Source: Macrostomum lignano
Lineage: Eukaryota
Length of the DNA: 64,000 bases
Direction: 5' to 3'
Assembly: GCA_002269645.1 (NCBI GenBank)
Contig: NIVC01000136.1
Location: 434,001 to 498,000, forward strand
Part shown: positions 1 through 64,000 of the stretch, one piece after another
How the letters are laid out: every line of letters begins with the position of its first letter
Position numbering within the stretch: the stretch's first letter is position 1
The notes under the pieces: model-generated
The model's database searches: none
Seen by the model: the letters and a program-made list of their open reading frames with translations, nothing else
Told to the model about the DNA's origin: nothing
Translations under genes and position numbers: made by a program

Positions 1-4
1 CAAT

Positions 5-303
5 GGGAGTTGTAGCCTAGTTGTTAGTCGGACTCACGACTTGAAGGTCGGGGGTTCGATTCCCGATCCCACGGGAACAATTAACTATGCATTGCTTCAG
101 TTCACCCAGCAGTAAAATGGGTGCCAGCATTAGCTGGGGTAATTGAGGCTGTGTGTGGCGACCCCCCCCCCGTCCTTGGACTGAACAGCCGTACGCAGCC
201 TTCAGATGCGCCGCGCAATAGCTGCGGCTGAGCTGTCGGTTGCATACATCTGGTCTAATTGAGGCAGTTGTAATAAATTATTATTATTGTTATATTATTA
301 TAA
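5..303 (+). mobile_element. tRNA-derived SINE (A/B boxes, conserved central domain, (TTA)n tail)
   Basis: The head GGGAGTTGTAGCCTAGTTG..GGTTCGATTCCC carries Pol III A- and B-box-like motifs but has an incomplete cloverleaf. The central CTTCAGTTCACCCAGCAGTAAAATGGGTGCC resembles CORE/Meta-type SINE cores. The element ends in a TTA-rich tail. Confidence 0.75.
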
Positions 304-910
304 AGCATTAAACAAGCATATCTTACATGCGACTTTAAACATAAGAGCTACTGAGAAGAAAGTCTATGCATGGATTGCTCAGATCAAAGCTGTATTGCAA
401 TAGAGCTTCGATCGAGCGCAGACTTTTGTTCGATCAAACTACGGAAAACATTAAGAAATAGGAGACGCCAAAAATTGCTGAAAAGTCTGCTTTAACTCCA
501 CACAGAGTTTGTCGATCTGCTGAACTAGACGAAATTCAATAATCAGTTGAGAGAGAGAGAAAGTTGAGGGATCACTCATCGCGGAAGCCGTCATTGACGC
601 AATAGTTATGCGAGGAAAAAAATGAAAACCGAAAAAATGGAGATCAATTGTGAAGAGAGAGAAAGAAAGAAAGAAATGGGGGGTTGAGAATCGAGAGGGC
701 GATCGAGTCCAACATCTGGCAAACACATGTCACTCCTAAACTTGCTGCTAACCAAAGTGTTCTGGGATAGAATTTCGCTCACGCTGCTAAGGTATGGAGC
801 GCTTACTCTTGTCTCCAAGCCTGTCCACCGTGAGCTTTGCTGAAGGCAACAGTCGCCTCCGCGGTCACCACCTCCTCCTCGACTCCGCTTCGGCGATCGG
901 GTTTCCGCCG

Positions 911-954
911 CCTGAGTCGGACAAAATTTTATAAAACCCCCCCGCCGACTCAGG
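911..954 (+). promoter_or_regulatory. Candidate core promoter of the giant mucin gene: TATAAAA flanked by a perfect 10-bp inverted repeat
   Basis: CCTGAGTCGG (911-920), TATAAAA (930-936) and CCGACTCAGG (945-954), about 200 nt upstream of the predicted ATG at 1149. Confidence 0.35.
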
Positions 955-1148
955 AGGTTCCGTCGAATCCCTCGGCTGCCTACTAGACTATTTTGCTTCT
1001 GCCCAGCAACAGAGTCTGGGAGCTGACGTGTTCATAAGAAACTCTGCCGATTATTCCTCGTAGAAGCCTGTCGCAGTGCACTGCTGTTATCAGGTATATC
1101 CTGTGCCAGTTTATTTTTAGGAAGCAACTGCAATCAAGACAGCTGCTG

Positions 1149-1452
1149 ATGGGACCCGGCAGGTACCCAGCCGCTGTGCTGCTGTCGGCTGTACTGCTGT
1201 AAGTGCCTTCGAGATGAAGCCAATAATTTTACCTCCACAGTGCCATATTGCAGGAAGCTCACCAACTCTCGATATTAATATTCGCAGGTACTGCTCCGCC
1301 GTGGCAACCGCCTCTGGCAGCATGAGCAGCAGCAAGAATCACTTTTGCAACAGCACTCGAACAGAGGACTACGTAAAGTGCTCTGATGCCAAAGAGAAGG
1401 GCTACGTTGTGCTCAAGACCCACAGCGATGGGGTCAACTGTCAGGTGCAAAT
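1149..1452 (+). CDS. Mucin exons 1-2: signal peptide and EMI-like domain
   Basis: Spliced product: MGPGRYPAAVLLSAVLL|YCSAVATA...HFCNSTRTEDYVKC...VNCQVQI|KYRTCCSGW. The Cys spacing and the YRxCCxGW ending are typical of EMI domains. Confidence 0.75.
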
Positions 1453-4400
1453 GTAAGTCAGCTCTCTTGTTCCTTATGATTAATTTGTGTTTCCAGTGTA
1501 GAAGACAAATATGCAATAGATTTTATAATTTCTAAATGATTGTTCATGGCAATTCATTCTACTGTATTTCAATAATTCATGAAGTTGGCTAGATTAGCAA
1601 TCCATTTTTCCATGTAAATCATTCATGAAGTTGGCTAGATTAGCAATCCATTCTACTACATGTACATCATTCGTAAAGTTGACTAGATTAGCAATCCACT
1701 CTACTGCATACACATTATTCACGAAGTTGGCTAGATTAGCAATCCACTCTACTGCTTGTACATCATTCGTAAAGTTGGGTAGATTAGCAATCCATTCTAC
1801 TGCATGCACATCATTCGTAAAGTTGGGTAGATTAGCAATCCATTCTACTGCATGCACATCATTCGTGAAGTTGGCTAGATTAGCAATCCATTCTACTGCA
1901 TGTACATCATTCGTGAAGTTGGCTAGATTAGCAATCCACTCTAATGCATGTACATCATTCGTGAAGTTGGGTATATTAGCAATCCACCCTACTGCATGCA
2001 CATCATTCGTGAAGTTGGGTAGATTAGCAATCCATTCTACTGCATGTACATCATTCGTGAAGTTGGCTAGATTAGCAATCCATTCTACTGCATGTACATC
2101 ATTCGTAAAGTTGGCTAGATTAGCAATCCACTCTACTGCATGTACACCATTCGTGAAGTTGAGTATATTAGCAATCTATTCTATTATTTTGTGTCGTTAC
2201 TAGTGTCGAAAAGTGTCGAAATCCGTCAATAAACTAAATTCACCCTAAAGCCTCTCACCTGGTCTCCCCCCCCCACTTCCGCAGCAAATACCGCACCTGC
2301 TGCTCAGGCTGGATCGGCTCCAGCTGCTCAGAGGCCGTCTGCAGTCCAAAGTGCGACAACGGCATGTGCGTGGCGCCCAACTCCTGCAACTGCAGTTCTG
2401 GTTGGAGCGGCGCCACCTGCAACAAGCGTGAGTGCTTGGCTGTGGTGTGAAGTCACTCTAGTTAGGGAATGATTTTGCATAGGGTGCAGAGGTGTGAAGT
2501 CACTCTTTAGTTAGGATTAGAAATTGATTTTGCGTAGAGTAGAGGTGTGAAGTCACTCTGTAGTTAAGGAATAGTTTTGCGTAGAGTAGAGTGAAAAGTC
2601 ACTCTGTAGTTAGGGAATGGTTTTATATAGAGTGTAGAGGTGTGAAGTCACTCTGTAGTTAGGGAATGGTCTTGCATAGGGTGTAGAGGTGTGAAGTCAC
2701 TTTCAATAGTTGGAGAATGGTTTTGCATAAGGTGTAGAGGTGTGAAGTCACTCTTGATAGTTAATGAATGGTTTTCATTAGGGTAGAAGTGTGAAGTCAC
2801 TCCGAATGTTGATTTGGGACTAGAATGGCGCAGTATGGATTAATGTACGTTGGTTGGGGTCAATAGAGCTCAGTATCCGGTTCCTGCGAAGTCACTCCAT
2901 ACCGAATAGGGTTAGTATGGATCGGTAGTATGAAGTGATGTGTGAAGTCACTCTATTACGCTGACTATTGGTAGAATGATTCAGAATGGGGTTGGAGTGA
3001 AGTCACTCCAATAGTCTCAAAGCTCAACTTATCGTCGACTCAACCGATTTCGCAGCCGTGTGCGCCAAGGAGTGCGCCAACGGCGGCATTTGCGTAGCGC
3101 CGAACACGTGTCGCTGCGCCGCCGGCTTCGACGGCGAGCAGTGCCAGAGCGTGGCGACCACCGTGTCCAGCGTCTGCGTTGGCGGCTGCGGCTCCAACGG
3201 CAAGTGCGTCAGAGGCCGCTGCGTCTGCAACCTGGGCTACAAGGGTGACAAGTGCGAACTGCGTGAGTGACAGCAGGGATTTTACTGATCAGTGAATTAA
3301 CATTTATCACCTGTCATTGGAGTGCGAAATACAATCGATTACAAATTTTATTCAGCTCTCTGCAAGAACAACTGCAACTCAGTTGGCACCTGCCTGGCCC
3401 CCAACAAGTGCCGCTGCCCGGACGGTTACCATGGCGACCTGTGCCAAGTGTCTGCCCTGTACGCCTCTGACTCGACCGCCTTTGTCGCTGTTCGAGGTGA
3501 GGCCTATTTTGCTTGATTTACATGTACTTTGAGACTTGTGTGACTGAGCGATGCAGCTGGTGCTGTGCGATCCGCAACGCTCCTAAACCCCCGCCCCTCC
3601 CTCTCTCAGCCGTCAACAACACGCGCTACAGAAATAGCGCCGTCTGCAGCGCCTTCGGCGGCAAGCATTTTCTAACATTCGATGGAAAGTACTTCGACTT
3701 CCCGGCGCACGGCTCCTACGTTCTGCTGCAGGACTGCGTCAACAGCGAGGCCAAGTACCAGGTGTACTTCAACGGCAGCCGGAACTGCGCCGACGCCGCC
3801 CAGACTCGCTGCCAGGTGTCGCTGAAGATTGTCGCCGGCCCGGCCAAGGTTGAAATCATGCCTGGTGGCAGCGTGTTCGTCAACGAGAAGCCCGTCACCT
3901 TGCCCACCATTGCGGGCATCGTGTCGGTGTCCAACACCGCCAACCACATCACCGTCCGGGGTCTCGATGGTGAGCTCTGCTTTATGAATTTTATTTGCTC
4001 AATTTGCTCAAAAATCATTTGCCCCAGCTCACAAAAACTTTGACAAATTTGCCTGCAGATCTGGCCATCACCTACGACGGCGACCGCAACATCAACGTCT
4101 ACGCCCCGAAGACCATGTCGCGGACAGTCTGCGGTCTGTGCGGCCGATTCGACGGCAAGGCGGCCAACGATTTCACCGACCTGATGAACAAGCCGCTGAC
4201 CCGCGTGGTCGACTTTGCCAAGGCTTGGCGTGACGAGTCTCCCGATGACAAGAACGTCTACCCGTCTGTGCCAGCCGATGCGCAGCACCCGTGCGCTCGG
4301 CTGCGATCGAAGTCAACTTCGCTGCTTGAGTCCGCGCAGAGTCTCTGCTCAATCCTGCGATCCGGCAGCTCAACTTTTTCCGCCTGCCATAGCCGCGTTA

Positions 4401-7400
4401 ACAGCAGCGTCTACGAGTCGATGTGCATGAAGGACATGTGCACCTGCTTGTTGAACGGTAATGCTACAGTCTGCAACGAGCAGCGGTGCAATTCTGCCAC
4501 CCTGTACTCTAGAGCCTGCACCCAGCAGGGCATCGTCATCAACTGGAGGCAGAGCAACCTGTGCCGTAAGTCAGGCTTATTCATTATTTAAAAAAGCATC
4601 ACAAATTCATTTGAATGTGCTCCTTCAATGATTTTAGCTGCACCAAAGTGCTCCAACGGCAAGGTTTTCAGCGAGTGCAGCCACGATTGCAATCAGAAGT
4701 GCGGAACGAACACTGTGGACGACGACTGCGGAACACACTGCGTTGACGGCTGCTTCTGTCCCTCTGGTAGGTTCTGGGATGGCCATAAGTGCGTTATCCG
4801 AGACAACTGTCCTTGCAACCGCGCTGGAGACAGCCGCAGCTACCCAGTGGGTTCAAAGTACTCCCACAAGTGTGAGCAGTGCGTCTGCGACCGCGGTGGC
4901 AGCTGGAAGTGCTCGCCAACTGACGAGTGCTACGGCTACTGCACAGTGTCTGGCGACCCGACCTACAGAACATTCGACGGTCGACACTTCAGCTTCGAGG
5001 GCCACTGCGAGTACATCATGATGATGCCGCAGCGTTCAGCTGCTGAGTCTCTTGAGTACCCTGTGGCGGTTTACGTTGAGAACAAATACTGCGACAGCGT
5101 CACGGATGTTCTGTGCGCCAAGCTGGTGACACTGCAGATGGGCTCAGGGGAGAAGCAGCACACGATCAGACTGGAGAGCCTGAGCCGCGTCAAGGTAGAC
5201 TCCGCCTACGTCAGTCTGCCAGTCAAAGTTCACGACATCACCATCAGACTGGTGTCCACCAGCATGCTCCGAGTTGAGACCAACAAGGGCTTCGATCTGC
5301 TGTGGAACGGCCGCACTCGCATCCAGATCCGACTTAGCAAGGCCTTCCGCAACAAGGTGACCGGTCTTTGCGGCAACTTTAACAACGACATGAAAGATGA
5401 CACCATTTCGCCAACTGGCATTGACGTCAAGGATATTAGGCAGTTTGCTAAATCGTGGAAGACCAACCCGACGTGCGACGCGAAGACTAGGTTTGTGTAC
5501 AATGGCGCTTGCGCCACCAGCAAGGAGTTCGATTCGTATGCCACATCTGTGTGCAACAAGCTGTACACCGAGTCGGTATTCAAGGCCTGCCATTCTCGCG
5601 TCGATCCCAAGTGGGCCCTTGAGCAGTGCAAGCACGACGTCTGCAGTTGCGGATCTAGACGCAAGGGAGTCATGTCCCAGTGCGAGTGCACAGCCTTCGC
5701 CTCGTACGCCCGGTCCTGCGCTCTCGATGGCAAAGTGCTGAACTGGCGCTCCTCCAGCCTGTGTCCCGTGAAGTGCCCACCGACCATGGAGTACCAGGAG
5801 TGCGGCAGCAACTGCGGAAAGACCTGCAAGCGAGTTGAGGCGTCGCCCTGTATTGAGGAGTGCGTCGAAGGCTGCCAGTGCCCGTCTGGCCAGGCTCTGG
5901 ATGAGGAGAAGGGAACCTGCGTGCCGCGCAACCAGTGCAAGTGCGTTTACAACGGTGTTTCCTACACTAACGGCCAAGTGCGCAAGGACAAGTGCAACAA
6001 CTGTACCTGCACCGACGGCAACTGGGAGTGCACCAATCTCACATGCACTGATAGCAACACCTGTCCAGCTGGCATGGTCTGGTCCGAGTGCAGCGATTGC
6101 CAGCGCTCCTGCGAAAACATCAACATCGAATGCCCGAAATCGTCCTGCAAGAGCGGCGGCTGCGTGTGCCCCAAGGGTCAGGTTCTGCACCAGGGCAAGT
6201 GCGTTGACAAGGGCAACTGCCCGTGCGCCATGGCTGGCAAGGTGTACGCTGAGAACTCTGTGGTGCCGCGAGGCAGCACCCGGTGCTACAACTACTGCAT
6301 GTGTCGCAAAGGCAGCTGGCAGTGCACGAACAACAAGTGCCCGAGCACCTGCCGAGTCTGGGGCGATCCTCACTACGAGACCTTCGACGGTCGCTACTAC
6401 GACTTCATGGGCACCTGCAGCTACGTGCTAGCCGAGGATTACTGCGGTGGCACAGCCGGAACCTTCCGTATCACTGGCGAGAACATCAAGTGCGGCGCAG
6501 AGGGCATGTCCTGCACAAAGTCCGTGAAGATCACCTACAGGGATGTGGTTGTCCACCTGGTCCGCGGTACAGACCCAATCATCAGCCGAAACCTCTACTG
6601 GCCGGTCACCCTGCCCAAGGCCAAGTACGAGATTTACCCAGCTGGTTTCTACCTGTTCTTCCGCACGGAGGATGGCATCGAAGTCCAGTGGGACATGAAG
6701 ATGAAGGTATCCGTCACCCTGCAGCCCAACTGGATGGAGAAGGTCTGCGGTCTCTGCGGTAACTTCAACAACAAACGCGACGATGATCTGCGAGCTCGCA
6801 CTGGCGAGGTTGTCGAGGACAAGGTTGCATTCGCAGACTCGTGGAAGGTGCGCAACACCTGCCCGAAGCCGCCGCCGACGCCAATTGCACCATGCTCAAG
6901 TGAGCGCAAACGCTGGGCTGAGAAGAAGTGCGCAATTCTGCGCAGCTCTGAGTTTACGTCTTGCCACTCCAAGGTTGAAGTTAACGAGTTCTATGACAAG
7001 TGCGTCATGGATACCTGCGCCTGCAAGCTGGACGACTGTCTCTGTTACTGCACAGCCGTGTCTCAGTACGTACTGAGGTGCAACGAGATGGGCGTTAAGA
7101 TCAAATGGAGAAACCCGGATGACTGTCGTGAGTATAAATTCTCATCTTTTTAGTAGCAGAATAGCATATAATAAATGCTAATGAAATAAAAAAACATGTT
7201 TGCTCGTTCACAATTTTTAGCCGTCATGTGCCCCAAGACCATGGTCTACAAACGCTGCGGCTCTACTTGTCCCCAGCGCTGCATCGACATCTCAAAGGGT
7301 GAGACCATCACGTCCGACTGCAAGAGCACCTGCGTCGAGGGCTGCTTCTGCCCCGACGGCGAGTTCTTAGAAGACGGCGTGTGCAAGAAGCGCGAGCAGT

Positions 7401-10400
7401 GCAGCTGCGTTGTTGGCGGCAAGAAAATCGCCTACGGCAAGAAGATTATCTACAAGTGCCAGGAGTGCACCTGCACTGCCGGCTCCTTGGAGTGCAAGCC
7501 CTACTACCTGGGCGACTGCGCAACTTTCCCTACTACGGTTCCTCCAACTACTACTCGTAAGACCGAATAGTGCATCTTTAGTGTTGTAAAATTTATCAAA
7601 CTAGCAACATAATTTCCATTCTCCTGATGCAGCTTTCTGCACCGGGCCCGGCCTGATCATCTGCCGCGGTGAGCGCAAGTACTGCGCGAAGCGCTGCGAC
7701 GGCAACCGCGAGTGCATGTACGGCGACGACGAGCAGTGCTGTCACGGCAACTGCACCACTACAGAGCCAGCCACTCGACCGCCAACGACCACAACGCCGC
7801 TGACCACCACGACAACGGCTGCCTGCCCGGCGCCAAAGATTCGCGTCGACTGCGCGCCGAAGTGTCCGAAGCGGTGCCACTACCAACGCTACACCAACCC
7901 GACTGGCTGCTCGATGTCCGAGTTCGAGTGCGAGTCCGGCTGCGTCTGTCCGTCTGGCATGGTCTCCAACGGCGAGAAATGCGAGCCAGAGTCGCACTGC
8001 ATGTGCTACGACAATGTCGCCAAGGTTGTGCGAAAGGTAAGCAGAAAAGATCTTTTAATTTCGAAACTTGAACTACTGCTGAATCTGATGATTAGTAATC
8101 GCATTCGTCATACACGCAATGGCAGCGTGGGCGTCGTTTTTTAAAGCTATGGGGAAAAATTCTCAGGCGATTGAATTTCGCTGCGCTTGAATTTTTCAAG
8201 CTGAAAGAATTTCGCCAAAGTGAAATCGCCCTGTTTGGGGAAGGATCTGAGCACGGCTACGGCGATTGTGAAGTGGCAGCGAAGGAGCGCGGGAGGATCG
8301 GCGGTGGGGTGGGGGCGCCTCAGCGGCTCGTCCGCCATATGGCGTCTCTCGGAGGGGCAGCTGCGCGACGCGGAACACAATCCAGAGAAAATGTCGCTAG
8401 AGAGAGGAAAACTGAGCTCCGTTGAGAGGGGCGTTGAAATTCCAGTTGGAGCCAGACTCAACTTAGAGTGGGGACTGAGGCGCAAGAGCAAAAATGTCTT
8501 AGATTTCAGGCATCAGGGGGTCCTGTCTGACCAATGGTATTAAAAATTTCCCATTTTTTAATATTGTAAAAGTCAATAGTGTCATGCTTTGCTGGCGTGA
8601 CAGGAGGGTTGAGAAAAACTTTGTCGATCAGAAAGGAAAAGTGCGAGCATTAATAATGACACATCTACAAAGCGTCTGGAATGTAGCGTATTGTTGATTA
8701 TCTCAAAACTTCATTGCAGCCTGGAGAAAAGTGGGAGGTTGACTGCCGCGTGTGCGAGTGCTCCAACAACGATGTCAAGTGCTCGCCGAAGTGCTCAACA
8801 ACCTGCCCACCTGGCAGCAAGGCCATCTCCGTGTCGGGCAAGTGCTGCCCGGTGTGCAGCACCACCACAACTACCACGACGGTTCCAACAACGCCAACTT
8901 GCCCCGCGGGAATGGAGCGCGTTGACTGCCGATGCACAAGAACCTGCGACGATGTGCTCGCTGGCCGCAGCGCCTGCAGTCTACCCGACGGCGTCCGACC
9001 AGACTCTGAGGGCAAGTGCTGCATGGACAAGTCGAAGGTCTGTGCCGAAGGAATGGTTTTGTCATCTTCGGGAGCTTGTGTCAACGAGACTCAATGCGTC
9101 TGCAAGCCAGACAACCAGCCGATTGGTCGTGTCTTCCGCGTCAACGGCACCGACTGTGACAAGAACTGCCAGTACAAGGTGAACTGTGTACGCACCTGCA
9201 CTCCAATCTGCGAGCTGACAACTTGCGCCCCGGGTTACAGGCTTGTGCAGCCATCTGGAAGCTGCTGCCGCTGCGAGGTGAACCCGACCACACCGCCGCC
9301 AGCCTGTCTGGACAAGGACGGCGTTAAGCATTCTGAGGGCTCGACCTGGCGCTCGGGCTGTGCCATCTACACCTGCACCAAGGGCGTGATTTCCTCCAGG
9401 AAGGAGTGCAACGTTACTTGCGCCCCAGGCTTTATTCTGCGTCAGTACCCGACTAACCCAACCCGGTGCTGCGAGTGCGAGCGATTGGCAACAACGACAG
9501 TGATTGTGACACCGACCACAACCACTCTGACGAAGTGCACGCACCACGAGATCACTCTGGCCAGCGATTCTGGCTCCAAGTTCGAGATGCGCGCCAGCTC
9601 AAACAACATCGACCGGCTCAAGGCGCTGAAGGGCGCCCCCGCTAACAGCAGTTGGAGTCCAGACGCATCGGATGATGAGCCAAGGCTTGTGTTCGCTATC
9701 ACGCCGCGACCAGGCAGCCGAACCATCATCACGAAGCTGGAGCTGACAGCCACCAGAGCCCGATCAGTGGAGGTCGAGTTTACCAGCGGCAGCGACATCT
9801 GGTATTCGAAGCGAGTAGCCACGCCATCTTCCAGCGGTCTTGTCTCGCTCAGTTTCAGCAATGAAACAACTGACGGAGTCTCCGCCACGGCAGTGCGAGT
9901 CACATTCCCCCGCGGCTCAGGCGTCAAGGTGAACCCGTCCGTGTCCGGCCTGCTTATCTCTGCCTGCTTCGAAGTGAGCACAACAGTCGTCGCGCCAACA
10001 ACTACTCCGATATGCGCCAGCGGAGACAAGAAGGTCATCAGCGAGTGCATCAGCCAGGTGTGCGAGTCTGGCGCCTGGATCCGCAAGAAGTCCTGCTCCA
10101 TCGAGTGTGGCAGTAGCTGCTCAATCGTGCATTTCTCCGGAGATGCCTGCTGCAAGTGCTCCTGTGGCACCACCACGACTACTAGAGTCGTTACGACCAC
10201 CACCGCGCCGCCAACAACAACCACGCCCATGTGCGCGGCCCCGATGGAGCCGTCTGACTGCATGCGCAAGTGCCGCAAGTGCCACTACATCGAGCCGGAG
10301 TGCAGCTCGGAGGGAAAATTCCCCTGCGAAAGCGGCTGCCAGTGCCCATCTGGCTACAGAATGAACTCCACCAACCACTGCGTCAAGTCAGAAGACTGCA

Positions 10401-13400
10401 GCTGTCGATCGCCCGATGGCAAGGTCCGCTCCGCTGGAGATGTCTGGGTTGTTGACTGCATCCGATACACCTGCGCCAACAACACGATCAGCAATCTGGG
10501 CCGAGTGCCGTGCAGGAGTGTCACATGCCCGGTTAGTGTTGATACCGCTGTTGTTAAACCGTACGCTTCTAAAAACCACTATTGCATAAAATTATTTAAT
10601 CACTAACTTTAGGCCGGCTCAATGATGGTGACTGCCGATTGCTGTCCGTCATGCGTCACTAAGCCGCCCACAACGGGCCCGGAGACCACATTGCCGCCCA
10701 CGACTACAGTTGCGCCCAAGCGTGTCTGCCACTACCTGGATCCTGCGACCAACCGTACTGTGGAGAAATCAGTACGAAATAAATTATTTTGACAAATTTA
10801 TTTTAACAGTTGAGCACCCGAATTAAACTCCTTTCTTTTGACGCGATTGCAGATCAATGAGACCTGGGTTGAGACAGCCGTCGGTACGTCCTGCAAGCGT
10901 GTCTGCTCGTGCACTACGGCCGCCATGGTCGAGTGCAAGAGTGTCGCCATCAGCGCCGCTGAGAAAGCGCAATGTTTGGAAAGCTGCCAGAAGAAGTATC
11001 CGGTATGTTTCTACCCACAAGCAAATTTTCTTACTTCAATTAGTACATGTAGGTTTAGTCTAGAATTAACTGTCGCACTAAAACTTTTTAGACTGACAAG
11101 GATGTGAAGGCCAACTTCGATTCCAGCTGCCGTTGCGGCTGCACGTCAAGCTGCACAGAGTTGAAGGTGTGCGAGCTGCCTTGCAACGAGACAGTTGGCA
11201 GTTTGGACGAGCAGAACCTCTACTGTCTGTCCAAGGGCCTTTTCAAGACCGAGCCAAAGTGCACCTGCAGCGAGGCTCTGCCAGGCTACGGAAGCTCGGA
11301 AGTTAGAAGCGCCACTTTCGGAGGTGCAAAACACTGCTTCGCTCAGAAGACGTGCACAAAGAGCTGCAATTACAACGGCAAGAGAGTTCCGGTACGCATT
11401 TTTTACAGAAAGTTAGAGTATTAATGATTGATGTATTTATGACTCGCTCAAAATGTTTTCTCTAAAAACCAATGCGCAGATCCACGGTGTGGTCAAAGAG
11501 GTGGACTCCACTGGTAGCGTTATTCCATGCCGAGAGTGCACCTGCGGCGAGTCCTTCACAATGTCGTGTAACACGGTGAAGAACTGCACTGTGACCACAA
11601 CTGAGGCGCCAAAAACAACGACGGCTCCGGGCTGCTCCTGCGCCAAGCCCTACGAAGAGTCCGTCAACTCCACTGGAAAGTGCCGGGAGAAGATCTGCCA
11701 CTATCTTAAAGGCTCGTGCGTTTCTCGCGGCGAATGCAACTGCGAATGTAAGGGCGCCTATCTGTTCTTCAACGGTACAACCTGCGTTAACCAGGCCAAC
11801 TGTTATTGCAAAGACGAGAATGGCGCTTTGAGAAAGGTGTGATTTCATCATTTATCCTTTTTTCATAAGACTTTAAGACTTACTTATTTGCAACTTTTCT
11901 GCCGACTCACCCATTTAGAACGGAGAGAAATGGCAAAACCCGACCGATCCGTGCAAGACGCACATGTGCGTGGACAACCAAATCCAGACGTCTGATAGAC
12001 GGCCCGACTGTCCGAAGTTCGTTTGCCCACCAGACTCTGTGCGCCAGGTTCCCCCTGGCAAGTGCTGTGCCATCTGCACGCCGCAGAATGTGACTACAAC
12101 AACAGCAACCACTACCCCGAGGCCGACAACTACGACACCGATGCCGACGACAACAACACTACGATGCGCCGATTGCGGCATCTGCAAGATCCCTGGCTGC
12201 TTCCCTGCAGACAGTCTAGAGCTTGTCACTGCAGCAGCCGCCAGAACCTGCGACTACCAGCACTGCTGCTCCCCACCATCTTGCCCATCAAGCACAAGCG
12301 AGGTCAGGTACATCCGCTACAGAACCGTATGCGTGGCTTACAAGCTTTGTATGACGACAACAACCCCGCCGCTGCCGACCACAACTACCACAACACCGAT
12401 GCCAACGACGACTACCGCGTTTATCGAGCGTCACGGTATGGAAAATAATTATTTTGGGGTTGTATATTTGAGCTTTAAAAACCAATAAAAGTAACTTAAT
12501 TTACAATTGCAGTGTGCACTGATCCAATGACGCCGATGAGAGCCATCCAGAGCTACACTGGTACGTCTGGTATCGCATCTGAGGCTAGCCCCGGCAAGTC
12601 CGGCTGGCGGCCATCGACCAGTGGCACAATGAATGAGATGCTGACCATCAAGTTGGGCTTCGGAATTCCGTTTACTGGCTTCGAAATTAAGACATCTAAC
12701 GTGAAATTCTTCAGAGTGAAGTACAGTGACGCAACTGGCAGGGTATTCAACCCTTACACTGAGGCCAGCGTCACTAAAGTGTTCTCAGGCAGCGACTTTG
12801 CCTCAACCGGCCGATTTATCTTCCGCAAGAGTTTCGTCGAGACGGTAGTCTACGTGCGACTGGAGATCATTTCGTTTGTTATCCCTGGCGCACCGGCATC
12901 AATTAACTTCGAGCCTCTGGGATGCTACAAAGTGACAACCACAACACCTTCAACTACAACTACAACTTTGAAGCCAACAACAACAACACCGATTCCTCCA
13001 ACAACAACAACAACAACAATCGCTCCAACGACTACACCATCTTGCACTATCACCGAGGGAATGAACGCCGACCTGTACATTCCACCAACTTCCATCACAG
13101 TGAACCCACGCCTTGCCTGGGGATCAGTCAATGATATCCGACCGTCCGGTTCGGGCTGGAAGGTCCCTGTAGCAAGACCCGGAGAAGACAATCCGAGCGT
13201 TGTTGTCGACCTAACTCGTGGCGGAGTTGATGAGCCTACCTTCTTGGACACTGTACAAGTCTTTGGCAATGCTAAGTCCTTCAGCCTGCTGTACACGAAG
13301 AAGGGCTCAAGTGAGTTCAAGCCGTTTGGCTCACTGAACTGGCCAAGTCTGGTTCCAGCCAAGGTTACTCAGAATGACTGGACTCAGGTCAAGATCGTTT

Positions 13401-16400
13401 TAACTGGCCCAACAAACTCCTCTGACAGCACTTACGATGTGAAGATCTCTATCCGTGGCTGCTTTAAGTCCAAGCCATTCGTGACTACACCGGCTCCTAC
13501 CATCTGCCCACTGACTGACGGAATGAGAGAGCCGGCCTATATTGAGGATTCGGCTATCACCGCTGTTTCAAGCGGTAGCACACCAGTCCCAGTGACTGAG
13601 GTCAGAGCCGGAAAGACCGGCTGGGTGGCTCCATTGACTGGCAGTCAAGTTATCATCGACTTTACAAATGGTGGCAAGACAGCTGCGCCAAGAATCGCTA
13701 GCTTTGCCGTGCGAGGCACCGTTAAGACCTTCCGAATGATGTACCAGCTAAAGGGTAGGTCAAGCTTTGAGCCATTCCCATCGATTGTGACTCAGATCCC
13801 AGCCAACAAACATATTGTGACGAAGCCGGAGCCAGAGGTTGAGAAGCTGAAGATCATCCCAGTTGAGCCAGCCGATAAGTCTCAGACGAATTTCCGGTTC
13901 ACAATCGAGGTAATCGGATGCTTCCAACGAATCCCAGCAACAACTACAACCACAGCGGCAACAACCACAACGACACCTGTGCCAACAACAAAGCCGCCTT
14001 GTGACGAAATTATGTCAGGAAGAGAGATTTCTTCTCGTGCGATCAAGGTGCAGCCGGCGCCAAAGAACTCTATCGACTCTATTCGAGCCGATGCGGCTGG
14101 AGTGATTGTGCCAATGCCCATCGACCCGTCTCCAGCCAAGCGTCCGACTGTTGAAATTGACTTGACTGATGGTGGAAAGTATCAGTTTGCCAAGATGCAC
14201 CGCTTCAGGGTGTCCGGTAGTGTCAAGCTGTACGATCTGTATTTCCAGTACAACGGTGAGAGTAACATGACTCGCTACCCAGAGTCCAGCTCTTATCCAA
14301 GTTCTGGCAACGAGATCATCTACGTTGATCCGCACGCCAATGTTCAGAAGATTCGTATGGTTCTAAGAAACAACACGGACGCCAAGGCTGAGAACTATCA
14401 GTTCAGCATTCACGTCGTCGCTTGTCTTAACCCGGCAGTGGCCACAACTACAAGTTCGGCCATTACCAACACAGCCACTGCTTCGACAGGCAGTGTTACC
14501 AGATCGATACCACCTTTCCCTACTCGGCCGCATGTCACCACAACAGCCAGTGCTACAACAACTGCTGCTACAACCACAACAACAGCTGCAACCACAACAA
14601 CAGCTGCTACAACTACAACTACGGCTGCTACAACCACAACAACGGCAATGCCAACAACAACGACACCTAAATGTCCGATTGTTGAAGGAATGTCGAGCCC
14701 GAAATACATCCCGGATTCTTGGATTTCTGTTAGGCCCAGCAACTATTCATCAACAATCCCAGAAATTAGAAAGGGAACGTGGACAGTGCCTAAGGACCTT
14801 GACGGCCGCCTTGTGCAAATCATTGTCAACAGCACAAATGTTCCATTCGAGGTTGACAGAATTGAAGTCGGTGGAAACGTAAAGGACTTTGCTCTTGAAA
14901 TCGTGACACCCGATGCATCAAGACTTCGGCCATTCCCATTGGATGGAACGCCATTGAAGGGCTCTGCGAATGTGAGCCTAACACTGACGGCGTTTAGAGT
15001 CACTCTGCGCTCAACTTCTAATCCAGCTGACAAAGACTACGTTACTGGCTTGAAGGTATTTGCTTGCCTGAAAGAAACAACTGCCACGACCACACCGGGT
15101 AAAACTAACACAGCAACAGAATACACAGGTACTGTAACGAGATCAACGCCAAAGCTGCCATCAATTCCATCATTTACTACGACTCCAGCTAGTACAACAA
15201 CAATGGAAGTAACTAACACAGCGACAGAATACACGGGTACTGCAACAAGATCAACACCCAAACTTCCACCAATTATTCCGACTCGGCCACCCACTACTAC
15301 CGAAGCAGCTACAACAACAACAACAGCTTCTACTACAACAACTGCTACAACTCCAACTGAGAGGATTAAGGAGAAGACAACCACTGCAGCTCCAACAACT
15401 ACAACAACACCAAAAAAGACAACTACTACAACAGCTGCGACTACAACAACCGCTACTACTCCAACAGAGAGGATCAAGGAGAAGACAACTACTCCTACAA
15501 CAACAACAACAACAACAACAGCTGCAACAACAACAACAACAGCTGCGACAACAACAACAACAACCGCTACTACTCCAACGGAAAGGATCAAGGAAAAGAC
15601 GACTACTCCTACAACAACAGCTGCTACAACAACAACAACGACAGCTGCGACAACAACAACACCTGCAGTGACAACCACAGGACCTCCTTCGCTGCCTGAA
15701 TGTGACGCTGGCAAGTATGCTGACGGCATGTCGAATCCGAAATACATTCCTGACTCAAGCATCGAGGTTTATCCAGCTAACTTATCCTCAACAAAGGGTA
15801 ACGTTAGATCTAAAGGCTGGGTTGCTCCTCTTATGCAAGCTGGACGCCAGCCGGAAGTCAAAATCACATTTGTCAAACCAACGAGAATTGATTCGGTAAG
15901 ATTGGCGCTACAAGTAAACAGTTAACAAATTTACAAATGCTTAAAATTATGTTTATGCTTAAGATTATTATATTTTAATTTTAGATCGTCGTCCGTGGAG
16001 ACCTTAAGACGTACGTGCTAGAGATTCAAGAGGACGGTGCCAAGACAACAAGAGTTTATCCCGAATCTGGAAGAAAACTTATTGGAAATAAGGAAGAGCG
16101 AATGATTCCCCACCGCGTATTGACACAAGTTGTTGTAAGACCATCTGTACCTCTTGTGATCGACCAGAAGTCATACAATCTGACTGTTGCTTTGCATGGC
16201 TGTTACGTGATTGCCGAGACAACCACGACTGTAGCAACAACTACAACTACAGCAGCGCCAACGACAACAACAACACCAACTACAACTACAAGGCCAGCGA
16301 CGACTACAACTACAAGTATTACAACAACAACAAAGGCACCAACTACCACCACAACACCAACAACAACAACCAAGGCTGCTACAACAACCACGACAAAAGC

Positions 16401-19400
16401 AGCAACAACAACCACCTCAACCGCTGCACCAACAACAACCACCTCAACCGCTGCACCAACAACAACCACCTCAACCGCTGCACCAACAACAACCACCTCA
16501 ACCGCTGCACCAACAACAACCACCGCACCAACAACAACTACTCAGAAGCTAACTACAACGACCACTGCTTCGACAACAACAACAACGGCTACAACTACTA
16601 CAAATGCGACGACAACCAGTAAAAACACGGCTACCAAGTCAACTGGGACTGTCACAACAAAGAAGTTGACTTTCCCAACTATTTCAACGACTCCGTCTGT
16701 TGCCACCACAAGTAAGACACTGGATAACTTTTATAAAACTATCAATTACGAATAATGACGGAAATTCTTATATAATTTATTTATGCTATAATTTTTGCAG
16801 CTGCTGCAGAAACGTGCAATGAGGAGGGCATGACACCAGAGAATGCTCCTGTCAGCGCCATCAGCATACTGCCAGCCAACATGAGTCTGACTGATGATAA
16901 GGAGCTTATCCGACTGAACAGAACTGGAATGAAGATCATGAAGCCCACCGATGATCAGCCCAACCCAGAAATCATCGTCGACCTGATGCTCGGTCGTACA
17001 AAGGCTCCGTTCATCGAGAGAGTCTACGTTATGAATAATATCAAGACAGCCAAGATGGAGGTTCAAACACCTGGCAGCAGTGCATGGGTGCCAGCCTCTG
17101 GAAGCTCAGCACTAGTTAACTTCCGTGAAGCCCCCAACTACAAGCCTGTGCTGAAAACAGCAGTTAAACTGCGCATCACACTGCTTACAACTCTTGACTC
17201 TATTGACAAGCACTTCCTAGTAACACTGTCCATCAAGGGCTGCTTCACCAAGCCAATCATTACACCGACAAGTTCCACGGGCACGGTTACAACAGCCACA
17301 ACGTTGCCTCGTAAGTTTCTAGTTTATTATAATTACTAAAGACTTTGTGCACAACGTATCCTTATTTATTTGCAGCATGTGAGATTACCGAGGGCATGGA
17401 CGTACCAGCAACAATAACGGACTCTGCCATTGAGGGAAAGCCGGATCACCTGAGCAACCCAACTGAAGCTAGACCTTCTAAGGGTGGCTGGAGAGTGACA
17501 GTGCCGAAGGTGCCCACTGATGCCAAGCCCTACATCACAATCGATCTCACCGAGGGTGGCTACAGACAGCCGCAGTACACAGACAGAGTCTCTGTCACTG
17601 GCAACGTAATGTTTTACAGGCTTTTGATTAAGGAGAAGCCGGGCGACAACTTCACACAGTACCCACGCAGCGTAGAGCTAATCAGAGGCAACAACCCGCA
17701 GTACATCCTTCCTCGGCGAACAATCGCTGCCATCAGAATCGAGCCAGTTAAACCTATGACGTCGGATGCAACCCACTTCAAGTTCCATGTTCACGTGTAC
17801 GCTTGCTTCAAGTCGTTCTCAACTACAGCTGCGCCACCCACGACGACAACAACTAAGGCCCCGACAACAACCACGCCGACAACAACTGTAACTACAACTA
17901 CCATGCCGACAGAAAAAATCAAGGAGAAAACAACGCCGCCAACAACAGCTGCACCGGTCACCACGACAACCACAAAGGCCGCGACAACAACTACAACTTC
18001 AGCAACAACCACTACAACTCCGACAACAACCACAACAACTCCGACAACAACCACAACAACTCCGACAACAACCACAACAACTTCAGCAACAACCACAACA
18101 ACTCCGACAACAACTTCAGCAACAACCACAACAACTCCGACAACAACTTCAGCAACAACCACAACAACTCCGACAACAACTTCAGCAACAACCACAACAA
18201 CTCCGACAACAAATTCAGCAACAACCACAACAACTCCGACAACAACTTCAGCAACAACCACAACAACTCCGACAACAACAACAACAACTCCGACAACAAC
18301 AACAACAACTCCGACAACAACAACCACAACTCCGACAACAACTACAACGGCAACACCAACAGAGCGAATCAAGGAAAAGACGACAACACCATCAACAACA
18401 ACTACAACTACAACCACGACAACGACCCCGACAACCACTACAACGCCAACAACTACAACAACTCCAACAACAACAACAACTGCGGCGCCAACTACTACAA
18501 CAGCAGCTGCACCAGGTAGATACAAAGTCAATTAAGTGAATGGTTCAATATTTTATCAATTATTCTTACATGAAATTAATGTTTTAAAAAACTTTTACAT
18601 TTTCTGCTCTTTTTTCCAGAATGTGGCGTTGACGGTCTGAAGAATGAGCTCATTATTCCCAACTCGGCCATCAGTGGTGGGCCTGAGACAGTAAGCGCTG
18701 TTCGCAATGTGCGAAGCAACCTTGGTGGATGGAGGGTTGCAGTGCCATCTGCGGGACAGCCAAGACCTAACGTGACTATCGATCTAACAGCCAATGGACT
18801 GGCAAAGCCCGCGCCTCTTATTGAGCAGATTCGCGTGGTTGGCAACGTGCAGAAAGTTCTTGTCCTGATCCAGTACGCTGGCGAGAAGACCTGGGTTTCC
18901 GTTCCTGAAGGCTCTGGGCATGTTACTAATGGAAATACACCGATAAATATTTCACCGAATGCGAGACTAGCAAAGGTGCAAATTGTGCCTTTTACAGCTG
19001 ACAGCTCTACTGTGACTCACTATCGATTCCATGTGATCGTTCTGGGTTGCTTTAAGGAAGTCCTTACCACTACTGCTTCTGTACCAACTACAACCACTCC
19101 GGCAGCAACAACAACAACATCACCGACTACAACAACAACAACACCGACTACAACAACAACAACACCGACTACAACGACAGCGACGACAACAACAACAGCA
19201 ACGACAACAACAACACCGACAACTACAACAACAACACCAACTACAACAACAACTACACCAACTACGACAACACCGACAACAACTACTACCGCGTCAACAA
19301 CAACAACAGCGCCATCGACAACCAATGCCAAGTGTCCTATCGTCGATGGCATGGAGAGCCCGAAATCTATTAGCAGTGACAGCATCCAAATTAGTCCAAT

Positions 19401-22400
19401 GACTTCGAAGGTGTCCATCGACAGTTTACGACCTAAAGCTGGAGGCATAGAATTGAGCAAGATAGACGAACCGTACGTAACAGTTGATCTGACTGAAGGT
19501 GGCAAAAAGAAAGGAGAGATAGTTACTGGAATCAAGGTAACAGGAAACGTTAAAACTATGCACATCTCATTCATGAGAGTTGGCTCGACTGAGTTCGAGT
19601 ACTATCCTTCAAAGTCGAGTGAAGTGCCCGCTGACAAAGAGACTGAGCTGCCGCACTACATCACTGTGTCTAAAATCAGAGTTAAACCGAGCTCCACACT
19701 GGTTGATTCTGACAAGACCTACAAGTTAACCTTAGCTGTAAATGGATGCTTTAAGCAGGTTCCCACTGAACCTCCAACAACAACAAAGACAAAGGCAACA
19801 ACAACTACGACTACACCACTAACAACAACCACTACCGCAGCACCAACAACAACAACAACACCATCTACCACCACCACAACGCCATCAACAACAACAACAG
19901 CTGCAACAACAACAACAACAACCGCTACTACTCCAACGGAGAGAATCAAGGAAAAGACAACTACTCCTACAACAACAACAGCTGCAACAACAACAACAGC
20001 TGCAACAACAACAACAGCTGCAACAACAACAACAACAACCGCTACTACTCCAACGGAGAGAATCAAGGAAAAGACAACTACTCCTACAACAACAACAGCT
20101 GCAACAACAACAACAACAGCTGCAACAACAACAACAACAACAACAGCTGCAACAACTACAACGCCTGCAGTGACAACTACTACCACAACGCCAACAACGA
20201 CAACACCAAGAACTACTACTACAACATCAACAACAACACCATCTACCACCACAACGCCAACAACAACAACAGCAACAACAACAACGACCACTACCACAAC
20301 ACCAACAACAACAACAACTCAACGACCAACAACTACTACGACTTCGCCACCAACAACAACAACAGCATACTGCCCGTGGAATGATGGAATGAAAGATTTT
20401 ACAGCCATTCACACGGGTAGCATCAATATTTATCCTTCGTCATCATCCGTGAAGCCAGATGACGTGAGACCAACAGCGACTGGAATTGAGTTACTTAAGG
20501 CAGACTCTCCTTATATTGTTGTTGATCTAACAAATGGCGGACTCAATAAGCCTGTTGTCATTAAATCTCTCAGAGTTGTAGGTAATGTGAAGAATATTTT
20601 GGTTTCGTACGTCCCAGAAGGTTCGACAGAATACACTTACTATCCATCGAAGTCAAAGGTTATCTCGACAGAGGCTGATATTGATATACCAGGACATGTC
20701 AGCGTGAAGTATTTGCGAATCAATCCCGTGTCGACTAAGAACCCGGATGACGCAAGATACAAAATAACTGTCAGTGTTATTGGTTGCTTTAAGCAGGTTT
20801 CGACAACACCAACAACAACAACAGCTACAACAACAACAGCTAAAAAAACAACAACAACAGCTGCACCAATAACAACAACTACAACTCCATCAACTACAAC
20901 TACACCGCCAGCGTCAACTCATGCCTACTGTCCATGGAACGACGGCATGAAAGATGTCACCGCCATTCATTCGGGCAGCATTTCAATTTCTCCACCATCA
21001 TCTACAGTGAAGGTTGACGACATTCGTTCTGGCAGTGCTGGAATCGAACTGAAAAAGTCGGCGGAACCGTATATTACAATCGACTTGACAAACGAGAAGC
21101 GAAACAAGCCTGTTGTAGTTAAGACAATTAAAATCACTGGTAATGTGAAGAACGTACTCGTTTCGTACATCCCAGCAGGATCTACAGAGTACACGTTCTA
21201 CCCAGAGAAATCGAGACCGCTTCCAACTGATGAGGATATCGAGCTGCCAAAGTACGTTAGCATTAGCAGCCTCAGAATTGCCCCGGAGTCGACCAAGGAG
21301 CCAACTGATCCTACGTACAAACTGTCTATCAGCGTGGTTGGTTGTTTCAAGCAAGTCACCACTACGCCAGCAGCAACAACGACAACAACAACAGAAACAA
21401 CCACAAGAAGCACTACCACCGCATCAGCAACAACTACAACGGCACCTCCGACAACCACAGCACCATTCTGCCCATGGGCTGATGGAATGAATGACACAAC
21501 CATGGTACACACAGAGAGCATCGATATCTCTCCGCCGACATCGGGCGTTAAGGTTGACGACGTACGTACATCGGGCTCTGGTTTGGTGCTGAAGAAGACA
21601 TCCGAGCCATACGTATCGATTGACCTGACCAACAATGGTGCGAATAAGCCTGTAGTCGTGGAAAGCATTCGAGTGTCAGGAAACGTTGATAAATATTTGG
21701 TCTCTTACATGCCAGAAGGATCAACTGAGTTCACATACTATCCATCCAAGTCTACTCCAGTGTCAGCTGCAACTCCACTGAAGCTCTTGAAGTACACAAC
21801 AGTGTCAAAGCTTCGCATTCAACCCGTTTCAACAGTTAATTCAACCGATTCAGAGTACAAATTCACCGTTTCACTGATTGGATGCTTTAAGCAAGTGTCT
21901 ACAACCCCAACAACAACTACGACAACCATGAAGCCTACAACAACCACATCGGTTCCGAGCACGACTACAACACCTATGTCGACTACGACTACCGAAGCTG
22001 CCACAACTACACCGAAATATGGTAGGTTTTATAATGCTTAATTTTTTTATTACATAATTAACCGCTTTTAACGACGAGCTATCCACATGTATCTCATTTT
22101 AGCCTGCCCAAGTGGCGCCACGTACATGGAGGGAATTTCTTCCACTAAGTATGTCCCTGACAGTGCAATCATGGGCCAGCCAGACACACTCAGCCAGCCA
22201 ACCAATGTTAGATCAACGAAAGACGGATGGAAGGTTGCCAAGGCGACTGCTGATCAACCAAAGTCATATCTGCTTGTTGACTTGACGGACAACGGCAAGC
22301 GTCATCAGCCGATTGTCAGAAGTGTGAGTAATCGGTGCTTGAAATTTGAATTCAAATTGCAATAGTAGTTTTTAGAAATCGTACACGATTTATGAATGTC

Positions 22401-25400
22401 CTTTTTGAATCTTTCTTTGTCATTTTAGTTGAAAATCTTTGGCAACGTCAAGACTGCTCAACTGAAGATTAGGTATTCCAAGGACGGCGAGTTCACAGTA
22501 TATCCCGAGACTGGCTCCAAGATGATCAATGGAAACGAAGATGTTTTCATCATGCCGGCGTCCAGAATCTCAGCCATTAAGATTGTGCCCCTAGTGTCAA
22601 CCATTCCCGACGATACACACTTCAGGTTCAAATTGTACGTACATGGCTGCTTCTTTAATGAAGTTATCACGACCACTGCGACGACAACAACAACAACACC
22701 GACAACAACAACAACGCCTACTCCAACGACTACTACGACAACTTCTACAACAACAAAAGCACCTACTACCACTGCGCCAACAACAACAACAACACCAGAG
22801 GCTACAACAACCACGACAGAAACAACTACAACACCGAAGCCTACAACGACAACAGCGACAACAACAACACCAGAGCCTACAACAACAACAAAAGCAACAA
22901 CAACAACAACAGCCAGGCCGACTACAACTACAACAACAACTACTACTACAACTCAGAAACCAACAACTACTACATTGGCTCCCACTACGACAACAACACC
23001 AACTACTACCACAACTGTAGCACCAACTACAACAACAACGCCAACAACTACCACAACAACAGCACCAACTACGACAACAACACCAACTACCACAACAACA
23101 GCACCAACTACGACAACAAAACCAACAACTACCACAACTACAGCTCGAACTACGACAACGATGCCAACAACTACCACAACTCCGACAACAACTACCACAA
23201 CTCCGACAACAACTACAGCAACAACTACAACTGGAGCTCCAACTACCTGCCCGCTCGGATCGGACATGCAGGAAGTGATGGCCCGGCCCTCTGTCATTCC
23301 AGACAGCGCTATTCGAGTTCGTCCGGTGTCTGAGGCGTTTGATGCCGCCAGTGTACGACCGAACCGTGGAGGCTGGAAGGCCGTCGTGCCCGCTGCCAAC
23401 GAGAGCAAACCTGAGATCACAGTTGACCTGATGAGCAGCCCGTCAGTGACATCGGCGCCGATCGTTCAGAAGATCAGACTGGTTGGCAATGCAAAGACCG
23501 CCTATCTGATGGTGCAATATAACAAGGAGAAATCATACACCCGATTCCCTGAGTCAACAACAGCTGGTATCAACGGAAACGAGGACATCTACATCCCGTC
23601 TGCATCGAGAATCATGTCGATCAAGGTGTTGCTGAAGGAGCCAAAGGATGCTTCCCAGACACACTTCAAGGTACATCTCGAAGTATTCATGTGCGTTCCG
23701 AAGACAACAACAACTGCTGCCACGACTGCAACGGAGCGAATTAAGGAAAAGACTACAACTTCAGCGACAACAACAACAACTGCAGCGACAACAACTGCTA
23801 CTACAACAACACCAAAGCCAACAACAACTACGGCACCACCAACAACAACTACTCTTGCACCAAGTACAACAACAACTCCTACCACGACAACACCTAAGAC
23901 AACTACTACAACGGCTTCCACAACCACAACCACAGCTGAACGAACAACGACGACAACACCAGAGCCGACCACAACTACAACATCAACACCAAAAGCAACA
24001 ACAACTACATTGGCTCCCACTACGACAACAACACCAACTACCACTACTACAGCACCAACTACGACAACAACGGCAACAACTACCACAACTGCGACAACTA
24101 CCACAACTCCGACAACAACTACCACAACACCGACAACAACTACAGCAACAACTACAACTGGAGCTCCAACTACCTGCCCGCTCGGATCGGACATGCAGGA
24201 AGTGATGGCCCGGCCCTCTGTCATTCCAGACAGCGCTATTCGAGTTCGCCCGGTGTCTGAGGCGTTTGATGCCGCCAGTGTACGACCGAACCGTGGAGGC
24301 TGGAAGGCCGTCGTGCCCGCTGCCAACGAGAGCAAGCCTGAGATCACAGTTGACCTGATGAGCAGCCCGTCAGTGACATCGGCGCCGATCGTTCAGAAGA
24401 TCAGACTGGTTGGCAATGCAAAGACCGCCTATCTGATGGTGCAATATAACAAGGAGAAATCATACACCCGATTCCCTGAGTCAACAACAGCTGGTATCAA
24501 CGGAAACGAGGACATCTACATCCCGTCTGCATCGAGAATCATGTCGATCAAGGTGTTGCTGAAGGAGCCAAAGGATGCTTCTCAGACACACTTCAAGGTA
24601 CATCTCGAAGTATTCATGTGCGTTCCGAAGACAACAACAACTGCTGCCACGACTGCAACGGAGCGAATTAAGGAAAAGACTACAACTGCAGCGACAACAA
24701 CAACAACTGCAGCGACAACAACAACTGCAGCGACAACAACAACTGCTACTACTACGACACCAAAGCCAACAACAACTACGGCACCACCAACAACAACTAC
24801 TCTTGCACCAACAACAACAACAACTCCCACTCCAACGGAGCGAATCAAGGAAAAGACTACGACTGCAGCGACAACAACAACATCTGCTACTACTACAACA
24901 CCAAAGCCAACAACAACTACGGCATCACCAACAACAACTACCATTGCGCCAACTACAACAACTCCCACTCCAACTGAGCGAATCAAGGACAAGACTACAA
25001 CTGCAGCAACAACAACAACTACTGCTACTACCACAACAACAGCTGCGACGACCACAACAACCGCTGCACCGACAACAACAACAACGCCTACTACAACGAC
25101 TGCTTCAACAACCACTACTACAACTCAAAAACCAATGACAACAACAACTGCTGCGCCAACGACGACAACTGCACCAACAACCACTACCACAGCCGCAGTA
25201 ACAACCACTTCTATTATCGATTGTGACACTCTTGAAGAAGCCATCAATAACCCGAGCTACATTCCTGCGACAGCCGTTACAGTCAGTGTGGGATCGTTCT
25301 CTCAGAATAAATGGACAATTCCAGCTTCCGCTAAGTCGCCTAGTATTGAGGTCGTCATGAACCGCATGTACAGCTCTCTAAAATTGGCTCAGGTTTGTAA

Positions 25401-28400
25401 CTCACCTAGACTCTATTTTCAAAAGTAAAAGCTAAATAAAGTATTTATTATTTCTATTTTCAATATTGTACACTACTTACATTGTTCTAGGTTCGCGTGG
25501 ACTCGCCAGTCGCCGGATCAGTCGTGGCTGAGTACATATATGCCAACGAGACAGCTTGGACCCCAATCAATGAAGTTGGCAAGCCGAAGGGAACTATTTC
25601 GTCCGGACTTACATTTGAAGTTGCCCCGAGGGCTAAAATTACAAAGATCAGGTTCACAAATGTTACTTTCTCATCTGCAGCAGATGTTACTGCTACTATT
25701 AGCCTTAAGATCTGCAAAATGAATGGCGTTAATACTAATACTGCTGGAACTGCAACAGCCACAGCGAAGACGCCGTTCAAACCACCAACTGTTCCTCGTT
25801 ACACAACAACGGAAGCGCCGACAACAACAACAACAACAACAACAGCAACAACAACAACAACAACGCCAGTCCCTACTACCACAACAACACCAAAACCAAC
25901 AACAACAACAGCTCCAACAACCACTACTACAACTCCAACAACAACAACTACAGAAATACCAACGACTACGACTACTACAACAACAGCAAAACCAAAAACA
26001 ACAACCACACCAGAGACAACGACTACCACTACAACACCAGAACCAACAACAACAACCACACCAGAGCCAACAACTACCACAACAACACCAGAACCAACAA
26101 CAACAACCACACCAGAGCCAACAACTACCACAACAACACCAGAACCAACAACAACACACCAGAGCCAACGACTACACAACAACACCGCAGACAACTACCA
26201 ACTACAACTACAAGTTCCTACAACCACAACGACACCAAAAACAACAACAACTACACCAGTTCCGACAACTACAACGACGCCAACTACTACTACAACAACC
26301 ACATCAGCGCCAACAACTACTACTACAAAAGCAGCAACAACTACTACTACAGAAGCAGCAACAACTACTACTAGCCCAGCTTGCGACGAGACTTGTCTGT
26401 TGGACTTCGGCTGCGACCGAAACGCTCAAGTGCGAGCCCCTGGTGGTGCGTCCTCAGTTCAGCTGACTGACTTTAAGGGATCCATCTCAGAGCAGTTTGC
26501 GTGCATTGCAAAGACAGTCACTTGCTGTCCAGATGGCTACAGCAAGGTCGACAAATTCTGCGTCAAGGACACGGTTGGTTGCACTACAACGCCTCCAATC
26601 GATTGTAAGTCGCCACTTCCAAGCACCTGCCTAAAAGAAGTGACATGCGAAGAGATGACATCCGTGAGATTCAGTGAGCCTGTAAACTCTAACTCCAAAT
26701 GTCACAGCATTCTGTCGAACTGCGGATCATCTATCTGTCCAACTGGATATCGAAACAACATGAAGGGATATTGTGTCAAGTACCCAGGCTCAGATACATG
26801 TCTCAGAGCCTGCCAGTGCAAGTTCAGAAACGGAACCACAACTGACATCCGCATTGATGAGTGGTGTGACATGGGTGACTGCAGAGAGTGCCAGTGCCGC
26901 TGGGACTCCAAGAAGGGAGGCAAGATTTGGAGCAACTGCCGAGCCGGCGTCTGCACATCGCATCGCCCGACCACAGCGGAGCCAATCACAACAACAACTA
27001 AGATTGTTACAACTACAACCACGCCAGTGCCAACAACTACAGTCTTGGAGACAACAGTGGCTCCGACTCCGCCACCAGTGTGTGACAAGGTTGTCAGCGA
27101 TGTATCTAGCGGCTTCTTCCTGCGCTTTGACGCTTCTTCAACAGAGGAAGGCAGAACTGTAAGCAACGCAGCGCCAACCTCTACAGGCTGGCGTTCAGCC
27201 TCCAGCGATTCCAACCCGTCGTTGAGCGTTCGCTTCAGAGACACCATCCAGCTGTCGCACATTGACATCAGCCCGTACAATATCCGTTCCGTATCCATTG
27301 ACGTCAGCACCGATAATCGAGTATTTACACCTGTCAAAGATGCCTCTGGAGCCATCCGGCTGTGGAACATGAACGACAAGTTTGGCGAATATCAGCGAAT
27401 TCGGCTGGCCATGCTAAAGGCGGATCTTATCGATACGCTCGCCGTGCGCATCAACATTCAGCGCATCAGGTCAGATTTGGCCACCGGCCTCAACATCCGG
27501 GTCTACGGTTGCCCGCCCGAGTGCAAATCGCCAATGGTGCCCACCAACTGCACCTGTGTGAAGACCTGCGACAAGACCGAGTGCCCGACAGGATCTGCTT
27601 GCCTGCCAGGCTGCACCTGCCCGGAGGGAATGGTAATGAACGGTGGAAAATGCATCGCTCGAACGGAGTGCCCGTGTTACTACAACGTTCAGAGCAGAGT
27701 ACTCAAGGTTTGTAATATTCATCTTTGCATCAATATACATGTAGCTTCACTTCATATTTTCGATATTAATGTCATGATAACATAGCGGTACAACCCACCA
27801 TCCTTTGATTATTCAGATTGGTGAGAAGATCCCGAGTGCGAAGAATTGCACAGATGTTTTGTGCACAGCTAGCGGACTGGTGCGTGAAGTGAACACAGAG
27901 CGTGACGGATGCCACAATTGCAGTAAGTTTTGAGCATTGCCTCTGCAAGTTAATTTTAATTCTATATACGCAGGTAAAAACAATTGCAAATCTACTCGTC
28001 CCTCAGCCGGTGGCATGGAGTGGACACCGTGCAAAGACTGCCACAAGACCTGCAAGCACCGCAAGATGTCTGCTGCCTGTCTCGCAACCTGCAAGCCTGG
28101 CTGCGCCTGCCCGAAGGGCACCTACATGGACGAGGCCTCAGGAAAGTGCGTGCCCAGCTGCCCCTGCGAGATGGAGGGTGTAAAGTATCCAGTTGGAAAG
28201 AAATGGACTGACAAGTGCCGCTCCTGCGAGTGCACCATGGAAAAGGGCGCCGTGTGCAAGGAGTCCGGCTGCCATCTGTCAACTTGCCCATCTGGATATG
28301 TGATGAAGAACGACGACCCCGCCGATGGTAAGTGCTGCGAGTGCGTGCCGATCAAGTACTGCGAGTACAAGGGCGTGAAGCACCCTCTCGACACGGTGTG

Positions 28401-29359
28401 GTCTGACGGCCCGTGCAAGTCGCTCGAGTGCCGACGAACCTCATCGGGCGAAACCAGGCTGGTAGAGAAGATCACAGAATGCCCAGCTAAATGCGCCAAC
28501 GGCATGGCACCTGTGGTAAAGGGCAACAAGTGCTGCTACTGCGAGCCTGTGACCACCACGACTGCTCCGACTACGACAACTACCGCTATCGTCACAACCA
28601 CTGCGCCAGTCTGCACGCTACACCTCTGCCGACTGCCATGCGGCTCCGAGTCCATGAGCAACATGACCGACGTCCGGTCCAAGTGCATCAAGTCAGGCTA
28701 CGTAAACTGCGGCTACGTCTGTCCAGCCGGCTACACGATGCGCAATTTGTCGTCTGGCAACGTCGTGTGCGAGATGATCGAGGCCTGCACCACAACAACT
28801 CCCGCTACAACAACAACTACAGCCGCCATTACAACAACCACTCTGGCTGCCACAACAACTACAAATGCTACAACAACTGAGGCGCCATCCAACTGCAAGC
28901 CGGTGACAACTGCGGCCAAGGTGCTGCGTCAGGGCGACTGCGTGTCAACCAAGGCGGTGGCCCTGACCGCCTGCGCGGGTGGCTGCTCCAGCGGTGCCTA
29001 CGTGAGCGAGGCTACTGGCATGCTGGTCAGTCAGTGCGCCTGCTGCCAGCCAACATCCACGAGCACTATGGAGACGCAGCTGTCTTGCCGTGAGTGCCTC
29101 CTCCGTTCAGTTCGTTCAAAGCAAAGTTCTCTTGAGCTAGTCTTGGAGTTCCAGACTTGAGCAAATAATACCAATATTAGTTCAATCATGTATCAATTGC
29201 ACCCTGCTCAATTGAGGTAGCCTAGGCCGGGGTTTCATTCTGTGGTCAGCCTTGAACAAACAACTAATTACATGAACTATTTAACTTTCAGCTGGCGGAG
29301 TCACCAAGACGTTCAAGTACCAGGTGATTCGGGCTTGCGGCTGTCGGAGCTGCAAGTGA
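1149..29359 (+). CDS. Giant secreted gel-forming mucin / hemolectin-SCO-spondin-like VWD glycoprotein (~7,970 aa, 27 exons)
   Basis: Hand-built exons: 1149-1198, 1288-1452, 2285-2427, 3056-3262, 3356-3496, 3610-3969, 4059-4565, 4638-7127, 7221-7556, 7633-8036, 8720-10531, 10613-10771, 10853-11002, 11092-11391, 11480-11836, 11919-12435, 12513-15895, 15985-16711, 16801-17310, 17376-18515, 18620-22021, 22103-22323, 22429-25392, 25491-27707, 27817-27922, 28007-29089, 29292-29359. All introns are GT-AG with consistent phases, and the total is 23,919 nt. The N-terminus MGPGRYPAAVLLSAVLLYCSAVATA is a signal peptide. The donor at 12435 is the least certain junction. Confidence 0.9.
1578..2180. repeat. 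Intronic 48-bp minisatellite (~12 copies)
   Basis: Unit ATTCGTGAAGTTGGCTAGATTAGCAATCCATTCTACTGCATGTACATC, lying in mucin intron 2. Confidence 0.95.
2285..3496 (+). CDS. Mucin exons 3-5: four EGF-like repeats
   Basis: CSPKCDNGMCVAPNSCNCSSGWSGATC; CAKECANGGICVAPNTCRCAAGFDGEQC; CVGGCGSNGKCVRGRCVCNLGYKGDKC; CKNNCNSVGTCLAPNKCRCPDGYHGDLC. All are bounded by phase-1 introns. Confidence 0.9.
2445..3010. repeat. Intronic degenerate ~50-bp tandem repeat
   Basis: Recurrent core GTGTGAAGTCACTCT(G)TAGTTAGGGAAT in mucin intron 3. Confidence 0.85.
3610..4565 (+). CDS. Mucin exons 6-7: VWD1 + C8
   Basis: CSAFGGKHFLTFDG ... CGLCGRFDG, followed by a C8 domain (FSACHSRVN...CMKDMC...YSRAC). Confidence 0.92.
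4638..7127 (+). CDS. Mucin exon 8: TIL-VWD2-C8-TIL-TIL-VWD3-C8
   Basis: CTVSGDPTYRTFDG..TGLCGNFN and CRVWGDPHYETFDG..CGLCGNFN, with C8 and TIL cysteine patterns. Confidence 0.95.
7221..12435 (+). CDS. Mucin exons 9-16: TIL/VWC cysteine-rich modules, short Thr tracts and first discoidin-like module
   Basis: Repeated CxxxC..C..GCxCP and GxxWxxDCxxCxC..CCP motifs. A discoidin-like beta module lies at about 9535-9970. Confidence 0.85.
12513..15895 (+). CDS. Mucin exon 17: Thr-rich tracts with discoidin-like modules 2-7
   Basis: Modules open with C..xGM...IxxSxI, contain GW and vDLT..V.GNVK, and close with GC/AC. They are separated by poly-Thr. Confidence 0.9.
15985..18515 (+). CDS. Mucin exons 18-20: Thr-rich tracts with discoidin-like modules 7(end)-9
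   Basis: The ORF track, splice sites and module motif all agree. Confidence 0.88.
18620..22323 (+). CDS. Mucin exons 21-22: Thr-rich tracts with discoidin-like modules 10-15
   Basis: Includes three closely related CPWxDGM modules and CPIVDGM. Confidence 0.9.
22429..25392 (+). CDS. Mucin exon 23: Thr-rich tracts, duplicated discoidin-like modules 16/17, start of module 18
   Basis: Two near-identical CPLGSDMQEV...VFMCV modules 927 nt apart. Confidence 0.9.
25491..27707 (+). CDS. Mucin exon 24: Thr tract, Cys modules, discoidin-like module 19, TIL
   Basis: CDKVVSD...GWRS...RVYGCP, followed by a TIL pattern. Confidence 0.85.
27817..29359 (+). CDS. Mucin exons 25-27: TIL/VWC modules and C-terminal cystine knot (CTCK)
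   Basis: CKPV...GDC...CAGGC...CACCQP...SC|PGG...ACGCRSCK* has the CxGxC / CxCC / CxC cystine-knot signature. Confidence 0.9.
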
Positions 29360-29459
29360 GGACTGTGATTATCATGTCTGCTGCCAATCGTGAACAGCTT
29401 AAATAACTCTGACTACTTACTGTATGATAAAGGGGACACAGAATCTTCCGCTGTGATTT

Positions 29460-29465
29460 TCCTTG
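29460..29465 (+). terminator. Candidate polyadenylation signal of the mucin gene
   Basis: AATAAA about 100 nt after the stop codon, followed by T-rich sequence. Confidence 0.5.
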
Positions 29466-30155
29466 ATGCCCGATTCTACAATAAATATATCTTTTCTTAT
29501 TTTTCTTCTCTTCCCTGGTTGAAAGGTTTCAAAACAAAATTAAAAAACTTCCAACTCACAAATCCAACATTGTTAGAATTGTACGCCATAACTGGACACG
29601 TGGATTTCGGGTGCGTAGTGTAAGGTATTCTGACTTCCTCGACTTTGTGTCACCGTAACTAGCTTCGATAAATAAGTTTGTGTTGGCTGGAAAAATTTTG
29701 TTAATACTGGACTATCATAATTAATAACAGAAAACAAAAGAGAAGAAAAACATTGAAACAAAATTCACACGCAAAAAACTATCCTACCAACCCAGCCAAC
29801 ATAATTAATAAATAAAGTTATTGTTTTCAAAACTTGTGATTCTCTATTTTTCGCGCCAAAGTACGCCTAAAAGATTTAAATTGAAAACAGCTCTTGTTAT
29901 CTATAGTTTTGATCTAAATAATTTTTTCCGTTGAAATAAAAGGACAATAGATTAGAACAAAACATATGTTTATTAGTGACAAAAGATCTGCTGGCCTTCC
30001 AGTTACGCGCACGCAGTTAAATATTTTGCTTCGGGTTTTTTCACGAAAATCGAACAACCTACTAATAGTAGCATGGTTTCCCTAAAACTACTTATATCAG
30101 ATGTCGGAACTTTTCAGAAATTCTCTAATACGAGCGTATGTGCGATAGTTTTTTA

Positions 30156-31157
30156 CTCTCTCTCCCTCTCCTCAGTCTAACTCTCTCCCTCTCCTCACTC
30201 TAACTCTCTCCCTCTCCTCACTCTAACTCTCTCCCTCTCCTCACTCTAACTCTCTCCCTCTCCTCACTCTAACTCTCTCCCTCTCCTCACTCTAACTCTC
30301 TCCCTCTCCTCACTCTAACTCTCTCCCTCTCCTCACTCTAACTCTCTCCCTCTCCTCACTCTAACTCTCTCCCTCTCCTCACTCTAACTCTCTCCCTCTC
30401 CTCACTTTAACTATCTCCCTCTCCTCTCCCTCTCTCCCTCTCCTCACTCTAACTCTCTCCCTCTCCTCACTCTAACTCTCTCCCTCTCCTCACTCTAACT
30501 CTCTCCCTCTCCTCACTCTAACTCTCTCCCTCTCCTCACTCTAACTCTCTCCCTCTCCTCACTCTAACTCTCTCCCTCTCCTCACTCTAACTCTCTCCCT
30601 CTCCTCACTCTAACTCCCTCCCTCTCCTCACTCTAACTCTCTCCCTCTCTCACTCTAACTCCCTCCCTCTCCTCACTCTAACTCTCTCCCTCTCCTCACT
30701 CTAACTCTCTCCCTCTCCTCACTCTAACTCTCTCCCTCTCCTCACTCTAACTCTCTCCCTCTCCTCACTCTAACTCTCTCCCTCTCCTCACTCTAACTCT
30801 CTCCCTCTCCTCACTCTAACTCTCTCCCTCTCCTCACTCTAACTCCCTCCCTCTCCTCACTCTAACTCTCTCCCTCTCCTCACTCTAACTCTATCCCTCT
30901 CCTCACTCTAACTCCCTCCCTCTCCTCACTCTAACTCTCTCCCTCTCCTCACTCTAACTCTATCCCTCTCCTCACTCTAACTCCCTCCCTCTCCTCACTC
31001 TAACTCTCTCCCTCTCCTCACTAACCTTCTTCTTCTTCTTCTCACTGACCCTCTCCCTCTCCTCCCTCTACCCATCTCCCTCTCCTCACTCTAACCCTCT
31101 AACTTTCCTCACTCTACCAGAAATCCTCTCCCTCCTCTTCCTCTAACCCTATCCCTC
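30156..31157. repeat. CT-rich 23-bp minisatellite (polypyrimidine tract, ~1 kb)
   Basis: Unit CTCTCCTCACTCTAACTCTCTCC. Confidence 0.95.
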
Positions 31158-31833
31158 TCAAACTTCTAGTCCGGTACAAACCTCTAGTACTGGAAGTAAA
31201 AACGTCCAATCCAGTACAAGCCAATTTATGAAGTACATTTCAGACAAATTACAAGTGATGTGGGGAAATTCTGCAAAGTAATGAGTTTCATAAAAAATGA
31301 AGCTCAACTTGAGATATCGGCAAGTTACAAATGGCAAGTGAGAAGCGTTTTTTCCAAAAGCCACGTCACATGGGATGATGTCTCTACAGGACGAAGTCAC
31401 GATGGATTCTTGACAAATTAATTACAGTCGCAAGCGTGAACTCTTCACAAGTGCATTGATCAGTTATCAGCTTGATTCACCAATTTTGATGTTGCTCGAG
31501 AAGCTGCTGCTTTATAAAACAAGAGCTCACTTGAATGAAACCGATCTGATACTCGTACAGCTCGGCAAACACACCGAGATCTGAGCTTGAGAATTCGGTG
31601 CATCAAAACTTGTTGAGCTGCTACGAAGAGGCAACGTCATGTGTCATGTACAAGCAGACGGTTTTGCGACAACTTATCCGAATATCTTTGAGGCCAATTC
31701 AAGCGCTCTGCAGACAGAATTGGCTTCAAACACCTGTCCGAGTAAAGTCAAGGAGGATCTGCTCCGCATTCTTAAAACTGGAGAGGCAGAATGGTCATTC
31801 CTCAATAAGGATTTCCTTGGGAATTAGTGATAG

Positions 31834-32217
31834 GCTCGGCCTTGGGAGTTAGCGGTACGCTCGGCCTTGGGAGTTAGCGGTACGCTCGGCCTTGGGAGTT
31901 AGCGGTACGCTCGGCCTTGGGAGTTAGCAGTACGCTCGGCCTTGGGGGTTAGCAGTACGCTCGGCCTTGGGAGTTAGCAGTACGCTCGTCCTTGGGGGTT
32001 AGCAGTACGCTCGGCCTTGGGAGTTAGCGGTACGCTCGGCCTTGGGGGTTAGCAGTACGCTCGGCCTTGGGAGTTAGCGGTACGCTCGGCCTTGGGAGTT
32101 AGCGGTACGCTCGTCCTTGGGAGTTAGCAGTACGCTCGTCCTTGGGGGTTAGCAGTACGCTCGTCCTTGGGAGTTAGCGGTACGCTCGTCCTTGGGAGTT
32201 AGCGGTACGCTCGTACC
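31834..32217. repeat. 25-bp minisatellite (~15 copies)
   Basis: Unit GCTCGGCCTTGGGAGTTAGCGGTAC. Confidence 0.95.
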
Positions 32218-32655
32218 CCGCTGACCAGCCAATTGAGAGGGTCATGGTTACCGGAGAAAGATTGATCTGCTCTGTTACTCTAATAGAGCTGCTTCGCTTC
32301 GCTGCCAGTGTGATCCAGATCGAGTTGGGACTCATCCGCTTACAGGTAAGTAGAGGACCGTCACAGCTGGATTTGCATAGGATAAAAATCCATTACCTGC
32401 ACCCAGTAATTGCTCTGGAGACACTTACCTGTAGTTAGAGCTGCTTACTGTCAGCTCTTTCAAAGCTCTTGTTTAAAATGGTAATTACGATGAAAACATC
32501 GTTGCAGACGAGAAGACAGGTAGATAAGTAAATAATGGGCCTAAACAGACAGCTTCATTTCAGCTGCTCTGACTCACGAACTGAGTGCTTCGCTAACAGT
32601 AAAATTCATTTACCGATGCAAACAGACGGTGGGCCTAATATCTTCGGCCTGAATC

Positions 32656-32663
32656 TATATAAA
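32656..32663 (+). promoter_or_regulatory. TATA box of WSC-PAN gene
   Basis: TATATAAA about 50 nt upstream of the ATG at 32709. Confidence 0.55.
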
Positions 32664-32708
32664 ACTTCTGTCTAATGCAACAGTGACAAAACCCAGTCCA
32701 GCCGGGCC

Positions 32709-33549
32709 ATGCTTCTCAGCAGGATCCTCTGCGCTGCTCCGATCCTGAGCTGCCTGATCTGCGCCGTCTCTGCGTCAGTTCCAGACATCGGACGTCGGCT
32801 GTTTTGTTGACTACACGAATGGAACGAGAGACGTCGGTGACATGAAGCACCTCAACCTCACACGAATCGGCAGCTCCGAAGTATCTCCGATATTCGAAGG
32901 CGGTAACGCTTTTGTCGGCAGCTACTCGATAATGACCCACGAGCTGTGCGGCAGCGTCTGTGGTCTGGGAGGCTTCCAATTCGCGGCTCTGCAATCGATG
33001 TACTGGTGCTTCTGCGGCAACTCGTACGGGTCGCTGGGCACTGCTCCTGAATCGAACTGCACTCATGCTTGCAGTGGAAACCACACGCAGAACTGCGGAG
33101 GCCACTACCGAAACCGGGTGCTCCGGCTGACCTACACCAACGGTGAGTTGCTGCTGCTGGTGGCTATATGTTCGACACCTGTTCTCTTATGTTGCGACAT
33201 TGTATGTTGGCGACAAAACTAAGTTTAAAGCAGTAACTCAAATTTCAAATGCCTTTGATTGGCGCGATTTGTTTAACTTTAAATGATTTCATTCTAAACT
33301 AAAGGTAACAACTTTTTCGTCCACGGCAACCGGACCTTCGTCGAGCTCAACAACGCTAATGCGCCGAACTTTACGACTGTCAGCGCTTCGAGTTTGATCC
33401 ATTGCACGTATCTGTGCTCCAGTAAAGGTTCCGGTTGCCAGGCGGTGATCTTCAGCCAGCAGCAGCGCCTGTGCCACCTGCTTGAGTTCGCTGCGGTCCC
33501 GGCCGCCCTCAGCAGCGAAAGCAGCGGCGAATTCTTTGTCCGTGGCTGA
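32709..33549 (+). pseudogene. Secreted WSC-domain + PAN/apple-domain protein; +1 frameshift near 32790 (pseudogene or sequence error)
   Basis: The ATG at 32709 gives a signal peptide (MLLSRILCAAPILSCLICAVSA). The WSC domain (VGCFVD..MTHELCGSVC..YWCFCGN..NCTHACSGNHTQNCGG) lies in the next frame. Donor at 33142/3, acceptor at 33304/5. Exon 2 encodes a PAN-like CTYLC..GCQAVIFS..LCHLL and ends TGA 33549. Confidence 0.75.
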
Positions 33550-34561
33550 GTGCGAATTGAGCAATTGAGCAGAGCACTGTAGGAAACGCAATTTAGAGTC
33601 AGATCAATACGTACAAATTTCAACTAGCAAGCATGTATACCTAAGCCTAAAGTACTAACCGGTTAGAGAAGTCTGCGTTTGAAATTGACTGACCGAAATT
33701 GTAGGCAAAACTGTTTTTGCTTCAGCCTTTCTCGTCCCGAATTCCAAAAAAAATTTATTCTTCATCCCAACAGCGTTTCAATGTATATTTTCCTTGATAG
33801 TATTTGCGAATGAACTTCTGTGCGTAAGACATTCTCTTTCTACTTTTATTCTGTAAATCTCCAGAAAAAAATAAAGCTGACTGCATGTATGTGCAATCGG
33901 AGCAATGACGTATCCTTAATTGTTTTCTGTTTTCCCTCTAAACAGCAGAAAATGTTATTTTTAAACGCGTTTACTCGTACAAGAATTTGCCTTAATGCTA
34001 TTCGTAATGACGCAGCAACCGCAGCGATCAAGACCAGGATCCGGCAGATCCCTTCGATCAGCGCGCGTCCATATCCATTTAATTGGTTCTGATGAGTACT
34101 ATCGAATCGTCAATGACCAGATCGTTCGTGACGCATCCCGACCTGGCGCTATTGTAACTAAACTCGGCTCTATGTACCCTGTGGGTCTATTTTTGTCACC
34201 GAAGTCGCTGCAGAAGAGATTAAATAAAAAGGCAGAAGCAACATAAGTTTGTTAAATTATTCTTTCCAAAGCGCTTCTGTCCGTCAAGGGCTTGGGAGTG
34301 AGGTGAGGGAGAGGGTATAGTGAGGAGAGGGAGTGGTATAGTGAGGAGAGGGAGATGAGTAGAGTCATCGCTAGTATGTCTACTCACCACTGTGCGACCA
34401 TTTACTTGCGTTGGCCCCTTGCGTCTTTACCTCTACTCTATAGTACTCGTACATTATTGCAGCTGCTTTTTGCCCTTATTATATTTGAGCTTGCGTCTCA
34501 TTTTTAATACTTGTCTTGTATGAATTACAAATACGACTGGTATATGCAATACAATGCTTTA

Positions 34562-34738
34562 AGGCTCGTCCACACAGCCATCAAATAAGACAGCATTTCG
34601 TGTGACCACACAGTTTGTACGTCAAATTTGATTCCTTTGTACATTGTTCGTGTGATTTGGTCACTCGTTTGATCGAGAACAACTAAAGCACAACTTTAGT
34701 AGTCCGGCATTGCGTTTAATGGCAGTGTGAATGGGCCT
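34562..34738. mobile_element. MITE-like non-autonomous DNA transposon (177 bp)
   Basis: 24-bp imperfect terminal inverted repeats (AGGCTCGTCCACACAGCCATCAAA vs AGGCCCATTCACACTGCCATTAAA, 19/24), flanked by TA on both sides. Confidence 0.6.
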
Positions 34739-35892
34739 TAAGACTCCTGACTAAAGGTGTCACCTGTTTAGTCAAATTCTGAAATTCTAGTTGAGTAAAA
34801 AACTTCAGTGGACACAAAACTGCCTGCAACCTTTTTTTACTGTGGCCAGCTGGAGACGGATTGAGCAGTGCGTTCGGCCAATGTAAAACCGAATTCTAAT
34901 CCCCTTGAGAAACACAGACACCAAGACATTAGCAGCATCAAGGGTCCGATCCCTATCATTGGCGTTTAGGCAATCAATTATTCGCTCACAGGCTCCTACT
35001 TGGCAAACCCACCAATCGACGAACTCTTCGAATTGAATCGAGTTCTTCTAGACAGCTGCTATTCCATTTATCTTATTCCGAAATCACCTCCGACCTTTAA
35101 TTCGTTTCATCCGCACGTTGAAGCGGTTTTTCTGCAGCTATCATTTCGGGTCCTTAGCTGACCCAAAACAACTTTGTTGCAGGTCAGGCAAACGTTGAGT
35201 TGTGCGGAACTGCTGCTTTTTGTTTTAATTTTAGCGGTTAAATTTCAATTGAATAAAAAATTAAATGGGCTTTATATACTCTTTTGGGGGCTTGAAAGAC
35301 ACACTAGGAGGGGCGGGGTCATACTATATATGCTTTTAAAAAGCATTAGAGCGGCGTTAATTGGGGAAAATATTTATTATTTTATAATTGTTTACACAAA
35401 AATTGAAAATATCCCCCATTTCGAACCCCACAGTGCCACACAGCGAAAACCTCATGCCCCCCACCCCAGCTCAACCGCCCCCATTACGATAGGCGATCTT
35501 AGTTTGTAGTTATTCTACATAGAATTGAACAGTCTCAGTACGTATAATATGCCCTTTGTAAAATATTGCTTTTTTGTAAACGTGTTTGTCGGAACTAAAA
35601 ATTTAATTCAGTACGGGGAGGGTACGGGCACCCCTACCCCCATCGACCCGCACGCCCGTTCTTCTATCTCCATGGCAGGGTTCTGCTAACCCGTACTACT
35701 TAAAGTATTCAAAACAAGGAAGTACAGTTTTGTTTTGCTGTTAAATTTAATCCGTTGATTATTGAAATCTCTTTTATTCGCTTCAATGCGACAACATGAT
35801 TTTTTGCTTTGGAACTCTTTTCTGAGTTGAAAGGTTTGCTAAAGATATTCAAATTTTGGTCAGTTTTTTGCTTCAAGCGGGAACACCTCAAC

Positions 35893-36540
35893 TCAAATCT
35901 TCCAATAGGCGCACTTGTTCCCCCTGTTCATGCGGCTCGATGCCCTGCAGTTGAAGGACTTGGCGAACTCCTTGTTGTGAGACATGACGCTGTCAACTCT
36001 AAACTGGGTGATTTCGTGCGGTTCAAAATATTTGCAGCCCCTAATTTTTATCATCTGTCTATAAGCGAGCTGCGCTGCCAGTGTAAAAAACAGCCGATTG
36101 AGCTAGAATTGGTCAGCAGATCCAGTTCGGCAGAGTCCACCTGCGGCTTGGCTGGTGTTGCTCAGCTCAATGAATGCTTTAGTAGCCAGCTCTAGGATTT
36201 GCAGATCCTGCACGAAGGCGTGCATATGAGATGGAAGACGCATCCGCTTGCTTTCCGAAAGTTTCAGCTTTGTTGCATTGAAGCTGGCTCCTTCTGGGTA
36301 GCTGTCGTTGATAAATCTATCTAAAGCTGTCGAAGAAAGGGTTTTTGATCCAGAATCGATGTTGTGGATATTCTTGAACAGATAAATACTTTACCATCCA
36401 CTTGGAGCAAAGACAGTCAAAAACAACAATTTGGATTTTTTGGCATAGGCCTGAACAAGAGGCGCATAGGCTCTTTTCAGGGCTGGTACAAATTCGCCCG
36501 ATTCTCCTTCGTCCGACAGTTCGAAAAAGTCAGCAGTGTA
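35893..36540 (-). pseudogene. Decayed peptidase M13 (neprilysin-like) C-terminal fragment
   Basis: The - strand reads FVQDLQILELATKAF...(stop)LNRLFFTLAAQL...FRVDSVMSHNKEFAKSFNC..SRMN..NKCAYW*, which resembles the M13 C-terminus (QLFF..RV..SN..EF..AFNC..S.MN...C..W). There are internal stops and no HExxH was seen. Confidence 0.55.
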
Positions 36541-36689
36541 TTTTAGCCTTTGAAGTCGTTTAATGGTTTGATTTGACCTTAATTCTGAGATGTTACACTT
36601 TGTATAGCGACCCTCTTGACGATCTGAAATTTCTATACTCGTAATTTAGCTGATTTACTAATGGGACACAGGGGCGACTCCTGATGTTC

Positions 36690-37065
36690 CCGTGCCCCTA
36701 AGTCCTCGAGTCATTGGCGTGGAAACTCCGGATCCCCTTCGCGGTGGAAGGAGGCTTCGGAGTGGCTCTGGCCGTACGGCGGCATCGGTGAGCAAATCGG
36801 CACTGAGCTCTGGAGCAGCTACCAGTCCGTTGAAGTCAAAGCAGATTCCCTGGCCTACTTTTCGAGTTGCACGAGCATTCGCCTGATCCGATTTAGATCC
36901 ACACAGCGCAACAGAATTACGCTGCCTCAAGCCCTAGGTCAGATCATTCCAACTCTGATTCTGTTGCTTCTGTGTGCGACACTCGTAATCTTCGCCGATC
37001 AAAGCCAAGGTCGAACATTTCGCCAACCCATGCATTAAAGCGAAGATACTCAGCCAGCTCCGCAC
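36690..37065 (-). mobile_element. 3' half of a DIRS-like retroelement ORF1 (degenerate; CCCH/CCHC-type zinc finger)
   Basis: Frame-shifted pieces LAEYLRFNAWVGEM / DYECRTQKQQNQSW / ICFDFN-GSCSRAQCRFAHRC-GQSH resemble the ORF1 C-terminus of tyrosine-recombinase retroelements (recalled pattern, not searched). Confidence 0.5.
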
Positions 37066-37211
37066 TGTTGTATTATTGGTGTACTAGCTTTGTGCTAGAA
37101 AAGAAAATTATCAGCCTCTGGGGCTGCGACTCACTTATCTGTATATTGAAGCATGACTGAGCCATAGGTATAAAATAAGCATTTACATTTGCATTCGTTG
37201 GAAACACAATA
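37066..37211 (-). repeat. 3' LTR of the Gypsy element (~140 bp)
   Basis: Follows the PPT and is a direct repeat of 40716-40835. The exact end (37066 or 37074) is ambiguous. Confidence 0.75.
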
Positions 37212-37276
37212 TCTCTCCCCCCTTTGAACAAATACAGTCAGACAAACCAAAAAATGTTCAGGAATCGTTGCCCAAA

Positions 37277-40200
37277 TTATCCAGGCACGAATCTCTCCGG
37301 CGGCTTTGGATTCTGTCGGAGACCGATTCCTCGTTGTCGATCTCTCACTGTAGGCTCCTCCTGTACTGGCTGGTTTGCTGCTTTGAGCCTTGAGGGAACC
37401 TCCGTCTCGCATTTTTCTTCTGGGGAGTCTTTCCAATTAACTCTCTTTAGTCGCGAGAAGTTCCTTCGCACTATTCTGCCGTCTTCGGTTTGAATCCTCA
37501 CAGTCGTGCCATTAGTCCCGACGACCGTTCCCGGTTGCACTTCATAAGGCTGTTCGTACTTGCTGTTGCGAAATTCTCGTCTCCAGATGACCTGATTGCC
37601 AGGGCAGAACATCTTCTGGTACTTGGCTAGTCCGTCTTCTGCCATTTTCCGTTTGTACTCGTCATCACGAGCTTTGATGTCGCTGTTTGGAGTCATGGTT
37701 CTCCTTTCGGAATTGGTAACTTCCTGTCGAATTCTCTCTTAAAGAATAGCATCCCTGGGGATTCTCCAGTCGCGCGGATCGGTGAAGATCTGTAGCTGTA
37801 CAATAACCGTCCAAGTTCTTGTTTCAGGTTATTCCTTTCCCGACTGCAGATTTGCAGGGTCTTGTTTAGAGTTTTGTTGAAGCGTTCCACTTCTGCGTTG
37901 CCACGAGGCCAGTATGGGGTGCTCTTTCGGTGCTTTACGTTAAATTCTCGCATTAGATTCTTGAATTCTTCGGATATGAACTGTGGACCATTGTCTGTGA
38001 TTAATTCTTCTGGTGCACCGTACGAGTGAAATACTTCCTTCATTTTATTGCTCACCTCCGTCGCGTCAGCCTTCGGCAACACGTAAACTAACGGGTAGCG
38101 AGAATAGTAGTCTACGATGACTAATAGTGTCTTTCCAGACGGAAGAGGTCCTTTTAGATCGGTACCTATTAGCTTCCAGGCTCCTTCTGGTAGCTCCGTC
38201 GGAATGATTGATGGTTTTCTCGTTTCCGGAAGTGCTCTTGAGCAACTTTCACATGATGATACAAAGTTCTGTACATCTTCTGCCATCAGAGGCCACCAAA
38301 CGCATCTTTTCAGCCGCTCAGTGATTTTGGTGATTCCCAAATTCCCTTCGTGCATTGTCTCTAACACTGCCATAACAGACTTTCTCGGAACTACATAGCG
38401 GTCTTGGTACAACAGGACTCCATTTGTGCTGGAAAGTTGGCTTCTGACATTGTAATACGTGTTGGATTTACTCCATTGCCCCGTTTGTAGCGATCTCAAA
38501 GCTGATTGAATCCACGGGTCGTCTTTTGAATCGTTCTCAATGTCACTTTTAGAGATTCCCCAATATTGAACTTCCGTAGAAATTTGCTGGATGAGATGTT
38601 CGTCTGCCTTGGCACTTGATGCTTTGGGGTTCTCCACGTTCATCGGTTGTCTGGATAAATAGTCTGCCTCATTCGCCTCTCCTGGTTCGTAATTTAATTT
38701 GAAATTGAAGTGCTGGAGGCGCATCGCCCATCTCTCGATTCTCGGAGGCGGTTTGGAACCTGGGCGAAAACAACCAAGCAGTGGCTTGTGATCAGTAATA
38801 ACCGTGAATTTTGGAGCGCCCAGTAGATAGATTTGAACCTTTTCACACGCCCATTTTATTGCTAATGCCTCGCGCTCGGTCTGGCTGTACCTTCTTTCGA
38901 CGTCACTTAGCGTCCTGCTTGCGTAGCATACCGGACTGATGGTGCCTCGACTGTCTGTTTGGGTTAGGACAGCTCCGAGACCCACCGGTGAAGCGTCGAC
39001 TCGCAGTTCGATTGTTCTTGAAGTGTCGAAGTAGGCCAGTGTTTCTGGGGTAGAAGTTCGTCTGCAAAGGCTTCCTTTCGTTTGTGCTCCAGTTCCAGTT
39101 GCACCTGCTTTCCAGCGTTTCGCGTTAACTTCTGAATCGGTTCTGCGATGGTCGCCAAGTTAGGGATGAAGCGTGAGACGAATTGCACTAGGCCCATGAA
39201 TGACCTTACCTCGCTGGGATTTGTAGGTTCTCTGAAAGTCCGAATGGCTTGCACCTTTGCGTCACCAATTTGCAATCCCTTGCGAGTCAGTAGCATTCCC
39301 ATGAAGGTTATTTTATCCACTGAAAACTTGCACTTTTCCTTCCCGATGGTTATGTTATTCTCTTTCAGTCGTTGCAGGACTTTTCTCAAGCGGTCATTGT
39401 GCTCTTCCAAAGTACAACCGTAGATCCCGATGTCATCCTGGATATTCAGAACTCCTGAAATGCCAGCAAGAACTCAATGAATTTCCGATTGGAGTGTAAA
39501 CGATGAGTTCACCCAGCCCATTGGTAGTCTCTTGTATCTCATAAGTGGCCAGTCTTTCAAGCCTGTTGAGAATGTCGTGAGCATCCTGGAGTCTTCGTGC
39601 AGTTCTAGCTGATGAAACATTTTGTTACCATCCAAGTAGGAGAAGTACTTAGCATCGCCAACGTTAATCAGTTGTTCGTCGATGCTGGGCAGTGGGTAGT
39701 GCTCCTTTCTAGTAGCCTTGTTTATGTTTCTGAGATCAACCGTGGCTCTCAATTTACCGTTGGCCTTCGGAACAGCCACTAATCTTGACACCCATTCAGT
39801 AGTTCCCTTGACTGGCTCGATTATATCATCTTTTAACTGCCCTTCTAGTTCTTCGCGCAATTTCTGATGGAGGTGTGCTGGTATACGCGATGGTGGATGA
39901 ACAATAGGATTGGCGTTCTCCTTCAGGCGAATCTTAACTTTGCTGTCTTTGAGTTTTCCTATTCCACGGAAGACATCCTTGAACTCTTCCAGAATCACTT
40001 GCGTTGGCTGCTGAATGTTCTCGATATGAAGGCAGCTTTTATCCGAGCCCCATGTCAGGAAACCGTGCTTGAAGGCATCCTCAAATCCGATAGTGTGCGT
40101 GCATCCTTTACTGGGGTTACGTGAAACTTCATTTGCTGTGTACTTCCGTTGAGAGTAACTTCCAGATTTACTGTGCCTTGGGTTTCGATGGGGATCCTGG

Positions 40201-40530
40201 CCAGTCGAAAATTAGTATCTGATCGCACTTTTAGCAACTGTGTTGTAGGATATTAGATTTAGATTGGAGCCCGAGTCAATTAGTACATCGCATTTTCTGC
40301 CGTTGATGACAGCTTGCTTTGTTGCACCGTTCTTCTTCGCGCTAACGCTTGCTATCGTATGAATCTCCTCTGAGTCTGACGATTCAGTCACGCCAGATTT
40401 TTTCGTTTCGTAAACTTGAAGTTTACTTTTGGTTGGTACTTTGGTTCTGCACATCTTAGCATGATGTCCCACCTTGTTGCATTTCTTGCAAGTATCGTTG
40501 CGCGCATAGCAGTTTTCTGCTGTATGTGAG
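37277..40530 (-). pseudogene. Gypsy gag-end/pol, broken by frameshifts
   Basis: CSRCGRSSHTAENC and CKKCNKVGHHAKMC knuckles; protease LIDSGS; RT (YLDGNKMFHQL, YKRLPMG, NIQDDI); RNase H VDASPVGLGAVL; integrase TDLKG / TDNGPQF / VERFN. These are split over ORFs 40212-40472, 40055-40237, 39474-39998, 38964-39410, 37693-38985 and 37277-37696. Confidence 0.9.
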
Positions 40531-40715
40531 CTTCTTCCACAGCGGCTACAGACATCGCGAGCACTGGACTTTCTTCTGGGAAACTGCTTGCTGTCAATTC
40601 CAGTTTTCTTCGATTTAGGGAATCTTCTTGGTCCTTTTGACTGTCCGACTGCATTGACGGTGCTCGGGTCGGAGACGTGCTTCTCAATGACACCGCTCTG
40701 GCTGTTCGTCGATTC

Positions 40716-40835
40716 GTGCTAGAAAAGAAAATGATCAGCCTCTGGGGCTGCGACTCACTTATCTGTATATTTAAGCATGACTGAACCATAGATATAAAAT
40801 AAGCATTTACATTTGCATTCGTTGGAAATCCAATA
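40716..40835 (-). repeat. Truncated 5' LTR of the Gypsy element, fused directly to late gag sequence
   Basis: Colinear 120-bp copy of 37092-37211 with 6 mismatches. No PBS or gag N-terminus follows it. Confidence 0.75.
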
Positions 40836-41637
40836 GACACATCCACGGTTCCCGTCTCGGAAAGACGCACCAGCTTGCCGTCATGCAACATGTGAATCAG
40901 CACCTTTTCGTTTCCAATAATCCAGTCACCGAATGACATCGACTCAACAGCCGCTGACTTTGACTTCATACTCAATCGGCCCGATTTATCGACTGTGGTG
41001 GCCAACCCGGCATCCTTCTGCTCACGGCTACTTAGGTGTTCCACCGGCCTGTACGCCCCTCCGACAACTGTCCCTTCTGACTCAAGGTTGGGGCCTTCAT
41101 TCAAAACCCTCTCAAAAAGGCACGACATCTCACCGGGCGGATCATTGCGTCTCCGTAGATCGAGCGTCAGCTTCTAGAGCGGCTTCTTGCTTGCGCAGAG
41201 TCAGAAGGCGCACCCTCTTCTCTGCGAGCTCCTCGTGGGGCATCTCCACGTCCTCTGCCTTTTGCTATTTCTGGAACTATTGTCCGTGTCTAGTTCTTCT
41301 CGACGTGGGTCAGTCGGGGCGTTGAGTTCCAGTTGCGTTGCTTCGTGGTGAGCAGCCAAGCGTTCCCTGAGTACTGCATTTCGGCCGTTTGTAGAGAGAT
41401 CTGCCTGTATAAGCGCGGCCTTCAGGCCTTTCACAGTCTCGGGCATATGCACTCTGTGGTTTGAGTCAGCCATTGCTACGCAGGGGTAAAAAAATTCAAC
41501 GCATCGAGAACAAGCGATTTCAACTCAAAACGAGGCCTAAAAAGGCACAGAGCACAACCAACCACCCACACCAACGCCGCAAACCCACCCCCACGGGTGG
41601 AGCCAAACAACCCCACGTTAGTCCACGCCGTACACAG
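40836..41637 (-). mobile_element. 5' half of DIRS-like retroelement ORF1 with N-terminal SAP-like motif
   Basis: ATG at 41473 leads to TVKGLKAALIQADLSTNGRNAVLRERL (SAP-like), then a coiled coil, then SMSFGDWIIGNEKVLIHMLHDGKL. Frameshifted. Confidence 0.5.
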
Positions 41638-41639
41638 TA

Positions 41640-44600
41640 CTGACAATAGACAGCACAATACTGATAGAACAGACAGCACAATACTGATAGAACAGACAGC
41701 ACAATACTGATAGAACAGACAGCACAATACTGATAGAACAGACAGCACAATACTAAAAGAACCGACAGCACCATACTGATAGAACAGACAGCACAATGCT
41801 GATAGAACAGACAGCACAATACTGATAGAACAGACAGTACAATACTGACAGAACAGACAGCACAATACTGATAGAACAGACAGCACAATACTGATAGAAC
41901 AGACAGCACAATACTGATAGAACAGACAGCACAATACTGATAGAACGGCACAATACTGATAGAACACAGCATACTGATAGAACAGACAGCACAATACTGA
42001 TAGAACAGACAGCACAATACTGATAGAACAGACAGCACAATACTGATAGAACAGACAGCACAATACTGATAGAACAGACAGCACAATACTGATAGAACAG
42101 ACAGCACAATACTGATAGAACAGACAGCACAATACTGATAAAACAGACAGCACAATACTGATAGAACAGACAGCACAATGCTGATAGAACAGACAGCACA
42201 ATACTGATAGAACAGACAGTACAATGCTGACAGAACAGACAGCACAATACTGATAGAACAGACAGCACAATACTGATAGGACAGACAGCACAATACTGAT
42301 AGAACAGACAGCACAATACTGATAGAACAGACAGCACAATACTGATAGAACAGACAGCACAATACTGATAGAACAGACAGCACAATACTGATAGAACAGA
42401 CAGCACAATACTGATAGAACAGACAGCACAATACTAAAAGAACCGACAGCACAATACTGATAGAACAGACAGCACAATACTGATAGAACAGACAGCACAA
42501 TACTGATAGAACAGACATCACAATACTGATAGAAAAGACAGCACAATACTGATAGAACACACAGCACAATACTGATAGAACAGACAGCACAATACTGATA
42601 GAACAGACAGCACAATACTGATAGAACAGACAGCACAATACTGATAGAACAGACAGCACAATACTGATAGAACAGACAGCACAATACTGATAGAACAGAC
42701 AACACAATACTGATAGAACAGACAGCACAATGCTGATAGAACAGACAGCTCAATACTGATAGAACAGACGGCACAATACTGATAGAACAGACAGCATAAT
42801 GCTGATAGAACAGACAGCACAATACTGATAGAACAGACAGCACAATGCTGATAGAACAGACATCACAATACTGATAGAACAGACAGCACAATGCTGATAG
42901 AACAGACAGCTCAATAACTGATAGAACAGACAGCACAATACTGATAGAACAGACAGCTCAATAACTGATAGAACAGACAGCACAATACTGATAGAACAGA
43001 CAGCTCAATAACTGATAGAACAGACAGCACAATACTGATAGAACAGACAGCACAATACTGATAGAACAGACAGCTCAATAACTGATAGAACAGACAGCAC
43101 AATACTGATAGAACAGACAGCACAATGCTGATAGAACAGACAGCTCAATAACTGATAGAACAGACAGCACAATACTGATAGAACAGACAGCACAATGCTG
43201 ATAGAACAGACAGCTCAATAACTGATAGAACAGACAGCTCAATAACTGATAGAACAGACGGCACAATACTGATAGAACAGACGGCACAATACTGATAGAA
43301 CAGACAGCATAATGCTGATAGAACAGACAGCACAATACTGATAGAACAGACAGCACAATGCTGATAGAACAGACATCACATTACTGATAGAACAGACAGC
43401 ACAATGCTGATAGAACAGACAGCACAATACTGATAGAACAGACAGCACAATACTGATAGAACAGACATCACAATGCTGATAGAACAGACAGCACAATACT
43501 GATAGAACAGACAGCACAATACTGATGGAACAGACAGCACAATACTGATAGAACAGACAGCACAATACTGATAGAACAGACAACACAATATGATAGAACA
43601 GACAGCACAATGCTGATAGAACAGACAGCTCAATACTGATAGAACAGACAGCACAATACTGACAGAACAGACAGCACAATACTGATAGAACAGACAGCAC
43701 AATACTGATAGAACAGACAGCACAATACTGATAGAACAGACAGCACAATACTGATAGAACAGACAGCACAATACTGATAGAACAGACAGCACAATACTGA
43801 TGGAACAGACAGCACAATACTGATAGAACAGACGGCACAATACTGATAGAACAGACGGCACAATACTGATAGAACAGACAGCATAATGCTGATAGAACAG
43901 ACAGCACAATGCTGATAGAACAGACAGCTCAATAACTGAAAGAACAGACAGCTCAATAACTGATAGAACAGACGGCACAATACTGATAGAACAGACGGCA
44001 CAATACTGATAGAACAGACAGCATAATGCTGATAGAACAGACAGCACAATACTGATAGAACAGACAGCACAATGCTGATAGAACAGACATCACAATACTG
44101 ATAGAACAGACAGCACAATGCTGATAGAACAGACAGCTCAATAACTGATAGAACAGACAGCACAATGCTGATAGAACAGACAGCTCAATAACTGATAGAA
44201 CAGACAGCACAATACTGATAGAACAGACAGCACAATACTGATAGAACAGACAGCACAATACTAATAGAACAGACAGCACAAAATTATACTGATAGAACAG
44301 ACAGCACAATACTGATAGAACAGACAGCACAATACTGATGGAACAGACAGCACAATGCTGATAGAACAGACAGCACAATAACTGATAGAACAGACAGCAC
44401 AATACTGATAGAACAGACAGCACAATACTAATAGAACAGACAGCACAAAATTATACTGATAGAACAGACAGCACAATACTGATAGAACAGACAGCACAAT
44501 GCTGATAGAACAGACAGCTCAATAACTGATAGAACAGACAGCACAATGCTGATAGAACAGACAGCTCAATAACTGATAGAACAGACAGCACAATACTGAT

Positions 44601-46190
44601 AGAACAGACAGCACAATACTGATAGAACAGACAGCACAATACTAATAGAACAGACAGCACAAAATTATACTGATAGAACAGACAGCACAATACTGATAGA
44701 ACAGACAGCACAATACTGATGGAACAGACAGCACAATACTGATAGAACAGACAGCTCAATAACTGATAGAACAGACAGCACAATACTGATAGAACAGACA
44801 GCTCAATAACTGATAGAACAGACAGCACAATACTTATAGAACAGACAGCACAATGCTGATAGAACAGACAGCACAATGCTGATAGAACAGACAGCACAAT
44901 ACTGATAGAACAGACAGCACAATACTGATAGAACAGACAGCACAATACTGATAGAACAGACAGCACAATACTGATAGAATAGACAGCACAATACTGATAG
45001 AACAGACAGCACAATAGTGATAGAACAGACAGCACAATACTGATAGAACAGACAGCACAATACTAAAAGAACCGACAGCACAATACTGATAGAACAGACA
45101 GCACAATGCTGATAGAACAGACAGCACAATACTGATAGAACAGACATCACAATACTGATAGAACAGACAGCACAATACTGATAGAACACACAGCACAATA
45201 CTGATAGAACAGACAGCACAATACTGATAGAACAGACAGCACAATACTGATAGAACAGACAGCACAATACTAATAGAACAGACAGCACAATACTGATAGA
45301 ACAGACAGCACAATACTGATAGAACAGACAACACAATACTGATAGAACAGACAGCACAATACTGATAGAACAGACAGCACAATACTAAAAGAACCGACAG
45401 CACAATACTGATAGAACAGACAGCACAATGCTGATAGAACAGACAGCACAATACTGATAGAACAGACAGTACAATACTGACAGAACAGACAGCACAATAC
45501 TGATAGAACAGACAGCACAATACTGATAGAACAGACAGCACAATACTGATAGAACAGACAGCACAATACTGATAGAACAGACAGCACAATACTGATAGAA
45601 CAGACAGCACAATACTGATGGAACAGACAGCACAATACTGATAGAACAGACAGCTCAATAACTGATAGAACAGACAGCACAATACTGATAGAACAGACAG
45701 CTCAATAACTGATAGAACAGACAACTCAATAACTGATAGAACAGACAGCACAATACTGATGGAACAGACAGCACAATACTGATAGAACAGACAGCACAAT
45801 ACTGATAGAACAGACAGCACAATACTGATAGAACAGACAGCTCAATAACTGATAGAACAGACAGCACAATACTGATAGAACAGACAACTCAATAACTGAT
45901 AGAACAGACAGCACAATAATGATAGAACAGACAGCAAAATACTGATAGAACAGACAGCTCAATAACTGATAGAACAGACAGCACAATACTGATAGAACAG
46001 ACAGCACAATACTGATAGAACAGACAGCACAATACTGATAGAACAGACAGCACAATACTGATAGAACAGACAGCTCAATAACTGATAGAACAGACAGCTC
46101 AATAACTGATAGAACAGACAGCTCAATAACTGATAGAACAGACAGCTCAATAACTGATAGAACAGACAGCTCAATAACTGATAGAACAGT
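41640..46190. repeat. 23-bp satellite array 1 (~4.5 kb)
   Basis: Unit ACTGATAGAACAGACAGCACAAT, with many variants including a 24-bp ...GCTCAATA unit. Confidence 0.98.
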
Positions 46191-46431
46191 TACTTAGTAG
46201 ATTAAATCAGTATCAGTAATGAAACACTTCAGAAAAGCCTCTTGCGCTCGTAGCAACAAAACGTTAATGTTTTCAGCTGGTACTTCAATTTATTGGAAAT
46301 CTGAGTCTAAAAACTTTGAATTAACTGCGAACAGCATCTGTATACGAGCGTATTAGCTTAAGCATGCAAATAAGTAGCTCGTAACTACTTCAATGAACAG
46401 AGTGCATTATTGCGTTGCTCAGTTTTGATGC

Positions 46432-49400
46432 TCAAATCTGCAGCATCAGCCGCACTTCACGAAGAGACACAATAGTAGAGCCAGAGTACCATATCATATA
46501 GCCGTAATTTCGTCTCTCTCGCGAAGGAAAACGTCCGTTAGGGTTGGCTTTATAGCAGTTTTTAAACCACCAGCCTCCTTTTCCAGGAGTGCTTGAGCAT
46601 AAACCAGAGCCATTCTCCTTGTCCATCGTGGAGAACCGCATGCCTCTTTGGGTCTTCAACGCGTCAATGCTGACACTGGACCTGTCCCTCAGCATCTCTC
46701 GGTACGTCATCCGATACCCAGTGCTGGCGTCTCCCACCTGGAATCCCGCGTACTCCGCATGCAGCTCAGAGCCGCTCCACAGCTTCATCTCCACTCTGAG
46801 GGTGGCGCCGCCCTGGCTGAGCGAGTGGATGGCGGAGAGACCTGCGGGAGGAGAGCGGCTGAGTCTGAGTCACTTCTGCTCGGCTTGTCGCCGCTGCTGC
46901 CAGGTGAATCGTCATTCGGATGTTGAGATAAAATTTTACCAGTGTGCGTTTCATAGCAGATGGTGGAGCTAAATTTGTTTATTGCAAAAGCTAAATGCTC
47001 CATTTTAAGCCTTCTGATATCCCAGATGAGCAGCTTTTTTGCTCTTCTAACACAGCAATTTGGGTTTTTAAATTGTATCAGATCAGGACTGAAACGAATT
47101 GTTATCTGAATACTTCGGTTTGCATTCTTGACTGCGACTCAGAGCAATTACTTGTCGGAGACAAGCTAACTTCACACTTTTTCAAAAGTACGTCATGTAC
47201 TCGTATCTATTATAAGGTTTTTATGAGGCTTTAATTTTTTTATCTTTTACATGGCATTAAAGGTGCAAATCTTTATTAGTTAAAGAAATGGCTCCAGGAC
47301 CAGGCTTTCTGCAAACTATAGAGAAATAAACGCAAAAGCTTTTTATTTGCAGCGATTATTGTGGGGTTGAGGAGAATGATTGACCAGTGGGAAGCGGATC
47401 TTCGCAGCTGAAGTACACCAGTGTTTATCGTCACAAAATTGACGATACTGTATTTCTATAAAATGAATTAAACTGTAAGTAAAGCTCCTTAGCTGAAAAA
47501 ATGAAAAATCATAAGTAACAAATAATGTAACAATCAGTCAGTTTCAAGCAGCACCACCAGAACCGAGTCGGCTGGTGCTGCTCTGGCTGGTGCTGCTCTG
47601 GCTGGCGCTGCTCTGGCTGGTGCTGCTCTGGCTGGTGCTGCTCTGGCTGGTGCTGCTCTGGCTGGTGCTGCTCTGGCTGGTGATGCTCCGGCTGGTGCTG
47701 CTCTGGCTGGTGCTCCTCCATTTCAACAAATGCACTGTGGTTGCCAACACAGCAAGCCCGCGTGTCTTGTTCGAACAGCTTGTGAAGGGCCGATCTGTTT
47801 TTTCACTGCTCTTCGCTTCAGATTAGCTTTGGGACTTCCATTTTTCGAAATTTTCTTTGTCTGAACGGAGTTTCAAAATCATTTTCATTGGTAAGTCCAG
47901 AAAACTTTTATCTTTCATTTTACTTCATCTGAAGCACACTATTGGATATCGACGGTCCTAGCGGTATAAAAACCACAGTCAGTCCACAGTCAAGACTGCA
48001 CACACAGTCTTGAGCCAAGGAAACCCAAACTTGGATTCAGGACTCTCCTTGCACTCAGAACCGAAGAACGGATGGTCTCATCTTTTTGGTGAGCTCGAGG
48101 AAAATAATGGCAGCAGCTTACTGGTTTACCTGAAGCAGCCCGAGGACCCGAAACGCAAATCAGTCGGGAAAGGTCAATGTAGAGCATTGCCGTCATGCCG
48201 CAAATTGGACTTAATATCCTATTAAAAGGGCGGGCAGCTAAGCTTTTTATCAATCTTTCATCCGTTGAAAGTGCATGAGTCAACTAGCGTTTCATCATAA
48301 GATTCACATGATCAGCTACCACTCCCGTTATACAATACGAGTATTAGTTGATGCAAAACTGCCGCTCACCGATCCAGAAGTCAGTGCCGTCACCGAACCC
48401 AGTCTCGTACTCAGTCCAGTTTCGTTGGAAACTAACTCTGCCGGTAAGTCGCTGCTGTATCTTCACAAACCAGCGACCGTCTGGAAGCATTTGAAACACC
48501 GCTGTGCGTTGGTCAGTGGCGCTGTGAAGCTTGGCGCAGGACTTCAGACTGGAGCAGCTGACTGCATCTTCAGACGCTTTCATTCTCCATGACGAATCGA
48601 TTTGGCTGGACTTGGAGAGGCACTGCTCAGCAACCAGCGATTTCACCCGCCACTGCACGTGTCGCCACAGGTCAGCGGGCTCCGCCAGCACAGCAGTCCT
48701 GGAAATCGTCAAATCATTTCTTGAACGGTGCAGTTCTACATAGAAATCTCTACCTATAAAAATGAAAACTCTGGGTCTGTGTGTTTGCGTTTGCCTTTGC
48801 CTTTTGAGGCAATTTGTGTTTGCCTCAAATAATAATTTTACATGAATGTACTCTATTTTAAATTAACTCTATCCTAACTATTAACAGATTTTTGTTTGAG
48901 TTTGACCTTAGATTGTACGAGCGTAGAATACATGCAAAAATAGTCCTGTTTTCCCAGGTTTCAAAATGGAATTCCCTAGGTTTAATATCCGCGGGTTTCA
49001 ACAGCTTCTTTATTATAAATTACTATCAAATCAAATAATTCTATTGCATCCGATAGCTAAATAGCAACCAAGCTGGTACTGAAAGAATTTTTAGTACTCT
49101 CGCTAAGACTGCTAAGTCCTGCTCAGTAAATAATATCTATTAAACAAAACAAAATGTCAGCTAACCTGAGATCGCGGCAATCTGTCAAGGTTCTGCAGAG
49201 CAGCCGCACCTGAGCGGACCTCCAGTCTGCCGACGCCATCAGCGGACCGACCTCGAACCGAGCACTCAACGAAGAGCTCACCGATCTCTCAGCAGTCCAC
49301 AGCCGCATGAAATCGACCGAGCGAGGCGACAAATCGGCCAACTGAGTCCTCACAGCATCGCGTGTGGCCTCATCTTGCAGCACCAGATCCAGCTTCAGGT

Positions 49401-50307
49401 AGTGCATGTCTCGGCTGTAGTCATATCTGACTGACTCGCTGCTCAAGCTGGAGACGTTGTGGCACAGCAGAGGCTCGATGAGGAAGTGGCCCTCGATGTC
49501 GAGTGTCTGGTGCACTCGGGCAGAGCAGTTCTCTAGTTTGACGGTGCGGATGAATTTCAGCTGTCGGCATGTCGGCAGAGGTAAGAATCTTTGCCGGTGC
49601 AAGTCCAGATCGAACATGCTGTCGTTTTGCAGCATTACGCGGCTCTGAACCTCATGACAAGATCCGTTTGCAATGATAAAAGCTGATATCTTCACTTTTT
49701 CAAGAGCCTCTTGTGGTGAGCTTCCAAAGTCATCACTGCGCTTCAGCTGGGTATATACTGATTGAAAATGCCGGAGGGGTAAACTTTCCTGTAAAATCTT
49801 TGGACGTGAAAATTTACTTGAATTGTTCTTGAAAACAATCCTTTTGAAGCCGAGTCTCAGAGTGGCTACTGGCTCATCCGGAGTCCACAGGAAGCTCAAA
49901 ACCCGAACCGATGAGCGGTTGTTGGCTGAGACGCTGATGTTGGTCACCGTGGCGAATCTCACAGACCTCGGTGACAGATCCCGCAGTTGACGCTGAGCCT
50001 CTGCGAGCATCCCAGCATCCCTCATCAATACAGGAACGCTGAAGTACAGCTGCTGGGTGATGAAGTCGAATCGGGGAACAATGCCTCTCAGGCTGTCCGT
50101 CACGCACATGAGCGGCTCGACTGCCAAGTGCGGACCGTCGCTCGCTCCCGTGTCGTGCACGAACAGCGCGCAGCCGTTCACGCTGAGCTGCGCCACGAAG
50201 CGGAGCCGCGGAGAGTCAGCGGGAGCGCACTGGGAGACCTGGCCGGCTGCCAGCGAGCAGAGCAGCAGAGCCAACGCTGCAGAAACTCGCAACTGAAAGA
50301 GCTGCAT
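46432..50307 (-). CDS. Secreted fibrinogen-related domain (FReD) protein with two copies of an unassigned N-terminal domain (~643 aa, 3 exons)
   Basis: Exons 50307-49166, 48749-48370 and 46841-46432 total 1,932 nt with consistent phases; the exon-2 acceptor is uncertain. Signal peptide MQLFQLRVSAALALLLCSLAAG. FReD motifs IQQRLTGRVSFQRNWTEYETGFG..DFWIG|LSAIH..LRVEM..FSTMD..GGWWFKNCYKANPNG. Confidence 0.8.
47571..47716. repeat. Intronic 15-bp tandem repeat
   Basis: Unit GCTGGTGCTGCTCTG, about 9-10 copies. Confidence 0.9.
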
Positions 50308-50440
50308 GGCTTTAGATGCAAGGCCTGAATGTCTTTAAACTTTTTATTGCTTTGATTTGCACAATGGAATTCTGATGCGTATCGCAGTGTGTGGACGCAG
50401 CCAAGTTAGAAGCGAAATTCGGGCTGTGCGCTGCACCGGC

Positions 50441-50447
50441 TTATATA
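50441..50447 (-). promoter_or_regulatory. TATA box of FReD gene
   Basis: TATATAA on the - strand about 135 nt upstream of the ATG at 50307. Confidence 0.5.
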
Positions 50448-51261
50448 GAGCTCACACAACGTGGGGGGCATGCCGTCCAATAGTGAAAGCCGCAATAGCG
50501 TAAATCTGTTGAACCTCTCAGCTGGGTGCATCCGAACCCCCAGTCAAACTGTCGAGCTGTTTAGTGCCTGTGCATTCGTGCTGCACCAGCTGAAGTCCCT
50601 GGCCACCACAAGGCACGGCTTTGTTTCTGCGAACTGAAAAATTTGAAGAGCTGCGCGTGACCGCAGGCCGTAGCATTCCATTTAGAAATGGCTGTCAACC
50701 AGCGCATCGCGTAAACAAATTAATTTATTAACTCAGGTTTTCTTAGTCTTCTTCGTTTTTGCTTTTAGCGCATCATCTGAACGAAATACATTTCTTAAAT
50801 ATAAATTCAACAGAGGCGTCTGTAATCTGTCTGTCTGAATCTGTCTTTGTCGAGTGCACCAAACGCCTGCGAGCCAACTCACAGATCAGGAGGAGAGCCT
50901 CAGAAATGATGAGACAGCAGTAGAGTATAAATAAATGACGGGAAACCTTTGAAGTGGGAATCCGAGCAACTGCAACTTGGCGACTGTAGCGCTACTCTTA
51001 TTCGTTTACAGATTAAAGTCAGTCAGTCGCGCTGGTCTATCTTGAATGCTGTTAATTAAATAGCCAGTTGTTTTCATTTCGACAGTCAATCGAGAATTTA
51101 CGAGTACATGGCACACAAAAATCAATCAAACGGAATACTAAAACGAACTACGGGAATTTCCCTTTGGCAGTTGATCTCCGGCATTTCCCCTCCGGAATTT
51201 ACCTGCCAGCAATTTCCCTCTGGCAGCAGAGGGAATCTGGCATCATTCCTTCTGGCCAAAG

Positions 51262-52531
51262 GGGAAGTGCTGGATTGGAAACGCCGAAGAAGAAACGCCA
51301 GAGGGGAAGTGCTGGATTGGAAACGCTGAAGAAGAAACGCCAGATGAGAAGTGCTGGATTGGAAACACCGAAGAAGAAACGCCAGAGGAGAAGTGCTGGA
51401 TTGGAAACGCCGAAGAAGAAACGCCAGAGGGGAAGTGCTGGATTGGAAACGCCGAAGAAGAAACGCCAGAGGGGAAGTGCTGGATTGGAAACGCCGAAGA
51501 AGAAACGCCAGAGGAGAAGTGCTGGATTGGAAACGCCGAAGAAGAAACGCCAGAGGAGAAGTGCTGGATTGGAAACACCGAAGAAGAAACGCCAGAGGAG
51601 AAGTGCTGGATTGGAAACGCCGAAGAAGAAACGCCAGAGGGGAAGTGCTGGATTGGAAACGCCGAAGAAGAAACGCCAGAGGGGAAGTGCTGGATTGGAA
51701 ACGCCGAAGAAGAAACGCCAGAGGAGAAGTGCTGGATTGGAAACGCCGAAGAAGAAACGCCAGAGGAGAAGTGCTGGATTGGAAACGCCGAAGAAGAAAC
51801 GCCAGAGGAGAAGTGCTGGATTGGAAACGCCGAAGAAGAAACGCCAGAGGAGAAGTGCTGGATTGGAAACGCCGAAGAAGAAACGCCAGAGGGGAAGTGT
51901 TGGATTGGAAACGCCGAAGAAGAAACGCCAGAGGAGAAGTGCTGGATTGGAAACGCCGAAGAAGAAACGCCAGAGGAGAAGTGCTGGATTGGAAACGCCG
52001 AAGAAGAAACGCCAGAGGAGAAGTGCTGGATTGGAAACGCCGAAGAAGAAACGCCAGAGGGGAAGTGCTGGATTGGAAACGCCGAAGAAGAAACGCCAGA
52101 GGGGAAGTGCTGGATTGGAAACGCCGAAGAAGAAACGCCAGAGGAGAAGTGCTGGATTGGAAACGCCGAAGAAGAAACGCCAGAGGAGAAGTGCTGGATT
52201 GGAAACGCCGAAGAAGAAACGCCAGATGAGAAGTGCTGGATTGGAAACGCCGAAGACGAAACGCCAGAGGAGAAGTGCTGGATTGGAAACGCCGAAGAAG
52301 AAACGCCAGAGGAGAAGTGCTGGATTGGAAACGCCGAAGAAGAAACGCCAGAGGGGAAGTGCTGGATTGGAAACGCCGAAGAAGAAACGCCAGAGGAGAA
52401 GTGCTGGATTGGAAACGCCGAAGAAGAAACGCCAGAGGAGAAGTGCTGGATTGGAAACGCCGAAGAAGAAACGCCAGAGGAGAAGTGCTGGATTGGAAAC
52501 GCCGAAGAAGAAACGCCAGAGGGGAAGTGCT
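51262..52531. repeat. 42-bp purine-rich minisatellite (~30 copies)
   Basis: Unit AAGTGCTGGATTGGAAACGCCGAAGAAGAAACGCCAGAGG(A/G)G; open as (SAGLETPKKKRQRR)n. Confidence 0.95.
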
Positions 52532-52869
52532 GAAGGTGAAGTTCCGGAGGTAATATACCGGATCGGAGGAGAGATCCAGAGAGAAAGTGTCGGAATGGAT
52601 GAAAATATGAAAGGGCAGAGGCGGAGGGGAAATGTCAGAGGTGAAGGCCAGAGGGAAAGTTTACTATTGTCAGGAGGGAATGATTGAGTGATAGTGCGGG
52701 AAAGGAAATGCCAGAGGGGAAATATGGATGTGAATATAGCGCAACTCGTATCAAAATATTTTCAATCGCCTCATTATACAGAGAACTGCATCAATTAAGC
52801 TCCACTGTGCCTCTAAAGATTGGCGACTTTGATTCATGTTTGATAAAATGGCTTGCTATTCATACTGTT

Positions 52870-53541
52870 AAAATACTGATAGAACAGACAGCACAATACT
52901 GATAGAACAGACAGCACAATACTGATAGAACAGACAGCACAATACTGATAGAACACACAGCACAATGCTGATAGAACAGACAGCACAATACTGATAGAAC
53001 ACACAGCACAATGCTGATAGAACAGACAGCACAATACTGATAGAACAGACAGCACAATGCTGATAGAACACACAGCACAATACTGATAGAATAGATAGCA
53101 CAATACTGATAGAACACACAGCACAATACTGATAGAACAGACAGCACAATGCTGATAGAACACACAGCACAATACTGATAGAACAGACAGCACAATACTG
53201 ATAGAACAGACAGCACAATGCTGATAGAACAGACAGCACAATACTGATAGAACAGACAGCACAATACTAATAGAACAGACAGCACAATACTAATAGAACA
53301 GACAGCACAATACTGATAGAACACACAGCACAATGCTGATAGAACAGACAGCACAATACTAATAGAACAGACAGCACAATACTGATAGAACACACAGCAC
53401 AATACTGATAGAACACACAGCACAATGCTGATAGAACAGACAGCACAATACTGATAGAACAGACAGCACAATACTGATAGAACAGACAGCACAATACTGA
53501 TAGAACAGACAGCACAATACTGATAGAACAGACAGCACAAT
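52870..53541. repeat. 23-bp satellite array 2, left part
   Basis: Same unit as array 1; ends at the 5' junction of the LINE. Confidence 0.97.
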
Positions 53542-53745
53542 GGGGGGCAAACGGCAACTTAAACCGAGGGACTCTGTGACATCCGCCAGCTTTTCGTTTT
53601 TCGAGGAGGCTCTTCCCCCTCCTTTTCGTTCTGGCCTTGCGTGGAAGCGGCTAGCTTCCTCGTCTTGGTCTGCTGGTGGGGGACGGATCCCCCCTGCTGC
53701 TTTTTTGCGGGGCAGGTGGCTGCTAAGTAGTTGGCTGCTGGCTAA

Positions 53746-58832
<5,087 letters not shown>

Positions 58833-58923
58833 TCCTTGTGCTCTTTTACCTTGGGGTTGCGATAGGGGCCTCGCGGCCTATTCGCGGCGCCTGCGCCCCC
58901 CGTCAGTAGTAAGTAAGTAAGTA

Positions 58924-61105
58924 CAGACAGCACAATACTGATAGAACAGACAGCACAATACTGATAGAACAGACAGCACAATACTGATAGAACAGACAGC
59001 ACAATACTGATAGAACAGACAGCACAATACTGATAGAACAGACAGCACAATACTGATAGAAAAGACAGCACAATGCTGATAGAACACACAGCACAATACT
59101 GATAGAACAGACAGCACAATACTGATAGAACAGACAGCACAATACTGATAGAACAGACAGCACAATACTGATAGAACAGACAGCACAATACTGATAGAAC
59201 AGACAGCACAATACTGATAGAACAGACGGCACAATACTGATAGAACAGACAGCACAATACTGATAGAACAGACAGCACAATACTGATAGAACAGACAGCA
59301 CAATACTGATAGAACAGACAGCACAATACTAATAGAACAGACAGCACAATACTGATAGAACAGACAGCACAATACTGATAGAACAGACAGCACAATACTG
59401 ATAGAACAGACAGCACAATACTAATAGAACAGACAGCACAATACTGATAGAACACACAGCACAATGCTGATAGAACAGACAGCACAATACTGATAGAACA
59501 GACAGCACAATACTGATAGAACAGACAGCACAATACTAATAGAACAGACAGCACAATACTAATAGAACAGACAGCACAATACTGATAGAACAGACAGCAC
59601 AATACTGATAGAACAGACAGCACAATACTGATAGAACAGACAGCACAATACTGATAGAACAGACAGCACAATACTGATAGAACAGACAGCACAATACTGA
59701 TAGAACAGACAGCACAATACTGATAGAACACACAGCACAATACTGATAGAACAGACAGCACAATACTGATAGAACAGACAGCACAATACTGATAGAACAG
59801 ACAGCACAATACTGATAGAACAGACAGCACAATACTAATAGAACAGACAGCACAATACTGATAGAACAGACAGCACAATACTGATAGAACAGACAGCACA
59901 ATACTGATAGAACAGACAGCACAATACTGATAGAACAGACAGCACAATACTGATAGAACAGACAGCACAATACTGATAGAACAGACAGCACAATACTGAT
60001 AGGACAGACAGCACAATACTGATAGAACAGACAGCACAATACTGACAGAACAGACAGCACAATACTGATAGAACAGACAGCACAATACTGATAGAACAGA
60101 CAGCACAATACTGATAGAACAGACAGCACAATACTGATAGAACAGACAGCACAATACTAATAGAACAGACAGCACAATACTGATAGAACAGACAGCACAA
60201 TACTGATAGAACAGACAGCACAATACTGATAGAACAGACAGCACAATACTGATAGAACAGACAGCACAATACTGATAGAACAGACAGCACAATACTGATA
60301 GAACAGACAGCACAATACTGATAGGACAGACAGCACAATACTGATAGAACAGACAGCACAATACTGACAGAACAGACAGCACAATACTGATAGAACAGAC
60401 AGCACAATACTGATAGAACAGACAGCACAATACTGATAGAACAGACAGCACAATACTGATAGGACAGACAGCACAATACTGATAGAACAGACAGCACAAT
60501 ACTGATAGAACAGACAGCACAATACTGATAGAACACACAGCACAATACTGATAGAACAGACAGCACAATACTGATAGAACAGACAGCACAATACTGATAG
60601 AACAGACAGCACAATACTGATAGAACACACAGCACAATACTGATAGAACACACAGCACAATACTGATAGAACAGACAGCACAATACTGATAGAACAGACA
60701 GCACAATACTGATAGAACACACAGCACAATACTGATAGAACACACAGCACAATACTGATAGAACAGACAGCACAATACTGATAGAACAGACAGCACAATA
60801 CTGATAGAACACACAGCACAATACTGATAGAACAGACAGCACAATACTGATAGAACACACAGCACAATACTGATAGAACAGACAGCACAATACTGATAGA
60901 ACAGACAGCACAATACTGATAGAACAGACAGCACAATACTGATAGAACACACAGCACAATACTGATAGAACAGACAGCACAATACTGATAGAACAGACAG
61001 CACAATACTGATAGAACAGACAGCACAATACTGATAGAACACACAGCACAATACTGATAGAACACACAGCACAATACTGATAGAACAGACAGCACAATAC
61101 TGATA
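58924..61105. repeat. 23-bp satellite array 2, right part (~2.2 kb)
   Basis: Same unit, more homogeneous than array 1. Confidence 0.98.
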
Positions 61106-61435
61106 AAAATCATTACTGGTAATTCCCGTGCGAAAATGAATGTACAGAGAAATTTGCAAACATTATCTGTCTGTTTGAGTTGCACAGATTTCTGAGTTGG
61201 GGTGTTCAGCCTTTTATAGTTAGCTTTTTGTTAGAAATAGTTTGCGTCTATTAAAATGAGTTTATAGAGTATAAATGTGTTTTCACTTTTTATGCGCTAG
61301 ATTGTTTTCAGTCAGTAAGACTCTTGCAATCAGGGAGACGTAAAAATCAATATTTTTTGTTATTAATAATTAGCAGCAGCAGGCTTGTTAGTCTCCCAAT
61401 AATGTTTAGCATAAGTTCGAAAATCTGGATCTGAG

Positions 61436-61905
61436 TCAACAGAGTGCGCCACTGAGTTGCTCAAGTTTTGATGCTCAAATCTGCAGCATCAGCCGCACTT
61501 CACGAAGAGACAGCTGGACAGAGCCATAGCTCCAGCTGATATACCCTTCGGCCTTCAGCTAGGTGCATCCGAACCCCATATGGCTAGACTGGCGACTCGT
61601 GCTACATCAGTTGAAGTAACGCCACAAGGCACGGTTCCATTTCTTCTTACAGTAAAAATTTAAAGATCTGCGCGTGACCGCAGGCCGCAGCATTTCATTT
61701 CGAGATGGCTATCTTCCAGCGCATGCATGTGTAAGTCTCATTCGGCTTTTCTCTCAGACCTCGGATTCTGTCAGCGTTATCCATCGCGTAAACACTTTGG
61801 CTTTCTATGTTTTCTTCGTTTCTGCTTTCAGTGCATTGCCTGAACGCTGAAGCAAGGAGAGACCTCTATCATGTTGGGGACGAATGTCTGTGTCGAGTGC
61901 ACCAG
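61436..61905 (-). pseudogene. Collapsed remnant of a FReD paralog: upstream region fused to last codons and 3' flank
   Basis: 61457-61511 nearly matches 46415-46470 and encodes GYISWSYGSVQLSLREVRLMLQI*. 61553-61830 matches the FReD upstream region 50518-50790 in blocks. Confidence 0.7.
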
Positions 61906-62850
61906 TCTCGAGATCTGCAATCAGCAGCCAAGCAACAAGGGTTGCAGCAATAAACAGGGTGAAAATCAAGATAGCTGCATAACGAATCTGGCACAGAAGG
62001 AGAACGCACAGAAAGGTTCTTAGAGCGGGACAGGAAAGCGAGACCCACAGATCGAGCCCTACCGCTGGCGACCCTGTGCTGGCGCCCCACAATACCCCCC
62101 ACCCAAATTGCATTTCAAGTTCCTTTCAAAGCACCGCTGGTACAGACCGCATCAAATGACTTCTCCTAAAGATTTTGCAAAAGAAAAAAGAGAATTCTAC
62201 GGGTAGAGAATTATTAAACAGCCTATTGAAAACTGAGACTGGGAATCTCATCTGTCCATCCTGCACTCCACTTATCCCTATAGGCCCTTCTCTACATGGA
62301 AAGTGTCCACTTTTGGCGGGTGCTCACGATGATGAACCCCACAGAATCTCACAGACTGGCACAGATTTTGGGTAGTTTTTCTGCTTTTTTAATGAGACAG
62401 GTAAAATGCCTGTAATTATTGAAAAGCATAGAATAGAAGCGCTCCCCACTGCATACAGTTATCTCGCTTCTCCCGCTCATCCTAAACTTCTGCCTTTCCA
62501 AGCAGAGTCGCAGGCTGTATCTATATATGCGACAGTCATTTTCCACGAGACTGCAACTCTAGCGTAAAAGTAGGCACTGACTTTGGTTGACAAACTCGTA
62601 AATTTACGTAAACTTACCCTCCGTGAAGTAAACTAACGTCAAATAGCGTTTATTTACCTGAAACCACGTTAATCAACCTTCAAGCTATTGGTTAATTAAC
62701 CCCCCCCCCAGTATTACGAGCAACCATCGTTTTCAACGGGAACTGATCGGGAGCATGAGAATTTCCCACAGGAAGTTATCCCGCCGAGATTTCTCCGCCG
62801 AGGTTGTCCCACAGCGAGGTTTTCCCGCAGGGGTTTTCTAGTCGGAATTT

Positions 62851-62899
62851 CAACTCAAATACAGTCTATAGACTAAACTAGACTACTGTATTTGAGTTG
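62851..62899. repeat. Perfect 15-bp inverted repeat, followed by a (CTGTT)n microsatellite at ~62932-62965
   Basis: CAACTCAAATACAGT ... ACTGTATTTGAGTTG with a 19-nt spacer. Confidence 0.8.
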
Positions 62900-63183
62900 G
62901 TATTTGAGTTTAGTTCTGCTCTCCTCTCATTTGTTCTGTTCTGTTCTGTTCTGTTCTGTTCTGTGGTCTGTTTTGTTTAAACTTTTTACACCAAATCAAA
63001 TTTTGCTGTAAAAAATTAAATAAACTGAGATCATGAGTGTATTTGAGCTACACATGATTCTATATTTAAGATGGTTAATATTTTCGAATATGCTTTTTGT
63101 TAATTTAGTAGTAGGGCGAATTATGATACTGCCGCACTAGCACTGGCGAGATAGGCGGCAATGCAAATGTACAGGGAAAAATA

Positions 63184-63730
63184 CACTGCGGAGATATGAG
63201 CCCTATCTCTGTGCATTGGGGACGGCTAAGCACTGCAGAGATATGAGCTCTATCTCTGTGCATTGGGGACGGCTAAGCACTGCAGAGATATGAGCTCTAT
63301 CTCTGTGCATTGGGGACGGCTAAGCACTGCAGAGATATGAGCTCTATCTCTGTGCATTGGGGACGGCTAAGCACTGCAGAGATATGAGCTCTATCTCTGT
63401 GCATTGGGGACGGCTAAGCACTGCAGAGATATGAGCTCTATCTCTGTGCATTGGGGACGGCTAAGCACTGCAGAGATATGAGCTCTATCTCTGTGCATTG
63501 GGGACGGCTAAGCACTGCAGAGATATGAGCTCTATCTCTGTGCATTGGGGACGGCTAAGCACTGCAGAGATATGAGCTCTATCTCTGTGCATTGGGGACG
63601 GCTAAGCACTGCAGAGATATGAGCTCTATCTCTGTGCATTGGGGACGGCTAAGCACTGCAGAGATATGAGCTCTATCTCTGTGCATTGGGGACGGCTAAG
63701 CACTGCAGAGATATGAGCTCTATCTCTGCT
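63184..63730. repeat. 47-bp tandem repeat of hairpin-forming units (~11.5 copies)
   Basis: Unit GCACTGCAGAGATATGAGCTCTATCTCTGTGCATTGGGGACGGCTAA, with internal stem CAGAGATA/TATCTCTG. Confidence 0.95.
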
Positions 63731-64000
63731 TAACACAGGAGTGATAGGAGAAGAGGCGGCCTATTTCTTTACACTGGAGATGGTTAACACTGCAGAGATA
63801 GGAGGAGAGGCGGCCTATCTCTTTGCATTGGGGGTGGTTAACACTGCAGAGATAGGATGGAGTGGGTTAGCTTAGCTGAATGAATGTTAATCTATGTAAT
63901 TGGAAATAATGTTTGCGAAAGAGCCAATCACAGAGCCCGGAGTGGGATGGGTGGTTTGGGGTGGTTCGGTCGAGGGTATATAAGCCCCGAAACTGACAAG

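Follow-up and report, generated by a model that had tools for sequence, protein, structure and literature searches.

Globular binding modules set between PTS tracts have a precedent in CysD domains (PMC4948705). Lang et al. 2016 (PMC4948705) name F5_F8 domains as a characteristic feature of mucin-like proteins in lophotrochozoans and describe hemolectin/hemocytin as the arthropod relative of the mucins. The gel-forming mucins FIM-A.1/C.1 contain TFF (trefoil), lectin-type Cys-rich inserts between their PTS tracts (PMC7177656). Two giant secreted proteins have been described in Macrostomum lignano: Mlig-ap1, with KR-rich regions, a C-type lectin and 17 EGF domains, and Mlig-ap2, with LDLa, TSP1 and 46 repeats of 255/221 aa (PMC6410801). 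We analysed a 64-kb stretch of M. lignano DNA (the window) and found in it a giant mucin gene (1149..29359, + strand; ~8,000 aa encoded) that carries 19 modules, M1 to M19, 18 of which are identified as divergent discoidin (F5/8C) domains.

The exon model was inferred from the sequence together with partial annotation. The coding span comprises ~8,000 codons in at least 25 exons, from a start ATG to a stop after ...ACGCRSCK. Exon 1 (1149..1198, + strand), which was read directly from the sequence, contains the start codon and most of a hydrophobic signal peptide (MGPGRYPAAVLLSAVLL), assigned by eye. It is followed by a GTAAGT donor and agrees with the N-terminus of P0111, a partial M. lignano hypothetical protein. 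In an ungapped tblastn comparison, P0111 matched the window in collinear exon blocks (1289-15409, 96-100% identity) and covered the N-terminal half of the giant mucin, from the Met to M6; the match to this half is 98-100%. Splicing and translation, proposed as a check together with the original prediction of one protein of ~8,000 aa, left 12500-27707 open throughout: after removal of 7 GT-AG introns this central part was a single frame of 4,859 codons without a stop, and the whole spliced model (1149-29359) came to the predicted length. All exon junctions were GT-AG, kept the frame and had consistent phases. The locus holds a single signal peptide and a single cystine knot, at opposite ends. 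As read from its sequence, the locus is a single, intact gene, predicted to encode a secreted, polymer-forming (gel-forming-type) mucin of ~8,000 aa.

The framework outside the module array was assigned mostly with Pfam. A Cys-rich CCSGW segment, EMI-like by eye and in which Pfam detected no EMI domain (nor did it in the rest of the protein), precedes four EGF-like repeats (2286..3495, + strand; exon blocks and Pfam EGF-family matches). Three VWD-C8-TIL assemblies with CGLCG motifs (D1, D2 and D'D3-like; 3609..7555, + strand) come next, and on P0111 Pfam returned VWD with E 1.6e-100 (3 stretches), C8 with 6.8e-39 (3) and TIL with 2.2e-26 (6). The closest relatives of this region were MUC5AC/MUC2-like proteins (~34% identity over 98-99% of the query), with SCO-spondins also present at lower scores; by homology it is the putative N-terminal multimerisation region. 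Cys-rich TIL/VWC-like exons with short Thr tracts (7635..12434, + strand; Pfam TIL and VWC, exon blocks) enclose M1 and lead to the central region (~4,900 aa), of which Thr makes up 30%. A Cys-rich island with 24 Cys between M18 and M19 (26394..26963, + strand) matched no Pfam family. The C-terminal part (27519..29089, + strand) consists of TIL (E 2.2e-8) and VWC-like Cys-rich exons, two short Thr tracts and the start of the cystine knot. The knot ends in the last exon (29292..29359, + strand), where, across the spliced junction, LSC is joined to PGGVTKTFKYQVIRACGCRSCK and the stop. The spliced 89-aa C-terminus matched Cys_knot (PF00007) with E 1.7e-11 and 44.8 bits (cut-off 24). Pfam found no CysD (PF13330) in the whole gene, no LDLa or thrombospondin type 1 repeats, and no fourth VWD C-terminal to the PTS region. 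The combination of three VWD, PTS and a cystine knot corresponds, at the level of predicted domains, to the classical hallmarks of gel-forming mucins.

We ran an HMM built from the modules over the six reading frames of the window. It recognised exactly 19 loci, three of them as two hits each because of an intron; every one lies on the + strand, with no further match in the 64 kb and none on the - strand. Each module was also scored by leave-one-out against 200 shuffles, for which the maxima were 3.5-9.5 bits. M3-M17 scored 74-153 bits, M18 32.7, M2 18.0 and M19 17.8. M1 (9536..9973), a Cys-bracketed segment of 146 aa resembling a galactose-binding-domain-like jelly roll, stands apart from the others. 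The divergent M2 (12515..12931) reached 17.3 bits with an HMM made of canonical F5/8C domains only. It is followed by M3 (13043..13468; leave-one-out score 104 bits), M4 (13505..13927; 112 bits, and 15.4 bits with the canonical HMM), M5 (14000..14431; 91 bits), M6 (14672..15076; 74 bits) and M7 (15701..16206; 82.5 bits), the last with a phase-0 intron inside (15896-15984). Phase-1 introns end at 16800, a few codons 5' of the first Cys of M8 (16815..17249; 75.5 bits), at 17375 before M9 (17378..17812; 128 bits) and at 18619 before M10 (18622..19059; 114 bits). M11 (19333..19758) was modelled in three dimensions (AF2 and Foldseek, see below). M12 (20371..20796; 153 bits) had a weak Pfam F5_F8_type_C match, and M13 (20929..21354; 143 bits) and M14 (21469..21894; 150 bits) follow it. 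M15 (22105..22656) has a phase-1 intron ending at 22102 and a phase-0 intron inside (22324-22428). M16 (23248..23700; 111 bits; Pfam F5_F8_type_C E 0.046) recurs 927 bp downstream as a recent tandem copy with identical protein sequence, M17 (24175..24627). The array ends with the divergent M18 (25222..25721; phase-0 intron 25393-25490) and with M19 (27081..27518), the most canonical module, which reached 19.4 bits with the canonical-only HMM.

The original prediction had listed about 19 modules, and the HMM loci fell within a few bases of every start that it gave. M2-M19 are 132-149 aa long and contain 2 Cys each, one per end. The N-terminal Cys and C-terminal GC/AC that had been said to bracket the modules were confirmed: when the 18 distinct modules were aligned, only the first Cys and that of the G/A-C proved invariant, and the consensus (GM, IPxSAI, GW, VDLT, VxGNVK, RIxP, GCF) reproduced the shared motifs that had been noted (GM, GW, VDLT, GNVK). 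The modules are near-neutral (net charge -1 to +6). That Thr-rich tracts separate all of them was true in general, the linkers being 14-237 aa long, 21-70% Thr and Cys-free, but not for M3 and M4, which are only 14 residues apart with no real Thr tract; the stretch before M19 (455 aa) is the exception to the Cys-free rule, as it includes the 24-Cys island.

Several comparisons bear on the identity of the modules. Among PDB sequences, their profile matched neuropilin-2 b1b2 (E 3.8e-6), the CASPR2 discoidin domain over the full length (E 6.6e-5) and FVIII C2. With hhalign, the modules aligned with 12 Pfam-verified F5/8C domains end to end (module columns 1-142 with F5/8C 4-150; probability 98.5%, E 2e-15), both Cys being aligned. 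In Limulus hemocytin, the profile matched residues 2447-2587, where Pfam places an F5_F8_type_C domain at 2456-2581, and it also retrieved lactadherin-like and factor-V-like proteins, again at Pfam F5_F8 domains. An AF2 model of M11, whose input alignment contained only paralogous modules from the giant mucin gene, had a pLDDT of 93.5 and a pTM of 0.88. The top Foldseek matches of this model were neuropilin-2 b1b2 (E 2.4e-6, TM 0.72), factor VIII, Bacteroides F5/8C and the CASPR2 discoidin domain, with CBM32, the galactose-oxidase N-domain and DOC domains lower down (E 1e-4 to 1e-3). The family is invisible, in nearly all its members, to standard domain databases: 17 of the 18 distinct modules failed the Pfam gathering threshold, and M19 alone passed (PF00754, 30.0 bits with a cut-off of 28.2, E 6.3e-7). 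The canonical motifs TQG and GNxD are mostly replaced, with (V/T)GNVK at the TQG position and GN in only some modules; therefore, canonical F5/8C ligand chemistry is not to be assumed. Profiles and model together identify M2-M19 (18 modules) as predicted divergent F5/8 type C (discoidin) domains. The initial discoidin reading thus holds for M2-M19 but finds no support in M1, which scored 4.5 bits in leave-one-out (4.3 for shuffles) and had no Pfam F5_F8 match. The AF2 model of M1 had a pLDDT of 69 and its best Foldseek matches were a CBM32-type module, IFT25 and APC10 (E at least 1.5e-3). M1 can only be called, at most, a galactose-binding-like jelly roll.

The modules share 12-60% pairwise identity. 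Between them, synonymous sites are saturated (pS ~0.8) and pN is 0.25-0.48. M16 and M17 belong to a recent tandem duplicate of ~600 bp with 5 nucleotide differences, of which the 3 inside the module are all synonymous. Both observations point to constraint on the beads, as ancient copies whose fold purifying selection has preserved.

Two other readings of these data concern what the gene and its modules are. The modules might come from a different branch of the galactose-binding-domain-like superfamily (CBM32, F-type lectin, APC10/DOC, MAM-like) rather than being F5/8C homologues, as the failure of direct Pfam scans to see nearly all of them, the lower Foldseek matches and the resemblance of M1 to general superfamily members only might suggest. 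We find this scarcely credible: hhalign matched the modules end to end with canonical animal F5/8C domains and paired their terminal Cys, animal F5/8C domains head both the sequence and the structure searches, M19 passes the PF00754 threshold, and the profile, in retrieving hemocytin, lactadherin-like and factor-V-like proteins, falls on their F5_F8 domains as placed by Pfam. It is also very improbable that the locus is made up of separate neighbouring genes, is a pseudogene or reflects an assembly artefact (collapsed or expanded repeats). In an older M. lignano assembly the gene is indeed interrupted at a contig end after M6, and the near-identical M16/M17 duplicate lies within a repeat-rich tract. 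However, the 4,859 spliced codons contain no stop, the introns are canonical and phase-consistent, the single signal peptide and single cystine knot mark the two gene ends, and 5 nucleotides still differ between M16 and M17. Furthermore, the modules are mutually divergent and therefore not the product of repeat mis-assembly. We hold the identity and architecture of the giant mucin, as a single gene with discoidin beads, with high confidence.

From what is known of MUC2, MUC5B and VWF, the cystine knot would dimerise the giant mucin tail to tail, the D assemblies would join the dimers head to head via disulfides, and the Thr tracts would become densely O-glycosylated bottle-brushes. The discoidin modules would remain compact knots of non-mucin type, and in each a disulfide would presumably join the terminal Cys, as the conservation of this pair suggests. 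They may act as multivalent low-affinity binding nodes, and thus have a non-covalent cross-linking or lectin role like that of CysD in vertebrate MUC2/MUC5 and of TFF in Xenopus FIM-A.1; glycans on neighbouring mucin chains, the substrate or microbes would be likely ligands. For this role of the beads, proposed by analogy, we regard the case as evenly balanced, while the proposal as a whole (gel-forming mucin architecture, polymerisation, and binding or cross-linking beads) appears somewhat probable. Alternatively, the beads might bind nothing and be inert, protease-resistant spacers that only interrupt the glycosylated tracts and might set, for example, chain stiffness, granule packing or hydration. 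The large loss of TQG and GNxD, the near-neutral charge, and the alignment of conserved positions with the canonical core, with modules differing from one another in the segments of variable length, would fit such spacers. We nevertheless consider them unlikely, as 18 ancient copies have kept their fold under purifying selection with synonymous sites saturated, and nemertean, chiton, bivalve and annelid proteins retain the module in the same setting. All inserts of the discoidin, CBM32 or CysD type that have been characterised are, to our knowledge, binding modules. The protein could also be a specialised glue (such as an egg or cement-gland adhesive, a capsule matrix or part of the footprint) rather than a general epidermal or gut mucus; the discoidin array would then supply substrate adhesion. 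Sea-urchin nectin consists of six tandem discoidin domains. FA58C- and VWD-proteins recur in marine temporary adhesives, such as the sea-star footprint proteins Sfp10/11 and Sfp13 (PMC9382459), and VWD/TIL modules are also found in M. lignano adhesive proteins (PMC6410801). A glue is, however, improbable, since the giant mucin is distinct from Mlig-ap1/Mlig-ap2, whose knock-down abolishes adhesion (PMC6410801), and its three VWD, PTS and cystine knot follow the classical gel-mucin plan.

Compared with known systems, the giant mucin with discoidin beads is most simply described as a variant of a known mucin design. It shares with the vertebrate gel-forming mucins MUC2, MUC5AC and MUC5B a signal peptide, three VWD-C8-TIL assemblies, a module-interrupted Thr-rich PTS region, VWC/TIL and a cystine knot, and it adds N-terminal EGF repeats. 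The inserts of those mucins are CysD domains (10 Cys, WxxW), whereas those of M. lignano are discoidin-fold with 2 Cys; as originally predicted, the modules occupy the position that CysD has in MUC2/MUC5, and the gene has no PF13330 domain. As in MUC6/MUC19, no fourth VWD follows the PTS region. Hemolectin/hemocytin of insects and Limulus also combines VWD-C8-TIL units with F5/8 type C domains, which in hemocytin are matched by the module profile. In hemocytin, however, the canonical F5/8C domains number 2-3 and form one cluster, the VWD layout is 3+2, CysD occurs in Limulus and PTS is scarce or absent, while the M. lignano mucin lacks a C-terminal VWD and has 18-19 divergent modules, each within PTS. 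SCO-spondin, which in vertebrates carries F5/8C, resembles the giant mucin in its N-terminal Cys-rich segment, three VWD and C-terminal cystine knot; the giant mucin differs by its PTS-rich centre and by the absence of LDLa, thrombospondin type 1 repeats and EMI detectable by Pfam. Mlig-ap1 and Mlig-ap2, from the same species, are likewise giant secreted proteins using VWD and TIL (PMC6410801), and have no discoidin array, no three VWD-C8-TIL with cystine knot and no Thr-rich PTS. Identity of the giant mucin with either was rejected, as the domain contents differ (PMC6410801). With the TFF inserts of FIM-A.1/C.1 (PMC7177656) the beads share a design principle (a non-CysD insert), which is an analogy and not a homology of inserts.

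Counterparts of the module array occur in other spiralians, and the description of the architecture as undescribed was overstated in view of the earlier survey (PMC4948705), of the module arrays in a nemertean and a chiton, and of the existing database entry P0111 for the N-terminal half of the gene. The same Pfam-invisible module is present in VWD proteins of Lineus, Liolophura, Potamilus ('SCO-spondin'), Dimorphilus and Octopus, whose names are automatic, with the pattern C…GM…IP.S.I…R…GW…VDLT…GNV…RI…C between Thr/Ser/Pro-rich linkers. Two predicted 'mucin-2-like' proteins bear on the proposed search for invertebrate VWD proteins with more than 5 F5/8C domains: that of the nemertean Lineus longissimus (XP_064639835.1), which has at least 13 modules in the same bead-on-string layout, and that of the chiton Liolophura sinensis (XP_064614628.1), a fragment without ends that has 7 modules in this layout. 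The Lineus protein shares with the M. lignano mucin a CCPGW/EGF and three-VWD N-terminus. Unlike the latter, it has LDL-receptor class A domains alternating with the modules, and its units are repeats of recent origin, nearly identical to one another, whereas the M. lignano array is the longest among the relatives compared and is made of old, mutually divergent copies with saturated pS.

Between ~1.1 and 29.4 kb, the forward strand of the window is occupied by long open frames that are rich in Cys at their ends and in Thr in the centre. Removal of seven introns from 12500-27707 left one frame of 4,859 codons without a stop. For the N-terminal half, we used the best match of our search of representative proteins, PAA50248.1 (3,666 aa; 'hypothetical protein BOX15_Mlig026350g2, partial [Macrostomum lignano]'). 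This protein was collinear with 1149-15409: most blocks were 98-100% identical, and individual ungapped exon blocks 96-100%. From its mapping we took the start codon of the mucin gene, the exon for the signal peptide and the arrangement of the N-terminal exons. At the 3' end, two more introns and a last exon led to a terminus reading …LSC, then PGGVTKTFKYQVIRACGCRSCK and the stop codon. The spliced C-terminus (89 aa) matched Pfam Cys_knot (PF00007; 44.8 bits against a cut-off of 24, E 1.7e-11), which validated the inferred 3' end at 29359. Splicing and translation thus gave a single predicted protein of ~8,000 aa with an unbroken central frame, in keeping with the length of the original prediction. 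In the older M. lignano assembly (L001; GCA_002269645.1, NIVC01003685.1), the gene lies at 10001-25569 and its model stops ~1.3 kb from the contig end, just past the sixth module (M6), which explains the absence of a full-length protein on record. A MIF4G-domain gene lies upstream of it in that assembly. The UniProt entries A0A1I8G0U9 (3,824 aa) and A0A1I8GY38 (3,377 aa) represent other partial copies or alleles.

The introns of the central region were of two classes. Three short GT-AG introns of phase 0 (15896-15984, 22324-22428 and 25393-25490, + strand) split three modules, all at profile position 68, just ahead of the V.GNVK strand. Four introns of phase 1 (16712-16800, 17311-17375, 18516-18619 and 22022-22102, + strand) end a few codons 5' of the first Cys of M8, M9, M10 and M15. 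This pattern fits an array that grew through exon duplication and then lost introns. Most modules have neither class of intron.

We aligned 18 distinct Cys-bracketed segments taken from the non-Thr-rich parts of the central frames. Just two columns were invariant, that of the first Cys and that of the Cys in the terminal G/A-C, and the consensus (C…GM…IP.SAI…P…R…GW…P…VDLT…V.GNVK…YP…GN…RI.P…D..Y…V.GCF) reproduced the motifs and the terminal Cys brackets that had been noticed initially. The loops, whose 'spikes' would be the ligand-binding parts of an F5/8C domain, differed from module to module. When the corresponding HMM was run over the six frames of the window, it found 19 loci, all on the + strand (M1, 9536-9973; M2, 12515-12931; and so on to M19, 27081-27518), and no further scoring locus anywhere in the window; about 19 modules had been predicted, and the starts agreed to within a few bases. 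M2 to M19 are 132-149 aa long, with exactly two Cys apiece. The linkers between modules (14-237 aa) are Cys-free and contain up to 70% Thr, the long ones 46-70%, and an island of 24 Cys lies upstream of M19. In leave-one-out HMM tests, M3 to M17 proved strongly related, at 74-153 bits compared with maxima of 3.6-9.5 for shuffled sequences, and M18 (32.7 bits), M2 (18.0) and M19 (17.8) also scored significantly, while M1 (4.5 bits, against 4.3 for shuffles) did not.

Synonymous sites were saturated between modules (pS ~0.8), so that dN/dS could not be computed and what can be stated is that pN (0.25-0.48) is much below pS. This indicates that the copies are old and maintained by purifying selection. 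The exception is the pair M16/M17, which belongs to a duplicate of ~600 bp, offset by 927 bp, in which five nucleotides differ; inside the module there are three differences, all of them synonymous. Old, constrained copies and the differences between M16 and M17 count against both decaying spacers and a mis-assembled repeat. More generally, the continuity of the open frame and the divergence of the modules led us to reject the idea that the locus consists of several genes, a pseudogene or a mis-assembly.

A direct Pfam scan of the long ORFs gave no match to F5_F8_type_C (PF00754, the F5/8C or discoidin domain) at E <= 0.1. When the modules were scanned singly, 4 out of 18 matched this family at all, and only M19 passed the gathering score (30.0 vs 28.2 bits, E 6.3e-7). 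The blank Pfam result on the ORFs is not evidence against a discoidin identity, because profile- and structure-based tests were positive. Against PDB sequences, the module profile matched neuropilin-2 b1b2 (E 3.8e-6) and factor VIII C2, and it covered the whole of the CASPR2 discoidin domain (E 6.6e-5). Alignment with 12 Pfam-verified F5/8C domains by hhalign gave a probability of 98.5% (E 2e-15), end to end and with both Cys aligned, and with an HMM made exclusively of canonical, Pfam-verified domains, 10 of the 18 modules scored above the best of 900 shuffles. The profile also fell on residues 2447-2587 of Limulus hemocytin, overlying the Pfam F5_F8_type_C domain of that protein (2456-2581), and it retrieved amphioxus lactadherin-like, octocoral factor-V-like and bivalve F5/8C proteins.

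The F5/8C fold is a distorted beta-sandwich jelly roll of ~150 aa. The jelly-roll result rests on M11, the sole module modelled at high confidence, for which AlphaFold2, with an alignment of paralogous modules of the same gene, gave an all-beta model (pLDDT 93.5, pTM 0.88). Its best Foldseek matches were neuropilin-2 b1b2 (E 2.4e-6, TM 0.72), factor VIII, a Bacteroides F5/8C domain and CASPR2 discoidin, with CBM32, the galactose-oxidase N-domain and APC10/DOC lower down. Among the canonical motifs (W, QVDL, TQG, GNxD, R[YF][IV]RI.P and GC), the modules retain GW, VDL(T), RI.P and GC. TQG has given way to other residues, (V/T)GNVK lying close by, and GN is kept in some modules only, TQG and GNxD being mostly lost. 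From these comparisons, the modules are best regarded as homologues of F5/8C that form a divergent subfamily. The terminal Cys pair, which aligns with the canonical one, would close the domain by a predicted disulfide. M1 had no Pfam match, and its model (pLDDT 69) retrieved only general galactose-binding-like folds (E >= 1.5e-3); since its AlphaFold2 alignment came from the other modules, this model leans to the jelly-roll fold. Thus, the discoidin identity originally proposed for all modules held for M2 to M19 by profile, hhalign and AlphaFold2/Foldseek. M1, which is devoid of sequence signal, was not placed in the family by the leave-one-out HMM, the canonical HMM, Pfam or AlphaFold2 with Foldseek, and may be a weak member.

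We also determined the domain content of the rest of the protein. The N-terminal 3,666 aa, analysed on PAA50248.1 (98-100% identical to the window gene), contain three VWD (E 1.6e-100), three C8 and six TIL domains as well as EGF repeats according to Pfam. With regard to the predicted secretion and disulfide-linked polymerisation, a hydrophobic leader could be seen by eye at the N-terminus, and CGLCG motifs are present in the VWD regions. By eye, the sequence …CCSGW… was suggestive of an N-terminal EMI domain, which we did not assign, as the Pfam scan gave no EMI match. Thr makes up 30% of the central 4,859 aa, which qualify as a long Pro/Thr/Ser-rich (PTS) region. The C-terminus contains TIL and Cys_knot, with VWC appearing only as sub-threshold matches. 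No VWD was found downstream of the modules: on 25491-27782 and on the spliced C-terminus, Pfam detected nothing but TIL and Cys_knot. CysD (Mucin2_WxxW, PF13330) was not matched in any scanned exon or ORF of the mucin gene, the same model readily matching Limulus hemocytin and one bivalve protein. Likewise, LDLa (PF00057) and TSP1 (PF00090) had no Pfam match in any part of the gene. According to Lang et al. 2016, the plan of gel-forming mucins is (VWD-C8-TIL)x3 - PTS - cystine knot (PMC4948705). The predicted protein, with its three N-terminal VWD-C8-TIL units, PTS region and C-terminal cystine knot, has the domain features that define a gel-forming mucin and follows this plan, minus a fourth VWD.

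Relatives were sought among 1.84 billion representative proteins with a profile search that does not depend on an index. A word-index search with the same alignment gave nothing, which is ascribed to the word index, since the index-free search found 291 relatives at E <= 1e-3, 62 of them at E <= 1e-10. A 'mucin-2-like' protein of Lineus longissimus (XP_064639835.1) has at least 13 modules, which take turns with LDLa and short tracts of Thr, after an N-terminus with CCPGW, EGF and three VWD. A fragment from the chiton Liolophura sinensis (XP_064614628.1) has seven. The module was also present in bivalve 'SCO-spondin', in VWD proteins of Dimorphilus and Octopus and in several unnamed proteins from metagenomes; in these relatives, whose names are automatic annotations, it is equally missed by Pfam. 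LDLa was detected by Pfam in the Lineus and Potamilus relatives. Relatives from metagenome contigs (P0113, P0116/P0263) have the same module together with TIL/VWC, and linkers that are His/Pro/Asp-rich (HPHDEHHPHDE…) rather than Thr-rich; these may represent a metal-binding rather than glycosylated variant of the bead-on-string design. Other M. lignano proteins (P0119, P0144/P0276 and P0185; 'membrane-associated protein', 'PKD domain-containing protein') showed 2-6 weaker stretches matching the profile, and other gene families of this species may use the module too.

Lang et al. 2016 found F5_F8 domains to be characteristic of lophotrochozoan mucin-like proteins, present in protostome, hemichordate and cephalochordate relatives of mucins, and to have disappeared from the gel-forming mucins of vertebrates; their paper makes no mention of flatworms (PMC4948705). 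This report and the occurrence of the same module in other predicted proteins place the M. lignano gene in a kind already known, mucin-type VWD proteins with F5/8C inserts. The suggestion that its architecture was undescribed is therefore too strong, in view also of the arrays of Lineus and the chiton. No concept is overturned, F5/8C in lophotrochozoan mucin-like proteins having been reported before. What is new is a complete predicted gene, with an array that is the largest and most diversified among those compared here. Also new, as judged from sequence comparison, are inserts that form a distinct subfamily overlooked by domain databases and that fully replace CysD in the predicted protein.

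Among the papers searched, none mentioned this locus (tag Mlig026350) or a mucin of M. lignano, and none gave expression or functional information. By reference to the assembly of MUC2, MUC5B and VWF, the cystine knot would form tail-to-tail dimers, the D assemblies would link these into head-to-head disulfide multimers, and the Thr tracts would be densely O-glycosylated. Analogous inserts are CysD in MUC2/MUC5 and, in Xenopus FIM-A.1/C.1, TFF modules (PMC7177656). By analogy with CysD and TFF, the discoidin beads would be unglycosylated knots offering many weak binding sites per chain, and their binding could cross-link the gel or tether it to surface or microbial glycans. The protein may belong to mucus or to a specialised glue. 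We give such a binding or cross-linking role of the beads an even chance. That they are inert spacers seems unlikely to us. We are equally doubtful about a more specific version of the binding role, in which the modules would be a Pfam-invisible, single-disulfide discoidin subfamily that took the inter-PTS place of CysD in spiralians (flatworm, nemertean, chiton, bivalve, annelid and cephalopod). They would act as lectins for the O-glycans of their own or neighbouring mucins and provide multivalent protein-glycan cross-linking of the gel, with 19 nodes per M. lignano chain, as opposed to the protein-protein contacts of the CysD type. The gene is neither of the M. lignano adhesive proteins Mlig-ap1 and Mlig-ap2, whose architectures are quite different (PMC6410801).

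Elsewhere in the window, a 23-bp satellite (unit ACAGACAGCACAATACTGATAGA) forms three large arrays (41648-46189, 52872-53541 and 58923-61105) with 93-97% matches and up to 196 copies; long ORFs that they show on the - strand are repeat artefacts. An apparently intact LINE-type retroelement (53896-58832, + strand) is flanked on both sides by blocks of this satellite. It comprises an ORF1 of 372 aa, which had no Pfam match, and an adjoining ORF2 of 1,272 aa with endonuclease, reverse transcriptase and RNase H. A Ty3/gypsy-type pol fragment (37693-38985, - strand) contains RT-RNase H and integrase zinc-binding and core domains. An array of 42 bp (51255-52532; 30 copies, 97% identity) reads K/R-rich in one frame (…SAGLETPKKKRQR…) and may be either coding or a minisatellite. 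An ORF of 394 aa (49123-50307, - strand) has an N-terminal hydrophobic leader, two halves similar by eye and no Pfam family; it is possibly the gene of a secreted, lineage-specific protein. A 48-bp array (1549-2183) lies within an early intron of the mucin gene, and a CT-rich 23-bp array (30158-31116), ~0.8 kb 3' of its stop codon, accounts for a dip in GC skew at 30-32 kb. There are further arrays of 25 bp (31815-32213) and 47 bp (63184-63728).

The definition of gel-forming mucins is based largely on those of vertebrates, whose glycosylated region has CysD as its sole recognised insert. The M. lignano gene (~27 kb, complete and intact) offers an alternative to CysD, in the form of an old and diversified array of beads with a predicted discoidin fold. 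Because standard domain searches miss these beads, surveys based on Pfam under-count them, and the profile can serve as a seed for annotating the module in 'mucin-2-like', 'SCO-spondin' and 'hypothetical' proteins of marine invertebrates. Nectin contains six discoidin domains. FA58C- and VWD-containing proteins are recurrent in sea-star footprints (PMC9382459). The recurrence of discoidin and VWD combinations in marine temporary adhesives makes the array relevant to bioadhesion. Transgenesis is possible in M. lignano. In situ hybridisation and RNAi also work in this species and were used on Mlig-ap1/ap2 (PMC6410801). Owing to this tractability, the role of non-CysD inserts in the mechanics of mucus or glue is directly testable.

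SCO-spondin carries F5/8C, as the M. lignano gene is predicted to do, and differs from it by its LDLa and many TSP1 repeats. Hemolectin/hemocytin has 3 + 2 VWD-C8-TIL units with F5/8C between the two groups, whereas the M. lignano gene lacks the downstream VWD group. MUC2/MUC5-type mucins, in contrast with the M. lignano gene, contain CysD within their PTS regions. The D region of the M. lignano protein is ~34% identical to that of vertebrate MUC5AC/MUC2-like and gastropod proteins.

Follow-up and report, generated by a model that had tools for sequence, protein, structure and literature searches.

Gene structure and domain architecture

The 64,000-nucleotide stretch of Macrostomum lignano DNA analysed here (NIVC01000136.1:434001-498000, hereafter the window) contains, judging by its domains, an uncharacterised gel-forming-mucin-like gene, in which the motif described below is found. 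The gene lies on the + strand and extends approximately from 1240 to 29400, as estimated from tblastn, Pfam and long ORFs. Upon tblastn search, P0038 (PAA50248.1) was aligned to 1289-15409 of the window with 95–100% identity. EGF-like and VWD/C8/TIL domains occupy the N-terminus, CBM32-like domains alternate with poly-Thr tracts in the middle, and the C-terminus is Cys-rich. VWD, C8, TIL, and VWC were matched by Pfam in this gene, and the matches in 4592-7150 were VWD (1.1e-70, in two stretches), C8 (1.3e-30), and TIL (2.9e-23). Many Cys residues are also present in the C-terminal ORF (27934-29157), which closes with a CTCK-like pattern (C..CxGxC..CC), although only TIL passed there in Pfam. 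Our search of the literature on Macrostomum mucin found nothing on this gene.

Gel-forming mucins and von Willebrand-type polymers (MUC2, MUC5AC/B, MUC19, and their invertebrate homologues) have in common N-terminal VWD-C8-TIL (D) assemblies. Both Pfam and the best homologues of the N-terminal part, which are the N-termini of VWF and mucin-5AC/19, indicate such assemblies here, and the identity to Saccoglossus "VWF" and to the N-termini of vertebrate MUC5AC and MUC19 is 32–33%. Also similar to gel-forming mucins are the long Thr-rich centre broken by small globular domains and the Cys-rich C-terminus; the long central Pro/Thr/Ser-rich tracts are predicted to be O-glycosylated. However, gel-forming mucins use CysD domains between their tracts. 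No CysD was found in the PTS region of this gene, where the central ORFs gave no Pfam match, and a CBM32/discoidin-like beta-sandwich takes its place.

About 15 copies of this Cys-bounded beta-sandwich (~150 aa; CBM32, F5/8-C or DOC-like fold) were identified on the + strand between 13031 and 24630 by jackhmmer, alignment, AF2, and Foldseek. They set the poly-Thr tracts apart, and two of them are interrupted by short introns. The domain was modelled by AF2 with a pLDDT of 92.7, its fold was assigned by Foldseek against the PDB, and it had no match in Pfam. This Pfam-less CBM32-like domain, which chiton and annelid "mucin-2-like" proteins also have, may be the by-product of our analysis with the wider use.

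Mlig-ap1 and Mlig-ap2, two adhesive proteins of M. lignano, are secreted and of large size, contain VWD/C8/TIL domains, and have been shown to engage in charge-based interactions (PMC6410801). In Mlig-ap1, a C-type lectin domain and 17 EGF modules accompany huge K/R-rich regions, whereas Mlig-ap2 combines LDL and TSP-1 domains with 46 repeats (255/221 aa) and is glycosylated with Gal-beta(1-3)-GalNAc (PMC6410801). The present gene shares the species and the VWD/C8/TIL domains with both, but neither of these architectures (PMC6410801) fits our map of Pfam matches, domains, and tracts, which rules out that it is Mlig-ap1 or Mlig-ap2.

Poly-Thr tracts and copies of the motif

A total of 13 Thr-rich tracts (36–239 aa, 45–72% Thr), with the character of mucin-type linkers, were found in the gene. 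The sole complex island (that is, not of Thr, Ser, Pro, or Ala) which recurs across them is ERIKEK. Scanning the whole window for TE[RK]IK[ED]K gave 11 sites, all on the + strand and in the frame of long ORFs, and none on the − strand. This agrees with the preliminary description, which had placed 11 copies inside poly-Thr tracts: each is present at its position, and the tracts are coding, within stop-free frames of 400–1150 codons and within two gene models independent of each other, P0038 and P0188. The same 11 sites were recovered with the degenerate DNA pattern GARMRRATYAARGANAAR at no more than one mismatch. Shuffled sequences gave an expectation of 0.06 matches, and 11 were reached in none of 100 shuffles, which rules out a chance occurrence.

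Five of the 13 tracts carry the motif, all on the + strand. Tract A (15077-15700, 208 aa) has three copies of TERIKEKT in a tandem array at 15311-15675 with a period of 108/114 bp: A1 (15356-15379; ACT GAG AGG ATT AAG GAG AAG ACA), A2 (15464-15487; GAG AGG ATC), and A3 (15578-15601; GAA AGG ATC). In tract B (17816-18532, 239 aa), two copies lie on either side of a 33-bp repeat array. One of them, B1 (17909-17932; GAA AAA ATC AAG GAG AAA), is the R-to-K variant TEKIKEKT and is also present in P0188, and the other is B2 (TERIKEKT, 18359-18382; GAG CGA ATC). Tract C (19759-20358, 200 aa) has a tandem array at 19852-20156 with a period of 117 bp, and its two TERIKEKT copies, C1 (19936-19959; GAG AGA ATC) and C2 (20053-20076), are identical in DNA. 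The single copy of tract D (23704-24174, 157 aa), D1 (TERIKEKT, 23731-23754; GAG CGA ATT), is situated nine residues past a domain. Tract E (24631-25230, ~200 aa) has three copies and a tandem array at 24721-25079 with a period of 138 bp. These are E0 (TERIKEKT, 24658-24681), identical to D1 and inside a segmental duplication, E1 (TERIKEKT, 24835-24858; GAG CGA ATC), and E2 (24973-24996), the E-to-D variant TERIKDKT with a GAC codon. Thus nine of the 11 copies read TERIKEK. All the synonymous codon combinations listed earlier were found, plus GAA AAA ATC at 17909.

These 11 copies cannot be counted as independent, being spread over three tandem arrays (units of 108–138 bp), one segmental duplication, and one pair; a regular period exists only within the three short arrays, of 2–3 units each, and outside them a copy stands alone or lies 450 bp from the next. 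The segmental duplication is 630 bp long and >99% identical (23248 to ~23880 and 24175 to ~24828). Tracts A and C are 83% identical over ~315 nt. Tracts D and E are 73% identical, with their first ~180 nt within the >99% identical duplication, and the motif-less units farther on in tract D can be aligned to units of tract E that do bear the motif. Flank identity in the other tract pairs (67–72%) is that of the poly-ACN background. The identical pairs 19936/20053 and 23731/24658 result from recent duplication, leaving eight distinct core haplotypes. In tract D, "TPKTTT" and "TAERTTT" might be deletion derivatives of the motif, and they are indistinguishable from chance in poly-ACN sequence.

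Charged sub-motifs are known in the tandem repeats of other mucins, such as "PDTRP" in MUC1 and "KEPAPTT" in lubricin (PRG4). In common with these, ERIKEK is a short charged island in a putatively O-glycosylated Thr/Pro-rich repeat spread by tandem duplication. In MUC1 and PRG4, however, the island occurs in every unit and the whole unit is homogenised, whereas ERIKEK is sparse, its flanks are degenerate, and the island persists while its codons diverge synonymously. A VNTR of this kind would carry the island at a regular period in every unit; here a regular period is seen inside the three short arrays, and eight tracts, three long ones included, have no island.

Synonymous and replacement changes

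Changes among the copies were counted on a neighbour-joining tree, which rests on low-complexity flanks and so makes the homoplasy counts uncertain. In the ERIKEK core, the ~8 distinct copies showed 10 synonymous changes and two conservative replacements (R to K and E to D), and the ratio for T-ERIKEK-TT was 21:2. The flanking codons (−4 to −1 and +9 to +11) gave 10:13. The central Ile was never changed to Val, Leu, or Met, though two synonymous changes occurred at it. A binomial test of the core, with neutral mutation as the reference model, gave p = 6e-7 to 3e-4, and a minimum-change lower bound of 6:2 gave 4e-4 to 1e-2. Fisher tests gave p = 0.03 for core versus flank and p = 0.001 for extended motif versus flank.

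The motif uses codons much as the remainder of the gene does. Local codon bias, raised earlier as a possible confounder, does not account for the pattern, and an artefact of codon bias is ruled out. No partly decayed DNA copies were found in the window: the next-nearest 18-mers differ by at least 3–4 mismatches and lie outside the Thr tracts. Since no other 18-mer is within 1–2 mismatches, an ascertainment bias from decayed copies is ruled out in the window.

The contrast between 10:2 in the core and 10:13 in the flanks, together with the lack of decayed copies, supports purifying selection on the peptide (p ~1e-6 to 1e-2, depending on the assumptions), because the changes in the motif were almost solely synonymous while the Thr/Ala/Pro flanks changed freely. 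The case is limited by the few independent lineages, ~8 haplotypes in five tracts. The preliminary description had proposed selection at the protein level rather than copy-paste alone. Its first half is supported by these counts, but copy-paste is clearly acting too, as seen in the tandem units, the segmental duplication, and the similarity of tracts A and C. Furthermore, a second copy of the gene (L001, 98.1% identical) has TERINEK at A3 (AAG to AAT at 15590). Over 1141 codons the two copies differ by just 11 replacements, of which this is one, and a radical change can thus be tolerated, at least for a time.

These last observations would also fit a functionless relic, in which ERIKEK is the non-repetitive "punctuation" of an ancestral unit that was duplicated or gene-converted and spared the slippage of ACA repeats. 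In that case the motif would be nothing unusual for the tandem repeats of a mucin. The majority of tracts being motif-free and the distant homologues lacking the motif point the same way. However, 10 synonymous changes against two conservative replacements within 18 nt would be improbable on this explanation (p = 6e-7 to 1e-2), the flanks reached 10:13 at equal divergence, and no copy has 1–3 nucleotide changes altering the peptide. We therefore regard a neutral origin of the pattern as rather unlikely.

It might also be supposed that the constraint is on the RNA, with the purine-rich GAGAGRATCAAGGARAAG acting as an exonic splicing enhancer or similar signal in very long ACA-rich exons and the peptide being incidental. 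By copy, 15 or 16 of the 18 bases are purines, the low-complexity exons measure 0.7–3.4 kb, and the majority of changes are purine-to-purine. But seven of the eight purine-to-purine changes are synonymous, compared with ~31–33% of those possible (p ~2e-3), and in the change from AGA to CGA, where A gave way to C at the first Arg position, the Arg was kept and the purine lost. Constraint thus follows the residue rather than the purine. Long exons without the motif also exist, such as tract 22660-23247. An RNA element fits worse than selection on the peptide and is very improbable.

Similarity to other motifs and proteins

The preliminary description had looked to orthologues and other mucins for the motif, and this expectation found no support among the homologues retrieved: the distant ones, from chiton and annelid, are without it, and none outside M. 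lignano has it. An exact-pattern scan of metagenome contigs with T-ERIKEK-TTT DNA gave no matches, and a word-indexed protein search with domain plus motif gave none at E<=1e-3. When tract A together with domain D4 served as the query, such a search likewise gave no match; saturated by poly-Thr candidates (8000), it missed even P0038 and is uninformative on orthologues.

In full-text literature, "ERIKEK" was found only in one dehydrin paper and one unrelated paper. The dehydrin K-segment (EKKGIMDKIKEKLPG) has DKIKEK in its core, overlapping with EKIKEK in the copy at 17909. Both the K-segment and "KEKE" motifs have alternating K/E charges in disordered hydrophilic protein, as ERIKEK does. However, only [EK]IKEK overlaps with the 15-residue K-segment EKKGIMDKIKEKLPG, which is an amphipathic helix in a cytosolic plant protein, whereas the ERIKEK island, of 6–7 residues, is flanked by Thr/Pro and predicted to be coil in a secreted animal mucin. 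KEKE motifs are defined by at least 12 residues, with more than 60% K plus E/D and no W, Y, F, or P. The charged island here has six residues and is bounded by Thr and Pro. We rejected both assignments, and the resemblance is probably coincidental.

Possible roles of the motif

Our analysis of the sequence indicates, with fairly good confidence, that T-E-[R/K]-I-K-[E/D]-K-T-T is a lineage-specific peptide element of the disordered poly-Thr linkers, spread by duplication and under purifying selection. The motif spread with its units of 36–46 residues through tandem and segmental duplication and exchange between tracts, and then gathered almost solely synonymous changes. In the AF2 model of domain plus linker, the motif-bearing linker is a low-confidence coil (pLDDT ~54), which allows no inference on docking to the adjoining domain.

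Because its acidic and basic residues and central Ile are fixed, it is predicted to be coil, and many copies occur per molecule, the motif may serve as a linear docking site, multivalent and probably free of glycans, and so act as a reversible "sticker" with glycosylated "spacers" on either side. This function by itself is possible though doubtful. Its specific partner could be another mucus protein, the lectin-like domains of the same protein, or the motif itself in another copy. Two ERIKEK peptides in antiparallel register have complementary charges (E1-K6, R2-E5). A selected peptide element with a sticker function is our best explanation overall, which we hold tentatively, at somewhat less than an even chance. 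More specifically, ERIKEK might be a sequence-specific short linear motif which programs sticker-and-spacer assembly of mucus. Several unglycosylated charged stickers, pairing with one another or binding a partner, would be set along glycosylated poly-Thr spacers and, in concert with the chain's own CBM32-like lectin domains, would produce reversible gel cross-links. This is a more speculative proposal, and rather improbable; if true, such assembly would represent a design principle not yet known from mucins.

Cleavage of the motif by a trypsin-like or other protease, as a naked R/K window where mucin segments are trimmed or released, would agree with its three basic residues in an otherwise protease-resistant Thr-rich context and with the predicted coil. 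The constraint on non-basic positions could be that of an extended protease subsite. However, every copy has the sequence E-[R/K]-I-K-[E/D]-K, in which no two basic residues are neighbours and the dibasic or R-X-[KR]-R consensus of furin-type proprotein convertases is absent. Eleven cuts would also break up a polymer which, judging by its VWD and C-terminal ends, appears to be assembled end to end. We consider processing unlikely.

Alternatively, the two invariant Lys residues of each motif, present many times per chain, may be donors for transglutaminase-type or lysyl-oxidase-type links which cure the secreted gel. Mucins such as MUC2 are cross-linked by transglutaminase, which provides a precedent. 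But an amine-donor Lys needs no strict conservation of Glu and Ile, K-to-N was tolerated in one copy of the second gene copy, and, by reading of the sequence rather than with a curated model, no known cross-link consensus was matched. Covalent cross-linking is thus quite unlikely.

If functional as a sticker or otherwise, the motif would be a simple, testable case of a short peptide code in an otherwise plain O-glycosylated linker tuning the material properties of mucus. M. lignano lends itself to a functional test, since established methods in this species include RNAi, in situ hybridisation, and footprint/mucus proteomics (PMC6410801). In synthetic-peptide form, the motif is TTPTERIKEKTTT.

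Gene structure and internal domain

The ERIKEK motif, a charged peptide of the form TE[RK]IK[ED]K, was found in stop-free frames of 400–1150 codons, divided by short introns, of a mucin-like gene of the free-living flatworm Macrostomum lignano that extends roughly from 1240 to 29400. The 5′ part of this gene encodes VWD, C8, TIL and VWC domains (Pfam). Its best relatives are a Saccoglossus 'VWF' and the N-termini of vertebrate mucin-5AC and mucin-19, at only 32–33% identity. The internal domain, used as the profile in an exhaustive search, also retrieved a protein model of the same gene, PAA50248.1 ('hypothetical protein BOX15_Mlig026350g2, partial [Macrostomum lignano]'), which aligned to 1289–15409 with 95–100% identity. 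A 48-bp minisatellite of 13 copies lies in the first intron, together with a 49/100-bp repeat (1549–2183 and 2444–2802).

The centre of the gene has about 15 copies (13031–24630) of a Cys-bounded internal domain, each of about 150 residues, with 13 Thr-rich tracts of 36–239 aa (45–72% Thr) between them. More divergent copies were seen near 9500–10100, 12500–12950, 25230–25710 and 27000–27500. The domain had no match in Pfam. Its AF2 model is a beta-sandwich (pLDDT 92.7), and the best matches among PDB structures were CBM32, F5/8 type C and DOC galactose-binding-like modules, with TM of about 0.55–0.65. The search gave 218 matches at E ≤ 1e-3, and the relatives include a chiton 'mucin-2-like' protein, two Dimorphilus (annelid) proteins, another M. 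lignano protein and metagenomic proteins. The domain may represent a spiralian family of lectin-like mucin domains that is as yet undescribed. The gene agrees with gel-forming mucins in its N-terminal part and its PTS sequence, but between the tracts it has a CBM32-like module instead of CysD. Identity with the M. lignano adhesive proteins Mlig-ap1 and Mlig-ap2 was ruled out, as the architectures differ (PMC6410801).

Several domains are followed by a second recurrent linker element (...TNTATEYTGTVTRSTPKLP...; variants TNTATASTGSVTRSIPPFP, KNTATKSTGTVTTKKLTFP, TSSTGTVTTATTLP and NTAGTATATAKTPFKPP), located at 14462–14530, 15098–15300 (two copies), 16630–16700, 17270–17310 and 25730–25800. Its copies are degenerate, in contrast to those of ERIKEK. 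About 20 codons within the final poly-Thr tract (26150–26215) read HQSQRLHNNTADNYQLQLQV in the open frame; the surroundings are Thr-rich, and a different frame is T-rich at this point. A compensated frameshift may lie here, or a small intron, or the assembly may be in error.

Copies of the motif

Six-frame translation of the whole window gave exactly 11 matches, all on the + strand (at 15356, 15464, 15578, 17909, 18359, 19936, 20053, 23731, 24658, 24835 and 24973), the same 11 as in the preliminary description; every codon string quoted there was present at the motif sites. Nine copies read TERIKEK, one TEKIKEK (17909) and one TERIKDK (24973). A degenerate DNA pattern of the core found the same sites, where 0.06 would be expected from dinucleotide-preserving shuffles. 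Motif-bearing tracts make up 5 of the 13 Thr-rich tracts, and 5 of the 8 with at least 150 aa. Across the 13 tracts, ERIKEK is the sole recurring island of at least three non-T/S/P/A residues, within the extended conserved string [P/A]-T-E-[R/K]-I-K-[E/D]-K-T-T. Unique islands lie mostly at tract borders, and the other interruptions are of 1–2 residues, mostly a single K, V, E, I or R.

Tract A (15077–15700, +) has three copies in a tandem unit of 108/114 bp; tract B (17816–18532, +) has two, on either side of a 33-bp array and 450 bp apart; and tract C (19759–20358, +) has two, identical in DNA, in a 117-bp unit. Tract D (23704–24174, +) has a single copy (D1), nine residues after the domain, and tract E (24631–25230, +) has three in a 138-bp unit. 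D1 and the first copy of tract E (E0) count as one event, because both lie within a duplication of about 630 bp that is >99% identical (23248 to ~23880 and 24175 to ~24828). Identity is 83% between tracts A and C (about 315 nt) and 73% between D and E, the first ~180 nt of these two being part of the duplication; the remaining pairs share only 67–72%, the background level of ACN-rich sequence. The duplications, the identical pair in tract C and the A–C identity indicate that copy-paste is clearly part of the history of the motif. About eight haplotypes represent independent lineages.

Evidence for selection on the peptide

To count changes, we placed the copies on a neighbour-joining tree. The six codons of the core showed 10 synonymous and 2 replacement changes (AGA to AAA, R to K; GAA to GAC, E to D), T-ERIKEK-TT showed 21 and 2, and seven flanking codons showed 10 and 13. 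Under a neutral mutation model (kappa 1–8, stop codons left out), only 16–31% of changes in the core codons are expected to be synonymous, and 10 or more synonymous changes out of 12 would arise with a probability of 6e-7 to 3e-4. For a minimum of 6:2, counted without a tree, p was 4e-4 to 1e-2. Fisher's test separated core from flank (p = 0.03) and the extended motif from flank (p = 0.001). Among the listed core transitions alone, which are independent of kappa, 9 were synonymous and 1 was a replacement, against an expected 1:2.

Codon bias is not the source of this pattern, since codon usage in the motif resembles that of the rest of the gene (AAG 80%, GAG 77%). As an ascertainment check, we looked in the window for decayed copies and found no other 18-mer 1–2 mismatches from any copy; the nearest non-motif 18-mers, at 3–4 mismatches, lie outside the tracts. 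These counts, from few sites and a tree built on low-complexity flanks, support purifying selection at the level of the peptide. The earlier proposal of protein-level selection beyond copy-paste alone is therefore supported (10:2 in the core, with p from 6e-7 to 1e-2 under neutrality, and 10:13 in the flanks), with copy-paste at work too. A purine-rich RNA element would tolerate purine-to-purine replacements, but 7 of 8 such changes were synonymous (about 31–33% expected, p ~2e-3) and AGA to CGA retains Arg while dropping a purine; we regard this explanation as highly improbable.

Second gene copy

The contig of PAA50248.1, NIVC01003685.1 (GCA_002269645.1), carries a second gene copy, 98.1% identical over 14.3 kb. 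The two may be alleles or homeologues of the polyploid M. lignano genome. Its tract-A motifs read TERIKEK, TERIKEK and TERINEK, and the K to N in the third is an AAG-to-AAT change (window 15590). At least for a time, then, the gene tolerates a radical change in one motif copy. This change is among 11 replacement codon differences, beside 23 synonymous ones, in the 1141-codon exon; the comparison showed no extra constraint on the motif, its power being nil with ~0.17 replacements expected in 18 motif codons.

Further observations weigh against selection on the peptide. Eight of the 13 tracts have no motif, and the tract D units that align with motif-bearing tract E units are also without it. 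E[RK][IVL]K[ED]K was absent from the 150 domain homologues listed and from extra cluster members, the M. lignano copies excepted, and a scan of the metagenome with the motif DNA pattern gave no match. That the motif is a neutral relic nevertheless seems unlikely to us, given the core counts.

The second copy (26 to end) and the window also differ by two gaps within poly-Thr runs (at window positions 14589 and 15497). The comparison shows ongoing length flux of the tracts between near-identical gene copies. In the second copy the 48-bp intron array (10402–11862) has about double the length.

Possible role of the motif

The motif-bearing linker is predicted to be coil (pLDDT ~54). Two changes at the Ile were synonymous, and none replaced it by Val, Leu or Met. 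With the acidic, the basic and the hydrophobic positions all fixed, specific recognition fits better than a generic spacer for charge or hydration. Each chain carries 11 copies, 36–59 residues apart within clusters, which makes the motif multivalent. Read from the sequence, ERIKEK is self charge-complementary in antiparallel register (E1–K6, R2–E5). On these four grounds we tentatively favour a non-covalent docking 'sticker' as its possible mechanism. A protease site is a doubtful alternative, the convertase consensus being absent from the motif copies, and a covalent Lys cross-link site appears very unlikely. The wider notion that ERIKEK is a programmed sticker-and-spacer mucin code is speculative.

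Mucin repeats with charged sub-motifs include MUC1 (PDTRP) and PRG4 (KEPAPTT). The M. lignano motif is analogous to these, but it is sparse and its flanks are degenerate. The dehydrin K-segment (core KIKEK) and the KEKE motif resemble it literally; both were rejected on length.

Other features of the window

Just downstream of the mucin-like gene lie a CT-rich 23-bp array (30158–31116, 42 copies) and a 25-bp array (31815–32213, 16 copies), which account for the GC-skew spike at 30–32 kb. Three arrays of a 23-bp satellite, AGACAGCACAATACTGATAGAAC, with 196, 29 and 95 copies (41648–46189, 52872–53541 and 58923–61105; 93–97% matches), surround an apparently intact non-LTR retrotransposon (53746–58829). 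It has an ORF1-like frame (53746–55011) and an ORF2 (54999–58829; 1277 aa, no stops) with AP-endonuclease, reverse transcriptase and RNase H domains. A tandem array of 42-bp units (51255–52532; 30 copies with 97% matches) can be read through in each of the three + frames, and one of them gives KCWIGNAEEETPEE repeats. An ORF with a carbohydrate-binding WSC domain (32758–33219; Pfam E = 2.6e-14) probably belongs to a neighbouring gene as one of its exons.
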